Virus record (IMG/VR): IMGVR_UViG_3300025133_009669
Coordinates: 23,462 to 87,461 of that record
Direction: 5' to 3' (one strand)
Length of the DNA: 64,000 nucleotides
DNA from: a virus
This document shows positions 1-64,000 of this stretch, piece after piece (position 1 is the first letter of the stretch; the number at the start of each line of letters is the position of its first letter). A program made the translations under genes and the position numbers. The notes below the pieces were generated by a model. That model was not told the DNA's origin. It worked only from the letters and a program-made list of their open reading frames with translations, and ran no database searches.

Positions 1-2191
1 TCTGACGAAAGCCGGAAGATTTCCGATCGGGCTTCTGAGTATGGCTGAAGCTTTTTTTAAAGAGCATAAGATTGAGTATAAAGTCAAAGATTTAAGGTCA
101 AAGATAAAATATGGACCTGAGATCCCGTTGGTGGTTGGAGATAAATTTGAAGCCAGAGATTATCAGGATAAGGCGATTGTTAAGGCTTATAAAGCTGGAA
201 GCGGAATTATAAAAATGGCCACAGGCTGTCATGCAAAAGGAACTAAGGTTCTTATGTATGATGGGTCAACGAAGAAAGTAGAAGATATAGTCCCCGGAGA
301 TCAGGTTATGGGCCCTGATTCGAAGCCTAGGGCCGTGCTAGAGCTTTGTCGCGGTAGAGATAGGATGGTAAAAATAATACCCACAAAAGGGCAGCCCTTT
401 ACTATCAATCAAGAGCATATACTATCCTTAAAGCGAACTAAGAGAAAAGCTGGGGATAAGTTCGCCGGAAATATAGAGGATATAAGCTTCTCTGACTGGG
501 AGAAGCTAACTCCCTATGGAAAGCATATTAGAAAGCTATATAGAGTTGGCATAGAATTTCCTAAAAAAGATTTACCTATAGAGCCATATTTTCTGGGATT
601 ATCTCTGGAAAATGGAGATCTTGATTTATCTACAGGCACTACTCCTGGGAGTAAGTTTATACCGAATAAATACAAGACCTCAAATCGAGAAGATAGACTT
701 CAAGTATTGGCAGGCCTTATAGACGCAGGCGGCCATTATAATGGAAGGATTTATGATTATGCATCTAAATCTAAAGAATTAGTTAATGACATAGCATTTA
801 TATCAAGAAGCCTAGGTTTAGCTGCATACATAACAAAGCAGGACAAAATTTGTATGAGCAATGACGTTGCAGGGCGTTATAGGGTAACGATTTCTGGAGA
901 TCTAGACATTATTCCCTGCAGGTTGCCCAGAAAAATTGCAAATCCAAGAAGGCAGAAGAAAAATGTATTAGTTACTGGCTTCAAGTATGAGGAGGCTGGC
1001 GAGGATGACTACTTTGGATTCAAAGTAGATTCCGATAATAGGTATTTGCTGGAAGACTTTACCGTTACTCATAATTCTGGAAAAAGCTTTACAATTGCTT
1101 CGTTAGTCGCAAAATATAATATACCAACTGTAGTTTACGTTATTGGAATCGAACTTCTTTATCAAATGAAAGAAACAATTGAGGCCTCTTATGGAATAGA
1201 GTGCGGAATTGTTGGCGGTGGAGAATGTGACACATCAAAGGCGGTAACTATTATGACTATTTGGTCTGCTGCCGCTGCATTTAATAAGAAGATTAAGATA
1301 ACAGATAACGATACAACTGGAGACTCCAAAAAGCATACAGATAAGCTTAACAAAGAGATGGTTAGGAAGCGAGTTCAAGAAGCTCAGCTTTTCATCTTTG
1401 ATGAATGCCAATATGCAGCATCAGAAACTCTTCAGTTTCTTCATAAGGCTAGCGTGTCCGCAAGACATAGGTTCTTGTTCTCGGGAACGCCCTGGAGAGA
1501 TACTGGCGATGATATTCTGATCGAAGCAGTTTCAGGCCCCAGGATAGTTGACGTTAGCGCTACCTTTTTGATCGAAAAGGGATATCTCGTTCAGCCAAAG
1601 ATTTACTTTTTAGACGTACCAGTGATGAGAGGAGTAGGCAAGACTTACCATGATGTCTATAAGAATTACGTTGTAGAAAATGAAGATAGAAATGATCTAA
1701 TTATAAAAGCAGCAAAGCAGTTAGTGAGGCAGGGCAAGAAGGTGCTCATTCTTGTTGTTCGTGTAGGTCACGGAAATATTCTTTTAGAGAAGCTGCAAGA
1801 TGATTTCCGGATAAAGTTTTTAGATGGAACAAAGTCCTCAAAGCTAAGGATGGAGTCGATAGAGGAGATGAAGGCCGGCAAGCTCGACATAATGATAGCC
1901 TCCAAGATCTTCGATCAGGGGGTTGACATTCCAGATCTTGACGCCTTAATTCTTGCCGGCTCAGGAAAGTCCTCTGGTCGGGCCTTGCAGAGGATTGGTC
2001 GAGTAATTAGAAAAGCGGATGGAAAGAAAAAGGCCATTGTTGTTGAGTTTTTTGATAACTGTAAGTACTTAAGAGATCATTCTGAAGCAAGAATAAAAGT
2101 TTATAGAAGCGAATCAGGATTTGATATTAAGAGGCAGAAGAATAAGGCTCCAATGACCTATCCGAAACGTGCCCCAGTAAAATGGGTTTAG
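1..2191 (+). CDS. SF2 (UvsW/XPB-like) DNA helicase with intein; 5'-truncated by window edge
   Basis: Q-motif RDYQ, Walker A ATG|SGKS interrupted by an intein, DECQ (motif II), SGTP (III), QRIGRVIR (VI); the frame is open upstream of the ATG at 41 to the window start. Confidence 0.9.
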   Translation, partial: LTKAGRFPIGLLSMAEAFFKEHKIEYKVKDLRSKIKYGPEIPLVVGDKFEARDYQDKAIVKAYKAGSGIIKMATGCHAKGTKVLMYDGSTKKVEDIVPGDQVMGPDSKPRAVLELCRGRDRMVKIIPTKGQPFTINQEHILSLKRTKRKAGDKFAGNIEDISFSDWEKLTPYGKHIRKLYRVGIEFPKKDLPIEPYFLGLSLENGDLDLSTGTTPGSKFIPNKYKTSNREDRLQVLAGLIDAGGHYNGRIYDYASKSKELVNDIAFISRSLGLAAYITKQDKICMSNDVAGRYRVTISGDLDIIPCRLPRKIANPRRQKKNVLVTGFKYEEAGEDDYFGFKVDSDNRYLLEDFTVTHNSGKSFTIASLVAKYNIPTVVYVIGIELLYQMKETIEASYGIECGIVGGGECDTSKAVTIMTIWSAAAAFNKKIKITDNDTTGDSKKHTDKLNKEMVRKRVQEAQLFIFDECQYAASETLQFLHKASVSARHRFLFSGTPWRDTGDDILIEAVSGPRIVDVSATFLIEKGYLVQPKIYFLDVPVMRGVGKTYHDVYKNYVVENEDRNDLIIKAAKQLVRQGKKVLILVVRVGHGNILLEKLQDDFRIKFLDGTKSSKLRMESIEEMKAGKLDIMIASKIFDQGVDIPDLDALILAGSGKSSGRALQRIGRVIRKADGKKKAIVVEFFDNCKYLRDHSEARIKVYRSESGFDIKRQKNKAPMTYPKRAPVKWV
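227..1075 (+). mobile_element. Intein (283 aa) in helicase Walker A with shortened LAGLIDADG domain
   Basis: Starts CHAKGTKVLMYDG, ends VTHN followed by Ser; contains LAGLIDAGG; removal restores MATG-SGKS. Confidence 0.92.
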
Positions 2192-2281
2192 CCCTACTGT
2201 CTTAGCTGCAAGACAAAATATCTGTAAATTTATAGGTCCTATCTGATTTTTCCCGTATGATATATCCATCGGGAGGGCCCT

Positions 2282-2881
2282 ATGGATCAAGACGAATTTT
2301 ATCAAAAAATTCCAGAATGGATTTCCAAGCCTAAGGATACGTGGAATCACATAACTCTTATGGCGTACTTTTGTCACAAGTATGAAAAAGTACACGGAGT
2401 TCGGTTTAGGCTGGTCAGATGGCAATCTGACCCAGGAAAAGGAAAAGAAAGTAGGGACTTCGCCAAGTTATTCAAAACATTGGCGCCAGAAGGCTATTCT
2501 GCACTTCCTGCGTTAAAGAAGAAAGAGATAAGAGCTCAAACAAACATCAAGATATATAACTATATAAATTGGATTTTTGATTATAAGTTTAGGCGTGGCG
2601 ATCGTTCTGTTACAGGAACAAAACTTTTTCTTTTGCCATCCATGATTAATGAATTTGAAAGAATGTACTCTACTTTCTTAAAGAAAAAGCAGTCAACAAA
2701 TAAATTCGAGATTCTTCTAAAATGGGCAAAGCTGGAGACTCCGACAATATTTGAGCATCATCAGGTTGAACATCCTGAGGATGTAGGTATGATAAAAACA
2801 TATGCGGAAAGCTATCATTTGGAAGACGGTTCTGTTGAGCTTATGTTTTTAGATAAGGCCAAAGGATTAGGTTTAATATGA
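2282..2881 (+). CDS. Hypothetical protein in replication cluster
   Basis: 199-aa ORF with GGAGG RBS, overlaps the next gene (ATGA). Confidence 0.7.
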   Translation: MDQDEFYQKIPEWISKPKDTWNHITLMAYFCHKYEKVHGVRFRLVRWQSDPGKGKESRDFAKLFKTLAPEGYSALPALKKKEIRAQTNIKIYNYINWIFDYKFRRGDRSVTGTKLFLLPSMINEFERMYSTFLKKKQSTNKFEILLKWAKLETPTIFEHHQVEHPEDVGMIKTYAESYHLEDGSVELMFLDKAKGLGLI

Positions 2882-3324
2882 AGGAAAAGAAAACTCTAGA
2901 AAATATGGAGGTGACCCTCTATATGGACGGAGGTTGGGAAGTCTCTGGAAAGGTGGAAAAGGTAGACCCCGATAAATTTATTATCGAAAGCAATGGCTCT
3001 CTCGTTATGGCCTTTAGAGATAAAATCTCATGCTTGGCAGTCTCTGAAGGACAGAGGGCAGCCAAGCCAGGGCCCGCTGTTCAATTCCAGCAAAAGAAGG
3101 ACGAGCAACCAGAGGACTTAGAAGGCCCCTTTCCGATGAATGGTCTAATGTATGATGAGACCTCTATGTCTATTCCTGCTACTCTTCTTGGCAAGTCTAG
3201 GGCTCAATTTGATTCTGATGATGACTTATCTGTCTTTTATCCAGGCGGAGCAGGGATCTCTGATTCAAAGGATGGCTCTAGCTCTAATATCTCTTTCGGA
3301 ATAGAAGATGATTCCGAAGAATAA
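2878..3324 (+). CDS. Hypothetical protein, possibly Sm/Hfq-like N-terminal fold
   Basis: VTLYMDGGWEVSGKVEKVDPDKFIIE...MAFRDKISC resembles an Sm-fold pattern; acidic low-complexity tail. Confidence 0.45.
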   Translation: MKEKKTLENMEVTLYMDGGWEVSGKVEKVDPDKFIIESNGSLVMAFRDKISCLAVSEGQRAAKPGPAVQFQQKKDEQPEDLEGPFPMNGLMYDETSMSIPATLLGKSRAQFDSDDDLSVFYPGGAGISDSKDGSSSNISFGIEDDSEE

Positions 3325-3985
3325 GCTGGACAGAATAAAGGAAAAGGTATTGGCGGAATGCGATAGCTGCTCCAGAGAGGGGTGCCCTAGGTGCTTGTCT
3401 AAGGCGTCAAGGCTTGACCGATACTATATTGCGGATATTCCTGTGGAATATTGGTCGCTTTCTTTCAGGGATTTTGCCGGTGATCCGAACTTTAAAGCCT
3501 TAATAAAAGAAAAGATGAAGAATATAGACTCCCTATATGATTCGGGTAAATCTTTTATGTTCGCTGGAAATCTTGGAACCGGAAAAACGTATACCGCATG
3601 TTGCATCTTAAAAAGGGCTGTGAGCACAGGCTATTCTGGCCTTTATACTACAATGGCAGATGTTGTAGCAAATATGTTATCTCGCGAAATTGATACTTCA
3701 AGATATTATGCAGAATTAACTGGAAAGGACTTCTTGGTTATTGATGAATTTAGTTCACATTGGATCTTTCCATCAGAAAAAGCAGAGCAACTATTCGGGA
3801 CTTCAATAGAGTATGTCTTAAGAACTAGGTTTCAAAATCAGCTACCAACGATACTGTGTACAAACGATAGCGATGTAGACAAGATCTTTGGAGGCTTTAA
3901 CGCTAAGTCATTTAAATCACTACGCAGTCATCATGTAGAATTTTTCGTCGTAGGCGGAAAAGATCATAGGAGAAAGAATGCTTGA
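3308..3985 (+). CDS. DnaC/IstB-like AAA+ helicase loader
   Basis: N-terminal CxxC-CxxC, Walker A GNLGTGKT, Walker B LVIDE, R...PTILCTN; directly upstream of DnaB. Confidence 0.85.
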   Translation: MIPKNKLDRIKEKVLAECDSCSREGCPRCLSKASRLDRYYIADIPVEYWSLSFRDFAGDPNFKALIKEKMKNIDSLYDSGKSFMFAGNLGTGKTYTACCILKRAVSTGYSGLYTTMADVVANMLSREIDTSRYYAELTGKDFLVIDEFSSHWIFPSEKAEQLFGTSIEYVLRTRFQNQLPTILCTNDSDVDKIFGGFNAKSFKSLRSHHVEFFVVGGKDHRRKNA

Positions 3986-5345
3986 TGCCAAAATTTTAAA
4001 TTGGATGATGCAAGGTTCCTCCAATTTGAATGACGTATATAGAGAAGTTCAGCCAGACCTCCTTAGGTCTATCTTTCTTTCGAAATATAAGGCTAGCTTT
4101 ATTAGTATTGACGATTATTATTCGAGACATAAAATTCCGCCTTCTTATACAGTTCTTAAGAAGATCCTTATTAATGAAGGTGAAGATCCGGACATTCTCG
4201 ATTTTGTCGAAGACAAGGAGTGTCAGGGAAATGAGGTAGGCTTTTATCTCGATGAGATTAAGCAAAGATATAATAAGTTTTTAATCGCAAAGCTTGCAGA
4301 GAAGGCCGAAGAAATAGAGGAGAATGACGAGGGCCTAGAGGACTTTAATGATGAGCTGAAAAAAACCATCTCTAAGACGGAAAGGCTTTATAAGAGCGAT
4401 GTTTTTACTCAAGGAGATATAACTGATTCTGTAGGCCAGAGGATTGACAACTATCTGTATACAAAAGAGAATCCTGATGAGATCAAAGGCTTTCTTTCTG
4501 GCTATCAAGAGATAGATGATTATACATGGGGAGTTAAAGACTCTGAAATGTTAGTGATAGCTGGAGCGAGCTCATCTGGCAAGTCTATGTTAATGCAGTG
4601 TATGGCTGTTAATGCGTGGCTTGGCAGCAACGTTCCATCCGAAGGAATTGTTGGTCATAATGACGGGAAAGACGTACTTATGATTACTCTTGAGATGAGT
4701 AAGAAGCAATATGAGGCGCGAGTAGACGCAAACGTCGCCAAGGTTAGGCATAGAGGAATTGTCCGAGCGCAATTATCTGCCGAAGAGAAGCTTCGATGGG
4801 ATAGCTGCCTTGAGTTCCAAAAGAATTATGATAAAAAATTCTATATATTGGATATGCCTCGCGGAACTACGATGGGTGAAATTGAAGCAAAATATGAAAC
4901 GTTGCTTGGCGAATTTACTCCTGATGCAGTATTTATAGATTACCTGCAGCTAATGAAACCGACGGTTGGGCAGAAGGGCCAAGACTGGCTGGACGTAGGC
5001 CATGTCTCGGAAGAATTGCATGAATTTTGCAGAAAGAAAAATAAGCCAGTCGTAACTGCTGCTCAGAGGAAGACTGCACAGAAGAAGTCTGGAGGAAAAA
5101 GAATTGATGACGTAAATCTTGAAGACTTAGGGCGAAGCAAGATGATTGGAGATAATGCGGCGATCGTAATGATCATTGCAAATCGAGAAGACGAGCATCT
5201 TAGAGAAGACATGGAAATTCATCTAGTAAAGAATAGAGATGGAGCAAAGGGAAAGGTTCTTCTGCGAAAAGATTTTGCAAGATCCCGCATAGAAGCACTT
5301 CCTGATAATTGGACAGAGAGCTTTGGCGAGGAAAATGAACTCTAA
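3978..5345 (+). CDS. dnaB: Replicative DNA helicase, DnaB family
   Basis: GASSSGKS, ITLEM, FIDYLQLM, VTAAQ, KNRDG motifs. Confidence 0.9.
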   Translation: MLDAKILNWMMQGSSNLNDVYREVQPDLLRSIFLSKYKASFISIDDYYSRHKIPPSYTVLKKILINEGEDPDILDFVEDKECQGNEVGFYLDEIKQRYNKFLIAKLAEKAEEIEENDEGLEDFNDELKKTISKTERLYKSDVFTQGDITDSVGQRIDNYLYTKENPDEIKGFLSGYQEIDDYTWGVKDSEMLVIAGASSSGKSMLMQCMAVNAWLGSNVPSEGIVGHNDGKDVLMITLEMSKKQYEARVDANVAKVRHRGIVRAQLSAEEKLRWDSCLEFQKNYDKKFYILDMPRGTTMGEIEAKYETLLGEFTPDAVFIDYLQLMKPTVGQKGQDWLDVGHVSEELHEFCRKKNKPVVTAAQRKTAQKKSGGKRIDDVNLEDLGRSKMIGDNAAIVMIIANREDEHLREDMEIHLVKNRDGAKGKVLLRKDFARSRIEALPDNWTESFGEENEL

Positions 5346-5828
5346 TAATAAGATCTTGAAAACATTAAGAAAAGATGACATCGTGGTGATTGAGACTAGC
5401 TTAGATATAAGCTATGGAGAGGCCGCAAGATACCTTATAAGGAAAGTCGATAAAAAGAGTCGATCATTATCGGTTTTATCTTTAGAGCCTTTTTTCTTTG
5501 GAAAAGAGCAAGTAGAGGCCCCGGTTCTAATGATGCCTTTTTCGATGATCAAGAAGATCAAGCACGGAAACAAAAATGATCTCTTGTTCCTGTTTGATCA
5601 GATTAAAAATCCGCACATTATGGAGGCAATCAGGGGTCTTAAATGAGAGAGGATAAAGTTGGGCATATAAAGAACATAATGTTTGATGATGAAACGAAAA
5701 ATATGGAAATAACCCTTATCATAACAGACAATAAGTTTAAGAAAAAAATTCTGAGAGACTTTTCTCTAGCAGGAAAGCTTAAGTTTGAGGAAGACAAAGT
5801 GATCTACATTACTAATATAACGGAATAA
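5323..5828 (+). CDS. Two small hypothetical proteins (5323-5646, 5643-5828)
   Basis: Overlapping co-oriented ORFs in an operon-like run. Confidence 0.6.
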
Positions 5829-5832
5829 ACTA

Positions 5833-6120
5833 ATGGCTATCTATAAATATAGATGTAACCTCTGCTCCTCTGTAGAGGTATTTAATATTTCTATAAAAAA
5901 ATATGCGCAGTTAAGTCAGGAAGACGCTTTTGGCAAGATGATTTGCAAGAATTGTAACAAATTATCTGAGTTCACCAGAACCTTTGGGGTCTCTTCTAGT
6001 AAGATAGAAAAAGACAGAGAGGAGACGATGAGGCAGATAAAGGAAGACTCTAGAAGGATTGTTCAGAGTATTAAAAGCGGAAACACAAAAACCATCAGAA
6101 ATATTTACGGAGAAGAATAA
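5833..6120 (+). CDS. FmdB-like zinc-ribbon protein
   Basis: MAIYKYRCNLC...CKNC N-terminal pattern. Confidence 0.7.
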   Translation: MAIYKYRCNLCSSVEVFNISIKKYAQLSQEDAFGKMICKNCNKLSEFTRTFGVSSSKIEKDREETMRQIKEDSRRIVQSIKSGNTKTIRNIYGEE

Positions 6121-8039
6121 TGCCGCGGAAGAAAAAGAAGAGTCTTTTGGAGGCTCTGAGCAGCCACGTTAACGCAGAAAGCGCCTTGGAGTGGGAGGGT
6201 ACTTTGGCCGAGTATGTGGAGATGATTGTAGAGAGTCCCAGCCTGCATAGAAGCGCTCACCAGCGAGTTCTCGATATGATTGAGCTTGCTGGAACCGAAA
6301 GAAATGAGGATGGACTTATTACTAAGTATAAGTTTTTTGAGCAAGACTTATTTGGAATTGAAGAGTCTATTTCTGAGATAATGTCATATCTTCGGGCAGC
6401 GGCAGCCGGAAGTGAAGTCTCTAGGCGGATCCTTCTTATGTACGGCCCCACTTCATCCGGAAAGTCTCAGCTTGCAGTTCTCTTAAAGAAGGGTCTTGAG
6501 CATTACTCTAAGACAGACGCAGGAAGGACCTACTGCCTAACTGATTCTCCGATGTATGAGGATCCCCTGTGTGCGATTCCAATGGAGTTGCGCCCCAGGT
6601 TCAAAGAGGAGTATGGAATTAAGATAGACGGAGTTCTTAGTCCATACATGGATCTCGTTCTCAGGGAGACTTATGGCGGAGACTTCCTCAAGCTCCCCGT
6701 TAAGCGATTCTTTTTCTCAGAACAGTCCCGAGTTGGAATCGGAACCTTTGTTCCATCAGATAAGAAGAGCCAAGATATTTCAGAGCTAGTTGGCTCCATG
6801 GATCTTAGTAAGATTGGAGAATATGGCTCAGAATCAGACCCTAGAGCGTATCGATTCGACGGAGAGCTAAACGTAGCAAATCGAGGTGTTATGGAATTCG
6901 TTGAGATGCTCAAGGTAGATCAGAAGTTCCTATATGTGCTCTTAACTCTTGCGCAAGAAAAGAATATCAAGACTGGCCGCTTCCCATTTATATATGCCGA
7001 TGAGTTCTTGCTTGCACATAGTAATGAGACCGAGTACATGAGGTTCTTGGCAAAGGATGAAATGGAAGCGCTTCATGATAGGATTATTGTTGTCAAGGTT
7101 CCTTACAACCTAACTGTTTCAGAGGAAATAAGGATTTACGAGAAGCTAATTGGCCAAGCACGGTTTGACGGAGTTCATATTGCACCATATACACTACATT
7201 GCGCAGCAATGTTCGCAGTTCTGTCTCGTCTAAAGGATTCAAAGCATGAAGGTCTAACCAACTTGAGCAAGATGAAGCTTTACGATGGAGAAGATGTAGA
7301 GGGATTCTCCAAGGTTGATGTTCCTGTTCTTAAACGAGAGTTTGATGCGGAAGGTATGACTGGCGTTTCTCCGAGATATGTTATAAACAGAATTTCTTCG
7401 ATGCTAGCAGAAGAAGGATCTGATTGCGTCACTCCAATCGACGTGATTAGGGCAATTCGAGATGGCTTTAGCAGCAACCCCAAGCTAGATAGAAAAGAAA
7501 TCGACAGACTAGAGAACATTCTTACTACAGTTATTGAAGAATATAGCAAGATGGCTAGAAATGAGGTTCAAAAGGCATTCTTCGTCAACTTTGAAGAAGA
7601 AGTTCAGAGTCTGCTTTCAAATTACATGGATCATGTAGGAGCATATCTTGATAACACTAATCTTCTAGATGATTGGGGTGAGCCGAGCGAACCTAATGAA
7701 AGGCTTATGCGCTCAATTGAAGAGAAGGTTGGTATTTCCGAGACAGGAAAGAAGTCTTTCCGCCAAGAAGTCTACCGTAAGATGCTTCGCTCTGCCTCTG
7801 CAGGGGGCAAGGATTACAACTACAAGGATCACGTCAAGCTTCGTGAGGCTCTGGAGAAGCAGCTCTTCGATGAGAGGCAGGATGTAATTAGGCTAACTGT
7901 TAGCACAAGAAACCCCGATGAGGACGAGCTAAAGAAAATTAATGTTGTAATAAAGACTCTATGCGATAAGCATGGATACACCGCTAAGAGCGCGAATAAG
8001 CTGTTGAGGTACGTAAGCTCATTGATGGCCAGGAACTAA
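6120..8039 (+). CDS. prkA: PrkA/YeaG-family AAA+ serine kinase/ATPase
   Basis: ILLMYGPTSSGKS, SDPRAYRFDGELNVANRGVMEFVEMLK, AHSNETEY, EALHDRI, GVSPRYV. Confidence 0.93.
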   Translation: MPRKKKKSLLEALSSHVNAESALEWEGTLAEYVEMIVESPSLHRSAHQRVLDMIELAGTERNEDGLITKYKFFEQDLFGIEESISEIMSYLRAAAAGSEVSRRILLMYGPTSSGKSQLAVLLKKGLEHYSKTDAGRTYCLTDSPMYEDPLCAIPMELRPRFKEEYGIKIDGVLSPYMDLVLRETYGGDFLKLPVKRFFFSEQSRVGIGTFVPSDKKSQDISELVGSMDLSKIGEYGSESDPRAYRFDGELNVANRGVMEFVEMLKVDQKFLYVLLTLAQEKNIKTGRFPFIYADEFLLAHSNETEYMRFLAKDEMEALHDRIIVVKVPYNLTVSEEIRIYEKLIGQARFDGVHIAPYTLHCAAMFAVLSRLKDSKHEGLTNLSKMKLYDGEDVEGFSKVDVPVLKREFDAEGMTGVSPRYVINRISSMLAEEGSDCVTPIDVIRAIRDGFSSNPKLDRKEIDRLENILTTVIEEYSKMARNEVQKAFFVNFEEEVQSLLSNYMDHVGAYLDNTNLLDDWGEPSEPNERLMRSIEEKVGISETGKKSFRQEVYRKMLRSASAGGKDYNYKDHVKLREALEKQLFDERQDVIRLTVSTRNPDEDELKKINVVIKTLCDKHGYTAKSANKLLRYVSSLMARN

Positions 8040-8040
8040 C

Positions 8041-9228
8041 ATGTCCAAAAAGTCAGGTACAGGCGAAGGCCTGTCAGACATATGGAGGCTTAAGCAAAGA
8101 GGAAAGAGAGACTCCGATAGGCATAAAAAGCTTATCAACGATGCCATTAGGAAGAACGGAAAGGATCTGATTACAGAATATAATATTATTCAATCAGATG
8201 GCGATAAAAAGATTAAAGTTCCAATTCGTTTTTTGGATCGCTATAAGTTTAAATATGGAAAGCTTAAGGATAGATCTGGAACAGGTCAGGGGCTTGACGT
8301 AAATTCTGGGGATAAATACCGAATAAAAAAAGGCAAGAAAAAGGCCAAAGCAGGAAATAAGGCAGGAGACAAAGAGGGAGAGATTGCTTTTGAGGCAGAA
8401 GTTTCTATAGACGAGCTTGTAGATATTCTTTTGGATGAACTAAACCTTCCTTGGATGGAGCCGAATAAAAGTTCTGCAATAGAAGTAGAGACGGAAGAGC
8501 TAGCCTCTGTGGAAAGAAAGGGTATATATCCAGATTTAGATCTAAAGAAAACATTGATCGAAAATCTAAGGCGAAATGCGGCCAAGGGTGACGCCAAAAT
8601 TGGTGGGATTAATGAAAACGACTTAAGATATAGGTCGTGGGAGACTAACACAGAATATCATTCAAATGCTGCGGTATATCTTATGATGGATCGAAGCGGC
8701 TCTATGAGTGAAGAGAAGCGTTATATAGCCAAGAGCTTTTACTTTTGGATGGTCCAGTTTCTCAAAAGACGATATAAGAAGATAACCCTGGTTTTTATTG
8801 CTCACGACACCAAAGCTCATAAGGTAGAGGAGAAGGACTTCTTTAACGTTACAAGCGGAGGCGGCACCAAGTGTAGCTCTGCCTTTAAGATGGCGTACGA
8901 ACATATGGTCGCAAACCATCCTCCTGAGACATATAATAACTACGTTTTTGAATTTTCAGACGGAGATAATTTTGGCGTTGACAACCAATTGGTCTTAGAG
9001 TATGTAGAGAAGATGCTGCCACTTGTTCGGGCTATAGGCTATGGTGAAATTATTCCAGATGACGAATACACATGGAGCACTGAAGAGAATCGGCTATCAA
9101 CTCTTTTAGAAAAAGAGGTAAAGAGAACGAGGTTTGTTTCTATTCGAGTTACCTCTAGAGATCAGGTTTTTGATGCGCTTAAAATGTTCTTTAATATCGA
9201 TGGTAAGGCTGTAAAGGCAAAAACATAA
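8041..9228 (+). CDS. yeaH: YeaH/YhbH (DUF444) vWA-domain protein
   Basis: DRHK, DLRYR, MMDRSGSM (MIDAS), FIAHDT, SGGGTKCSSA, FSDGDN; follows prkA. Confidence 0.92.
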   Translation: MSKKSGTGEGLSDIWRLKQRGKRDSDRHKKLINDAIRKNGKDLITEYNIIQSDGDKKIKVPIRFLDRYKFKYGKLKDRSGTGQGLDVNSGDKYRIKKGKKKAKAGNKAGDKEGEIAFEAEVSIDELVDILLDELNLPWMEPNKSSAIEVETEELASVERKGIYPDLDLKKTLIENLRRNAAKGDAKIGGINENDLRYRSWETNTEYHSNAAVYLMMDRSGSMSEEKRYIAKSFYFWMVQFLKRRYKKITLVFIAHDTKAHKVEEKDFFNVTSGGGTKCSSAFKMAYEHMVANHPPETYNNYVFEFSDGDNFGVDNQLVLEYVEKMLPLVRAIGYGEIIPDDEYTWSTEENRLSTLLEKEVKRTRFVSIRVTSRDQVFDALKMFFNIDGKAVKAKT

Positions 9229-9269
9229 ATATATAGCGTTTAATTGTCACGGTTTAGCGGTCTGAATCA

Positions 9270-11033
9270 ATGAAGAAAAAAGAAATAAATCTTGACATTT
9301 TACGAAAGCTCTATGTCGATGAGCGACTGTCTTCTGTTAAAATCGCAAAGAAGATGGATGTATCTTCAACTACGATATTGAAGGCTCTTAAAGACAATGG
9401 AATAATTAGACCTCCACTGCTTTGCGACGACAAAGCGTGGCTTAAGCGTCAATATATAGAGCTCAATAAAAGCTGCAGAACGATATCAGAAGAAAATAAT
9501 ATAAAGAAGCATATTGTTTCTTCGCGCATCAAAAGGTTTAAGCTGACAAAGAGCAAAGAAGACATTACTGCAGAGGCGAAAAGGGTGCGATCAAAGACAA
9601 ACTTAGAAAAGTTTGGACATAAAAACCCATTTCAGAACCAAGGCGTAAAAGATGCTATCCGCGAATCCTTTATGAGCAAATATGGGGTTGACCATCCAAT
9701 GAAAGACCCTACATACAGAGAGCGGGTAGAGGCCTCAAATCTGAAGAGATATGGAGTAAAAACTACACTCTTAGACTCGCAGGTTAAAGTTAAATCTGCA
9801 GAGACTAATCTTAAAAAATATGGGACACCAATTCCACAGCAATCTGACACTGTAAAGAGCAGGACTCGAAAGACTAATTTAGAAGCCTATGGTGTTGAGC
9901 ACTTTTATCAGAGCGAAGAGTTTAAGGCGTCTGCAGCAGAAACAAACCTGAAGAGATATGGCGTCAAAAATCCAATGCTCAATGCGGAGGTCAAAAGCAG
10001 AGCTCTTGCGAGCAGAGTGAAAGGCAACTCGGCAGAGACATCAGAAGTCTCCGGAGAGAAAGGATCTCACAAACTAATCTTTGGAGTCCCGGCCTTTGTC
10101 GTAGCTGAAAAGAATAAAATTCCATATAATACATTTAATCAATGGTTGAATAGAAGAATCTTTCCGCTATCCAAAGAAGACCTAGAGGTTTATCTAGAGG
10201 GATATAGGAGCAATGATACTTCTATCGAGATGACTCTATCAAGGGCCCTAAACCTTCCTCGCCATAATAAAAAGTTTGATAAAAAAAGATATCCAGATTT
10301 AAATTATAAGCCGGATTTTAAACTGTCAGATAAAATTGCGGTCAATGTTGATGGTCTTTATTGGCATTCCGAAAAGTTTAAAGACAAAAGATATCATTTT
10401 AAAATGCGGAAAGATTTCGAGAGTCATGGGCTGCATATGCTGCAGTTCCGCGAAGATGAGATCGACAATAAACTAGAGATTGTAAAATCGATTATAATGG
10501 CAAAATCTGGAAAGATTAGCAAAAGGCATTTCGCAAGAAAACTTAACTTGGTAGAGGTCTCAAATAGTGACGCAAGAGTCTTTCTCGACAAGACTCATTT
10601 AAAGGGTCATCTCGACGCAAAGCATATTGGTCTTAAGTCCGGCAATGATCTTATTATGATCATGTCCTATAAGATTTACTCCTCCAGGCTTAAGATTGAG
10701 CGACTGTCTTGTAAACTAAATACCATTGTTACTGGAGGCTTTTCTAAGCTTCTAAAGTTTTTAGAGAAAAAATTTTCAGATAATATTCGGCATGTAGATT
10801 ACTGGGTAGATCTCAGATATGGCACAGGTAATTTTTTAAGTAAGTTAGGGTTTTCCGCTGAGCGAGAAACGCTGGGTTTTGAGTGGACTGATACATATCA
10901 TGTTCATAATAGACTTAGGTGCGTTGCTAATAATAACGGGAACGGCAAGACTGAGGCAGAGTCTGGGAAAGAGCTTGGCTGGGTAAAGATTTATGACGCA
11001 GGCCAAAGGCTATGGACAAAGGAGCTGAGATGA
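9270..11033 (+). CDS. Free-standing putative homing endonuclease (HTH + YGVxxP repeats + Vsr/DUF559-like nuclease)
   Basis: Repeated T/SNLKKYGV..P units, PDF...AVNVDGLYWHS, LQFREDE, C-terminal KIYDAGQRLW; inserted between yeaH and spoVR. Confidence 0.75.
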   Translation: MKKKEINLDILRKLYVDERLSSVKIAKKMDVSSTTILKALKDNGIIRPPLLCDDKAWLKRQYIELNKSCRTISEENNIKKHIVSSRIKRFKLTKSKEDITAEAKRVRSKTNLEKFGHKNPFQNQGVKDAIRESFMSKYGVDHPMKDPTYRERVEASNLKRYGVKTTLLDSQVKVKSAETNLKKYGTPIPQQSDTVKSRTRKTNLEAYGVEHFYQSEEFKASAAETNLKRYGVKNPMLNAEVKSRALASRVKGNSAETSEVSGEKGSHKLIFGVPAFVVAEKNKIPYNTFNQWLNRRIFPLSKEDLEVYLEGYRSNDTSIEMTLSRALNLPRHNKKFDKKRYPDLNYKPDFKLSDKIAVNVDGLYWHSEKFKDKRYHFKMRKDFESHGLHMLQFREDEIDNKLEIVKSIIMAKSGKISKRHFARKLNLVEVSNSDARVFLDKTHLKGHLDAKHIGLKSGNDLIMIMSYKIYSSRLKIERLSCKLNTIVTGGFSKLLKFLEKKFSDNIRHVDYWVDLRYGTGNFLSKLGFSAERETLGFEWTDTYHVHNRLRCVANNNGNGKTEAESGKELGWVKIYDAGQRLWTKELR

Positions 11034-13621
11034 ACAAGGTATTGAGCGAAAGAGTTAAGATTCTAGAAAAAGAAGGCCGAGAGCTTGGCCTAGATTTTTA
11101 TCCAATTATTTATGAGGTGGTGCCGCAGGAGACTATGCTTGAAATAATGAGCTATGGTCTGCCAACTAGGGCTAGGCATTGGTCCTATGGGCAGTCTTAT
11201 GAATACCAGAAGATGCAGGGGGAAATGGGGTTCTCCAAGGTTTATGAGGTCATTCTTAATAACGACCCCTCTTATGCCTTCCTCTTAGACACCAATTCTG
11301 ATGTAATAAACACTCTTGTGATAGCACACGTACTCGGCCACTCACATTTTTTTAAAAATAACTATTTATTCAAGCAAACCGATAATAAAATGGTTTATCA
11401 CGCTGCCGAGCGGGCGCAAAGGATAGAGGGATACATAGAAAGATTCGGAATTGATGCGGTCGAGAGAACTATGGATATAGGATTTGCCCTTGATAGGCAT
11501 ATTGACTGGCATAAGGGCGTTCACAGAAAGCTCTATGAGAAAGAATCGAAGTTCTATAAAGATAGGGAGGTTGATGAGTTTTCAGACTTATTAGATGAAA
11601 AAGGTTTTTCGAAAGTGGAGGTAAAACCTGAGAACAAATTCCCTCCAGCTCCCGAGTTCGATATATTATGGTTTTTGATTAATTACTCTAAGAGCCTTGA
11701 ACCGTGGCAGGTCGATGTGCTTGATATCATTAGGAAAGAGTCATACTATTTTTATCCTCAGTATCTCACAAAGACAATGAATGAAGGACTTGCCTGTGTT
11801 ACGGGAGATTCCCTAGTATTTACTGAGCAAGGAATTCTTCCAATGGAAGATCTTGTCAAGGGTGATGCAAAGTTTGTAAATGATAATGAGACTAATAGAC
11901 TTATTCTTGCCAGAAGTGCTATGGGGGAAAAGCGTTGCATAAAGATAACTACAAAGCGTGGTTACGAAATATGTGGTGCAGATAATCATAAAATCCTTTC
12001 CAATGGAGAGTGGGTAGAGCTTCAGGACTTGTCGCTAGGAGATCGTGCAGATCTTGCTGTTGGAGCCCAAATTTGGTCAGAAGAGTATAGAGAAATTATT
12101 TATAATAAGAAAAGAAGAGAAAAGACGATAGCTGACGTCGCGGCTCTTGCCGGAGTATCGTCTGGAACTATTTGCCGAAGACTAAGGGGAAAGAATGTTT
12201 TGAATTCAGATCATATAGATTCTTTTATTAAAATTTATAAGGAAGAAAAGGCAGATCCAGACTTCAGAAGTAATTTAGGAAATATGGGAGAGTTTTCTAT
12301 TCCAAAAATTGTGGACGAAAAACTAGGCCGCTTCTTAGGACTTCTGGTTGGAGATGGCCATATATCTAGGGCGAACAGAAGCTTTGGTCTGACCTCAGGC
12401 GATAAAGTCCAAGCTGAAGAGTTTAGAGATTTAGCAAAAAGCCTGTTCGGCGTAAAGACAAAGATCAAAAAAGATGAGGGAAGATATAGGGCGAACTGCT
12501 ACTCTGAAGGCGTTTCTAATTTTCTAGAAAATTACATAGGATGCACGACAGGCGTGTCTGCTAGAAGAAAGAATGTTCCGAAATCTATAATGGAATCTCC
12601 AAAGAGCGTAATGTCCGCCTTTATCAGTGGCTTATTCGACGCAGACGGATGTGCTCATAAAGGTGGAATAACATTTGTTTCATCCAGCAAATCTATGGTG
12701 AAGAATCTTCAAATAATCTTAACTAATTATAATATCATATCGAGTAGGAATCTAAGAAAGGACGAGACATATGCTTTGACTATAGGTGGGATTTCAGCAA
12801 AAAGATTTTATGACCAGATTGGGTTTGGCCTAACACGAAAGCAGGAGGTCCTTAAGACCTATATTTTTGATAGAAAGTGGTTTTGCAAAGAGAATTCCTT
12901 TGACTCCATATCTAAAATAGAAGAGCTTAAAGAAGTGGTTTATGATATCTCTGTAGAGAAGACTCATAGGTATTCTTCAAATGGCTTTATAAATCATAAC
13001 TCACTCACACATGCCGAATTGATGTTTTCAACAGACTGCATAAATCATTCTGAGCATCTAAACTTTTGCAAAGTTCACGAAAAAGTTGTTCAGCCTGGAG
13101 GGAACAAGCTTAATATCAATCCTTATTTCCTTGGGTTTTCAATATTTGGAGACATTATAAAGAGGTGGGATGCAAAGAAGGAGGCTGGCGAGTCCGAAAT
13201 AGGAGGCTGGGAAAAAGTTTTTCAGGTGGTCCAAGATGAAGACGACATTTCCTTCATCAGAAATTATCTGACAAAAGAGTTGGCGGAAGAGCTAAAATTG
13301 TTTACATATGTAGGGATGAAGATGGCCTCGGGTGACGAGGCGATTCACATCGTCGGAACAGAGCTGGATATAATAAAGGAATCTTTGGTTAAAGACCTTT
13401 ATCATTATCGGGCCCCCCTAATCTGCATTACGTCTATAGAAGATGGCGTCTTGCAGTTGCAACATAAGAGCGGAGATATTGGAACTTTAGATTACAAGCA
13501 CTTGGAAGCTACGCTAGAGTACATCTACGAGGCTTGGGGCGCTCCGGTAAATATTGAGACGGTAGATTCGAGAGGAAACCCAACCCACTTCACCTATGAC
13601 GAATTAGGTTTTGGTGGATAA
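11030..13621 (+). CDS. spoVR: SpoVR/YcgB-family protein with intein
   Basis: GLPTRARHWSYG, YEVILNNDP, AHVLGHSHFFKNN, TKTMNEGLA|S, NPYFLG; ATG at 11030 overlaps the upstream stop. Confidence 0.92.
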   Translation: MNKVLSERVKILEKEGRELGLDFYPIIYEVVPQETMLEIMSYGLPTRARHWSYGQSYEYQKMQGEMGFSKVYEVILNNDPSYAFLLDTNSDVINTLVIAHVLGHSHFFKNNYLFKQTDNKMVYHAAERAQRIEGYIERFGIDAVERTMDIGFALDRHIDWHKGVHRKLYEKESKFYKDREVDEFSDLLDEKGFSKVEVKPENKFPPAPEFDILWFLINYSKSLEPWQVDVLDIIRKESYYFYPQYLTKTMNEGLACVTGDSLVFTEQGILPMEDLVKGDAKFVNDNETNRLILARSAMGEKRCIKITTKRGYEICGADNHKILSNGEWVELQDLSLGDRADLAVGAQIWSEEYREIIYNKKRREKTIADVAALAGVSSGTICRRLRGKNVLNSDHIDSFIKIYKEEKADPDFRSNLGNMGEFSIPKIVDEKLGRFLGLLVGDGHISRANRSFGLTSGDKVQAEEFRDLAKSLFGVKTKIKKDEGRYRANCYSEGVSNFLENYIGCTTGVSARRKNVPKSIMESPKSVMSAFISGLFDADGCAHKGGITFVSSSKSMVKNLQIILTNYNIISSRNLRKDETYALTIGGISAKRFYDQIGFGLTRKQEVLKTYIFDRKWFCKENSFDSISKIEELKEVVYDISVEKTHRYSSNGFINHNSLTHAELMFSTDCINHSEHLNFCKVHEKVVQPGGNKLNINPYFLGFSIFGDIIKRWDAKKEAGESEIGGWEKVFQVVQDEDDISFIRNYLTKELAEELKLFTYVGMKMASGDEAIHIVGTELDIIKESLVKDLYHYRAPLICITSIEDGVLQLQHKSGDIGTLDYKHLEATLEYIYEAWGAPVNIETVDSRGNPTHFTYDELGFGG
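11795..13000 (+). mobile_element. Intein (402 aa) with HTH and LAGLIDADG endonuclease in SpoVR
   Basis: CVTGDSLV...FINHN/S; LGLLVGDG and ISGLFDADG blocks; HTH-like TIADVAALAGVSSGTI. Confidence 0.92.
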
Positions 13622-13642
13622 TGAAGTAGACAGGAAGGAATA

Positions 13643-14203
13643 ATGACGATAGACGAGCAAACCTCCATGCCACCTGAGCCGCAAAGAAAGTTTTCTTCTG
13701 CTGATTTCTCTTTCCAGTTTAATGCTGCGAAGGAATATCTGAAGGCCGAAAAGAAAATCTTTAAAGTATTATGCGATATCTCCAAGGAGAATAGGGCCAA
13801 GCCAAAGAGCTTGGGCATCCTTGTCGTTCTTGGAGTGTTTGATAGTGCAAATGAACATATAATTCCCGGCATGAGGCAGATAGGAATTAATCCTATTCAG
13901 AAATATATCAATATATGCGATGATTCCTTTAAAAAGGATATCGCTACAATATTTCGAGAAGGAGCAGACGGCGCTATTATTATCAATAGAGATGGGCAAG
14001 TTATCGGAACCAAAGTCTATCTGGTTGTAGATGATTCTTCTCTGGAGGTTCCGGATGGCTGCGGAACTAGGCACATTAGTGCTGCGTCATTCTCCACTAG
14101 GGAGGACGTGCTTGCCGCCTTTACGCTTTCCGAGGAGAGTTCAATCGTAAGAAATTGGAAGAAGGGTTCGTTCGTAGAGCAGTATAACCCTGCCGATGAA
14201 TAA
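13643..14203 (+). CDS. Stand-alone diadenylate cyclase (DisA_N/DAC) domain protein
   Basis: DGAIII motif, GCGTRHISAA (RHR-like motif) and LSEE, typical of DAC domains. Confidence 0.8.
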   Translation: MTIDEQTSMPPEPQRKFSSADFSFQFNAAKEYLKAEKKIFKVLCDISKENRAKPKSLGILVVLGVFDSANEHIIPGMRQIGINPIQKYINICDDSFKKDIATIFREGADGAIIINRDGQVIGTKVYLVVDDSSLEVPDGCGTRHISAASFSTREDVLAAFTLSEESSIVRNWKKGSFVEQYNPADE

Positions 14204-14389
14204 TAAAAAAAATTTACATTAATAATCAAAGAAAAATTTAAGGAAAGAATATTTTATTTATATTTTGAAGCAGAAATCTTCTATTTAAAATGCTTTTGTA
14301 TATATTTGGCCAAGTCCATTTCTGCATATAAAAATGATATCAAATACTCTTAATAACAAAATTTTTTACAAATTTAAATAATAGACGAA

Positions 14390-14418
14390 TAGCCACCATA
14401 GTCGGTGGCTTATTTTTT
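14390..14418 (+). terminator. Hairpin plus T-tract upstream of the RNR gene
   Basis: agccacc-atagtc-ggtggct followed by tatttttt. Confidence 0.5.
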
Positions 14419-14479
14419 ATGCAATTAAAGAATCGTTAGGGCGGGCCACCTTTAACAATTATGGGCTAATGGCCTGCAA

Positions 14480-16105
14480 GTGGAGAGAAAAATGGAATTG
14501 GCGTCAAAAATTTTATCTGATATAACCGTGCATATGAAATACGCACGATATCTCGATTCTGAGAACAGGAGAGAGAACTGGGAAGAGCTTATTGCAAGAA
14601 GCGAGAATATGCATATTAAGAAGTTCCCCCATTTAAAGGATGAAATTAAAAAGGCGTATAAATTCGTATATGATAAGAAAGTTCTTCCGTCGATGCGCGT
14701 CCTCCAGTTTGGAGGTAAGCCAATTGAGATTGCGCCAAATAGAGCCTATAATTGCGGGTATTTGCCGATTGACGACATTCGGGCTTTCAGCGAAACAATG
14801 TTCCTTCTTCTTGGTGGAACAGGAATTGGATACTCTGTTCAAAAGCACCACGTTGAGCAGCTTCCTGAAATCAGGAAGCCTAATCCGAAAAGAACAAGGC
14901 GTTTTTTAATCGCAGACTCTATTGAGGGTTGGGCGGATGCCGTTAAGGCTTTAGTGAACTCTTATTTCAGAGAGACATCTAAGCTTCGATTTGATTTCTC
15001 CGATATTCGTCCTAAGGGCGCAAATCTGGTCACGTCTGGAGGCAAAGCTCCGGGCCCTCAGCCGCTAAAGGAGTGCTTAGTGAGGCTAGAGGGCATCCTC
15101 GATTCAAAAGAGACTGGAGACAGGCTCAGCCCCATAGAAGTCCATGATATGATGTGTTATATTGCGGATGCTGTTTTGGCTGGAGGCATTAGAAGGGCGG
15201 CATTGATTGCTCTGTTTTCTGCGGATGATGAAGAAATGATATCTTCAAAGTCAGGAAACTGGTCTGAGGCAAATCCTCAGCGGGGAAGAGCAAACAACTC
15301 CGTTGTCTTAATGAGGCATAGAATTAAGAAGGAATACTTCATGTCTCTCTGGGAGAAGATTAAGGCCTCTGGGGCGGGAGAGCCTGGTTTCTACTTTACA
15401 AATGACAAGGACTGGGGTTGTAATCCATGTTGCGAAATTGGCTTAAAGCCTTTTCAGTTTTGCAATCTTGTTGAAATAAACGCCTCTGATCTAGTCGACC
15501 AAGAGGACTTTAACTCTAGAGCCAAAGCTGCGTCATTCATCGGAACCCTCCAAGCCAGCTATACAGACTTTCATTATTTGAGGCCAATATGGCAAAGAAC
15601 AACCGAAAAGGATGCTCTCTTAGGAGTTAGTCTGACGGGCATTGCAAGCGGAAGAGTATTGGAGTTAGATGCGACATATGCCGCAGGAGTAGTTGGCGAA
15701 GAAAACATTCGAGTGGCTAACCTGCTAGGCATAAACCCCGCAGCAAGAACAACCTGTATCAAGCCTGCTGGCTGTCAAGTTCCATCCTCTGTGATTAGAA
15801 CTTCAGAGGGAGATATGAGTCTGCATGATATCTTCGCAAAGAACGGAATTGATTTAAGTGACCATCTAGATGAATATAGAGAGTGGTATGACGTTACTTC
15901 TGACATAAAAGTTCCGAATCAAAATGGTGAAATGAATTCCATAACAAGGTTGTTCGTAAATGGATTCGAAGAGTCTATCCGATTTACAATGGAGGATGGC
16001 TCCACTATAGAGTGTACGCCACATCACAAATTCATGATGGCCGATGGAGAATGGAAGCAGGCAATCGATATTACAGAGGAAGACGACTGGATGCATGTAG
16101 GGTAA
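14480..16105 (+). CDS. nrdJ: Class II (B12-dependent) ribonucleotide reductase, N-terminal part fused to split-intein IntN
   Basis: RRENWEE, VLPSMR, YNC, GGIRRAALI, NPCCEI, FCNL, CIKPAG followed by intein N-terminus CQVPSS; likely ATG at 14492. Confidence 0.9.
   Translation: MERKMELASKILSDITVHMKYARYLDSENRRENWEELIARSENMHIKKFPHLKDEIKKAYKFVYDKKVLPSMRVLQFGGKPIEIAPNRAYNCGYLPIDDIRAFSETMFLLLGGTGIGYSVQKHHVEQLPEIRKPNPKRTRRFLIADSIEGWADAVKALVNSYFRETSKLRFDFSDIRPKGANLVTSGGKAPGPQPLKECLVRLEGILDSKETGDRLSPIEVHDMMCYIADAVLAGGIRRAALIALFSADDEEMISSKSGNWSEANPQRGRANNSVVLMRHRIKKEYFMSLWEKIKASGAGEPGFYFTNDKDWGCNPCCEIGLKPFQFCNLVEINASDLVDQEDFNSRAKAASFIGTLQASYTDFHYLRPIWQRTTEKDALLGVSLTGIASGRVLELDATYAAGVVGEENIRVANLLGINPAARTTCIKPAGCQVPSSVIRTSEGDMSLHDIFAKNGIDLSDHLDEYREWYDVTSDIKVPNQNGEMNSITRLFVNGFEESIRFTMEDGSTIECTPHHKFMMADGEWKQAIDITEEDDWMHVG
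15773..16102 (+). mobile_element. Split intein N-fragment (110 aa)
   Basis: Cys1 after KPAG; block B IECTPHHKF; GEWKQAIDITEED then stop. Confidence 0.9.
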
Positions 16106-16189
16106 TTTGCCATTATAAACATTTGGGATAGCGACTGGCAAACAAATAGGGATAATGTAAAGCAGATGCTTAAGGACATAATAAAATGA
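16106..16189 (+). pseudogene. Remnant 3' end of a Vsr/DUF559-like endonuclease gene between the split-intein halves
   Basis: Translates to FAIINIWDSDWQTNRDNVKQMLKDIIK*, with its TGA overlapping the IntC ATG. Confidence 0.55.
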
Positions 16190-16869
16190 AAATAGTAAAA
16201 AAAGAAGTAACACAATCATTTACAGTAGATATAGAAGTTGAGAATACGCCTGTTTACCAGATGGCAAACGGATGCGTTTCTCACAATACTACTTCACTTA
16301 CACTGGGCACTTCCTCTGGAATTCATGCATGGCATAATGATTTTTACATAAGAAGGCTTCGCGTTGGAAAGAACGAGTCTATCTATTCTTATCTTGAGAA
16401 TAATCATCCAGAGCTTATCGAAGATGAATTCTTTAGACCGCATGATACTGCCGTGATTTCAGTGCCTCAGAAGGCACCCGCAGGAGCTATTACGCGAAGT
16501 GAAACGGCGACTGATCTGCTTGAAAGAGTGAAAAGAATGACAGTTGACTGGGTTAATCCCGGCTATCGAAAGGGTCAAAACACGCATAATGTTTCTGCCA
16601 CAATTACTGTGAAAAATGATGAATGGGATACCGTTGCAGATTGGATGTGGGAAAATAGGGACGTGTATAATGGCCTATCTATTCTTCCGCATTCAGAGCA
16701 TACGTATGTTCAGCCCCCATTCGAAGATTGTACGGAAGAAGTCTACAATGAGATGATGCACTCTCTAAAAGAAGTGAGAATAGAGAGCGTTTTGGAAGAG
16801 ACAGATAATACAGATCTTTCGGGAGAGCTGGCCTGCTCAGGGGGATCGTGTTCGATCTCTTACTTATAG
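16186..16869 (+). CDS. nrdJ: Split-intein IntC (34 aa, 16186-16287) fused to the C-terminal part of class II RNR
   Basis: MKIVKK...TVDIEV...NGCVSHN|TTSLTLGTSSGIH; HNVSATI, YVQPPFE, terminal ACSGGSC. Confidence 0.92.
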   Translation: MKIVKKEVTQSFTVDIEVENTPVYQMANGCVSHNTTSLTLGTSSGIHAWHNDFYIRRLRVGKNESIYSYLENNHPELIEDEFFRPHDTAVISVPQKAPAGAITRSETATDLLERVKRMTVDWVNPGYRKGQNTHNVSATITVKNDEWDTVADWMWENRDVYNGLSILPHSEHTYVQPPFEDCTEEVYNEMMHSLKEVRIESVLEETDNTDLSGELACSGGSCSISYL

Positions 16870-16893
16870 GGCATAAACCGTAGGGAGCTTGTT

Positions 16894-19596
16894 TTGAGAA
16901 AGTTAATTGCGCTAAATAAATGGCTAAAGACTAATGGCCTGAAGAGAGAATCTCTCTCTATTTCTAGTCTGAATAAGCTATATAAGTATGCTGTCTCAAG
17001 AGCAGAGATAGCAGACCTGAAAGACTGGCTAGATGACGATTATTCGCAACTAAGTTTCGATGAGCTTTTTAAAGGCAAACTTCGTTTGGTGATTCCGTTT
17101 AATACGAAAGAAGATAGGCAGCTCTTGAGCCTTGTCCCTTTTCTAAAGGAGACTGGATGGCTTCCGGCTGGTAGAGGAAGTTCGTTTAACACGAAGAAAG
17201 TTAAGCAGAAAATGCGCAGACCTGATACCGGAGAGGAGTATGAAGAAGAAGTTGAAGTTGCAGACCTGAAGATTTCTAAAGAAGAAAAAAGAGTAATTCC
17301 CGCTGGCCCAAGAAAGGGCGAAGAAATTACAAGAGAAAAGATTTTGTCTATTTCTAAGGTTTTATCTGATCCGAAAAATAATGCACCTGTTGGAATGGCG
17401 GATTGGTGGAAGGGTAAGCAAACAGAGTATACAAGGGACTATAATTGGAAGCAAATTGAGTCCGTCTTTAAAGACGGAGACCTTAAAGCAGAGCATTCGA
17501 TTATTATATCTAGAGATCCGATTGACGTACTTAGGATGAGTGACTATGAAAATATACGCTCCTGCCATAGTGAGCATGGATCTTACTTTAATTGTGCAAT
17601 CTCAGAGTCAAGAGGCAATGGCCTAGTTGCCTATCTGGTTAAGAGTTCTGATTTAGAAGAAGCCTTGAATCCCCCAAGTCACTGGAGTGAAGATGCGGCG
17701 GCGCAAGACGAGCAGCAGAGGGGCATCCAGATAGGAGATCTGGATGGACAAGAAATATTCGCAGATAGAGGAAGGGAGGTCTTAGGCGTAACTCCCAAGT
17801 CTAGGGTTAGGCTGCGAAAATATGTAGATACAGCTAGAGATTATGAGTTTGCCGCTCCAGAAAATAGAACATATGGACCACACCCTCCTGGTTTTATAGA
17901 TTTAGTTAGAAATTGGGCATGGCAGCAGCAGAAGCACCTGTTCGAAAATAACGGAGAAATATCCTTGCCCAATCAAGGTAATTTGCAAATGCACGGAGGA
18001 TCGTATAGAGATACGTATGATGGAGACATATTGAACTCATTCTTCGAAGAGGGATGCGATTATGCAGATTATCGTGGAAATGTAACAACTATATCTTCTA
18101 ACGAAGAAAGCACGTATGAAATGTGGGTTGCTGAAATTGAAGAAATATTGGAAGATGCCGAGGCTACTCTCGAACATGTCTCTTTTTCATCAGAGGTTGA
18201 TGATGATGGAGAAGGGAATCCATACTTATATGCACACGCTTATTTGAGCTATAGCCTTCCTCTTTACGGATGGGAAGAAATATCTATTGAGAATAGGTTT
18301 GCTAAAACAAATAATCCGCTTATAAGAGATATCCCGGTTAGTTACGATTATGATTTTGAAAAATTGTTTGACCATCCGGAAGGTGGGGAAGTTGTTTCAG
18401 TAGAGTTAAATGAGAAAACTAAGTCTATAGATATCTCCATTGAGTTTTCTTGTGATAGCTGTTATAATCCAGATGATGTAGAGGAGTATTTCGAATATAT
18501 AAGAGATAGTATTGATTCGAAGTATTTAGAATATGTTGAGTCAGTTAGAAGGAAACTAGTTGCGGCAGAATATATAGAGGGGCTTGAATTTGATCGAGCA
18601 ATAATCCGACTTGAAGATATGGAGTTTGAGAACTTTGTAATGCTTGATGTAGAAGAGGACGAGTCGGAAATAAAAGTAAATATGAAGCCGAAAGCGACGC
18701 TTTTTAAGTTACAAATTCCATATGCCATTAAGAATAGTCCAGTACCCTTTGAGCCTAAAGACTTTGCAAAAATATTTGATGCAGAAGTTATTTCTACTTG
18801 GGTAAAAAGTTTTCGACTGAATAATGTTTCCAAGATTATTGGAAGCACGCTAGATAAGCTTGCGGCCCAAGAGAATCAGGACAAATTGCAGCTTCGTTTC
18901 GACTTTCTCCCTGAACCTGAAGCCTCTCCTAGTTTGGGGGCGCTTTTGGATGTAGACAGAATTCTTACGGCTAATCTTTTCTTAGCAGATACGGCCGTCT
19001 ATGTAGAGCTTTCATTTTCCCTACAAACTTCTCATACGAATGATGAAATTTTACTTATAGAAAAGTTCATTAAGGTCTTTGACGAAAACTTTCATTTAAT
19101 AGGAAGAGCCTTTGAGGACTATTTGGCACAGAGGCTTGCGAAAGCTGGAGTTGAAGCCAAAGGCATATCAAAGAATTTTTTCTCAGGAGAGCTGGCAAAG
19201 CCAATCATAGAGCGTCTAAAAAAATCTTCTACGAATGACGTTAGAAGATTAGCCACTTGGATTGAGGCAAATTGGAACGTCTTTAGCAACGCAGAGAAGG
19301 ATCTTGCTTATAATAAATATCTTCTTCCGACCGAAAGATATGGAGACTATATACACGATCATAACTTGGATTGGCCAAATTCTTGGAACTCAGAAATGCA
19401 GAAAAGAAAAGATACTGATATAGGATATAGATGGAATGGTCTTTCGATGAAAGATGTTTCTTTGCAATCTAATCAGATTATGCCAGAAGAAGAGAGAGAA
19501 GGGGGTCTTTCGGAAGATTCACATGTAGATACGCTCGAAGAAAATTCCGAAGCAGAACAAGACGCAGAGCAGGAAGGCGCCTCAACTATAGTCTAA
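16894..19596 (+). CDS. Large acidic hypothetical protein (900 aa), possible virion cargo
   Basis: Long ORF, TTG start with GGGAG RBS; N-terminal leader-like motif shared with other ORFs. Confidence 0.7.
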   Translation: MRKLIALNKWLKTNGLKRESLSISSLNKLYKYAVSRAEIADLKDWLDDDYSQLSFDELFKGKLRLVIPFNTKEDRQLLSLVPFLKETGWLPAGRGSSFNTKKVKQKMRRPDTGEEYEEEVEVADLKISKEEKRVIPAGPRKGEEITREKILSISKVLSDPKNNAPVGMADWWKGKQTEYTRDYNWKQIESVFKDGDLKAEHSIIISRDPIDVLRMSDYENIRSCHSEHGSYFNCAISESRGNGLVAYLVKSSDLEEALNPPSHWSEDAAAQDEQQRGIQIGDLDGQEIFADRGREVLGVTPKSRVRLRKYVDTARDYEFAAPENRTYGPHPPGFIDLVRNWAWQQQKHLFENNGEISLPNQGNLQMHGGSYRDTYDGDILNSFFEEGCDYADYRGNVTTISSNEESTYEMWVAEIEEILEDAEATLEHVSFSSEVDDDGEGNPYLYAHAYLSYSLPLYGWEEISIENRFAKTNNPLIRDIPVSYDYDFEKLFDHPEGGEVVSVELNEKTKSIDISIEFSCDSCYNPDDVEEYFEYIRDSIDSKYLEYVESVRRKLVAAEYIEGLEFDRAIIRLEDMEFENFVMLDVEEDESEIKVNMKPKATLFKLQIPYAIKNSPVPFEPKDFAKIFDAEVISTWVKSFRLNNVSKIIGSTLDKLAAQENQDKLQLRFDFLPEPEASPSLGALLDVDRILTANLFLADTAVYVELSFSLQTSHTNDEILLIEKFIKVFDENFHLIGRAFEDYLAQRLAKAGVEAKGISKNFFSGELAKPIIERLKKSSTNDVRRLATWIEANWNVFSNAEKDLAYNKYLLPTERYGDYIHDHNLDWPNSWNSEMQKRKDTDIGYRWNGLSMKDVSLQSNQIMPEEEREGGLSEDSHVDTLEENSEAEQDAEQEGASTIV

Positions 19597-19601
19597 TATA
19601 G

Positions 19602-19958
19602 ATGATTACAAAAATCCTAACCGACCGTGTAAATTTCTCAAATGACGTAAAAGAAGTACGACAGCAATGGTTGTGCGATCTCTTCTTATATATAGGCCTA
19701 GATGGATATGAGATGCTTAAAATGCCGAGAGATCAGGCAATTGATTATATGTTGGAGAATAACGTCGAGCTTATAGAGTATAAAGGAATAGAGGCCTTGG
19801 AGGTTAGATATGAAGGAGAGACGATAGGGGAGTGGGCAGGGCCCGAATACAGAATAAAAGAAGATCCAAGTGATCAATCTCTTTATTTTGAGGCAACAAT
19901 AGAGCATTGGTCAATTAAAGAAGATGATATGGACATTAGTTCAGCGGAGATACCTTGA
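19602..19958 (+). CDS. Hypothetical protein
   Basis: 118-aa co-oriented ORF overlapping phoH. Confidence 0.65.
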   Translation: MITKILTDRVNFSNDVKEVRQQWLCDLFLYIGLDGYEMLKMPRDQAIDYMLENNVELIEYKGIEALEVRYEGETIGEWAGPEYRIKEDPSDQSLYFEATIEHWSIKEDDMDISSAEIP

Positions 19959-21244
19959 AGCACAATAAGAAAAATTTCATATTAGATACGTCAGTTTTAG
20001 TTTATCATGAAGATTCGATTCATGGATTTCCCAATCAAAATGTGATTATTCCCATGGAAGTCTTGGAGGAGATAGACAATCTAAAGTCAAGACATGATGC
20101 CGTTGGAAACGCAGCTCGTTATATAAATAGATTTTTGGATGGCCTTAGAGGGCTTGGCTCACTAAAGGACGGGGTGACGCTAGAAAATGGAGAGACTATT
20201 TTCGTACATGTTGAGTCTGAATATACAAAGCTCCCATCCTCAATGTCCGAATCTAATGATAATAAGATTATAGCAGTCGCGCTAAGTTTGTCTAAGAAGC
20301 TTGAGGATGTTACTCTTATCTCTAGAGATATCAACGTAAGGGTGAAGTGCGATTCCCTTGGGATTTCCTCTGAAAATTACGAAAAGGAAAAGGCAGTCGT
20401 AAACAGAAAAGGTGCATATACTGGCGTAGCGGTAAAGCATTTTAGCCCAGAGGAGATTCAAGGCTTTTATGACAAAAAAGAGCTTGAGTATGTGGAAGAA
20501 GACTTATATCCTAATGAATTTGTAGTATTGAAAGGAGGGGCTCAAAGCGCACTTGGTCTACATAAAGACGGCCTAATTAAGCCCCTAGCGCATTCGAAAG
20601 GTACTCCATCTGTAAACGGTATTCGCCCAAGAAACAAAGAGCAGACTTTTGCACTAGAATCTTTGCTTAACCCTAACATACATATGGTCACTCTAACAGG
20701 AATTAGTGGCTCTGGAAAGACTATCCTCTCTTCTGCTGCAGCAGCCCATATGCTTACAAGTGGGATTTATGATAAAATCATAATCTCACGACCAGTTCAA
20801 TCTCTTAGTTCTGAGATGGGGTTTCTGCCAGGAGACAAAGAGGAGAAGCTGGCTCCATGGATTCAGCCTATTATTGATAATTTCAAAATTATTTTTAAAA
20901 ATGGACAAGTATATTTCGATATGCTGCTAGAGACAGGCCAGCTAGAGATAGAGGCTCTCGCTTATATTCGAGGAAGAAGTCTTCCGAACACTATTTTTAT
21001 TCTTGATGAGTCTCAAAATATAAGCTATGCTGAAGCCAAGGCAGTGATTACAAGGATGGGCGAAAATTCAAAACTAATCATGCTAGGAGATGTTGAGCAG
21101 ATAGACGCGCCGCATTTGGACGCGGCAACCTGCGGCCTAGGAGCTGTTGTCGAGAAGTTTAAAGACTTTCATCTATCTTCTCATATAACCTTGCTCAAGG
21201 GAGAACGAAGCCCGCTAGCTGCGCATGCTGCAAAAATCCTCTAA
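19955..21244 (+). CDS. phoH: PIN-PhoH (PhoH2/YlaK-type) protein
   Basis: PIN ILDTSVL...EEID...NDNKI...SRDINVR; PhoH GISGSGKT, GFLPGDKEEK, RGRSL, DESQN, GDVEQID. Confidence 0.92.
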   Translation: MKHNKKNFILDTSVLVYHEDSIHGFPNQNVIIPMEVLEEIDNLKSRHDAVGNAARYINRFLDGLRGLGSLKDGVTLENGETIFVHVESEYTKLPSSMSESNDNKIIAVALSLSKKLEDVTLISRDINVRVKCDSLGISSENYEKEKAVVNRKGAYTGVAVKHFSPEEIQGFYDKKELEYVEEDLYPNEFVVLKGGAQSALGLHKDGLIKPLAHSKGTPSVNGIRPRNKEQTFALESLLNPNIHMVTLTGISGSGKTILSSAAAAHMLTSGIYDKIIISRPVQSLSSEMGFLPGDKEEKLAPWIQPIIDNFKIIFKNGQVYFDMLLETGQLEIEALAYIRGRSLPNTIFILDESQNISYAEAKAVITRMGENSKLIMLGDVEQIDAPHLDAATCGLGAVVEKFKDFHLSSHITLLKGERSPLAAHAAKIL

Positions 21245-21424
21245 TCTTATGAAGGTCTATGACTTCATTTATGATAAGCTGAATAAGAAGAGAAAAAGAA
21301 AGAAAAAAAGACCACGCGTTCAGATTCCTCTTCCCAAATATAAGACTCCTAAGGAAGAGCTTAAAAAAGAAGAGAAGAAAAGTGATCGTGGAGTTATTAT
21401 TATTGACCTATAAAGCGTGGAGGA

Positions 21425-22174
21425 ATGATGATTAAGCCATTGGTTTTACTTGCGAATAGTTTGGACAAAAGAGGTCTTTATAAAGAGGCAGACAGCATAG
21501 ATAGAGTTTTGTCTGATTTGAAAGGTCGACATTTGCGCTCTCACGTTGTTTCTTCGGGAGAGGTTCTAGGGGCAATAGCTGAAAAGTATAAGGTAACTGT
21601 AGAGGGAATTATTCAAGCAAATGATCTAGAGTCGGCTGACAAAATTGGCATTGGCCAAAAATTAATAATTCCTGATCAAGTTGGATTTTCAGAAGAAAAG
21701 CCTTCGCTTCAAGGCGCAGAATATGAAGTTTCTGATGACGAAATAGTCGCCGCAACTCTAATGGGAGAAGGGGGATCTATGTACAGCATAGATCTTATGA
21801 AGAGGGTTTATACTGTAATTGTCAACAGAAGTAATTACAGCGGAAAGTCTCATAGAGAGGTCGTTTTGAGTCCGAGACAATTTTCGTATTGGAACAAAGG
21901 TGTAGACTCAGAGCGCGTTGCAAAAGAGGTGAATAAGTGGAAGCTTGGAACCTTGCCAGCAACACAGGCTCGATGGGAAAAAGCTCTCGAAATAGTACGG
22001 GGAAACTTAATCGCTCCCGAGGTAGGAAGGTCTGCTTATTATCTGAACAAAGACCTAGCAGGAAGTGGCTTTATAGGGCCTAACTGGAAGCTTATTTACA
22101 AAGGAGATGCTGGCGATCCGCATTCCTATGGACTAAATGGACCTCCATGGGATAATCATAAAAAATCTGTTTAG
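21425..22174 (+). CDS. LysM + SleB/Hydrolase_2-like cell wall hydrolase
   Basis: LysM HVVSSGEVLGAIAEKY...IGQKLIIP; TLMGEG...VIVNR...QFSYWN. Confidence 0.8.
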   Translation: MMIKPLVLLANSLDKRGLYKEADSIDRVLSDLKGRHLRSHVVSSGEVLGAIAEKYKVTVEGIIQANDLESADKIGIGQKLIIPDQVGFSEEKPSLQGAEYEVSDDEIVAATLMGEGGSMYSIDLMKRVYTVIVNRSNYSGKSHREVVLSPRQFSYWNKGVDSERVAKEVNKWKLGTLPATQARWEKALEIVRGNLIAPEVGRSAYYLNKDLAGSGFIGPNWKLIYKGDAGDPHSYGLNGPPWDNHKKSV

Positions 22175-22176
22175 TT

Positions 22177-22719
22177 ATGAATAAGAAGTTACAGATTATT
22201 AATTGCAAAAGTACTTGCAAAATGTCAAGACAAATACAGGATAGCAATCACTGTAATAAAAAAGCGTCCATTGTAGACGGAGGAGTCTTTTTTGGCTGCA
22301 AAGAGAGCTTGAAGAAAGAGCCTAAAGAGGTAAGGCAGTTTTTTGCCTGTGATTTATGGAATATGGGCCTTACTGAGAGTTGCGATTCTTGTGAGTTAGA
22401 GTGTATAAACAACAAAAATGAAAAAATGAAAGCTGTCTTGGCTGAAAAGAAAAAATTAGATTTAGTAATTGATAAACTTAAGCCGAATATGATGCTCTAT
22501 GGAGTGTCTGCAAAGCAAGTAGAGGATATAAGCTCCAAATATACAAAGAAGGGAGCTAGCGGAAAGAAGGACAGAATGGGTTCTGAGGCAATTAGGGCTG
22601 CAGGATTTGCTAACGAGGCTTTAAAGATGATTCTTAATGGAAGGCCAATTGATGCTGCATTCTTTTCTTTATATGCAAAGAAAACTTCTGGTAGGCTAAA
22701 AAAGCTGAAGAAGAAATAG
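22177..22719 (+). CDS. Cys-rich hypothetical protein
   Basis: 180-aa ORF with several Cys clusters. Confidence 0.6.
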   Translation: MNKKLQIINCKSTCKMSRQIQDSNHCNKKASIVDGGVFFGCKESLKKEPKEVRQFFACDLWNMGLTESCDSCELECINNKNEKMKAVLAEKKKLDLVIDKLKPNMMLYGVSAKQVEDISSKYTKKGASGKKDRMGSEAIRAAGFANEALKMILNGRPIDAAFFSLYAKKTSGRLKKLKKK

Positions 22720-23544
22720 TTAGTTTTCTAAGAACAGCTTGATATCGTTAGCAGATGCGGCAAAGCCTCCGTATTGTGGCAGTGCTCCAAATAAAATTCC
22801 GATAACTTCACCATCTAAGGTGAAGATAGGACTTCCGCTGTGTCCGGGAAGAATCTCTTCTGAGATCATAATGAATTTATTTCCAGATGTTGAGAGCGAA
22901 GATAGACTTATTCTGTCTCTGTCGAGAAAAGACGATATATAGGTATCTAGTATAATGGGGAAGTCTCCTGCTGGAGCGCCAATTACATAAACTTTTTCAA
23001 ATAATTGTGGAAAATAAAGATCGTCTATCAGCTTTACAGGCTTGATGAATCCTCTTGCCTGGATGAGGCACAGATCTAATGCGGGGCTAGTTTTCATGAC
23101 TCTTAAATCGCTGTTCCCTTCAGACCAATCGATAAGTTTTTGGCTATAATCCTCAATATGAAGCGTAGAATCTGCAGTTATTTCGTTGCAAAAGTGATCA
23201 TTGGTCAAAACAAGAGACGAATCAGTAGTTACATCATAAGCTATAGAGAAGCCTGTGGCAGAAGTCGAAAAAGCTGACTCATCAAATTCTTCTTTTCCAA
23301 TATGTGTAACTTTTACTACAGAGAGGAGCATCGCTTTCATTCTTACGATTGCTGGCTCAGAGTGAGCTGGTTTTTCTTTAACTCTTATCTTAGTGATATT
23401 GAAAGTCAAAAGAAATATATTAACTGCTAAAAATAATAGAAATGAGAAAATAAATGTAGTTTTTAATATTTTTTTCATATTGCACCCAATACATCCGGTA
23501 ATATTACTATGAATAAAGCACCCAAAGAAATGGGAGATAGACAA
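22720..23544 (-). CDS. Membrane-anchored trypsin-like (S1) serine protease
   Basis: TM segment; LTNDHFC, DLCLI, PGHSGSP catalytic triad motifs. Confidence 0.85.
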   Translation of the reverse strand: MSISHFFGCFIHSNITGCIGCNMKKILKTTFIFSFLLFLAVNIFLLTFNITKIRVKEKPAHSEPAIVRMKAMLLSVVKVTHIGKEEFDESAFSTSATGFSIAYDVTTDSSLVLTNDHFCNEITADSTLHIEDYSQKLIDWSEGNSDLRVMKTSPALDLCLIQARGFIKPVKLIDDLYFPQLFEKVYVIGAPAGDFPIILDTYISSFLDRDRISLSSLSTSGNKFIMISEEILPGHSGSPIFTLDGEVIGILFGALPQYGGFAASANDIKLFLEN

Positions 23545-23558
23545 TAGTAGGAGTAAAT

Positions 23559-23699
23559 ATGGGCTGTGGATGCGGAAAGAAGATTTCTAGAAGCAGAAAG
23601 TCTTCTGTGAAAAAAAAATCAAATAATAAAAAGAAAACAGTAATCAGAAAGAAAAAAGTTAATAAACTAATTTCAATTCCCGGAACTATAAAGAAGTAG
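23559..23699 (+). CDS. 46-aa Lys-rich microprotein (MGCGCGKK...), not in the ORF track
   Basis: AGGAG RBS; own translation MGCGCGKKISRSRKSSVKKKSNNKKKTVIRKKKVNKLISIPGTIKK*. Confidence 0.65.
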   Translation: MGCGCGKKISRSRKSSVKKKSNNKKKTVIRKKKVNKLISIPGTIKK

Positions 23700-23704
23700 C
23701 AGCC

Positions 23705-23929
23705 TTAGCAGCCTTCGGCCCCTGTGTGCGGAGCAGAAACATAGGCCGCAAATAGATTCTCTTCAGATATGGAACTAATATTAGATGAGTAGTGAATGGT
23801 CTTTTGATCTTTTATTAACTCTTCTATAGTATTGTTTATCTTCTTTATAAGTTCCTCCTTGTCTTCTTGCGTTATCTCAATAACGCAGTCTAATTGAATT
23901 TCTACAAAATACTTATTGCCTGTTTCCAT
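23705..23929 (-). CDS. Hypothetical protein
   Basis: 74 aa, GGAG RBS. Confidence 0.55.
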   Translation of the reverse strand: METGNKYFVEIQLDCVIEITQEDKEELIKKINNTIEELIKDQKTIHYSSNISSISEENLFAAYVSAPHTGAEGC

Positions 23930-24044
23930 AATGGCTCCACTAGGTTGTTCTTAAGGTAGCTGAAATATTCATAGAGAAAAAGGTGACAGGGCAAACGCGA
24001 GGCCTACCTTGTGCAGGAACCCGCAGAGAATCAGGAGAAGAAGA

Positions 24045-24560
24045 ATGGCGAACAGAAACGTAAAGATACAACTACTAGAAGACGGAGCAGAAGTTCCTTC
24101 GAGAGCGCACTCTACAGACACAGGTTATGACCTGAAGTTTACGGGGATTCATAAGATAGTTGGTGATGTTATCTTTTTTAAAACAGGAATTTCCCTACAG
24201 CCTCCAGGGGGCTACTACTTTGAGGTTGTGCCTCGTAGCAGTATAGCGAAGTTGCCGTTAGCTATGGCTAACTCAGTAGGAATTATTGATGAAACTTATA
24301 CTGGAGAAGTTATTGTGCCGGCTAGAGTAATGCACAAGCATCCCGATATAGATATGGCATTCTCTCGATTTCCAAATGGAATTGTTAAGATCTTTGGAAT
24401 TAGGCCCCAAACTATGGACTCTTTGGCGGGGCTTATTCTCAAGAATAAGCCGAAGCTTTTCCAAGCCATTTTAAGAAAGCGGAATAATTGCAAGTTTATC
24501 GTAGAAGAACTCGAAGAGACAGAACGATCAGATGGAGGCTTTGGCAGCACAGACTCTTAA
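24045..24560 (+). CDS. dut: Trimeric dUTPase
   Basis: TGYDL, PRSS, NSVGIIDETYTGE, ERSDGGFGST. Confidence 0.92.
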   Translation: MANRNVKIQLLEDGAEVPSRAHSTDTGYDLKFTGIHKIVGDVIFFKTGISLQPPGGYYFEVVPRSSIAKLPLAMANSVGIIDETYTGEVIVPARVMHKHPDIDMAFSRFPNGIVKIFGIRPQTMDSLAGLILKNKPKLFQAILRKRNNCKFIVEELEETERSDGGFGSTDS

Positions 24561-24842
24561 GTAGCTAATAAAGTCCATCTATATAGACGCAGCGCCCGAA
24601 TAGGGCAGGGAGGATTAAGATGGACCCTACTTTTGGTGACATAATAGCTTTCTACAGCTATTCAAAGGATAACGAATCTAAATTGTTTATTGAATATATA
24701 TTGGCAAAATATTTTAATGACAAGTCTTTTTTCATGAAAATAAGAGAGGCTCTTCCGTACTTGGAAGAAAATGATAAAGAAATGCTTTTCTCCATCGCAG
24801 ATAAGGTAGAGCTTTAGCCTCTCGAAAAAGAGCAAGCGGACC

Positions 24843-24886
24843 AACAGAAGAGGATCTGAGTTTTTATTGACAGATCCTCTTCTGTT
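24843..24886. repeat. Perfect 16-bp inverted repeat upstream of topA, overlapping a TTGACA
   Basis: aacagaagaggatctg-N12-cagatcctcttctgtt; TTGACA at 24867-24872. Confidence 0.85.
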
Positions 24887-24915
24887 CGTACGTTGTTCTT
24901 AACGAAGGAGCGCGT

Positions 24916-27900
24916 ATGCCGTTAGTTTTGATCGAGTCCCCCAATAAAATTTCAAAGTTGAGGACAATTCTTGGGCCCAATTACACTGTGATGGCTTCTG
25001 TAGGCCATATCATGGATCTTTCGAAAAAGAACATGGGAGTTGACCTCGATACCTTTGAGGCGATTTACAAGGTAAATCTTGATAAGAAAGATATTGCAAA
25101 GAATATTAAGGCTGAAGCGAAAAAGCATGAGGTCATTTACATTGCTACTGACCCCGATAGAGAGGGTGAGGCTATTGCGTTTCACATAGCCTCCCTTCTG
25201 CCGAAAAGGGGCGTTAAGATTCATCGTGTTAGGTTCAACGCGATTACCAAAGAGGCCGTCAAAAAGGCCATGAAGAATCCTGAGAAGCTAGATCAGAACC
25301 TGTATGATGCTCAGCAAGCTAGACGAATCACGGACAGGCTGGTGGGCTTCAGGGTCAGCCCTGTCATGTGGAATAAGGGGTTGCGCGGAACGAGTGCCGG
25401 CAGAGTTCAGTCTGTTGCCTTAAAATTTGTTGCAGACAGGGAAAAGGAGATAAAGGCTTTCGTTCCAAAAGAATATTGGACAATAAACGCGGAAACTTCC
25501 TCAGGCTTTAGTGCAGATTTCTATGGAATAGATGGAAAGAACTTTGTTCCATCAAATAAGGTCGAGTCCGATGACGTTACAGATGAGATGAAGTCCAAGA
25601 AGACAGACCTTGTTGTAACAGAGTATGTCGCAAAGCAGAGAACCCGAAAGCCTTACCCCCCGTTCATAACATCTACTATGCAGCAGTCTGCAAGCAACAG
25701 CTTAGGCTGGGGGGCGAAGAAGACTATGAGCGTGGCTCAAAGCCTTTTTGGATACGGCCTGATTACTTACCATCGCTGCTTCCCTGGGCACGTCAGAATC
25801 TCAACCAGTGCCGGCATGGTTCCGATTAAAGATATAAAACTGGGAGAGATGGTCGACACGTTACGCGGGCCAAGGCCAGTAACGGATATTGTTAAAAATA
25901 AAAATAGAGAAATTTACTCGCTACAGACGAAGCATGGATATATGCTGGAGGGGAGTCACAACGAGCCGCTATTAGTAATGGGCGAAGACTTGTCAACATC
26001 GTGGGTAAAAATGGAAGACTTGAAGCCGGGAGATCACGTAGCTTTGGCTAAGAATTTCTCATGGAGTGACGAGCAGCTGTTTGATTATGAGTGCCCATTT
26101 GAACGAGAGAGGAGTCAGGTTAACACTCTTACTTGTGCTATCTGCGGCCGGGATGATCTAAAAAGCTTATCGCCACATTTAAAGCGTCATCATAAGCTAT
26201 CTGGCCCCGAATACTTGAAGCAATATGATAAAAAGCTTTTGGATGTAAGCCTAGTTAATAATTTTAAAATACCGAAAATTATGACAAATGAACTTGCCAG
26301 AGTTCTTGGGTATTTGTCATCAGAAGGTACATTTTCCAAGAATGGAAAAAATATTATTTTTTATAATTCCAATAAAAGCCTGCTTGATGACTTTGCAAAT
26401 TGCTTTAATAGTCTGTTTGGAACAAGTTATAAACCTTTTTATGCCTCAAATAAGTTCGAAGCTAATTCTCAAAGAATTTGGAACTTTTTAAACTGGCTGG
26501 GGCTGGAGCCAGTGGACGCAAAGAAGAAGCGTGTTCCCCAGATCATGAATACGGCTCCAAAGTCTTGTGCTATTCAGTTTTTGAAGAGCTATTGGGAGGG
26601 CGATGGCTCTTACGATAAGTTCATTACAGACTCACTTTTGATGGCTAGAGACTTAAAATTGTTACTTCTCAGAATTGGAATCCCAACCGGATTACATATT
26701 AGCTGTGACACAAACGGCTTTAGTGCTGGAAATCCGCAGTATTTGATTCAACTTACTGGATATGTTCGTCGTAACTTTTTTGCTCAAATTCAAATGCCAC
26801 ATTCGGAGGCGAAACGAGATCAGGCTGAGAAAATGCTGCTCGGGACTACGGATGGCAAATACGAATATCATTGGAGTGACAGGATTCCACATACGAAAGG
26901 ATTAATTGAGTCTATTTATAGTGAAAATTTTAAAAGCGGATGGAGTGGAAGCGATCTCGATAAATATAGGGTGAAAATAGGGATAGACTCCAGGTGGAAT
27001 AGAAAATATGGAAGCCTACACCGTAATCAAGTTAACGATTCAAGCTGGGGCTATATAAACTTCGGAAAGGAGAAAGAACATAACAAACCATCGGGGCTAA
27101 CTCCTATTCAGTTCATTAAACTTATAGACGAGAATCTCGGAGATGTAATCTCTAAAACATTAGAAGATGATATTATTTGGGACAAAATAACAAAAGTAAA
27201 AACCTCACATTACGAAGATACATGGGATCTGACGGTCGAAGGCCAACATCATTATGTGGCGGAAGGATTTTATGCACATAACACAGACAGCACGAGGAGT
27301 GATCCTCAGAAGATCACAGATCTGAGGGCCAAGATTACGAAAGATCATGGAAAGAAATATCTTTCGCCATCTGTTATTAAGTATGGGGCAAAATCTGGAG
27401 CACAAGACGCGCACGAAGCTATTCGACCTACTTATGACAAGGCTGTCTCGGCCCTCTCCACAGATGAGAAGAAACTGCTTAGGCTAATCGACAATAGATT
27501 TACTGCATCTCAAATGGCTAATGCAAAATTTGACCAAGTAGCTTTAAAGATGGAATTCAAAGGAAAGGGTCGAGCTTTTAACTTCAAGAAAAATGGTAGC
27601 GCGCTCAAGTTTGATGGATTTTTAAAAGTATATGGAGAGATCAAAGACGACGTAATTCTTCCATCTCTTGCGGTTGGAGACAAAGTGCCGTGGGATAAGG
27701 TTGTATCCGGCCAGCATTTTACCAAGCCGCCGCCGCGCTTTTCTGATGCATCTATCATCAAACTCCTAGAAAAGGAGGGAGTTGGAAGGCCTAGTACTTA
27801 CGCCTCTATTTTAGATACCATTCTTAATAGAAAATATGTCACGAGAAATAAGAAGGCCCTATGTGCAACAGAAACAGGAATCATGGTGTCAGATTATTTG

Positions 27901-28500
27901 ACGGCGAATTTCTCTAAAATAGTTGATGCTAAATTTACTTCAAAAATGGAATCAAATTTAGATACCATTGCAACAGGTGGGTTGTCGTATAAAGACTTGC
28001 TGAAAGACTTTAATGAGAAGTTAGATGAGCAATTAAAGACGGCAAATCAAGCTGGGCCTCCGAAGGCTTTCATTGTAGACGTGGGATGTCCAAAGTGTAA
28101 ATCAAAGATGACAAAGAAGATATCTAAGTCAGGACCTTTCCTTTCTTGTCTTACTTGGCCCAAGTGTGATGGAACTGCATCTATAGACGGAAAGCCTAAG
28201 GCTGTTGCCGTTGAGACAGGACATAAGTGTCCTGAGTGTTCAAATATCTTGGTTAAGAGAAAGAGCAAGGCAAAGGGGACGGAATTTTTAGGCTGCAAGA
28301 CCTTTCCCACATGTAGGTATGCTGCTTCTATCGATTCTGATGGAAATCCTGTAAAGAAGTCTGCAAAAGCTCCTCTCAAGAAGACTGGACAAAAGTGTCC
28401 TAAATGCAAACAGGGAGATGTAGTTGAGAGGAAGGGTAGGTACGGCCTCTTCGCCGGCTGCTCCAAATTTCCAAAATGCAAGCAAACTATGAAGATCTAG
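24916..28500 (+). CDS. topA: DNA topoisomerase IA with intein and C-terminal Zn ribbons
   Basis: IESPNK, ATDPDREGE, SAGRVQS, LITYHR|TDS, QDAHEAIRPT, GRPSTYA, three C4 ribbons. Confidence 0.95.
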   Translation: MPLVLIESPNKISKLRTILGPNYTVMASVGHIMDLSKKNMGVDLDTFEAIYKVNLDKKDIAKNIKAEAKKHEVIYIATDPDREGEAIAFHIASLLPKRGVKIHRVRFNAITKEAVKKAMKNPEKLDQNLYDAQQARRITDRLVGFRVSPVMWNKGLRGTSAGRVQSVALKFVADREKEIKAFVPKEYWTINAETSSGFSADFYGIDGKNFVPSNKVESDDVTDEMKSKKTDLVVTEYVAKQRTRKPYPPFITSTMQQSASNSLGWGAKKTMSVAQSLFGYGLITYHRCFPGHVRISTSAGMVPIKDIKLGEMVDTLRGPRPVTDIVKNKNREIYSLQTKHGYMLEGSHNEPLLVMGEDLSTSWVKMEDLKPGDHVALAKNFSWSDEQLFDYECPFERERSQVNTLTCAICGRDDLKSLSPHLKRHHKLSGPEYLKQYDKKLLDVSLVNNFKIPKIMTNELARVLGYLSSEGTFSKNGKNIIFYNSNKSLLDDFANCFNSLFGTSYKPFYASNKFEANSQRIWNFLNWLGLEPVDAKKKRVPQIMNTAPKSCAIQFLKSYWEGDGSYDKFITDSLLMARDLKLLLLRIGIPTGLHISCDTNGFSAGNPQYLIQLTGYVRRNFFAQIQMPHSEAKRDQAEKMLLGTTDGKYEYHWSDRIPHTKGLIESIYSENFKSGWSGSDLDKYRVKIGIDSRWNRKYGSLHRNQVNDSSWGYINFGKEKEHNKPSGLTPIQFIKLIDENLGDVISKTLEDDIIWDKITKVKTSHYEDTWDLTVEGQHHYVAEGFYAHNTDSTRSDPQKITDLRAKITKDHGKKYLSPSVIKYGAKSGAQDAHEAIRPTYDKAVSALSTDEKKLLRLIDNRFTASQMANAKFDQVALKMEFKGKGRAFNFKKNGSALKFDGFLKVYGEIKDDVILPSLAVGDKVPWDKVVSGQHFTKPPPRFSDASIIKLLEKEGVGRPSTYASILDTILNRKYVTRNKKALCATETGIMVSDYLTANFSKIVDAKFTSKMESNLDTIATGGLSYKDLLKDFNEKLDEQLKTANQAGPPKAFIVDVGCPKCKSKMTKKISKSGPFLSCLTWPKCDGTASIDGKPKAVAVETGHKCPECSNILVKRKSKAKGTEFLGCKTFPTCRYAASIDSDGNPVKKSAKAPLKKTGQKCPKCKQGDVVERKGRYGLFAGCSKFPKCKQTMKI
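25777..27282 (+). mobile_element. Intein (502 aa) next to the TopA catalytic Tyr, with LAGLIDADG and Zn-finger insertion
   Basis: CFPGHV...FYAHN/T; LGYLSSEG and FLKSYWEGDG; CAICG...HLKRHH. Confidence 0.92.
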
Positions 28501-28559
28501 TAATATTCGGGCTATATGGTGTGCAAGCATTCCATTGCACCATATAACCCGGAGATATT

Positions 28560-29351
28560 ATGACTAAAAAATGTAGCAAATGTAATATAGATAAGCCATT
28601 AACAGAGTTTTCTTTAAGAAAAGAAGTCGGAAAGAAGGGATCATATACAAGGCCTAGAGCTGATTGTAAAAAATGTGTGGCGAAGAGATCAAAAGAGTAT
28701 ATTAGGAAAAAGAAAGAAGCGATTATAGCGCGCGGCGGGCATGATTATAATATAATTTATCAAAATTATTTCAAATGCCCTAAGTGTAATTCAAATAAGT
28801 TGGGCAAGTTTTTTTATAAAACACAGGAGCATAAAACTGGGCTAAGCGTATATTGTAAGTCTTGTGATAAAAAATATGCTCAAGATAGAATGTTTGCAAG
28901 GAAGCACGAATACACAGAAGAGCAGTTGGCAATGATAATGAGAGAGTGCAAGATCTGCAAGAAGACTAGGCCGCTCGGAGAATACCATAGATCTCATAGT
29001 TCAAAATCAGGAAGACGGATCAATTGCAAATTTTGCATAAATAAAAAAAATCAGAAGAGGAGAAGTTCAAAAAAGGGCCGATTGGGCGTTTATAAAGAGG
29101 CGGCAAGAGGTAGGAAAATAGAGTGGAACCTTTCTGATGAAGAATTCTTTTCGTTTTGGCAGTCGGATTGCTCTTACTGCGGAGATAAGATAGCGACAAT
29201 AGGAGTTGATCGAGTTGATAACACAAAGGCATATTCTGTAGATAATGTACGCTCATGCTGTATTGTCTGTAACAGAATGAAAATGGCTATGGGCCTCGAT
29301 GAGTGGCTCTCTCATATGAGAAAAATAATTAAAAATTCGGATAAACAATAG
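28560..29351 (+). CDS. HNH/EndoVII-like endonuclease with repeated CxxC zinc modules
   Basis: Three CxxC..CxxC units; CSYCG...GVDRVDNTKAYSVDNVRSCCIVCNRMK. Confidence 0.8.
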   Translation: MTKKCSKCNIDKPLTEFSLRKEVGKKGSYTRPRADCKKCVAKRSKEYIRKKKEAIIARGGHDYNIIYQNYFKCPKCNSNKLGKFFYKTQEHKTGLSVYCKSCDKKYAQDRMFARKHEYTEEQLAMIMRECKICKKTRPLGEYHRSHSSKSGRRINCKFCINKKNQKRRSSKKGRLGVYKEAARGRKIEWNLSDEEFFSFWQSDCSYCGDKIATIGVDRVDNTKAYSVDNVRSCCIVCNRMKMAMGLDEWLSHMRKIIKNSDKQ

Positions 29352-29558
29352 GATAATCATGCTTAATAACGATGAGCCAAGTCTTTCCTCCCTGAATGAA
29401 GGCGGCTATTAAGTGCGGAGAATTAAAATATGCAAATGAATACTGAGGAGATAAGATGACCTGGAATCATAGAGTAATTCGGCGCAAAGAGCAAGGGCTT
29501 GCTATTCAATTTAAGCTTAAAAATGAAAGCTAAAGACAAGAAACACTAAGGAGCCAAT

Positions 29559-32500
29559 ATGTCAAAAGATAATAATGAAAATTCTACGCAGCAATCATGC
29601 CCTCCCGATCTCTTTAAAGAGCCTTTGCTTATAACGGAGAAGAAGCCTTTATCTACAGGTCTTGAGGACGCGCTGAGAGCAGTTAGGTCGGTCAGGCAGG
29701 GAAAGGCGATGGCCTCAAGACAGTGGTCCCTTCTGGTCTGGCTACTCTCTGATGACTCTAGAGAGATAAGCGATGATGCCTCTCCTTTATTGAGGCAGTT
29801 GGTCATAATGGCTAGATCTAAGAATTATCAGGAGATCACAGAGATGCTTATCTTTGCAAAAGAATCTGCGAGAAAGGAGCATAAGGAATCATAATGCAGG
29901 ACGAGGGCGAGATAGTTTCAGAGAAGAAGAGCTGGTTTAATGCGGATACAGGCAGTCTAACTTTTATAGATTCGTGTCAGTCAGCTTACGATTTACCTCT
30001 TATATGGAAAGAGAACGTAATCTGCTATGTTGAGGATGAAGAAGTTATATATATTAGCGCCGGTCCAGCAGTTTGGAAGCGTGTAACAGAAACACCCTTT
30101 TAAAGGAGAATCAATGAATAATTATAATCATGAGTGGTACGAGATGAGTAGTCATCCGGGATGGTTTGAGTGCGAATTTTGTCCGCTTCAAAAGCACGGA
30201 GAAGAAGTAAAGAAGGGAGAAGAAATAGTAGATTACTGTCCTTCGCGACTTCTTACTGCATTAAAATGTTCTGAGGAAAAATCTCGCATATTTGGACCAT
30301 TAAATAGCACTGCCGATGCCGCCAAGGCTTGGGAGAAGAAGATAAGAAGAGAGTTAGAAGAAGAAATTGGCATTTGGAAAGAAGCTGGTGAAGATTACCA
30401 GAATATGGCTCTTAAATGGCATAATGCTGTGACTCGTGCAGAAAGAGCCGAAGCCTTGAACGCTTCTCTGCAGCAAGAAATAGAGGCTAAGGTTCAGCAT
30501 GCCTACACAGCTATAAGGTCTGAGGAGAGCTAAATTTTTATTATGCTAGAACTTACAGAAGAAGAAGTCTCTCTCTCAAAAAGGGCTTTGTCTTGCGCCA
30601 ATTGGCGTTGGAAAATAGGAATGAGAGGCGGAGTTCCTGGCGACTGGTACCGTGCGTGTGATCAATCAGAAAAGATATATTGGCATGGAGAGACCAATGG
30701 AGGATGGACCATTGAGGTTGGTAGTGATTGGATTCCAGACTTTAGGGATGCGGCAACGCTAGGCTGCCTATTGGAAATAGTTAGAGAAATTTCTGGAGAT
30801 CCGTGGCTTTATGTCTATGTTAGGTCTAGAGCAGATGGATCGGAGCACGAATGGACGGGCACCGTATGGGATGAGCGCTTTTCCGCCGATAGCGAAGAGG
30901 GCGTTCTTGTGAAAATGCTGGAGAGCTTAAATGAGTCGTAATCTATGTACATCATCTTGTGAAAGCTGTGGATATACTGTTCGATTGTCAGATATCCGAG
31001 GAAAGCCAATAGAGTTTCGGCAATATGGAAAGTATGCTCCGCAGCTTGGCTGCAGGTTTGATTGCCATTGCGGGGAAGTGTACTTCGCTATTTGGAGGGC
31101 CCAAGAACAATTTTGGGGCAGAAAGGCATTGTCTGACGGGTCTTGGAAGAAGCCAACTCTTGATATCAATGGATATGAATTTGACAATAATGAGCATGGA
31201 AAGTTTGCAATTGAGCATGCCAGTCATACGGAGGAGACAGGGGTTTTTACCATTGATCTTTCTCATTATGCAGCATACAATGATGAGAAGTGCGGCAATT
31301 CCTTCCTAGAAGAGCAGATTCTTAATGGAGAAAAGGATCCACGGCATTTGTGTGTAGATAACGCTCTTGATACACAGCTGGTGTGGTAGAAGGTGGCCAA
31401 CGAAGAGCTGTCAAAGCGTCTGCTTGCATGTTCACGATTTCAATGGATACCTGGAATGTTGGGACGAGATGGGCCCGTAACACAACGAATATTTGATTAT
31501 AAAATTCCTGATAAAGAAAGATGGCTGCCAGACTTAAACGATGCAGCTACGATCGGTTGTTTGATAGCCTTGGCCCGCATTATCTATAAGGATAATTCTC
31601 TTATAATTGCATCTATTGATTATGGGCCCGGAGGAATTATGTGGCAAGCAAGAAAGACTATTGGAGGGGTTTGGCTTAGTGAGCGTCATTATCCCTCAGA
31701 GGCAGAGGCTATAGTCGCAATTTTTGAAAATAAAATAAAATGAGGTTAATATGAAAAGAAACAAACCATTATCACCAACCATGAAGCGTAAATTTGAGCG
31801 ATCAGGATGTGTCTTCAAAGAGCATCCAGACGATGATGAGCATAGGCAAATCGGAGGAGGAAGCGGCCTCGGACTATGTGGATTCGGGCCGGATGGAGGC
31901 TTTATTGCTCCCGAAAGTGACGGCGATTATTTCAGGTGGCTAGCCAGATCTGGAATATATGCTCCCCTTAGGGCTGACTCTGCTCATAGCTCCGCATCAA
32001 TAGGCAAGATAGGAATAGGAGAATATGCTGGCAAATGGGCCGGATGGTCACATCGAGCAAGCTTAATGTTTGGAATAGGTGATCTTTTGTTTGAGGAGAA
32101 ATATGTTCTTACTGATGAAACTTTATTTCGAAATGCAGGAGAAGTTGTTATAAAAACGGAAGAGCAAGCAAGACAGGCTGCTTCTAATTTCTCAAAATAT
32201 GTCTCTTAGGAATGTCAATATGAAAAAGGAAACTTTGGAAGAATTTCGTCAGCGGTTACATAGCGGACATGTTAATACGGACTCTATAATTGAGTAGCTA
32301 TGGGAGGCTAACAACGTCATTAATACTCTTAGAGATGAGTCTGTTTTTCTAGAAAAACTAGCTGTGTTTGAGCACAAACAGTGGGCTCATTGGACTAAAT
32401 ATATGTTAAAAACACTAGACCCTCTCTTATCATATGGTCAAGGCGTTGTTCTTGAGGCAATAAAGCAAGGGCAGAAAGATGAGGACGCTATTTTTGCAAT

Positions 32501-35500
32501 AGATGCGGTAAGACGTTGGTGGAAGCAGATTGACACGCCTTATTTTAAGCTTTCTGAGAAAGAAAAAGAATCTGATAGAGAATGGGCTCGAAAAGTAATG
32601 AATATAGTTGTTCCAATAAATTAAAAAAATTTTATGAAAACATTAACAAAAGTACATGAGGAGCAGGCAGAAAAAGAGAGAATTAACCTCGAAGACAGAA
32701 TGATTGCAAGAAAAAGGCTTTTAGAAAGCTCTGCCTCTATACTTCCACTTGAAGGTAGAGTCTCGAATAGACTTATTTATAGAGAACTTTTAAAGAAAAA
32801 AATCCATGTTTCTTCTCGTAACATTATGTCCAATGTTGCTTGTGATAATTGCAAAACAGAACTAGTCTTCAAAAGCCCTGATTCTATCGTTATGAGCTAT
32901 CCTCCGCGACGATGTGTTGTATGCGTTGGTTGCGGATTTAGCGGCCATCTGAGGTTGAACGCAAATGTTTAACAAAATAGAGATGTGGAGAGATGAGGAC
33001 GAAACTGGAGTCTCTGGAATCGGAAAGGTTGCAGAAGGCGTAAGGTTTAGCGATGGGAAGATCGCATTAAGATGGCTAACTAGCACTAGCTCTACTTGCC
33101 TTTATGACTCTTATGGTGATGTTCTGGCAATTCATGGTCACGGAGGGAAAACAAGGTTCATAATATGCGGAACTCCGTGGAAACGCGGAAAGGAAGATGC
33201 GATACAAGATGCTGCAGAGAACGCTCCCTTCAACTGCATTAGGGGAGGTCGAAAGGCTCCGCCCCCTATTAAAAGAGTAGAGTGGACTCTTCCAGCGTGG
33301 ATAACAAAGGATGAAGAAGAAGCCTATCTCGCAGGCTATGAGGCCGGCTGCATAAGCCTTTACGGAGAAGAATGGGAGACTTGTTCGTGGGAATGGCACA
33401 GCACAGTTTCAATAGGAGGTATAACGAATGTCGGACAGAAATGACGTAGTGGCTTTGTCTGGAACGATAATTAGCCTTAGAGATTCGCTACGCAAACTAG
33501 ACGCACATTTGCGCAAAGTTTACATGCTTGGAGCAGAAGGTTTGGATAAAAATCTGTTGGCCAAAGATCTAGTGAAGGCAGACGGCCTACTTTTGGGGAC
33601 AGAGACTTCTCTGGAAGGTCACTTAAAAAAAGTAAGAGCTGTTGAGCTAAGAAAGCAGGCCAAAAGCTTTTATGCTGAAGAAAAGTTTTTGATTGACAAA
33701 GGATGCTGTGCCGACCTTGAGTATTGCGATATTGCATCAACATGGTTTACGGCAGCTACAGCATTAGAGGTCGAAGCCGATAGACTAGAGGGTAATAAAT
33801 GAACAAGGAAATTACAAAGTTAATATTAAAACTAAGAAAGGCTGTAGAAGGAGAAGTCTCTGGCCAGCATCCAATGCTAAATCGTGTGGCTTGGAATAAA
33901 GTCGAAGACTCTTTTTCGGCTATGTTTTCTCAGAATCAGCAAAAATATGGAAGAGATCCTCGCTTAGATCCTATAGGGGCGAAAGTTAGGAAGACTTTGA
34001 ACGATCGTAATGAGAAAGAGATTATTCTTAACGCTCAGCGTTCCGAAATAGAAGATGCTCATTTAGCTCTTGATGCAGAAGGAGTTCCTCGCAAGCATCA
34101 AGATGACGAGGGAACTCCAATGGGATTCTCTCTTAAGCAGCGGATCAATCTTCTTCTGGATAGAAAAAGAGAGGAGCATGGGGACAACCTTAAGGAGTAA
34201 ACGGCAAGAGCCTGTGCAGAAGCGCTGAAAGAAATTGCCTCTAGATTCAAGACAGATCACTACCTATGGCCATCAGCGGAAGTAGCTGATTGGATATATA
34301 AGAAGTCTGAATTCCTCATAAAAAAGGAAGAGAGATGACATTCGGACAAAAGGAAATAGATGAAATTTATAATTTGCTATCGGAGCTGAACTCTAGTAAA
34401 TGGGAGCGGGTAGCGGAACGCCTTGCAGATGAAGGTCCTGATATAATTGCTGCTCTTTTAAATAAGGTTGAGTCTCTAAAAGAAGAGCGGGACGCATGGA
34501 TGGAGACTGCGAGGCAAGAGTCCAGAAATAGAGATTATTACAGAGGCCTTCTTGAGAAAACATCGTCTTATCTTGGCGTAGCTATTTTTACGCAAGATGA
34601 TAGAGGCATATCCGAGAGCCCTCCTCTCTCCAAAGTTCCAGAGCTAGTCAAAGATCTCAGTTTGCAGACTGGAGGATTATCAAATGAACGATAAAGATCA
34701 ATATAGTCTTATGAAAGAATATCTGGAAAGCAATAGGCCGGAAGAAGAGTTTCCAACTGGAACTCTCATGGGAGGGCCAAGGCATGACTTTGAAAAAGAT
34801 GAGGTAAGGCGTTTGCGTCTTGAGTTAAAAGATCTTCGTGCTTCACATTCCTACCTGTGCGATCGCATTAACGAAATAGCAGAAGAGATAGGCCCAAAAG
34901 AGTCTGAAGGTATGTACGGGATCTGCAATCTTTTAAATGGCGCACTAGCGGCCTCTTCTTGGGCACCTTTTCTTGAGCGAAGTGAAAATGACATTAAGGC
35001 AGAAGCATTGATGGAAGCCGCTAAAGATGCCGAGCCCATGAAAGATGGAGCCGGGATAAATGCAATGATCGATTGGCTTCGCTCTAGGGCGGCAGTAATC
35101 AAAAAGGGCTAAGCCCAGAGGAGAGGATATGAGTGATCTATATGGGGGAGAGAGAGTAATCGTTGATGCCTGCAACATATGCGGGGCGCCTATATATGAT
35201 TTCGCTATATGGTATGGAATTACTCCCCCACCACGTCAATATAGCTGCCTCTGCAGAGGCAACAAGTTGGATGTGCAGTTAATGGAATTTCTTCGAAATT
35301 CATATCCAAAGAAGGAAAAGCCTCCTATGGCCTGGGAGTGTTCTCGCTGCAATGCTATTAACGCTCCACATGTAAGCTCTTGCTCTTGCACCGCCTTGGA
35401 TGATTCCGACCTAGAAAATGGTGACGATGAGGGCTTAGATGTAGTTAGATTTAATCATGAATTTCATGATCAAGTTTGCATTCACTGTAATTTATCTGAC

Positions 35501-36149
35501 CTTTGCGAGGAAACAGAGTGCCCGGCGTTGCTAAGAGATGAGGTAGAGCGCTTGTTTGACTTCAATGAAAGCGGCTTAATGTGTTCTAAGCATTGGATTC
35601 ATCCGTCAAAATGTTGTTCTGGATCATACTCAACACGCCTTGTCAGCCAGGGCCTCTCTGGGAGGCTGGACAAGCTTCAAGGAAAGCTCAATATAGCCAA
35701 GCCTTTGCTAGAAGAGATTCAGAAGACACTGAGACTAATAGAATCTGGTGTCATCCCTTTTCATAGGGTTCCTCGAAAAACTGCCCCACTATTGCTAGGG
35801 CTAATTACTGTTGCCTTAGCGAAAATGGAAGAATAGTAAAATGGCCAGAATATCTGTCTGCAATCGCCATGCAGCCCTTGTCTGTCTGTCGCGCATTAGG
35901 CTCTCTTTTAATGGCACAAGCGGTTTTCTGAGGCCTAATCAGGTTAGGATTTTGAGCCCCTGTCAGCTTTGCAATAATTCTATTGCAACAGAATATGGTC
36001 CGCATGAAAAAGATCCGGACGCTTTGCCGGCGACCTTGATGATTTTTGAGCATGGCTTTTTTCAAGATGCTGGAGCTGTTAACAGCCAGATGGATATAAT
36101 GCAAGACGCAGCTGATTTGGCAAAATCAATTATTTTTAAAAGATATTAA
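29559..36149 (+). CDS. Array of about 17 small co-oriented hypothetical phage genes
   Basis: Tightly packed 69-235 aa + strand ORFs, many overlapping stop/start with RBSs; no recognisable enzyme motifs; 30543 and 31393 are paralogs. Confidence 0.7.
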
Positions 36150-36178
36150 TATTTTGTTATAAATCGCAAAGGAATATC

Positions 36179-38446
36179 ATGTTTAAAATTTCATCTGAAA
36201 ACTCAGAAGAGAGAAGAGCGTACGCTCTTCTTGGCTTTCTTTCAAAGCTGACGGAAGACTTCGGAAGCTTTGTTTCGCCAAGTGGCAAGAGCGTAAAGAT
36301 CGCGGATCATATTTATGTCGTCGGAGGAGCAGTTAGAAACTACTTAATCAATAAGCCTGTTAAGGATATAGATATAGTTATTGACGCAGTGAATTTGAGT
36401 GTTGACGGAAAAAGGCGAGATGCAAAGTGGCTTGCTGATTTAATCGTGAAAAATTCTCCAAAAGAAGGCTGTGTAGAGAGAAGTCCTCCGAATAACTTTG
36501 GAGTAGAACTTGTTCATGTTAAAGGCGATTGGTTTATAGACGGAGTAAATCTTAAAGGCGAGGATATCGAAATTGCTTATGCTAGAACGGAAACGTATAA
36601 GCCGGGAGGCTTTAAGCCTGATCATGTAGAGAAAGCTACAATAGAAGAAGATTCGCTAAGGCGAGAGTTTACTGTAAACACTTTGTTGTGGAAGTTTTCG
36701 GATCTAAAGGAAAAGGGCCCGAGCAAAGAAATCGTAATAGATCCTCTTGGAGTTGGACTCAGAGATCTAGAGAATAATGTTTTGGATACGCCATTGGATC
36801 CCAAGCAAACCTTTAAAGATGACTCTACTCGAATGATGCGAGTAATGAAGTTTCAGTTTAAATATGGATTCGATGTTGCACCTAGAGTAACAGAAGCTCT
36901 CCGATCTAATCCAGAATACATAAGAAACGCAGAACCTAACGTCTTGGCCGACTTGCTGAAGAATACCATCTTAAATCAAGACAGATATCTAGATGCCCTC
37001 GAAGAGATGAAGAGTAATCTAATCCTTGAGGAAATAGTTCAGCTCTTAGATGAAAATGAAGCGTTTAGAGCTTCGATTATGAGCTGGATCCATGATAAAA
37101 AAGATTTAAACTTCTTATTTGACCTCTTGGATTACGGTCTGCCCGTTGGTGATAAGATTTCTTTTTTACCGGAAGAAGAGCGGTTTATGTTTAGAACAAA
37201 TATCAAAGGCCTACCAAAATTTGATCAGTACGAATATTTGCGAGGACTGAAGAGCCCTGGAAACTTGATTAAAGATAAGTCATTTTTTATGACGCTTTAT
37301 AACTCCGCAAAAGAGTTAAGTCCAGACTTATCTAGAGCAGAATTTAATGCAAATTATTATCAACCGGAGGCAAAGAGGGTTCTTCTGAACAAACCAGAAG
37401 TAGCCTTCTCTCCGGAGGCCCTCAGAAAAGAGGTAGAGGACGCAGTTATGAAAAAGATAGATTTGAATCCGGCCATAAGAGGCGGCTTTGTAGATGTAAG
37501 GCTGGATAAGTTGGCAGGCTATCTATACAACATAAAGCAGGAACAATACGCAAATTCAACTCTTCTTTTAAAGACTTCGGGAACTAACTATGAAGAGGAG
37601 TTAAGTAGAATGATTCCGCAGGGCAGTGGAGATATTTATGTCTTTGATATGGACGACACCTTGTTCTGGACTCCTGATTGGGCAGACCATGTTGCTTTAA
37701 GCGAAGAGAATGTTGCAGTAAGTGTATCAGAAGAGTATCCAATGATATTCGGAAAGGCAATCAGCCTTATAAATAAGATTAATTCAACTCCAGAAAATTA
37801 CGTGCGAAAAAATAAAGATGGTACCATTAACGAGTCTTTGCTAGAAAGAGCAAGGGCATTTCTTCCATTTTCTTTGCGAAAGAAGATTGTCGACATCCCT
37901 GTATTAGGCAAAAAAAACCAAACAATATTTGTACTTACCGCAGGCAATGGAAGCGAGGTCTCTATTAATGATTATAAGGAACTATTTTCATCAAAAAACC
38001 AAAAACTTTTTGATATGCGAGCAAAGTATTATCCTAATGCAGTTGTAATTACTGGTGATCCGAATTTCTACAAAATACCAGAAACACTTGGAACGATTCC
38101 AAATGATGAGATTATCCCCATCTATAGAGAGCACGCTGCGAACTCTTATGTCCTAACTGCAAGAGAGGCCGCGCAGGGGATGTCAGAAGGAGTTATAAGC
38201 AGATTAGCCTCTCTGGGGCTTCCTGCTCCGCTAAAAGTTTTTACAAGACCTGCTGGCATGTCTGGTAGCGAATACAAAGGCTATGTAATAGGTGAGCTCG
38301 CAAAGCAGCCTAAAATCACAAGTATAACATTTTACGATGACAATAAAAGATATATAAATGGCATCCGCAAGATTTTGAGAGAAAACTATTTCGAATTTGA
38401 AGACAAAGTAACTCTAAATCTAGTAAGCATTGAGGCTAAACCGTAA
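36179..38446 (+). CDS. CCA-adding/poly(A) polymerase-family nucleotidyltransferase fused to a HAD phosphatase
   Basis: YVVGGAVRN, DIDIV, EEDSLRREFTVN, FKDDSTRMMR; C-terminal FDMDDTLF...LTAR...K...FYDDN. Confidence 0.85.
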   Translation: MFKISSENSEERRAYALLGFLSKLTEDFGSFVSPSGKSVKIADHIYVVGGAVRNYLINKPVKDIDIVIDAVNLSVDGKRRDAKWLADLIVKNSPKEGCVERSPPNNFGVELVHVKGDWFIDGVNLKGEDIEIAYARTETYKPGGFKPDHVEKATIEEDSLRREFTVNTLLWKFSDLKEKGPSKEIVIDPLGVGLRDLENNVLDTPLDPKQTFKDDSTRMMRVMKFQFKYGFDVAPRVTEALRSNPEYIRNAEPNVLADLLKNTILNQDRYLDALEEMKSNLILEEIVQLLDENEAFRASIMSWIHDKKDLNFLFDLLDYGLPVGDKISFLPEEERFMFRTNIKGLPKFDQYEYLRGLKSPGNLIKDKSFFMTLYNSAKELSPDLSRAEFNANYYQPEAKRVLLNKPEVAFSPEALRKEVEDAVMKKIDLNPAIRGGFVDVRLDKLAGYLYNIKQEQYANSTLLLKTSGTNYEEELSRMIPQGSGDIYVFDMDDTLFWTPDWADHVALSEENVAVSVSEEYPMIFGKAISLINKINSTPENYVRKNKDGTINESLLERARAFLPFSLRKKIVDIPVLGKKNQTIFVLTAGNGSEVSINDYKELFSSKNQKLFDMRAKYYPNAVVITGDPNFYKIPETLGTIPNDEIIPIYREHAANSYVLTAREAAQGMSEGVISRLASLGLPAPLKVFTRPAGMSGSEYKGYVIGELAKQPKITSITFYDDNKRYINGIRKILRENYFEFEDKVTLNLVSIEAKP

Positions 38447-38979
38447 TGATAAAATCACTTAATGAAGTAAAAGATTTCATGAGAAAAGAATCTGTTGAAG
38501 AAGAAATGGCCGAAAGAATCGAGCGTCTGATCGAGAAGGTTTCTTCGAAAAAGAACAGGAAGCCTATTTATATTGCTGCTTTTCTAACAAATGAAGGTCA
38601 AAATGATTTGAAAAATTGGTGGGAATCAAACGTAAGAAAACCTTTGCACTCAAAATCTTTTATGCACCATATGACAATTAAGCTTAAGCCTTCAATGGAA
38701 GAAGTTTTAGCCCTATCTATCGGAGAAGAAGTAGGCCTTTCGATTGTAGGGTTTGGAGAAGATGAGCAAGGTCAGGCCGTAGCAATATCTACGCATATTC
38801 CTGTCGCTGCAAACATTCCGCATATTACTGTCTCTACAGCAGAAGGTGTAAGTCCAGTTTATTCGAATAAGCTTTTGGAAAATAATTTCAAAGAAATTAG
38901 TGGACCAACGCTTATGGCGCGAATAGGATATTGGAATGGAAAAGAGGCTAAATTCGACTATCCAGAGGTCAACGAGTAG
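38446..38979 (+). CDS. 2H phosphoesterase (tRNA-ligase CPDase-like)
   Basis: Two HxT motifs (HHMTI, PHITV) and PVYSNKLL. Confidence 0.75.
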   Translation: MIKSLNEVKDFMRKESVEEEMAERIERLIEKVSSKKNRKPIYIAAFLTNEGQNDLKNWWESNVRKPLHSKSFMHHMTIKLKPSMEEVLALSIGEEVGLSIVGFGEDEQGQAVAISTHIPVAANIPHITVSTAEGVSPVYSNKLLENNFKEISGPTLMARIGYWNGKEAKFDYPEVNE

Positions 38980-38991
38980 GGCTGTTGAGTT

Positions 38992-39534
38992 ATGAAGCTC
39001 TCTGTCGGCTCAAATCTAAAAGAATTTCTTTTCTTATCTCTAGAAAACTCCATTCAAGAACAAGAACTGTCTCTTCCTATTGAAATAAGGCATTATATCT
39101 TAGAGCTTCTGCTCTCAGTGAAGCTCTGTCTTCCTTTTGATGAACTGACTACTTTGTCAGAGACATATCTGGTTGCAAAAAGTAAAAAATATAATTTTCA
39201 AAAAATAAATTTTTACAAAAAACTAGGAGACGCAACCATAGTCAGAGCAGGACTATTCCCAGAAAGCCTTAATCGTAGCGTAGGGGCTGAATATTATAGA
39301 AATATGGGAATTTTAGGATATAAAGAGACATATATATATTCGAAAAATAAAATTTATGATAATTTATCAGCGAATTATGATATATGCATTGATGCGATAC
39401 ATGGGATTAATATCCTCTCAATAAAGAATGATGTTATAAAGCTTTATAACTTTTGGGAGAAAACAAATAGTAGAGCTGCAAAGAAAAGACTTGCAAAATT
39501 GGGGCTTGTGAATACGGGGGAGATAATAGAATGA
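38992..39534 (+). CDS. Conserved hypothetical protein of bacterial type
   Basis: KKLGD...AGLFPESLNR...YYRNMG..GY pattern recalled from uncharacterised bacterial proteins. Confidence 0.55.
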   Translation: MKLSVGSNLKEFLFLSLENSIQEQELSLPIEIRHYILELLLSVKLCLPFDELTTLSETYLVAKSKKYNFQKINFYKKLGDATIVRAGLFPESLNRSVGAEYYRNMGILGYKETYIYSKNKIYDNLSANYDICIDAIHGINILSIKNDVIKLYNFWEKTNSRAAKKRLAKLGLVNTGEIIE

Positions 39535-39553
39535 AAAAAAACGAAAATTCTCA

Positions 39554-39760
39554 ATGAAATTCTTTAAGGAACATCTTGAAGATATTGACGAATCTTATTT
39601 TAAGCATATGGTGTATGCTATAAGCTATAGCTTAAACCTTTTCCTAGCAGGAGCCTGCTGCATGCTTCACGCCTTTTTTCCATTTTTATGTAAAGAAATA
39701 ACTTCTGACATCATTAGCAGTATAAATGAATCTATAAAATATAGGGGAGATGAACAGTAA
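39554..39760 (+). CDS. DUF6356-like small membrane protein
   Basis: HL...ESYFKH...HAFFPFL pattern. Confidence 0.6.
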   Translation: MKFFKEHLEDIDESYFKHMVYAISYSLNLFLAGACCMLHAFFPFLCKEITSDIISSINESIKYRGDEQ

Positions 39761-39762
39761 AC

Positions 39763-40332
39763 ATGAATAAACCAAGTACAAATGTTGAGAGCAATGAACA
39801 GATATCGCCTCCTAAGTTATTAAACATTGTTTATGGACCGCATTCTACCTTGAAAACAAAAAGCGCCCCAGTAGAAGACCATGAATTTGGTGAGGCTTTG
39901 GATAATTTTACCAAACTTATGCAGATAACAATGGCCAGCTTAAGTGGCGCAGGGCTGGCCGCAGTTCAGGTTGGTCTTCTTAAAAGAATGTTTGTTGCAA
40001 ATATTAAAGGCAATGAAATTGTGATGGTCAACCCAGAGATTATCGATTCATCAGAAGAAATGGTTGCAACCCAAGAAGGTTGCCTCTCTCTTCCCTTGTA
40101 TCGTTTTGGAGCTACAAGGCATAAGACTATTACCGTTAAGTTTCAAGATACATTTGGAAATGAACTTGAAGAAGCCTATTCGGATGAAGAGGCTGTCGTT
40201 ATTCAGCATGAAATGGAGCATTTAGACGGAATAACCCTTTTGGATAAAGTAAGCAGGCTTAAGCAGGACATATATAAAAGAAAATTCAAAAAGCTTAAGA
40301 AGAGAATGAGCAGGAAGCCTTTGGGCGGGTAA
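39763..40332 (+). CDS. def: Peptide deformylase
   Basis: GAGLAAVQ, EGCLS, QHEMEHLDG. Confidence 0.95.
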   Translation: MNKPSTNVESNEQISPPKLLNIVYGPHSTLKTKSAPVEDHEFGEALDNFTKLMQITMASLSGAGLAAVQVGLLKRMFVANIKGNEIVMVNPEIIDSSEEMVATQEGCLSLPLYRFGATRHKTITVKFQDTFGNELEEAYSDEEAVVIQHEMEHLDGITLLDKVSRLKQDIYKRKFKKLKKRMSRKPLGG

Positions 40333-40338
40333 GCAAAA

Positions 40339-41256
40339 ATGTCATTTGATAAATATTCAGACCAACATACCGTAAGAATTGGCGCTGCCACAGCAACATC
40401 TCCTGCTGCAGCAGGAGATTATCTTATAAACACGGAAAATGATTTAATCTTAGAAGCAAATAACAACCTAACAGTAAGATCTGATGATACAATTGTCATT
40501 CAATCTGGAAGCGGCAGCGCCAATCTTACTTCTAATTTAGCAAATGTTGTCATAACTGCAAATACAACCGCAACAATGCAGTCTTTGTCTGGAAATGTAA
40601 ATTTGTTATCTGTATCCGGAGATATTGGTTTTACGGCATCTTCTGGTGACATTCTGGCCTCTTCGACTAATCTGGAGATAACGACATCTCAGGTTACATC
40701 TAATGTTCCAATTGATTGTACAGATGGAGATATAACTATTGCTAACGGAGATATGGTTATAAATGGAGATTTCATATACTCTCCCCTTAAGACAAGGCAC
40801 ATAAACTTACTGGGAACCAAGCTTAAGTCTCAATTGAGCACAGTTGTAACAAGCGATAAGACTGATGGATCGGGTGACCCATATTTAGAAATACCATTCG
40901 CTTCTCAATCGAACTATTTTGTCCTAGACCTAGGCGAAGTGCTTCCTCATGGTGTAACGATATATAGAATTCGTTTAGATGTGGAATTTGAAGCGACGAC
41001 TGTTGGCACAAGAGATATAAGTGTAGATATATTTGAGTCAACTGGCTTTGGAGCCAGCTATAATAGTGTGGCGTCGGTTTCTAAAACGGGAATTTCAACT
41101 GGCCGAGGCACGCAATCATTTACTATACCGACCATTTCTCTCAACTCTGAGAGCAGCACAATGTATGCAAGATTTCTGCCTCAATGGGGCGTAACTGGAG
41201 CCTTGAATATTTACAAAATTGAAATAGGATATTTTGTTGATACGATTAACATCTAG
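40339..41256 (+). CDS. Putative structural protein with beta-helix-like Ser/Thr/Asn-rich repeats
   Basis: Roughly 8-10 residue periodic small-residue repeats (SGNVNLLS, SGDIGFTA, SGDILAS). Confidence 0.5.
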   Translation: MSFDKYSDQHTVRIGAATATSPAAAGDYLINTENDLILEANNNLTVRSDDTIVIQSGSGSANLTSNLANVVITANTTATMQSLSGNVNLLSVSGDIGFTASSGDILASSTNLEITTSQVTSNVPIDCTDGDITIANGDMVINGDFIYSPLKTRHINLLGTKLKSQLSTVVTSDKTDGSGDPYLEIPFASQSNYFVLDLGEVLPHGVTIYRIRLDVEFEATTVGTRDISVDIFESTGFGASYNSVASVSKTGISTGRGTQSFTIPTISLNSESSTMYARFLPQWGVTGALNIYKIEIGYFVDTINI

Positions 41257-41729
41257 CTTCTTGTATAGCGGTCTGCCACACAACTGCTAGCCCAGCTATT
41301 TGGCTTTAATTCACAGCCAAACCCTTGTGCCTCAAAGATTATCTTTAATTCTTTGCTAAATTTAGCAGTTTTATTATTACGAATATCAGTTCCTATATCT
41401 AGATGAACTGTTAGAACCTCATCAATCAAAGGATCTAATTCAAGGGCGGCCTCAAGGCTTGAGTGAGCTTCCAAGAGCATTCTGGATCTTAGCGTCGGAT
41501 ATCTTTTCGCCCCTAGTTTTCTTTTTATATAGAAGATCTGATTCTTTGTAATGCCGCGCTTGTAAAAACAAATAGAGGTTACTATAGAAATCTTTCCCTT
41601 GATAGCCTGAGAGTCTGTTCCTATATATACTCTCAATCCCTTGTCTTTTAATTCTCTCACTTTGTCCAAGAAATCTGCATATGAAATCTCTTCACCGCTA
41701 AAAATCCTAATAGAATTATCTTCTAGCAT
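41253..41729 (-). CDS. RNase H-like YkuK/DUF458 family protein
   Basis: YIGTDSQ, RMLLEA, VHLDI, KPNSWASSCVADR. Confidence 0.8.
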   Translation of the reverse strand: MLEDNSIRIFSGEEISYADFLDKVRELKDKGLRVYIGTDSQAIKGKISIVTSICFYKRGITKNQIFYIKRKLGAKRYPTLRSRMLLEAHSSLEAALELDPLIDEVLTVHLDIGTDIRNNKTAKFSKELKIIFEAQGFGCELKPNSWASSCVADRYTRS

Positions 41730-42040
41730 ATTTAAAAAGAAACCTCCCTATTCTATATATAAAGTTATATTAATAACCTGAAATATTGTAGCATAGTAGA
41801 CATGAAGAGCAAAGATCTGAAAACCGAAAGAGATCTCAAAATTTTCTTGGCCTCACTGGAGTCTGAGTGGAATAAGGTTTCAACGATGAAAAACAAGAAA
41901 ATTCAGGCTAGAACTCTAGCAAAGCTTCGGTTTGAAATAAAAGATTTGCTTGATAGTTATGAGAGAACGCAAGACCGAAATTACTATAGGCTTTATGGAA
42001 AAGTAAAGAGATGGGTCTATACAATGGAAGGAAGACTTAG

Positions 42041-43405
42041 ATGAGCAGGAAGAAGATTAAAAAAGAAATAAGTCAATCCGAAAGAAAGAAGTATCTAAGA
42101 ACTATGATGGCGGACCTCGGAGTCACGTCCCTAAGGGATCTTCCCTCTGAGAATGCTAGAAAAAGTCTTCTCAAGGCCACGGAGCCGCGCCCATATGTTA
42201 AAAAGAGATTAAAGGATATGGGGTATGACTTTTCTTCGAATAATAATAAGAAATCACTTGGTACTAATTATAAGTCTCTTACGATAAAGGTCGCAGCCGC
42301 CTCTATGGATTCCGCCATAGATAATGCGATTAGGATAAGAAAGATAATAGGCACTCCGAATTATAGAAGAATTTTGAAAGATATCTTTCCCCCAAAATGG
42401 AAACGAAGTAGTACAGAGCAGACCTATTCCCAAAATATTTTATCAAAAATAGATTCAAATATATATTCAGAAAATCAGCTAGCTATCGATAAGGCTCTTC
42501 AGGACGTCTACTCTTATCTGTCTGACTATCATCAGAAGCGCTCTTCTCCAGAAGAGCTCAATGATTATTTGTTGGACAATAAAAATGTAATTTCAAAGGG
42601 GCATAGTTTCTCTGGGGATGTAAAGCTTCTTCAGAGAAAACTAGAGGCGTTAGGGTTTCTTTCTGCTGGCTATGCGGCTGGTGTTTATGGAAGCGAGACA
42701 GAGGCTGCAGTAAAAAAGGCTCAAATCGCCGCAGGGCTGCCTGCAACTGGCAACGTTGATTACGCTCTTTATATGAAACTTAAGAAGTCAAGTCTAAAGG
42801 CCAGCAGGCAGCCTGAGGCGGGCTCCAAAGCAGGGCCTGAAGTAGAGCATCAGACTCCAACCCTTAAGTCTGTTGAAAAAGGCTTTGGAAAAGACCTATC
42901 CTTTTTAAACTTCAGAAACCCAGGCGGTCTCACTGGAGTAAAGGAAGAAACTATTAAGTTTCTGCATATTCTAAATAGTCTTGCAAAAGAAGAGGGTAAA
43001 AAGATTACAATAACGTCTCTTTACAGAAGCTCTTATGACCAAGCCAGAGTGATGCTAAAGAACTATAACGCTAGAGGGGCCGGAAGCCGTAGGGCAGCGA
43101 ATTATCTAAAGAAGCTATACAGAAGATATCCGAGTGTAAGTGAGATTATTGAAATTTTTGCTAGCAAAAAGGATCAAGAGTCAAAGAGGAAGCAGGCAGC
43201 TAGAGTTATAAAGAGAACTTGGCCAAAAGTAGGGCATCTTAGTGGAAAATCTGTCGATATTATTCCGCGAGATGAAAAGGTTAGAGAAATTCTTCGTAAG
43301 TCACAGAGCTTTGCTGAGGTAAACATACTTGATGAAGGCAATCACTTTCATGCAACAGTAAAATCTCTGAGGCCCGGAGGAACTACTGGAGTCCTTAATG
43401 CCTAG
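42041..43405 (+). CDS. Peptidoglycan-binding domain + M15-like peptidase (endolysin-like)
   Basis: DVKLLQRKLEALGF...GVYGSETEAAVKKAQ...GLPATG; ITSLYRS, GHLSGKSVDI, HFH. Confidence 0.75.
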   Translation: MSRKKIKKEISQSERKKYLRTMMADLGVTSLRDLPSENARKSLLKATEPRPYVKKRLKDMGYDFSSNNNKKSLGTNYKSLTIKVAAASMDSAIDNAIRIRKIIGTPNYRRILKDIFPPKWKRSSTEQTYSQNILSKIDSNIYSENQLAIDKALQDVYSYLSDYHQKRSSPEELNDYLLDNKNVISKGHSFSGDVKLLQRKLEALGFLSAGYAAGVYGSETEAAVKKAQIAAGLPATGNVDYALYMKLKKSSLKASRQPEAGSKAGPEVEHQTPTLKSVEKGFGKDLSFLNFRNPGGLTGVKEETIKFLHILNSLAKEEGKKITITSLYRSSYDQARVMLKNYNARGAGSRRAANYLKKLYRRYPSVSEIIEIFASKKDQESKRKQAARVIKRTWPKVGHLSGKSVDIIPRDEKVREILRKSQSFAEVNILDEGNHFHATVKSLRPGGTTGVLNA

Positions 43406-43809
43406 ATGTGTGTGTTTATCTTTGCCATACTTTTAGGAAAGCCGGTAAGCTTTTCTAGATAAAGCCTTAGTGTAAAGGGAGTGTTTCCTGGAGCATCATA
43501 TCTTATTGTTCCTGTAAACCCAGAGGTTACTTCGCAATTTATCTCTACCGTGCTTACCCCGCGCCCAAGAGTCATAAATACATCTTCTGATCCGCTCCAA
43601 ATCAGATTTACACCTTCCTCTTCTCCAGACACAGACGCTATGATCTTGCTTATTCTAACATTGTGAACAGAGTCAGTATCAGATGAGCCTGAGAGAGTTG
43701 AGGTATCTAGGATGTCTCCAGACTCTCCTCCTATTGTTCCTGTGCTAACAAATTCTACAGTCGCAGTTTGTGCTCCATCTGCTAAAAGTCTGTTTATCGA
43801 TTCTGGCAT
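43402..43809 (-). CDS. Hypothetical (possibly structural) protein
   Basis: 135-aa ORF with GAGG RBS. Confidence 0.6.
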   Translation of the reverse strand: MPESINRLLADGAQTATVEFVSTGTIGGESGDILDTSTLSGSSDTDSVHNVRISKIIASVSGEEEGVNLIWSGSEDVFMTLGRGVSTVEINCEVTSGFTGTIRYDAPGNTPFTLRLYLEKLTGFPKSMAKINTHI

Positions 43810-44015
43810 ATCCTATTCTTCCTCTAGATATTTGCACAATATTAGTAAAAAATCTCTAATATCATTCTCTTGAATATTTAATATTAAAAATGATTCAAAA
43901 TTAATAGTTTGCAAGTGATTAAAAATTAAATCACTTAATAAATATATATTTATATGATATAAATCCCGTTGCAAAGGCAGAACTCGATTCAAAAATATTT
44001 ATATTTGAGAGGGAA

Positions 44016-45588
44016 TATGCAAAAGATTATCTTCATAATGACAGCCATACTTGGCCTTTTGGGCTGCAGTGAAACCTTTATTTATCAAATTCCGGAAGTT
44101 CCAAAGCCCGAAATAGAAGTAACTCCACTAGAATACTTCTTTGACGAAATATCTGTCGGAGAGAATTCTATTGAGACATTTACGATATCCAATATAGGCG
44201 ATGCGCCACTCTCTGTTTTTGATATAAGGTTGTCCAATAGTAACGGAACATTTTTATTAGATTCAGAAATAGATATTATATATCCGGACGAAAGTGCTGA
44301 TTTTTATGTAATTTACAATCCTATTACATACGAAGAAAATAACAATGTTATAAATATCTTGTCGAATGATTTCGATGAAGCTTTAATCCAGATTCTAATA
44401 TCAGGCCGAGGAAACTCTCCCGTTATAGATATCAGTCCATGGGAATATCAATTTCCAGAAACAAGTGTAGGATGTGAAAGTGAAAAAGTCATTATGATAA
44501 GTAATGTTGGGAGTCTAGATTTAATTATAGACAACATCCTTTATACTTCGAATGTTCCTTCTGACTTTTATCCTGAAAGCTTTTATAATATAGGCGGAAA
44601 CTTTCCGTGGACTATAGCTCCCGGAGATCACATAGCAGTTCCAATATCTTATATCCCAGAGGATACTTTAAGCGATAATGGATTTCTCAAGGTGTACTCT
44701 AATGATCTGGCTAGGCCTGAAGCGATAGCCGGGCAGACAGGATCTGGAGTCTATGAGGAATTTGTAACGGAAACCTTTTCTCAAGACGGAACATCTGATG
44801 TTGATATTATGTTTGTAATTGATAATTCTTGCTCTATGCAATCAAATCAAATTAATTTTAAAGATAACTTTAATTCTTTTATCAACGCATTCTATGGAGC
44901 AGGAATTGACTACCAGATTGGTTTTATTACAACTGATAGCTCAACTCTATCTTTGAATTCTATAGTCTCAAACCTGTCTGCAGACCCAATTGCAGAGGTC
45001 AATGATATAATTGATATAATTTCAATATCTGGTTCGAGCCATGAACAGGGGATTTTGCAGACGTACTTAGCAACACAGCCAGGAGAGTGGGCGGGTGTAG
45101 GCGGTTCATTTTTGAGAGTAGACGCAAGGCTCGTTGTTATATACCTCTCAGACGAGCCTGATCACTCTGGATCGATAGTTACCACTTCTCAGGCTGCAAA
45201 TCATCTGTTATCTTTAAAGGGCTCTTTGTCGATGGTCACTGCACATGCTGTAGCTGGAGACTTTCCGAATGGATGTACAGCAAATGGCGGAGCAGAATTT
45301 GGTGATGGTTATTATGATCTAGTAAACAATTTAAGTGGCACATTTTTATCAATATGCACATCTGATTGGGGAATCCAAATGGATGCATTAGCAAGAAGCT
45401 CTATACTTTCGAATAGTTTCCCTCTATCCAATACGCCTGTAGAGGCTTCGATTGAAGCATACATTGATGGCGTTTTAGATTATAATTGGACCTTTGAAGA
45501 ATCTACGAATTCTGTCATATTCAGTACCCCTCCTTCCGAGGGCAGTCAGATCGAAATATCTTACTCAAGATACAACGAATGCAATTAG
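44016..45588 (+). CDS. Lipoprotein with Ig-like (ASH-type) repeats and vWA domain
   Basis: Lipobox LLGC; two ISNxG..L repeats; MIDAS DIMFVIDNSCSM; LSDEPD. Confidence 0.8.
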
Positions 45589-45642
45589 GTTCGTCAGTTA
45601 TAATGAACAATAATGTACACATAATTCATAAAGGAGTTTATA

Positions 45643-46226
45643 GTGGATAACAGTAGTTTGAAAAAAATAAAAGAACTTCACGAAATACTTGTAGCCGAAG
45701 ACGCCCTCATCAGAAAGAATGCAGATTCTTTGGCTCCAGTTGTAAGACAGGTTGCCAAAGCGATAAGATGCTTGTCAGCAGCGGATTCCTGCCCTAAAGA
45801 TTGTATCGAAAGTGCGCTGGATAGCCTTAAGCAAGTTTCTTCTATTATAGGCGATGAAAAAGTTTCTTCTATATTAAATGAATAGGGAGGTTTATCATGC
45901 CTGATGATAATCAAAATAATTGGAGTGAATACTCCAAGCTAGTTCTAAAAGAATTGGAAACACTAGGCAGCGGAATAGGAAGCCTGCAGAATGAGCTACA
46001 GGCTCTGAGAGATGGCGTTTCAAGGCTTCAGTCTAATGAGTCAAAGGTTGATGAGATAAAAGAGTGGAAAAATAAAGTCAATGAAGTAAGCTCCCCTACC
46101 CAAATGAAAGAGCTTGTAAAAAAAGTTGATGACCTAAATGCCTTTAGAATTAAGGCCACTGGAATCTTTATCGCAGTGCAATTTATAATGGCCATCATTG
46201 CATTCGCAATGAAACTTACGGGATAA
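45643..46226 (+). CDS. Two small hypothetical proteins (45643-45885; 45897-46226 coiled coil with C-terminal TM)
   Basis: AGGAG/GGAGG RBSs; second has heptad pattern and hydrophobic tail. Confidence 0.6.
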
Positions 46227-46241
46227 AAGAAGGAATATTAA

Positions 46242-46964
46242 ATGAGAAAAAATATAGTTATAGCTGTTATCTCTTTTGTGGTCGGGGCAGCTCTCGTCTT
46301 GGGCATAGGCAGGTGTAATAGGCCTTTTATTCCAGAGGATAATCCCGAATATACTTACAAGGCAGAAAAGGCATCCTTAAATATAGAAGAGGCTAATACG
46401 AGAAGGGCTACAATAAAAATATTTACCCCGTCTGGAGGGCATGGCTCAGGCTCCCTGTATTATTATAAAGATAAGTTTATTGTGCTTACTGCAGGCCATG
46501 TTGTAGAGGAAGAAGGCCTCTATGTTCTTGTGGACAAATGGGGCGAAGAAAGATTCGGAAGTCTAATCTATACAGATTCAAAGCATGATTTCGCCGTTAT
46601 CTCAACAACCGAATTTTCAAAAACTAGACCACTATGGCTGAAGCTTCCTCCTTATGATATTAGAAAAAATATTGATCGAGGCTTAATTTTTTCAGGATAT
46701 CCTTCCAGCCTTCCGCTATTAACAACTCGCGGAAAAGCCGCAGGCTTCCGAGGAGAAGTTCTGTATATGCACTCTGCAGCTTGGATGGGTTCGTCTGGAT
46801 CAAATGTTTTTGATCATTCTGGTAATTTTATAGGAATACTATATGGCGTTAGCATAGGGCAGTTTGCCGGACTTCCAGCTCTCATGGAGGATATGATATG
46901 GGTGACTCCACATTATGCATTAGACTGGAGAGCTATTAATAAAGCTATAAAAGAACGAGGATAA
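46242..46964 (+). CDS. Trypsin-like (S1) serine protease with signal/TM segment
   Basis: LTAGHVV, DFAVI, MGSSGS. Confidence 0.85.
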   Translation: MRKNIVIAVISFVVGAALVLGIGRCNRPFIPEDNPEYTYKAEKASLNIEEANTRRATIKIFTPSGGHGSGSLYYYKDKFIVLTAGHVVEEEGLYVLVDKWGEERFGSLIYTDSKHDFAVISTTEFSKTRPLWLKLPPYDIRKNIDRGLIFSGYPSSLPLLTTRGKAAGFRGEVLYMHSAAWMGSSGSNVFDHSGNFIGILYGVSIGQFAGLPALMEDMIWVTPHYALDWRAINKAIKERG

Positions 46965-46965
46965 C

Positions 46966-47755
46966 ATGGATTTAAAGAAAAGACTGATTCTACTATCTGA
47001 TAAGCTTGACAGGGCAGGCTTAACTGCCGAAGCAAACATAATCGACATGACTGTAAAGGTTGCTATGAACTCAGGGCTTGCAACGGTATTAGAGGAAACA
47101 TTCATTGATGATAATGATCATCAAATTGAAGAAACAGAAAATGGCTCTTGAGGATTTAAGTAGGATAAGTTTATCCTTAATCTTTGGCAGTTAACAGAAA
47201 TATAAATGAAAGAGTTCTTCAAAAATTTATGGTTAATACTTGCGGGTCTTAATGTTGGCTTGTTTCTTTTTAGCATAGCTTTTCAGCAGTATGATATCGC
47301 AGTTATAAATATGCTTTCAGTCATATGCTTTTTGACAGGATATTCAATTGCAAGTGACAAAGAAGAGCTCTCAGAAAAATTAGAAAAATTAAAGGATAGA
47401 AAATAAAATGTTAAAAGAATTAATTAGTGTTGCTACCTCCCTAGATGAAAAGGGATTTCAAAAAGAAGCAGATGCTCTGGATGTAATCATAACAAAAATG
47501 GCCGAAGACTTTGGGTCATTTGATACTGATCCACAGTCCGAAGAATACTTCGACTATGAAGACCAAGATCAAGTAGAACGCCTCATGGGCTCTGAGGCCG
47601 ACGCTGAGCTGCTTTCAGACCTTATTGTAGGTGGAGGTCCAGTTACGGGCAAAGGCGCCGCAGATCTCAAGCAGCGGCTTCTCAGCGTCCTATTAAAAGA
47701 TGAGTTCACCCCTTTAACAGAAAAAATCCTAAAAGTTCTGGACGGCCAAGAATAA
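46966..47755 (+). CDS. Three small proteins (46966-47151, 47206-47406 two-TM, 47408-47755)
   Basis: First and third share the LxxxLDxxGxxxEAxxxD leader motif. Confidence 0.65.
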
Positions 47756-47786
47756 ACAAGGAAATAAAATAAAATAAATCCAAAGC

Positions 47787-47816
47787 AAAAAGGCCCCTCA
47801 GGGGCCTTTTCTTTTT
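47787..47816 (+). terminator. Rho-independent terminator closing the AT-rich gene block
   Basis: aaaaaggcccct-ca-ggggccttttcttttt. Confidence 0.85.
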
Positions 47817-48261
47817 GGGGCAAACCCACAACCCAAGGCATATAATTTATACGCAAAAAAGAAAAAGCCCAATTCCAAAAGAAAAAGCACCAATTCCCCC
47901 ACAAAAGTCAAAGAGAAATCTAACAAAAGTTTTCCAATTCCCCCGAAGCAGAAACAAAGATTTTTCTAAGAAGAGTCAAAGCAGATGAAAACCAAAGGAA
48001 AATCCCTCCCAAAATTTTTACGAAGAATACTCCGAAGATCTTCCCGACCCAAAGCAGGCAAAATCAAGCGAAAGAATCCTTTTGTTTTCGGGTGTGTTCT
48101 TTGATAAGATATATTTGAGTACTTGGTTTAGAAAAGACCCTCCAGAATAAGCTATACCTAAGGTTAAATAAAATAACCTACTAGATAAAGAAACTGCTCT
48201 CTCCCTCTCTCTCTCTCTCTTAAGTTTACATACACATAGAAAACAAAAAGATATCTTCTTT

Positions 48262-48435
48262 AAGCCAGAAACTGCTTTCGCGGTAGCTCTGCATATAACC
48301 ACGGCAATCCGCAGCAATCCACAACCATTGTTTTTAAGCGAAAAACAGTTATCACGGTGGCTCTGTATATAACCGCAGCAATCCGCAGCAATCCGCAACC
48401 ATTGTTTTTAAGCTAAAAACTGCTTTCGCGGTGGC
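48262..48435. repeat. About 2.3 copies of a 74-bp tandem repeat with internal GCAATCCGCA sub-repeats
   Basis: Units begin aaactgctttcgcggt/aaacagttatcacggt at 48269, 48343, 48417. Confidence 0.85.
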
Positions 48436-48615
48436 ACGCGGCGTGCCAACACGCAAGGCTCCCAGGGTAACATATAAATATATATTTCTGCGATTGCCCG
48501 ATACGTTGGCACGATTCTCCGGGTGCAAAAAAGTTACGATAAAACAGTCCTACTCTATATCTAAGTGCAAGCGGGGCAAAAGAAACACTGACTCCCCGCA
48601 AGAAAGGCTGAGACA

Positions 48616-49239
48616 ATGGCGAAGAACGCATTTGAGACCGAGGCTTCCTGCATTGCTTTCGAGCAGACCAACGGCGCAGCCCTCGACCCGCGCGACGCCC
48701 ACGGGGCCATCCGGTTGTGGATGGGTGACAGCGCCGACCGCCTGCCGCCCGCGAAGGACGGCATCTGCAAGAAGGGTGGGGTCGACCGCTTGGGCCGGCC
48801 GCTCCAGAAGGGCCGCGGGCACGGCGTGTTCGACATGGTGCTGCCCTGGAAGTCCCCCTGCGGAACCATCGTGGAAATGGTGCCCGTGTCCCTCAAGGGC
48901 AGCAAGGGCAACGGCTACGGCAACCGCGACCTGACGATGTACGACGAGGTAGTTATCGACCACGCCGAGGCGGGCCGCGCCCTCTGGGTCTTCCTGCTCC
49001 GCGAGGAGGCCGGAACCCTCCTCATGCGGCGCGTGGACGCCTCGCGGGTCATCCGCGAGGGCACCGAGGGTCACCACTGGTTCGTCCGGCAGGACAACCG
49101 GAAGGTCGGGGAGCGGGTCTACGAGTACACCCGCCTCCGCATCGAATGGAGCCGGGTCGCGAAGGACGCGGGCCACCTGTTCGCGGACGCGGACTGGACC
49201 CCCTTCCGGGCCAGCCTGGACACCGATCGCCCCTGGTAA
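48616..49239 (+). CDS. GC-rich hypothetical protein, possible PD-(D/E)xK-like fold
   Basis: Strong GC3 bias; downstream of the conserved element; FD...VSLKG is only weakly nuclease-like. Confidence 0.6.
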   Translation: MAKNAFETEASCIAFEQTNGAALDPRDAHGAIRLWMGDSADRLPPAKDGICKKGGVDRLGRPLQKGRGHGVFDMVLPWKSPCGTIVEMVPVSLKGSKGNGYGNRDLTMYDEVVIDHAEAGRALWVFLLREEAGTLLMRRVDASRVIREGTEGHHWFVRQDNRKVGERVYEYTRLRIEWSRVAKDAGHLFADADWTPFRASLDTDRPW

Positions 49240-49262
49240 GGGCAAGTCGGGCACCCCCGAGG

Positions 49263-49294
49263 AGCCCCGGAGCCTTTCGGCTCCGGGGCTTTTT
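49263..49294 (+). terminator. Rho-independent terminator
   Basis: agccccggagcc-tttc-ggctccggggct-tttt. Confidence 0.85.
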
Positions 49295-49844
49295 CGTGTC
49301 AATTTTTTGCCCGGCTGCGTGCGAGTGTACGCAAGGAGTGTGCCAACTTTTCGCAGTAAAGTCTTCTCTTTCGTGCCAGGGCCTCTGGGCAAAAGATTTT
49401 CATGCCAATTTGGCATGATGTGTGCATACGCTCAAATTTCGCAGATTTGTTTTTTTTGTTCCCTAGGGAATAAATTAAACTTTCCGAAGCTCTTTTTTTT
49501 GCCTTGAAATAAACTGGCACATTTCTTGCACATGCACGTATGGTGCCAGTTTATGTACATGCTTTGGCACACTTTATGCAGACGATCCTACGGCTGGCAC
49601 ACTTGGGCAAAAGATTTGCATTTCTAGGCTGGCACGTATGGGCATGTAACTTGCATATGCACAGCGCGTGCCAAGGTGAAATAAAGTTTTCAAAAGAAAA
49701 AGAATAGGTGGCACGCTTCGTGCATCGGACGCACACACGCGCTTGGGCAAAAGCTGGACATAAATATCTCTGCGGAACAGTCTTCCACTATATCTAAGCG
49801 TAAGAGGGAATGACCCCGACTACCACAAAAGAGGTTTCTTGAAA

Positions 49845-50231
49845 ATGGACAATCCCTATGAGGCGCTGCGAAAGGCGCTTTACGTCGAATTCGCAAAGAA
49901 GCTGTTTCCGAAGGGCACCTACGAGGGTCAGCCGGAAGTCTCCAAGATTCAGCTGATCAAGGCTTACCGCGATGCGAAGCCCGAGACAACGCTGCGGGAA
50001 GCCAAGGATGCGGTTGACGCCATGCTGGCCCCGCCGCCCGCCGAGGAGTCGAGGGCGAAGTTCGCAACCTACAGGGTTGAGGCCGGATGGGGACACGAAT
50101 ACCTTGTGGCGTGGACGATGGATTCCGCCATAAAGATGGCGTGGGAAAACTACTGCAAGGCCGAAGACTCGCAGGTCTCCTTCCGGGATTTCCGCATCTT
50201 CGCGAAGGTGGAGCGGGTTCCCTCCCCCTAG
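49845..50231 (+). CDS. Protein with ribosomal bL12 C-terminal-like motif
   Basis: KIQLIKAYRD...TLREAKDAVD resembles bL12 KIxVIKxVR...GLKEAKDLVE. Confidence 0.6.
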   Translation: MDNPYEALRKALYVEFAKKLFPKGTYEGQPEVSKIQLIKAYRDAKPETTLREAKDAVDAMLAPPPAEESRAKFATYRVEAGWGHEYLVAWTMDSAIKMAWENYCKAEDSQVSFRDFRIFAKVERVPSP

Positions 50232-50245
50232 GGAATCTCCCCTTG

Positions 50246-50277
50246 AAATCCCCCGGTCCGAAAGGACCGGGGGATTT
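50246..50277 (+). terminator. GC-rich hairpin terminator
   Basis: aaatcccccggtcc-gaaa-ggaccgggggattt. Confidence 0.8.
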
Positions 50278-50662
50278 GCCGCTTTTAAATGTCAAGTTTT
50301 TGCCCGGGACCCGGGGGGCGGAAGCTGCAAGGCTCGTGCCAAGTCTGGATCCTGCGCAAATTTCTTGCATCCGCCTGGGCAAAAAATTTACAGAGTATAT
50401 GCGTGTGCGTTGGCACGAGACTTGCAAGTGCAAAGTCTGTGCCGGAAGTCTTTTCGCTTCTTGATAAGATATTTCTGGGCAAAAGATTTACACTTCCAAA
50501 TTTGTTTTCGGTTGCTTTGGACTGGCACAAATCGTGCATAAGTGCGTGAGGCTAGTGACTTCGGGCAAAAACTGCACAGAAAAAATTACGATAAAACAGT
50601 CCTCCACTATATCTAAGCGTAAGAGGGAATGACCCCGACTACCACAAAAGAGGTTTCTTACC

Positions 50663-50929
50663 ATGTCCGACCGCATCAGCAACAACGTTTTCGCCTCCAA
50701 CGACTTCTCCTTCGGCCTCGCCTGCGAGCGGGCCGGCATCCCCACCACCGGACGGCAGGCGGGCAAGTACCGTCGCGGGATGGGGCAGGCGTGGGCCTCC
50801 CGCCCGACCGCCGTGGACCTGGGCAAGCTGACGGTGCCGAAGCTCCGCGAGGCGGCCCAGCGGTCGGGCATCGCGGTCCCCTCCCGCGCCCGGAAGGCGG
50901 ACGTCATCGCTGCCCTGCTGGGCGAGTAG
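50663..50929 (+). CDS. Small protein with C-terminal Rho_N/HeH-like domain
   Basis: LGKLTVPKLREAAQRSGI...RKADVIAALL. Confidence 0.65.
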   Translation: MSDRISNNVFASNDFSFGLACERAGIPTTGRQAGKYRRGMGQAWASRPTAVDLGKLTVPKLREAAQRSGIAVPSRARKADVIAALLGE

Positions 50930-51025
50930 CCCTCGCCCCCCTGCCCCCTTGGCTTCGGCCAAGGGGGCTTTGTGGGTGCAAGCTGAAGCTGAGACTTGCA
51001 ATACTTTTGCCCCAGGAGAAATGAA

Positions 51026-51397
51026 ATGCCGACGAGCCCTTACTCTGACTTCATCGGGACGACGATTCTTGACGTGAATCACGGAAAGAATGTTATCTCC
51101 TTCGTGACCGACCGTGGAACCTGGGTGATGCAGCACTGGCAGGATTGCTGCGAGGACGTGTACATCGAGGACGTGAACGGAGACCTCTCCAGCCTCATCG
51201 GCGGGCAAGTCGTCGTCGCGGAGGCACGCTCAAGCGGACTCAACCCGGACGACCCCGAGGCGGAAACCTATGAGGATTTCTTGTGCGTGTGGACCTTCTA
51301 CACGATTCGGACCACGCGCGGGGACGTGACCATTCGTTGGTACGGAGAAAGCAACGGCTATTACGCGGTCGATGTAGACTTCGACCGCGAAGAATAG
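51026..51397 (+). CDS. Conserved acidic phage hypothetical protein
   Basis: QDCCEDVYIEDVNGDL...WTFYTIRT..G.VTIRWYGESNGYY; AGGAG RBS. Confidence 0.75.
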   Translation: MPTSPYSDFIGTTILDVNHGKNVISFVTDRGTWVMQHWQDCCEDVYIEDVNGDLSSLIGGQVVVAEARSSGLNPDDPEAETYEDFLCVWTFYTIRTTRGDVTIRWYGESNGYYAVDVDFDREE

Positions 51398-51679
51398 CGG
51401 CCAACCGAAAGCCTTTTGCCCCGGGAAGCCCCCGGGGCATTTGGTCGCATGTAATGTCAAGTTTTTGCCCGGGGTGCAACTGCGCGCTTGTGCATGCTGG
51501 CACACTTTGTGCATATGGTCACATCTGCTACTGTTCGGGCAAAAGTTTAACATCTTTTTCGGCATAGTTTTTGCACTTGCATTTTTCATGCCAAAGCTTC
51601 GGGCTGATTAATATCCTTGAAAAATTGATTGGCATAGTTTTTGCAGCTCAACCATCGGGGCAAAAACTTGACACAAAAG

Positions 51680-51940
51680 AACAAAAGAGGCCGCCCCTTC
51701 CCGGGGCGGTTTCTGCGTTAGCAGCGAATCTTTTGTTGCGTGCCAGAGTCCAGGCGCCTTGGCACGCTTTTTGTAATCCCTTTTGTCTCGCTCTTTCGTA
51801 GCCTTTGACTTGACAGCGCCGCTTTTTGAATGTGGAACAGGAGGAGTCTAACTCGTTGCAGACTGGCTTACTAGTATTGCCAGCCTATCGTGATAGCCCT
51901 TCGTCGTCCCTTTTGCTTTGCCGTTTGTCTCTTGCTCTCG
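51680..51940 (-). ncRNA. Candidate ~250-nt non-coding RNA
   Basis: Lies between a - strand conserved element (51943-51963) and a - strand terminator (51683-51709); no ATG on that strand; several hairpins. Confidence 0.45.
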
Positions 51941-52197
51941 CCTAGATATAGTGGAGGACTGTTTTGCCGTAATTTTTTTTAGGTTCGGATGGGCAAAAGA
52001 TTTACCTTGCAAGATTTGCGCCAATTAGGGCAATCAAAGTAGATTTGTTTTTGTTAAGATTTTGCCCAGATTAGAAGATCTCCTACAAGGAGATGCTAAA
52101 AAGGATTGGCACGGAATTTGATTCGGGGCTTTGGGCAAAAACTGGACATAAAAATCACTGTGGAACAGTCCTCCACTATATCTAGGCGTAAGAGGGA

Positions 52198-52635
52198 ATG
52201 TCTCCCTCGGAGAAAATGAAAATGTTTGATTCACTTTCGGATGCCCAGGTGGCGTGGCTCGCAAACAAGTTGGCGAAGGAGGCGAAGGAGCGCCGTGCCG
52301 ACCTCGCGCCCGGAGAGTACCAGACGGGGGAAATCTCCCTGACGGTTCCGGGCGGAACGGTCAAGGTCGGTGATGATGGAGACAAGACGCCCACGGTGTC
52401 GGTGCCTCTGCTGTCCGTCCTGACCATCGCCTTGCATCGGGCGGGATTCCAGCGCAAGGGGATTCTGGACCTCGTGGTGGAGGCTGCGACCACGGCAATC
52501 AACGACGGCAATCAGGTCGGGACCGAACTCGATACGACGGCGATGTACGTCGAAAACGAGATGAAGGCCCTCAAGGCTCGGTTTGCCGCCGACCTCCCGC
52601 GAACGTTCGTGCGCGGCAAGGTCACGGTCAAGTAG
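52198..52635 (+). CDS. GC-rich hypothetical protein (true start probably a downstream ATG near 52216)
   Basis: Follows the conserved element; GGAG RBS precedes the internal ATGs. Confidence 0.7.
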   Translation: MSPSEKMKMFDSLSDAQVAWLANKLAKEAKERRADLAPGEYQTGEISLTVPGGTVKVGDDGDKTPTVSVPLLSVLTIALHRAGFQRKGILDLVVEAATTAINDGNQVGTELDTTAMYVENEMKALKARFAADLPRTFVRGKVTVK

Positions 52636-52643
52636 GAGAGAAG

Positions 52644-53177
52644 ATGCAAAAAGACTGTTTCAATTGCAAGAATGACAAGCCTCTTCCGCGAGGAGGGTTT
52701 GCTTGCAGAGAGTCGTCCGATGGTGTGGTCGCTATGTGGCGTATTCGTCACGGGCGGCCCCCGGCTGGCAAGGATTCTCATCGAAAGATGGAGCACTGCC
52801 CCTCGTACAAGGGACACACGCACGGGTGAGGGCTGAGGCGGCTGGAGTTTTTTCAGCCGCCTCTTTCCCCGGGTGTACGTCACTGACTTACCTCAATATT
52901 GCTTTCTTCAAGGAAAAAAATGAAGATTACCCTTTTTTCGTCAGAGCCCTTGCATTTCAGTGAGGAAGATGATGGGTGCGCGCACATCGCCGTGTGTGAT
53001 GGTCCCGTTACGACTGATGTAGATGTTCCTGCGCCCGCCTCCGACGACCTTGGACTGTTCGTAAAGATTCAGTCTTGGTCGGAGTATCTTCTCGGAGACC
53101 CCGACGATTACGGCCATGCGCTTACAGCCTTGCTCCAAGGAAAGAGGGTAAAGGTCACAATCGAAACGGTTGATTAA
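52644..53177 (+). CDS. Two small hypothetical proteins (52644-52829 Cys-rich; ~52920-53177)
   Basis: AGGAG/AAGGA RBSs; same cassette. Confidence 0.55.
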
Positions 53178-53406
53178 CCTTTCGGGCAAAGGTCCGCCCT
53201 TCGGGGCAAAAGATTTACAGAGACAATCTTTTGCCCTGCGCCTGCAAGGACTGTGCCAAGTGTTCATGCACACATACGCCCTTGAAAAATAAGTTGGCAC
53301 GGTTCTTGTAGGGGAGACTCACATAACTTCTTGGGCAAAAGCTGGACATAAATATCTCTGCGGATTAGTCCTCCACTATATCTAGGTGTAAGAAGGAGAA
53401 AAGAAG

Positions 53407-54306
53407 ATGGCAAAGTCGATTCGTGAAACCGAAGTCGAAATCGCGGAAGCTCTCATCGAGGCAATCGAGAATGCCGAGGATGGTGGAAAGTGGGTCATGC
53501 CCTGGGATTCCTCCAATGGAATCCCCACGAACGCCACGACGAATCGCGCCTACAGCGGCGGATTCAATTACTTCGTCCTGATGATGGGCGGTCTGAGGTT
53601 CGGTGACAACCGCTGGGCGGGGGCCTCTCAATGGAAGAAGGCCAAGAACCTCGTCCGAAAGGACGAAAAGGGAACCGGGATTTATTTCCCGCGATTCAAG
53701 TGCGCGAAGTGTCAGGCCCCGGTGGGCTGGGGCAAGAAGTGCAAGAGGGGCCACCCGGTCGTCAAGGCTGCGGACAAGACGTTTTCCGGCTGGGGCTCCA
53801 GCTACGTTTTCAACAATCAGCAGACTCAGAACCCTCTGCCCTCCGCTGAGGCCCGGAACGTGGACCCGAGTGTGGGATTTGAGGCGGCGGCAGAAATCGT
53901 CGCAAAGATGGGCGCAGACATTCGGCACGGTGGAAGCCAAGCCTTCTACAGCGTGAAAAAGGATTACATTCAGCTTCCCGAAGCGGGGGCTTTCAAGGAG
54001 ACTGCGGACTACTGGGCGACGAACCTGCACGAGCACGCACATTGGACCGGAGCAAAGAGCCGTCTGAACCGCGATGGAATCGTGAACTTCACGTCCTTCG
54101 GAACTGCCGACTATGCCTATGAGGAACTGGTGGCGGAAATGGGAAGTGCGTTCGTGTGTAAGCACATCGGCGTCGAGCGAGAAGGCCTGTTCGATAACCA
54201 CGTTGCATACCTCTCCCATTGGAAGAAGAAGCTGCGGGAGGAGCCGGGAGTCGTGCGGAAGGCTGCGAACGAAGCTGGGGCAGTTATGAGGTTTTTGCTC
54301 AAGTAA
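53407..54306 (+). CDS. ardC: ArdC-like antirestriction protein (ssDNA-binding + zincin-like domain)
   Basis: WVMPW, PTNATTNRAYSGGFN, VRKDEKG, VFN, AFYS...DYIQLP, HEHAHWTG, YAYEELVAEMGSAF. Confidence 0.9.
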   Translation: MAKSIRETEVEIAEALIEAIENAEDGGKWVMPWDSSNGIPTNATTNRAYSGGFNYFVLMMGGLRFGDNRWAGASQWKKAKNLVRKDEKGTGIYFPRFKCAKCQAPVGWGKKCKRGHPVVKAADKTFSGWGSSYVFNNQQTQNPLPSAEARNVDPSVGFEAAAEIVAKMGADIRHGGSQAFYSVKKDYIQLPEAGAFKETADYWATNLHEHAHWTGAKSRLNRDGIVNFTSFGTADYAYEELVAEMGSAFVCKHIGVEREGLFDNHVAYLSHWKKKLREEPGVVRKAANEAGAVMRFLLK

Positions 54307-54373
54307 GGGGCTTTGAATCTTTTGCCCGCGTCTCAATAACTTGCAATCACTGAAATTTACAAAGGAGGTATAT

Positions 54374-54968
54374 ATGACTATCTATCAGTACTGGCGTAAA
54401 GTAAGCGTCCTCCTGAAAAGCAACCCTGAACTCCGGCCCGGACAGGCGGCATACAACACGCTGTGCCGGTGCAGGCCGGAGCTTGCAAAGCGGGTTCAAG
54501 GCAGCCCGATGGACCCCTTCTATGAGGAGTTCAAGGGGCAGCGATACTACGCCTTCAAGAAGTACGTCGAAAGGCACTGGTAAGGATATTTCGCGACCTC
54601 CTTATGGGAGAGGTACGCGCGTACACTTGGGAGCGGTCATGAAGTTTCTGCTCAAGCAAGGGATTTTAAAACTTTTGCCCGAGAAGGCAATGGAAGGGAA
54701 TGAAATGAAAGAAACGACTTGCATGGTCATCGGTCAAACGATGAGGGTTTCCCCCTCTGCAAAGGGACCTGTGGTTGCCTTTACTCTGAATCGAGACAGG
54801 GGGTTCAAGCCTCAGGTCATTTTGGCTTCTGAATTTCAGGCCTACATCGACTCGTTGGACGCGCGTGCGACTGAGCTTGGAATTCCTGAGAATGAAAAGG
54901 AAGAGGTGGCCCGATTGCTTCAAAGCACTGTGGGGCGAATCAATCGGGCAGTTGCACGGCTGACCTGA
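54374..54968 (+). CDS. Two small hypothetical proteins (54374-54583; ~54705-54968)
   Basis: AGGAGG RBS before 54374; hairpin gaaaggtgggag/ctcccacctttc after 54968. Confidence 0.55.
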
Positions 54969-55186
54969 GTAACCAAGAAAGGTGGGAGCCTCCCACCTTT
55001 CTTGTGCTCTTAAGTGTCAATTTTTTGCCCCGGAGATACGTGCGTATGCAGAATTCGTGCCAATATCCAGAAAATAAGTTGGCATGATTTTTGCAGGAGA
55101 AATACGCACGCACACTCGGGCAAAAGTTAGACACAAATATCGCTGCGGAACAGTCTTTCACTATATCTAGGTGAAGGAGAGAGAAA

Positions 55187-55351
55187 ATGTTTTCTGTAAT
55201 TTCCCTTTTCGATGGCGGCCCCGGTGGAGTCGGTTATTACGTCCTGACTCCCGAAGGTGCCTTGTCCAAGGTCTTCGACTGCCCGAAGGACGCGGAGATT
55301 TGCTGCGCCCTGTTGAACCTCTCTTTGAACGCCACTCCAATCGAGGAATAA
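55187..55351 (+). CDS. 54-aa protein not in the ORF track
   Basis: Conserved element + AGGAG RBS; MFSVISLFDGGPGGVGYYVLTPEG...TPIEE*. Confidence 0.65.
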   Translation: MFSVISLFDGGPGGVGYYVLTPEGALSKVFDCPKDAEICCALLNLSLNATPIEE

Positions 55352-55573
55352 CCTGGGGCCTGGGGTTCGCCCCAGCCTTTGGGCAAAAATTTTACAAAAA
55401 TAAAGTTGCCAGCCGCAAGGGCTGGACTATATATTCTTAACAACCAAGGATTACGCTTTACTTCTTCCATCCAATTCGAACATGCCGGGCGAGGTATCGA
55501 AAGAACTCATAGGTTCCGATTGAAAATGCCGCGTAAAGAAAAAACTCCAAAGGAGTGCTGAGAACGACGTTCA

Positions 55574-55783
55574 TTAATCTTCCCTTACCTTTTTCCTACA
55601 GGCCGTTTTGCTTCGACGCTTCTTTTCGTCGCCGTGGCTTCCGGCTCCATTTCGGAGAATCATGGCGAGAACAATTTTGTTCCGAGTCTTGACCGTGGGA
55701 CCCTTGCCTTGCATGGCGAGTTTTTCGGCCCGCTTTGCCTGGCGCGCTTTACGGCGACGGGCTGCGGATTTTGACTTCGCCAT
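55574..55783 (-). CDS. Highly basic 69-aa protein
   Basis: Directly downstream of the - strand conserved element and AGGAG RBS. Confidence 0.75.
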   Translation of the reverse strand: MAKSKSAARRRKARQAKRAEKLAMQGKGPTVKTRNKIVLAMILRNGAGSHGDEKKRRSKTACRKKVRED

Positions 55784-56322
55784 TTTCTCTTCTCCTTCTT
55801 ACGCCTAGATATAGTAGAAGACTGTTTAGCCGTGATTTTTTTCCAACTCAGCGGGGCAAAAATCTAACAAATTCTGGGCAAAACCTTAACGGAACCAAAT
55901 TTGCTTCGGTTGCAAATCGAAAATCCAACTCAGCGTAATTTGCATGGTACTTCGGCCAAAAGATTCACATTGGAGCTTGGCATGAAAATTGTATTTGCAA
56001 GAATGATGCCAAGAAAAACCGTGCCAGCTTTCGGTGCGGGAAAAGGATTTCTGACTTGGCATGATTTTTGGCGGAAGATGATTGGCGTTTCGGGCAAAAG
56101 CTGGACATAAAAATCACTGCGGAACAGTCCTCCACTATATCTAAGCGTAGGAAAGAGCAGAGCGGGAAAAGCTGAGTTAGAAAAAAACTACGGCAAAACA
56201 GTCCTGCACTATATTTAGACGAGAGAAGAGACCGGGGCGAACAAGGCACGAAGTTTTTTCGGGCTACCTTGCTCCAAACCATGTCGGCGCGGCATCGACT
56301 TTCAAAAATTGCCGTTGGAGAG

Positions 56323-56797
56323 AATGACCATGACGAACATCTTTGAGACCGAGCACACCGAGAGCCCCCTCCAGACCATCCGAGAGACCATGAGTGTTTC
56401 GACCGATGACAACGGCACCGCCCTGGTGTCCTTCGCGACCAACCGCGGGAAGGGTTCCGGCGCTCAGTCGATGCCCGTTTCGGAGTTCGGAGACTACGTT
56501 TCCGCCCTGGAGGAGATTGCCGCTTCGGGCATCCCCGAGGCTTCCGAGGCCCGTCTGTCGGCGGCTGAGTCGCTGCGCCAGACCGTGAAGCAGGAGGACG
56601 GCATCGTGTCCTTCCGGGTCCGTTCGGGCAAGGGTGCGAAGCCTGCGAAGGTTCCGGCCGGCGACCTGGGCGACGTGGCGAGCCTCCTGCGCTCGACCGT
56701 GGATGCCGTCGAGGCGGCGGGCTTGAAGCTGGCCCCGCCCGCTCCCGAGGCTGACGAGGCTGACGAGGACGAGGGTTCCAACGAGGACAACGAGTAA
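56323..56797 (+). CDS. Protein with internal duplicated domain and acidic tail
   Basis: VSFATNRGKGSGAQSMP / VSFRVRSGKGAKPAKVP repeat; tail EADEADEDEGSNEDNE; hairpin terminator 56809-56835. Confidence 0.75.
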
Positions 56798-56880
56798 TCC
56801 GAACAGGGACGAGGGGGCGCGTGCGCGCCCCCTCGATTCCCGCTGCTAAATGTAAAGTTTTTGCCCGCGGTGGGGCTTGC

Positions 56881-56954
56881 TCTGCGAAAATCATGCCAGA
56901 TAGCTTTCTGTGGTTAAACATATACGCGCGAGCGTCTGGCATGATTTTCGCAGA
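56881..56954. repeat. Perfect 20-bp inverted repeat made of two divergent sigma54-like sites
   Basis: tctgcgaaaatcatgccaga ... tctggcatgattttcgcaga. Confidence 0.85.
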
Positions 56955-57083
56955 GGTTAAGTTTTTGCCCCGCTGAGTTGAGAAAAAATTACGGTAAAAC
57001 GGTCCTCCACTATATCTAGACGTAAGAAGGGCCGGCTAAGGAGAAGTAATGTTTAAGAAGGCTAACGTATGGAAAAGGCGGCG

Positions 57084-57602
57084 ATGACTGTCCGCTACGA
57101 TGGAAACCTCTGGGAGCATTCACGGGTGCGGATTGCCCTCAACCGACGAGCCGCCGCCCTTGCATGGGCGGCTTTAGGGGGCGACCTGCCACCCCTCCAG
57201 CCCTGCGTTGATGAAGTCATCCGATGGCTCTGCCGCGACCTCGACACCATCGCCCGCCTGCTCGCGCACCTACTAGAGTTAGGGCCGTTCGCGGAGACAC
57301 CGTGGCCGAAGGGTTGGTCGGCGCCGATGCTTGTCCTACACAGTGTGTTCCGAGGCGTCGTTCCACCTGACGCGACGTGGGAGCTGCGTACGGGGGCCAA
57401 GATGCGAACCGCAAACAGACTCTTTGCTGATGCGGCATTTGGGACTGGTTACCGCGGTCGCTGTGAACAGAGTCTCGCAGAGGGTGGCTGTCTGCTCGTC
57501 GCGGTACCCGCCAAGTTGCCCGATACCCAAGAGCAGGCGCTTGAGGCCGTGACCGAGGTAGTACGGTGGATGCTGGCGAGTGACAAGGAAAAATCACGGT
57601 AA
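57084..57602 (+). CDS. GC-rich hypothetical protein preceded by a 12-aa leader ORF (57049-57087)
   Basis: MFKKANVWKRRR* overlaps (ATGA) the start of MTVRYDG... Confidence 0.6.
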   Translation: MTVRYDGNLWEHSRVRIALNRRAAALAWAALGGDLPPLQPCVDEVIRWLCRDLDTIARLLAHLLELGPFAETPWPKGWSAPMLVLHSVFRGVVPPDATWELRTGAKMRTANRLFADAAFGTGYRGRCEQSLAEGGCLLVAVPAKLPDTQEQALEAVTEVVRWMLASDKEKSR

Positions 57603-57642
57603 AACGGTCCTCCACTATATCTAGGCGTAAGAAGGAGAGAGA

Positions 57643-57997
57643 ATGGAACTGACTTCGGGCCAGAGCCCCTTTCCGAGCTGGACTCTCTGCGGCGAGATTT
57701 GGAGGACGTGTGCATGAGCGTCTTTGAAGTTTTTGTAAGATGTGACCACTGTGGACGCTTATACAATCAGTCGTGCGTGTGCTACCACTGTGGAAAGGGT
57801 TAAAAATGTTTTCTCCTGATGAAAAGGCCGCCGAAAAGGCGGGCAAAGACGCGCACACAAGCGGAATGAGCAGAGATAGGAATCCGCATCAGCCAAAGAC
57901 AATGCTTTGGATGTGTTGGAATCTTGGTTGGGACCTTTCTCGAAAAAGAGAAATTCAAGCTTTGGAAGGAATTTATCATGGATATTCAGGGCTTTAG
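57643..57997 (+). CDS. Chain of microproteins (57643-57717, 57714-57803 CxxC zinc-finger-like, 57806-57997)
   Basis: Conserved element + AGGAG RBS, then coupled stop/start junctions. Confidence 0.55.
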
Positions 57998-59096
57998 AGA
58001 AGCGGCAGAAGAAGGAATGCTCAAGAGGTCTATTAAGGGGCCTTTTGAGCTTTTCAATTACACTCAAAAGGCAACGGTTGCGGGCGCGTGGACGCCTGTA
58101 ACGATGGAGGCTCGCGGGGTTGTTTTTCAGGACGGTCAAATCGTTTGTCGTCCAATGAGAAAGTTTTTCAATCCGCATGAAACTGGGGCAGGTGAAGTTT
58201 TTGCCCCGAATCTGGCGCTCGTCAAGCTGGACGGAACCCTGATTAACGTCTGGTTCGACTTGAGCGGAAACATGCATGTTTCCACACGCGGAAGCCTTGA
58301 GAACGAATACATCGACGGAGCATGGAAGATTATTCGGGAAAGAAATCTTGAAGAAATGCTCTCTATGCACCATGATGTGACGTGGAGCTTTGAATATACT
58401 TACCCTCAGAGTCGCTTTTCAAATCCCAGCGTAATTCCGCATGACAAGGAGAGGCTTACTCTTTTGAATATGCGTATGCGTGATGGAGAGGAGATAGATG
58501 CCGCTATGATTCCCGAATACAATTCGGTAATCTATGCTGACTCAAGCCATTACTATGACCTAGCTGTGTCGGATAGTGGCGAAGGTTTGGCAGAACGAAT
58601 GGCTGGACTTGCCAAGGTTTTGCCCTGGCGGGATGAGGGATGGGTTTTGTCGGTTTTTGACGAAGGAAGGAATCACCGAATCAAGGTAAAAGGAAATCAG
58701 TATGTTGCAATGCACCGAGTCATTCATGGACTGAGGGGTCGAGCCGTTGCCGATGCTTGGTATGCAGAAATGCAGGAAGAATTGGCAGAAATGCTTTACG
58801 AGCCTCATTCGTCTATTCTCTTGGAGAATTTCTCTGAGTATGACCGTGAGTATGCCCGCGCGCAAGATGTGGTGCACGAATGGGTTTCTGGTTATGCAAA
58901 GATTGCGGACATTGAAAATCGAAAGGACTTTGTAATCCAGGCTCAAAAGGAAATCCCTGAGTATTGGCAGCTTGCTATTACTGAGCAGTTTTCAAATAAG
59001 GAGCCGGATTACAAGCTCTTTGTTGTAAAGAAGATTACGGGAAAGAATCCCAGGGCTTGGAGTCTGCCAACAACAGATGACGTTGCCCCTGAATGA
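57978..59096 (+). CDS. T4 Rnl1-like RNA ligase
   Basis: LFNYT, EARGVVF, KFFN, KLDGT (motif I), STRGS, FEY, EGWVL, RIKVKG. Confidence 0.88.
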   Translation: MDIQGFREAAEEGMLKRSIKGPFELFNYTQKATVAGAWTPVTMEARGVVFQDGQIVCRPMRKFFNPHETGAGEVFAPNLALVKLDGTLINVWFDLSGNMHVSTRGSLENEYIDGAWKIIRERNLEEMLSMHHDVTWSFEYTYPQSRFSNPSVIPHDKERLTLLNMRMRDGEEIDAAMIPEYNSVIYADSSHYYDLAVSDSGEGLAERMAGLAKVLPWRDEGWVLSVFDEGRNHRIKVKGNQYVAMHRVIHGLRGRAVADAWYAEMQEELAEMLYEPHSSILLENFSEYDREYARAQDVVHEWVSGYAKIADIENRKDFVIQAQKEIPEYWQLAITEQFSNKEPDYKLFVVKKITGKNPRAWSLPTTDDVAPE

Positions 59097-59327
59097 TGGA
59101 GTATAATCTGATTCTATAATAAACGCTTTATTATAGAATCTTAATTTAATTGGAACTGAAGATTGGGTGATGGAAGCTTCGGGTCTATCCAAGGGTTCTG
59201 TTATTGATATGGTGAAAGAGTTTAGTGTAAGAAAGCCTAGTCAACTAGAGGCTCCGCTGCCGTTTGACCCTCCAAGGGATCTGTTTCCAAGTGTTCCGGT
59301 CTTCGGAACACTCTCCGAGGACTAATG

Positions 59328-59363
59328 AAAAGGAAGGGCCGAGATATCTCGGCCCTTCCTTTT
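59328..59363. terminator. Perfect 36-bp palindrome, bidirectional terminator-like
   Basis: aaaaggaagggccgagat|atctcggcccttcctttt. Confidence 0.8.
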
Positions 59364-59569
59364 GGGCAAAAACTTCACAGGATCTTCGGGCAAAAACTTA
59401 ACATTAAAGCTTGGCACGCGGCTTGCATTAGCAAGAAGGATGCCAGATAAAAAACCATGCCATGATGGCGGGCAATTTTAGTTACTTCAAGTTGGCACGG
59501 CGCTTGACTGGAGGGCGAGAGGCTTATTGCAATAAAACGTAATACAATCCAGCCCTGTACTATATTAAA

Positions 59570-59872
59570 GTGTCAGCTAGTAAAGAGAAGTCAGGGATGC
59601 CGGAGGTTCAAATGGTTTCCATTGAATTTGAGAAGAATCGATATCAGCTTACTCCTAGCGGAGTTTGGATTGGAACTGGAGGCCCGAATGGTGGGCGTTA
59701 TCCCGGCTTGTATTGTGCCGCTCCGATGGTTATTTGGCCTGAACTGATTTCGGCAGCAATTACTCAGGGCTATGAAAAGTCTGACTTGGCTCGCGAAGTT
59801 CCGAAGAAGGCTGCAAAGTCTTCGGCAAAGAAGGCTTATAAGAAGCCTGCGAATTCAATCTCTATCTTTTAA
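59570..59872 (+). CDS. Hypothetical protein with Lys/Ala-rich tail
   Basis: Downstream of a degenerate conserved element; GGAGG before an internal ATG. Confidence 0.6.
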   Translation: MSASKEKSGMPEVQMVSIEFEKNRYQLTPSGVWIGTGGPNGGRYPGLYCAAPMVIWPELISAAITQGYEKSDLAREVPKKAAKSSAKKAYKKPANSISIF

Positions 59873-59901
59873 TTCTAGAATAATCTTCTCGGAGAAATAA
59901 A

Positions 59902-60129
59902 ATGGCAAAGCGTAATGTTGATGATGCGGTTGAGGCGTTTCTTAATGGCGGAGGAAAGGTGGTTCGCCTTCAGTATGCTTCGGAAAAGGAAGTGAGGAAG
60001 GCAAGTCGAGTGTCTTTTCACAAGGACCGAGCCACTACGGGTTCTGAGGCTTCTAAGCAGTTTCTCAAGAGGCGGGAAGACAAAGAGGCGTCTCTTATCT
60101 TTTCTCGCGAAGACCGTTGGAAGCGATAA
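59902..60129 (+). CDS. Small protein with SutA-like motif
   Basis: AVEAFLNGGGKVVRL resembles the SutA EEFLxRGGKV segment. Confidence 0.55.
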   Translation: MAKRNVDDAVEAFLNGGGKVVRLQYASEKEVRKASRVSFHKDRATTGSEASKQFLKRREDKEASLIFSREDRWKR

Positions 60130-60165
60130 CGTAAGCGTGCGCGTGTTTACATAAGGAGTCTCAAA

Positions 60166-60669
60166 ATGATTAAGTACGAAGTTCATGTTTATCCCAATGG
60201 AACTAAGCATTGGCATCTCAATGGAAAGCTTCACCGAGAAGATGGTCCCGCTATTGAGTATCCCGATGGAACCAAAGAGTGGCGTCTCAATGGAAAGCTT
60301 CACCGAGAAGATGGTCCCGCTTATGAGGGTTCCAATGGAACCAAAGAGTGGTATCTCAATGGAAAGCTTCACCGAGAAGATGGTCCCGCCATTGAGTATA
60401 CCAGCGGAACTAAGAAGTGGCTCCGGAATGGAAGACTTCACCGAGAAGATGGTCCTGCTATTGAGGATGCCAATGGAACCAAAGAGTGGTTCCTCAATGG
60501 AAAGTGTCACCGAGAAGATGGTCCCGCTATTGAGTATTCCAATGGACATAAGGAGTGGCATCTCAATGGAGAGGAATTGACCGAAGCAGAGTTTCGTGCA
60601 AAGCAGAATAGCTGCGAAGGCAAGGTCATTGAAGTCGATGGAAAGAAGTATCGCCTTTCGGCGGTTTAA
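60166..60669 (+). CDS. 23-aa tandem repeat protein (NGKLHREDGPAIE...GTKEW)
   Basis: Five full 69-bp repeats from ~60220; AGGAG RBS. Confidence 0.9.
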   Translation: MIKYEVHVYPNGTKHWHLNGKLHREDGPAIEYPDGTKEWRLNGKLHREDGPAYEGSNGTKEWYLNGKLHREDGPAIEYTSGTKKWLRNGRLHREDGPAIEDANGTKEWFLNGKCHREDGPAIEYSNGHKEWHLNGEELTEAEFRAKQNSCEGKVIEVDGKKYRLSAV

Positions 60670-61166
60670 GGAGAGAGAAGATGAGTAAAATTGATATTAT
60701 TTCAGCGTGCTTGGTGCTTTTGATTGCCTTTTTCGCCTGGGCCATCTCTTTGAATGAGGTGAAAAACCTTCAGCTCAAGAAGATCGCAAGAGATTGCGAG
60801 TCCACACAGGCATTTCGAATCGGAGATTCCGTTTATGACTGCACTTTGCGAAAAGAAGACTAATCTTTAAGAAGAGACCTCCAGAGGCCCCGGGGCTTCT
60901 TTCCTATTTTCCGATAATATCTTCGCCAAATTTTCTTTTCTTGGACAATCATTGGCACGAAGATAATCATGTGAGCCAGAACTCCGTAAAGAAGAAATGC
61001 AGCTAAGGTTCTCTGGTGTAGAATTACAGAAACAATTTCGTTGTTAACCAAATAAAGGCCGACGAATGCTTCCAGCGAAACAAGCACCATAGAAATGAAT
61101 AAAGCTTGAAGAAAAGTTCTTGTCAAGAGTTTGCCCGATATTAATATCGTACTACGGAGGGTTCCG

Positions 61167-61712
61167 ATGAAAGTTATTTTTCTTGATAATGATGGAGTCA
61201 TCTGTTTGCGTAGCAATTGGGGTTCTCGATTTAAGAAGCAAAAGAAGTACAAGGGCGACCTATCGGGGAGAGAGCGTCCTTTTGAAGTCCGAGCTGATAA
61301 CTTTGACAGAAAGGCCGTCAGGGTTCTGAATGAAATCCTAGAAGAAACCGGAGCAGAGATTATTATCTCCTCGGATTGGAGGAGACTTGGATCTCTTGAG
61401 GAGTTGCAAGAATATTATTTGACCCAGGGGATTGTCAAGGCTCCGGTTGGCTTGACGAAGATCTTTTCTAAGGTAAAGATTCCGGATCATTTCCCGTGGA
61501 ATAGAGGGTACTCGTCCGAACAAGAGCGTAGTTTGGAAATTTTGGACTGGCTATCTGATCACCCGGAGATTACACAGTGGGTTGCCGTGGATGATCTTGA
61601 TATGTCTACAAGAAATGGCTGGGGACTGAGCAATTTTGTTCATACTCCAATCGATACAGAGGGAATTAAGCAGACAGGAGTCAAGAAAAAAATTCTTGAC
61701 TCCCTAATTTAG
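61167..61712 (+). CDS. HAD-family phosphatase of the RNA-repair (Swiss-army-knife) type
   Basis: KVIFLDNDGVI, IIISSDWR, R..EILDWL, WVAVDD. Confidence 0.8.
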   Translation: MKVIFLDNDGVICLRSNWGSRFKKQKKYKGDLSGRERPFEVRADNFDRKAVRVLNEILEETGAEIIISSDWRRLGSLEELQEYYLTQGIVKAPVGLTKIFSKVKIPDHFPWNRGYSSEQERSLEILDWLSDHPEITQWVAVDDLDMSTRNGWGLSNFVHTPIDTEGIKQTGVKKKILDSLI

Positions 61713-61869
61713 GAGACGTGATGAAAGAAGAAGATTATGCCCTCCCTGTTCTCATTGGATTGATTGCACTAATCGCCTTGTTGGCCTCGGCTTGCTAGGC
61801 GGGCAAAAAATTCACACTTATATTACAGAAAGAAAAGGTTGCTCAAAACCCCTTCTTTCAGATTACTGT

Positions 61870-62109
61870 TTAGCCAGGAAGCTCTAGGAAGGCATCTCCT
61901 GCAACTTGCAGGGCAAGACCAACGTGACAGGAGGTAGTGTGAGACTTGAAAACACCAGTTGAAGTATAATCATAGACTCGGCTCAAGCCATGCTTTCTTT
62001 CGGCAATCTTTAGCCTATATGAAAAGAGCCTTTCTCCATCGGTTGAAAGGCTCTTGTTTTCGGCGGAGATTCCGCTGAGCCATGCCTTAACTACTTCTTC
62101 ATTTCGCAT
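61870..62109 (-). CDS. Hypothetical protein
   Basis: Downstream of the - strand conserved element at 62126-62146 with AGGAG RBS; LSTDGERLFSY...SHTTSCHV. Confidence 0.75.
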   Translation of the reverse strand: MRNEEVVKAWLSGISAENKSLSTDGERLFSYRLKIAERKHGLSRVYDYTSTGVFKSHTTSCHVGLALQVAGDAFLELPG

Positions 62110-62278
62110 TGAACGCTCCTTTGCCTAGATATAGTGGAGGACCGTTTTGCCGTGATTTTTTTGAGCTTGGGCTGCGGGCAAAAAATTTACGATTATTAAG
62201 AAAAAAGGTAATCCACTTTAGCCCTCCACTATATCAAGGTGGAGAAAGCAAACGGACACCAGAAGACCGGGAGAAGGC

Positions 62279-63742
62279 ATGGGCAAAGCCGCTACAGCCG
62301 AGCTGGAAAAAAGGGCTTATGCCCTCTTGGAAGAAGGCGTTGTAATGAAAGTGAGCTACCGCCCAACTGAACAAGAAGTTGCCCCACATCTGAGTGAAAT
62401 TATTGAGGTCCTTTCTGAGAAGATTCCCGAACTTAGTTCGGCAATTATCCAGAGGAATCTTTCTGGAGAATGGAGAGAGGAGCATATCTCTGAGTTGAAT
62501 AATATTCAGTGGGAGCTTATGCAAATACACGCGCGATTGAAGCGAATGGAAGAGGTTACTTGGTAATGTCTTGGGAATATTCTTATCTAAAAGATTTTGT
62601 TGACAAGGATGCTTTCTACTCGATGCCTGAAGAAACAACCCACATTATCTGGTTTAATAAGTGAGTGGAGAGAAAATGACTGATACGCCACGTTTTTTGA
62701 CCCCCAAGACCGCTTATCGCTTTCAGGACTTTTGGGTTGGAAGCGAAACCACTTACCGAGAGGTGAACCCAGAGGGAGGATATTTCTCTGAGGCGATCCA
62801 TACGGCTTACGTTGGCACTCCCGAAGACCAGGGGTTTGTGGACGTATACGCATCGAATCACCCTGTGGCTTTGAAGTGGTGCAAGGACGTTTTCAGGAAG
62901 AGGAAGGAATCTCTTCTTGAAGAGCTAAACGCCGTCGAAGACAAGCTTAGAGGTTACAATGGGGACTAGCAGCACAGGAGACTCCGAGGTTTCTTTTGAG
63001 TTTCTAAGCTCACTTATTCAGCTTTCAGACATTCCAGAAGATGAATGGATTGGAAAGACCGTATATCATCCTATGGGTGGGCAAATGGGCGATATTCCTA
63101 TTTGGCGTTTTAACGAAATGTCAGATGTCTGTAAGCAAATTGAAAGAGAATTTGAAGACCCGAATTTTCCGATTGAGCCTTACAAGGTAATTTATGATGT
63201 TGGAGTCGTTCATCGAGTTACAGATGGTGACCCACCTCCATATAATTTTGGAAAAGAAGTTTTCTTCGGAACAGACGGACCGGAAGGGTTTTGTCTTCAC
63301 TATAACCCGGATAACCTTTGGATTGAAATTGGGAATTAGCAGCACAGGAATTCTCTATTGGGGGCTTGATTTCGGGGAAGATCGTCCTTGGATTAACGAA
63401 GAAACCCCATATGAGGAGGATGAATTTGATCCAGGTGATGCTGTTTGGATGGCGAATGGGGCAAGTCAATCTGACTCATATGAAATTCGGAGAGAAGCAG
63501 AGAAGGATATGGGGGTAGAATTTGTAATTCATTGCTCTTATGACTATTCTATGTGGGGGCTTGGCGTTTCTGAGTCAATTCTTCGAGCCTATCGAGGAAA
63601 TCCCATTTCAATCAAAGAGCTTGTCGTTAAGCCTGAATGGGAAGTGATGCTGTGGATTGCGAGGGAAAAGCTTGCGAAAACTTTTGACGACTCCTTTCTA
63701 AAAGGTGGGCCTACTTGGCATCTGACTAGTGTTTATGGATAG
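62279..63742 (+). CDS. Run of small hypothetical genes (62279-62566, ~62676-62969, 62959-63339, ~63329-63742)
   Basis: Co-oriented overlapping ORFs downstream of a degenerate element at 62221. Confidence 0.6.
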
Positions 63743-63750
63743 GATTCAAA

Positions 63751-64000
63751 ATGATTAAGTACGAAGTTCATGTTTATTCCAATGGAACCAAAGAGTGGCA
63801 CCTCAATGGAAAGCTTCACCGAGAAGATGGTCCTGCTATTGAGTGGGCCAATGGAACCAAGTATTGGTATCTTAATGGAAAGCGACACCGAGAAGATGGT
63901 CCTGCTATTGAGGATGCCAATGGAACTAAGTATTGGTATCTCAATGGAAAGTATCACCGAGAAGATGGCCCCGCTTATGAGGGTTCCAATGGAACCAAAG
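63751..64000 (+). CDS. Second 23-aa tandem repeat protein, 3'-truncated; paralog of 60166-60669
   Basis: MIKYEVHVYSNGTKEWHLNGKLHREDGPAIEWANGTKYWYL...; first 27 nt identical to the paralog. Confidence 0.9.
   Translation, partial: MIKYEVHVYSNGTKEWHLNGKLHREDGPAIEWANGTKYWYLNGKRHREDGPAIEDANGTKYWYLNGKYHREDGPAYEGSNGTK

Follow-up and report, generated by a model that had tools for sequence, protein, structure and literature searches.

The GC-rich island of small gene cassettes at 48400..59600 of the window (the whole 64,000-nt stretch analysed here, DNA of a large marine phage) carries in its spacers a family of short sites, the A sites, that are of the sigma-54 -24/-12 type by every sequence criterion tested, in keeping with the RpoN-consensus identity proposed for them by a first-pass annotation. 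We consider it about an even chance that these sites represent organised docking or promoter modules for host E-sigma54 rather than a simple sponge. The island itself (GC 0.46-0.56 against about 0.39 elsewhere; GC3 of 0.55-0.96 in its genes up to 57.6 kb) is best explained as a hypervariable set of cassettes that carry small early or anti-defence genes, its cargo including genes for an HeH/Rho_N protein (50663-50929), a DUF7448 protein (51026-51397), an ArdC-like anti-restriction protein (53407-54306) and an RNA ligase (57978-59096).

Three patterns define the A sites: a strict one, TGGCAY-N5-TTGC, a looser one, TGGCAY-N6-TGC, and a third that is the loosest. The ten or so exact sites claimed in the first-pass annotation are all present, on the plus strand at 49515, 50411, 51630, 55080 and 59412 and on the minus strand at 49331, 50327, 53244, 55997 and 59431, and these are the only strict matches in the entire 87,461-bp contig, all ten falling between 49.3 and 59.5 kb; the same pattern read backwards, as a control, has no match in the contig. 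Whole-window shuffles average 0.20 strict matches (maximum 2), and none of 100 reaches ten. Spacing is similarly constrained, with ten occurrences of TGGCAY-Nk-TTGC at k=5, three at k=6 and none or one for all remaining k in the range 0-12, and the spacing scan counts 21 matches to TGGCAY-N6-TGC. The 4,453 nt of island spacer contain the strict pattern 10 times, the looser 21 times and the loosest 28 times, whereas 500 shuffles of this spacer DNA that preserve dinucleotides average 0.04, 0.10 (maximum 2) and 0.42 (maximum 3); over the 7,032 nt of coding sequence in the island the counts are zero, zero and one, respectively. The near matches with correct spacing reported earlier thus bring the total to 21-28 sites, exact ones included, in 4.45 kb of spacer. 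In the profile of 31 sites, T at position 0 is followed by GGCA, C/T at 5, G/A at 6, a T/C-rich run at 8-10 and T11 T12 G13 C14 A15, and the N5 spacer varies freely, as had been claimed. The low-information positions coincide with those of the published motif from E. coli, in which positions 3, 4 and 14-16 are important and 1, 8-10 and 12 are not (PMC4591121). Given that all but two genes lie on the plus strand, the division of the 28 mapped intergenic sites into 16 plus and 12 minus makes the earlier estimate that about half point away from genes a fair one, and the sites are, as was also proposed, far too numerous and too often wrongly oriented for ordinary single promoters.

The idea of an unordered saturation of sites did not survive, for the A sites stand in fixed registers with two further elements and with terminators, and in rigid pairs. 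Cassette flanks follow a three-part grammar of A site, GGGCAAAA B box and promoter-like P element. The B-box pattern, GGGCAAAA-nn-T-nn-ACA, has 29 fits spanning 49298..62190, on the plus strand at 49745, 50377, 50477, 50563, 51537, 51658, 51991, 52133, 53204, 53333, 55118, 55381, 55876, 55954, 56092, 59364, 59388, 61801 and 62176 and on the minus strand at 49298, 50291, 51456, 52053, 54313, 54666, 55016, 56852, 56956 and 58192; GGGCAAAA itself has 34 copies in the island and five outside. The P elements, CAGTCCTCCACTATATCTAGG-like promoter cores, correspond to the separate conserved upstream element that had been described. A scan allowing at most 6 mismatches gave 17 hits, two of them outside the island with 5-6 mismatches; the 15 copies kept lie between 48545 and 62239, at 48545, 49778, 50597, 52166, 53366, 55151, 56125, 56199, 57000, 57605, 59550 and 62219 on the plus strand and at 51961, 55824 and 62144 on the minus strand.

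A sense TGGCAY lies 38-74 nt upstream of nine of the 12 plus-strand P elements, with a B box between the two in six of the nine and a B-to-P gap of 17 nt in five of those six. The A site at 49709..49724 is followed after 20 nt by the B box at 49745, after a further 17 nt by P 49778 and then by the gene at 49845; that at 50523..50538 is followed after 24 nt by B 50563, after 18 nt by P 50597 and then by the gene at 50663, and these two cassettes have an identical leader after P. The same order recurs at 52107..52122 (B 52133, P 52166, gene 52198), 53295..53310 (B 53333, P 53366, the ArdC-like gene at 53407), 55080..55095 (exact consensus; B 55118, P 55151, gene 55187) and 56057..56072 (B 56092, P 56125), while sense sites without a listed B box precede P 48545 by 38 nt (48507..48522), P 57000 by 63 nt (56937..56952, TCGCA) and the degenerate P 59550 by 57 nt (59493..59508). 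Five of these nine gene-proximal copies lack the -12 GC that sigma-54 needs, among the nine being the perfect -24 half without it at 48507 (TGGCACGATTCTCCGG), degraded -12 halves at 52107 (TTGAT), 56057 (TTGGC) and 59493 (TTGAC), and TTGTA at 53295. Where a copy is best placed to serve a gene, it is thus at its poorest as a sigma-54 site, which counts against the preferred reading of the array as E-sigma54 modules.

Mirrored A sites stand behind terminators. GC-rich stem-loops with T runs, located by a simple hairpin scan, lie 3' of cassette genes at 49263-49290, 50247-50276, 50943-50968, 51417-51439, 54977-55001 and 59332-59359 on the plus strand, with another scored on the minus strand at 56810-56835, and an inverted B box follows about 10-16 nt past each cassette stem-loop. 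Minus-strand A sites are found behind the terminator and inverted B box of the genes at 48616-49239 (49330..49345, exact) and 49845-50231 (50326..50341, exact), and likewise behind B 55016 (55047..55062, CTGCA) and B 56852 (56883..56898, TCGCA); a further exact minus-strand site (53243..53258) is back to back with the sense site at 53295. The remaining single sites are on the plus strand, at 49411..49426 (GTGCA at -12), 49565..49580 (ATGCA), 51498..51513 (GTGCA, then B 51537), 51630..51645 (exact, then B 51658) and 51760..51775 (TTGTA).

The convergent pairs that had been noticed number six, each with exactly 2 nt between its 16-mers: 49515..49548 (plus half 49515-49530, minus half 49533-49548), 49640..49673 (a GGGCAT-type plus half at 49640-49655 and a minus site at 49658-49673), 50411..50444 (50411-50426 and a CGGCAC-type minus half at 50429-50444, with B 50377 upstream), 51560..51593 (a CGGCAT-type plus half at 51560-51575 and 51578-51593, the B 16-mer at 51537-51552 ending 7 nt upstream), 55978..56011 (55978-55993, TTGTA, and the exact 55996-56011, with a B-like box at 55954, 8 nt upstream) and 59412..59445 (59412-59427 and 59430-59445, core TTGCATTAGCAA, with B 59388, 8 nt upstream). 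The 2-nt gap is kept in four pairs of a relative, G001, and in 64 unique contexts elsewhere. At the island start the overlap is complete (gap -15), where the palindrome TGGCACGCGGCGTGCCA (48432..48448) can be read as a -24/-12 site from either strand; it is almost unchanged from this phage to G001, while its flanks diverge. Across 148 unique pairs the N5 spacers of the two halves are complementary at 1.45 of their 5 positions, where 1.25 would be expected, so the facing pairs are not hairpins. Because sigma-54 transcripts start 19 bp downstream of the motif centre (PMC4591121), each half is predicted to start RNA at about position 27-28 of the 34-mer, within its partner, and a pair with this geometry would fire outward both ways with no collision, as a compact two-way promoter serving one polymerase at a time.

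This overlap bears directly on the possibility that the array is a sponge or decoy that soaks up E-sigma54, shutting the host regulon or storing core polymerase without productive transcription. The sheer number of sites invites such a view, with some 30 near-consensus copies in 4.5 kb against 135 mapped in all E. coli, where E-sigma54 can sit inactive on DNA (PMC4591121); about 12 of the 28 point away from genes, no activator gene is present, and copy number would presumably climb with phage replication. Halves that overlap add no extra capacity, however, and half of the paired sites would be wasted if capacity were the goal, so that a pure sponge fits poorly with the rigid gap; moreover, the sites are in fixed register with B and P rather than merely dense, the gene-proximal copies are weakened at -12 rather than maximised, and the one to three pairs of small phages, or the one pair and one single site in the scanned 12.4-kb locus of the cultured Pseudomonas phage Ab02, are too few to titrate. 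A sponge is consequently improbable, and nothing was found that favours this, or the insulator, shielding or DNA-pulling roles also suggested in the first-pass annotation, over a promoter or docking role.

Within the E-sigma54 module reading, the A sites would be recognition sites built into the repeated control modules of the island in three contexts: sense copies 38-74 nt before P, usually with a B box between; mirrored copies behind a cassette terminator and inverted B box; and facing pairs with a B box 7-8 nt ahead, which would represent neither a head-on collision nor two sponge sites. Since the phage DNA at hand has no gene for an RNA polymerase, sigma-54 or activator ATPase (no match to Sigma54_DBD, Sigma54_activat or the RNA polymerase large subunit in this phage, G001 or another relative, G002, the two relatives carrying sigma-70-family genes), the sites most likely capture host E-sigma54. 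Binding would most likely hold it on incoming DNA as stable closed complexes, in line with the transcriptionally inactive state in which E-sigma54 binds DNA (PMC4591121). Such complexes would fire outward once opened, whether by a host activator that acts from solution or by a phage factor at the B box. That an activator gene is absent from the phage DNA at hand counts against this reading, as does the lack of a roadblock effect of the bound enzyme in E. coli (PMC4591121).

The A and B parts of the grammar extend beyond this phage, to G001 and to metagenome loci. In G001, whose counterpart of the first island gene shares only 37% identity, 14 of 15 exact A sites lie in the GC-rich island, and A and B occur together in 46 metagenome loci (240.8 kb with 296 A sites, 335 B boxes and 93 facing pairs); identity to this island stays below 95% in all of them. 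G002 likewise has an island of this type, carrying B boxes and a P element of its own, but only two exact A sites in 317 kb; A sites are therefore dispensable for the cassette system, a further point against E-sigma54 modules. Cargo is almost wholly different among the three phages while the spacer grammar is common to them, an observation that, together with the identical leader at two cassettes and the shuffling driven by promoter-plus-stem-loop repeats in T4-type phages (PMC2839356), could suggest that A-B(-P) units are only homology patches for cassette swaps, with a sigma-54 look and no reader. Homology would keep whole blocks, however, whereas only motif positions are kept here and N5 is free, the mark of selection by a sequence-specific reader, and the motif is retained across phages too diverged to recombine. 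Homology patches alone are thus very unlikely, although shuffling and protein binding are not mutually exclusive.

The identity of that reader is a separate question. Facing pairs occur in at least 119 viral stretches, and in their TTGCATTAGCAA form in 65 viral stretches against a single match in 185,579 prokaryote genomes, the latter search using this narrower core pattern. The pair is consequently not a bacterial sigma-54 arrangement, which again counts against E-sigma54 modules. This near virus-specificity would suit a different DNA-binding protein, whether of the phage (perhaps virion-carried or very early) or of the host, that reads T(G/T)GCA pentamers spaced by one helical turn, a dimer occupying a single site and a dimer of dimers the 34-bp pair, with the sigma-54 likeness being a coincidence of pentamer and spacing. 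In the 16-mer, TGGCA and TTGCA stand as a direct repeat at a distance of 11 bp. The pair is palindromic at the level of motifs about its rigid 2-nt centre and can be read as four such pentamers, two direct and two inverted, as would suit a tetrameric protein. Tandem arrays with a period of 54 bp, present in some small phages beside TGTGGATAA, a DnaA-box-like sequence, look iteron-like. Two small genes, encoding a very basic 69-aa product (55574-55783) and a 79-aa product (61870-62109), are shared by A-bearing G001 and this phage and absent from G002, but neither product has a family match. The minor base preferences (a T ahead of GG, C/T and then G/A behind GGCA, a T/C-rich stretch ahead of TTGC, an A behind GC) are also sigma-54-like. 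P differs among this phage, G001 and G002, as a phage-specific element may between close relatives, whereas A is unchanged, and constancy beside a changing P would fit a reader of universal specificity. The A motif is identical across jumbo phages, 40-55-kb marine phages and 93-kb Pseudomonas myoviruses, for which no common candidate binder was found within the loci compared; among 66 pair-bearing loci the large terminase is the only widely common protein family (27 loci). A different protein is, on balance, rather unlikely.

The facing pair is conserved in cultured Pseudomonas phages, Ab02 among those that carry it. In P. putida phage Kassivere and P. plecoglossicida phage SYP the facing pair, with differing N5, is the sole still-alignable part of a 600-nt gap. 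A pair also lies within the early region of PAK_P4 (region as delimited in PMC5563952), and that phage's GenBank record has a leftward RNA, based on RNA-seq, whose 5' end falls inside it; the host, P. aeruginosa, has RpoN (PMC5626770). The available part of the PAK_P3 start-site study gives 75 start sites, 78.7% of them sigma-70-like, and names no sigma-54 class, which weighs against the E-sigma54 reading. Literature searches gave no paper describing a sigma-54-site array in a phage, as the first-pass annotation had supposed, and only single sigma-54 phage promoters such as that of YuA.

In T4 middle promoters, the MotA box replaces the -35 element. By analogy only, the B box is likewise phage-specific and set a fixed short distance upstream of a promoter core, although, unlike the MotA box, it stands ahead of two kinds of core, A and P. 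With bacterial sigma-54 promoters and inactive E. coli sites the array shares the GG-N10-GC motif, its strict spacing and secondary base preferences, and polymerase could sit on it without transcribing; in contrast to the 135 sites that ChIP-seq mapped in 4.6 Mb of E. coli, most of them inside genes, the phage sites are dense and all intergenic (PMC4591121). Bacterial promoters also differ from the phage array in that it has no activator or enhancer in view and does have 2-nt facing pairs, virtually absent from prokaryote genomes. YuA is similarly a lytic phage without its own polymerase that uses a host sigma-54-type promoter (Ceyssens et al. 2008; start site confirmed by ONT-cappable-seq, PMC10914365), but the available account assigns it one such promoter, P015, and describes no arrays, pairs or cassette grammar. 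Comparable in plan are the PeSL regions of T4-type phages (Arbiol et al. 2010, PMC2839356), hyperplastic regions of small non-essential genes with repeated promoter-plus-terminator bounds and relative-specific cargo. Mini-circles and exchange events are features of the PeSL system. PeSL promoters are strong and sigma-70-like (PMC2839356), whereas the island combines three elements, A, B and P, none of sigma-70 consensus and one of them sigma-54-like.

All ten exact TGGCAY-N5-TTGC sites of the whole contig fall at 49.3-59.5 kb of the window, where the first-pass annotation had placed about ten; shuffles give 0.2. These A sites have the form of a sigma-54 -24/-12 element: a scan of TGGCAY-Nk-TTGC finds enrichment at k=5 only (10 sites vs 0-3 at other k), with GG and GC exactly the 10 nt apart that characterise sigma-54 sites. 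In the 4,453 nt of island spacer, TGGCAY-N6-TGC occurs 21 times against 0.10 in dinucleotide-preserving shuffles, and a looser form of the pattern 28 times against 0.42, so that the proposed excess over shuffled controls is borne out; the coding DNA of the island (7,032 nt) has none of the former and one of the latter. The sites occupy 13 of the 16 island spacers, over 11 kb. A profile of 31 sites reads T, GGCA, C/T, G/A, a T/C-rich run, TTGC and A, with a spacer nearly devoid of information; C14 is present in 27 of the 31, and G1, G2 and G13 are invariant through the anchoring of the profile. The sigma-54 consensus is written YTGGCACGrNNNTTGCW. Set against the positions that an E. coli ChIP-seq study names as important or unimportant (PMC4591121), the profile agrees with the extended consensus around the core. 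A role of the modules in recombination only would leave unexplained why motif positions are conserved while spacers are free, and is most improbable. Nor does the spread of the sites over so many spacers of the window fit the iterons of a replication origin, for which tandem initiator sites clustered at one locus by an unwinding region or DnaA boxes would be expected.

The A sites share their spacers with two further motifs in a strict grammar. The B box is GGGCAAAA-nn-T(T/G)nACA, and GGGCAAAA is counted 34 times in the island and five times in the remaining 76 kb of the contig; P is a promoter-like core of ~21-40 nt (CAGTCCTCCACTATATCTAGG), in 15 copies on both strands, immediately 5' of genes. 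The module order is A(+), 10-24 nt, B(+), 17 nt, P, gene, stem-loop, ~10-16 nt, B(-), 16-20 nt, A(-), with the B box at about -50 to -35 relative to A cores and P cores alike. Given that a sense TGGCAY lies 38-74 nt 5' of P in 9 of 12 plus-strand P elements, roughly half of the A sites are well placed for genes, and the -12 GC is absent from five of these nine gene-proximal sites. The remaining copies are mirrored 3' of terminators or lie in facing pairs, and the earlier remark that about half point away from the nearest gene holds (~12 of 28 face away from genes). The B box ends in a TTGACA-like sequence, yet by eye no -10-like hexamer was seen 16-18 nt downstream in any of its contexts, and a sigma-70 reading was rejected; the Bacteroidetes-type -33/-7 promoter fits loosely to the P of G001 and not to those of G000 and G002 (G000 being the present contig and the others large related viral contigs); and a T7-type reading of P finds no single-subunit polymerase match in the contig, in a search that was likewise blank in every control genome and is therefore uninformative.

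Several local features accompany this grammar. The cassettes at 49778-49840 and 50597-50660 have an identical ~40-nt leader after P (CGTAAGAGGGAATGACCCCGACTACCACAAAAGAGGTTTCTT) followed by different genes, a trace of module duplication or exchange. On the minus strand at 51680-51963, a perfect P (51941-51961) heads ~250 nt with no obvious ORF, up to a stem-loop at 51691-51709; Rfam has no match anywhere in the window, this stretch included. Tandem P elements 74 nt apart stand at 56125-56219, upstream of gene 56324-56797. Joints in contigs from other sequencing runs (e.g. 50499 to 59447; 50602 back to 49784) lie inside repeated modules, with short sides or overlaps and weak support.

The convergent pairs, first described as 2-3 bp apart, number six in the window with exactly 2 nt between the 16-mers, and a fully overlapped A palindrome is found once, at the island start. 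Four of the six have a B or B-like box 7-8 nt upstream. In E. coli the sigma-54 start point lies 19 bp downstream of the motif centre (PMC4591121), and the predicted starts in a 34-bp pair are at about position 27-28 for the plus half and 7-8 for the minus half; by this geometry each start would lie inside the partner half and both RNAs would run outward. Under sigma-54 geometry, the facing pair would then be a compact two-way promoter with mutually exclusive halves; on this view it sets up no collision and does not amount to two independent sponge sites. The density of sites fits a pure sigma-54 sponge, one of the roles first proposed for the array, but the overlapping pairs, the fixed registers and the existence of phages with a single pair do not, and we consider a sponge very unlikely. 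Hairpins or cruciforms are not the point of the pairs either, because complementarity between the N5 spacers, taken over 148 unique pairs, does not rise above chance (1.45 of 5 vs 1.25).

The island belongs to a much larger genome. The contig (87,461 bp, IMG/VR viral, CheckV completeness 26%), of which the window is the final 64 kb, also codes for a topoisomerase with an intein, DnaB, PrkA, SpoVR, a split ribonucleotide reductase and a CCA/poly(A) polymerase-like protein. Given that its nearest PrkA relatives are on metagenome contigs of 200-420 kb and its own PrkA sequence is recorded on a 309-kb contig, it is a jumbo phage. LAGLIDADG inteins sit inside the topoisomerase and SpoVR genes, and the split ribonucleotide reductase has intein-like ends (window 24916-28500, 11012-13621, 14492-16869). 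Across ~48.4-59.6 kb GC rises from ~0.39 to 0.46-0.56, and the genes are small, mostly without family and of GC3 0.55-0.96; the cargo includes an ArdC-like anti-restriction protein, DUF7448, a HeH/Rho_N protein and an RNA ligase. Against ~39% GC for the phage, the early island (window 48400-57600) is GC-rich, with GC3 reaching 0.96; the islands of G001 and G002 are alike in this, which reflects either a codon match to a high-GC host or some other constraint on composition. Just upstream, at 48189-48435, three direct repeats of 74-nt period (48259, 48333, 48407) each end CGCGGT(A/G)GC, the third running into the island-opening palindrome, and a (CT)n run lies at ~48200-48215; possible roles for this region are those of a boundary, an origin or a packaging element. 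The island is present in sequencing runs labelled marine metagenome, with no RNA run among those listed.

Conservation in related phages, which had been named as a check, was found for A and B. Homologues of the first island gene led to G001 (223 kb, 67% complete) and G002 (317 kb, 94% complete). Between G001 and G000 that gene has only 37% identity, yet the G001 island opens with the palindrome of G000, alike at 28 of 29 bases, and an equal GC jump. In G001 exact A sites number 15 (14 inside 18 kb) and B boxes 46; its P is unlike that of G000, and its modules have the order B, 7-8 nt, A or pair, B, ~6 nt, P. G002 has 38 B boxes, a third type of P and two exact A sites only. Outside the island, 41 of 113 G000 ORFs are common to both relatives; inside it, nearly all cargo differs among the three and that of G000 is mostly unique. 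A composite search for a B box plus facing pair yielded 46 more metagenome loci; their 240.8 kb contain 93 facing pairs, 296 A sites and 335 B boxes, and no locus is a close sequence match to the G000 island. The P of G001 is present in 22 of these 46 loci and that of G000 in none. A and B are thus kept over a wide clade while P turns over. No relatives of G000 were reached by megablast, by P tag or by RNA ligase; a gapped B..P tag gave 27 single matches, all chance, and the island-start palindrome tag matches only G001 and a contig of its sister sample. Among cultured marine relatives, no arrays were found in HMO-2011 (bases 5300-55282) or CRP-345 (4800-54718), whose unscanned ends could hold sites, nor in CRP-5 or HTVC033P (1-50000 of 53075, the unscanned end of which could also hold sites). 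SAR11, the host of HTVC033P, to our knowledge has no rpoN.

The facing pair itself extends well beyond this lineage. With the core TTGCATTAGCAA it is found in 65 viral contig stretches, and in generalised form in at least 119; the same core has one match in prokaryotes (185,579 species, one genome each). Carriers include contigs weakly resembling roseophages and HMO-2011-type phages, and the large terminase is the only family widely common to 66 pair-bearing loci. One stretch matches Pseudomonas phage vB_PaeM_C2-10_Ab02 at 100% identity, its locus matching 166 cultured Pseudomonas phage records, and there the pair lies in a gene-free gap of 620 nt. Iteron-like direct repeats (GGACAGATTTTTAGG... 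and GTTAGCA...) are also present in this gap (L214:1060-1300 = Ab02 80560-80800), which might serve as an origin or a hub of control. The distant phages Kassivere (of P. putida) and SYP (of P. plecoglossicida) are alignable only over ~120-140 nt around the pair, and both keep it with a different N5. In the PAK_P4 record, an RNA-seq-based leftward RNA has its 5' end inside the pair, adjoining a sigma-70-like promoter, and this pair sits in the early region (PMC5563952). In PAK_P3, the homologous gap is occupied by two strong back-to-back sites; the available text of the start-site paper names no sigma-54 class for that phage (PMC10914365). The host of these cultured phages, Pseudomonas, has RpoN (PMC5626770). 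Directly 3' of the pair, a pyrimidine-rich ~75 nt is kept in three diverged Pseudomonas phages (L217:648-720 = PAK_P4; L218; L219); a structured RNA there was rejected, given a weak consensus fold (-6.2 kcal/mol, 1 compensatory pair) and no Rfam match. Other arrangements also occur. Small viral contigs (L059, L070, L097, L099, L050, L093, L094, L100) have two or three tandem facing pairs of 54-bp period flanked by TGTGGATAA or TATTCACAA, which we take to be DnaA-box-like, and many of the pairs are near contig ends; tandem arrays beside TGTGGATAA are a feature of those small contigs and not of the window. L230 and L244 have at least 20 A sites each, mostly back to back with a ~9-nt gap, a geometry that differs from the facing pairs of the window.

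Sigma-54 is the sole bacterial sigma factor needing an ATP-driven activator. Profile searches of G000, G001 and G002 found no Sigma54_DBD, no activator ATPase (Sigma54_activat) above cut-off and no polymerase large-subunit domain; sigma-70-family genes are present in G001 and G002. Because A stays constant in very different phages as lineage elements change, the simplest reader for it is a host factor of universal specificity, for which sigma-54 is the obvious choice. The sigma-54 holoenzyme (E-sigma54) requires an activator (PMC3844500) and can occupy DNA without firing (PMC4591121), and a sigma-54-like promoter has been confirmed in phage YuA (PMC10914365). Taken with universal specificity, this parking and this precedent favour A sites as organised putative E-sigma54 docking or promoter modules, a reading for which we hold belief and doubt about evenly balanced. 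The main rival is another protein that reads the four T(G/T)GCA pentamers of a pair, in keeping with a pair that bacteria all but lack, with -12 halves that are weak in gene-proximal copies and with the lack of A sites in G002; set against the constancy of A, such a protein seems rather unlikely. A search for an A-site binder, by phyletic comparison of the ORFs of the three contigs with island rows checked against a curated gene list, yielded two small unannotated minus-strand cassette genes, 55574-55783 (-) and 61870-62109 (-), shared with A-bearing G001 and not with G002. Neither product has a family match, and one of the two is 69 aa and very basic.

Within E-sigma54 docking, a more specific and quite unlikely possibility is that A sites serve as polymerase-capture pads and not as promoters of the usual kind. 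E-sigma54 is the only host holoenzyme to park stably without firing; through it, phage DNA on entry would have host core polymerase pre-loaded beside every early cassette, in either direction at facing pairs. Release or transfer of the polymerase would then fall to a phage factor on the neighbouring B box, and an ATPase bound at an enhancer would not be needed. If true, such use of sigma-54 would be peculiar to viruses and independent of enhancers, and common to the facing-pair elements on at least 119 viral contigs, cultured Pseudomonas phages included. More broadly, sigma-54-type sites in one rigid arrangement, specific to viruses, turn up again and again in early regions across many unrelated phages, which suggests an undescribed general way of engaging host polymerase. 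Given that cultured Pseudomonas carriers already have transcriptome data, whether the pair is a promoter, a parking site, a decoy or the target of another protein is answerable by ordinary experiments. The A-B-P grammar is, further, a practical marker delimiting early, anti-defence-rich, hypervariable islands in uncultured jumbo phages.

Phage use of sigma-54 is known to us only through isolated promoters. The impression that no described phage has such an array is upheld by a literature search, which found no paper on phage sigma-54 arrays, pairs or decoys; the phage literature found treats single promoters only, as in YuA (PMC10914365). The search also found the PeSL concept (PMC2839356), in which repeated promoter and stem-loop modules bound small genes in a hypervariable region, as the 15 P elements and 3' stem-loops do here. 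However, the PeSL promoter is a strong sigma-70-like early one, whereas by eye neither P nor B has a -35/-10 pair at 16-18 nt. New in comparison are a grammar of three motifs in rigid register, the reading of the facing pair as firing outward, evidence for the persistence of A and B through the turnover of P, and cultured Pseudomonas phages in which the question is testable.
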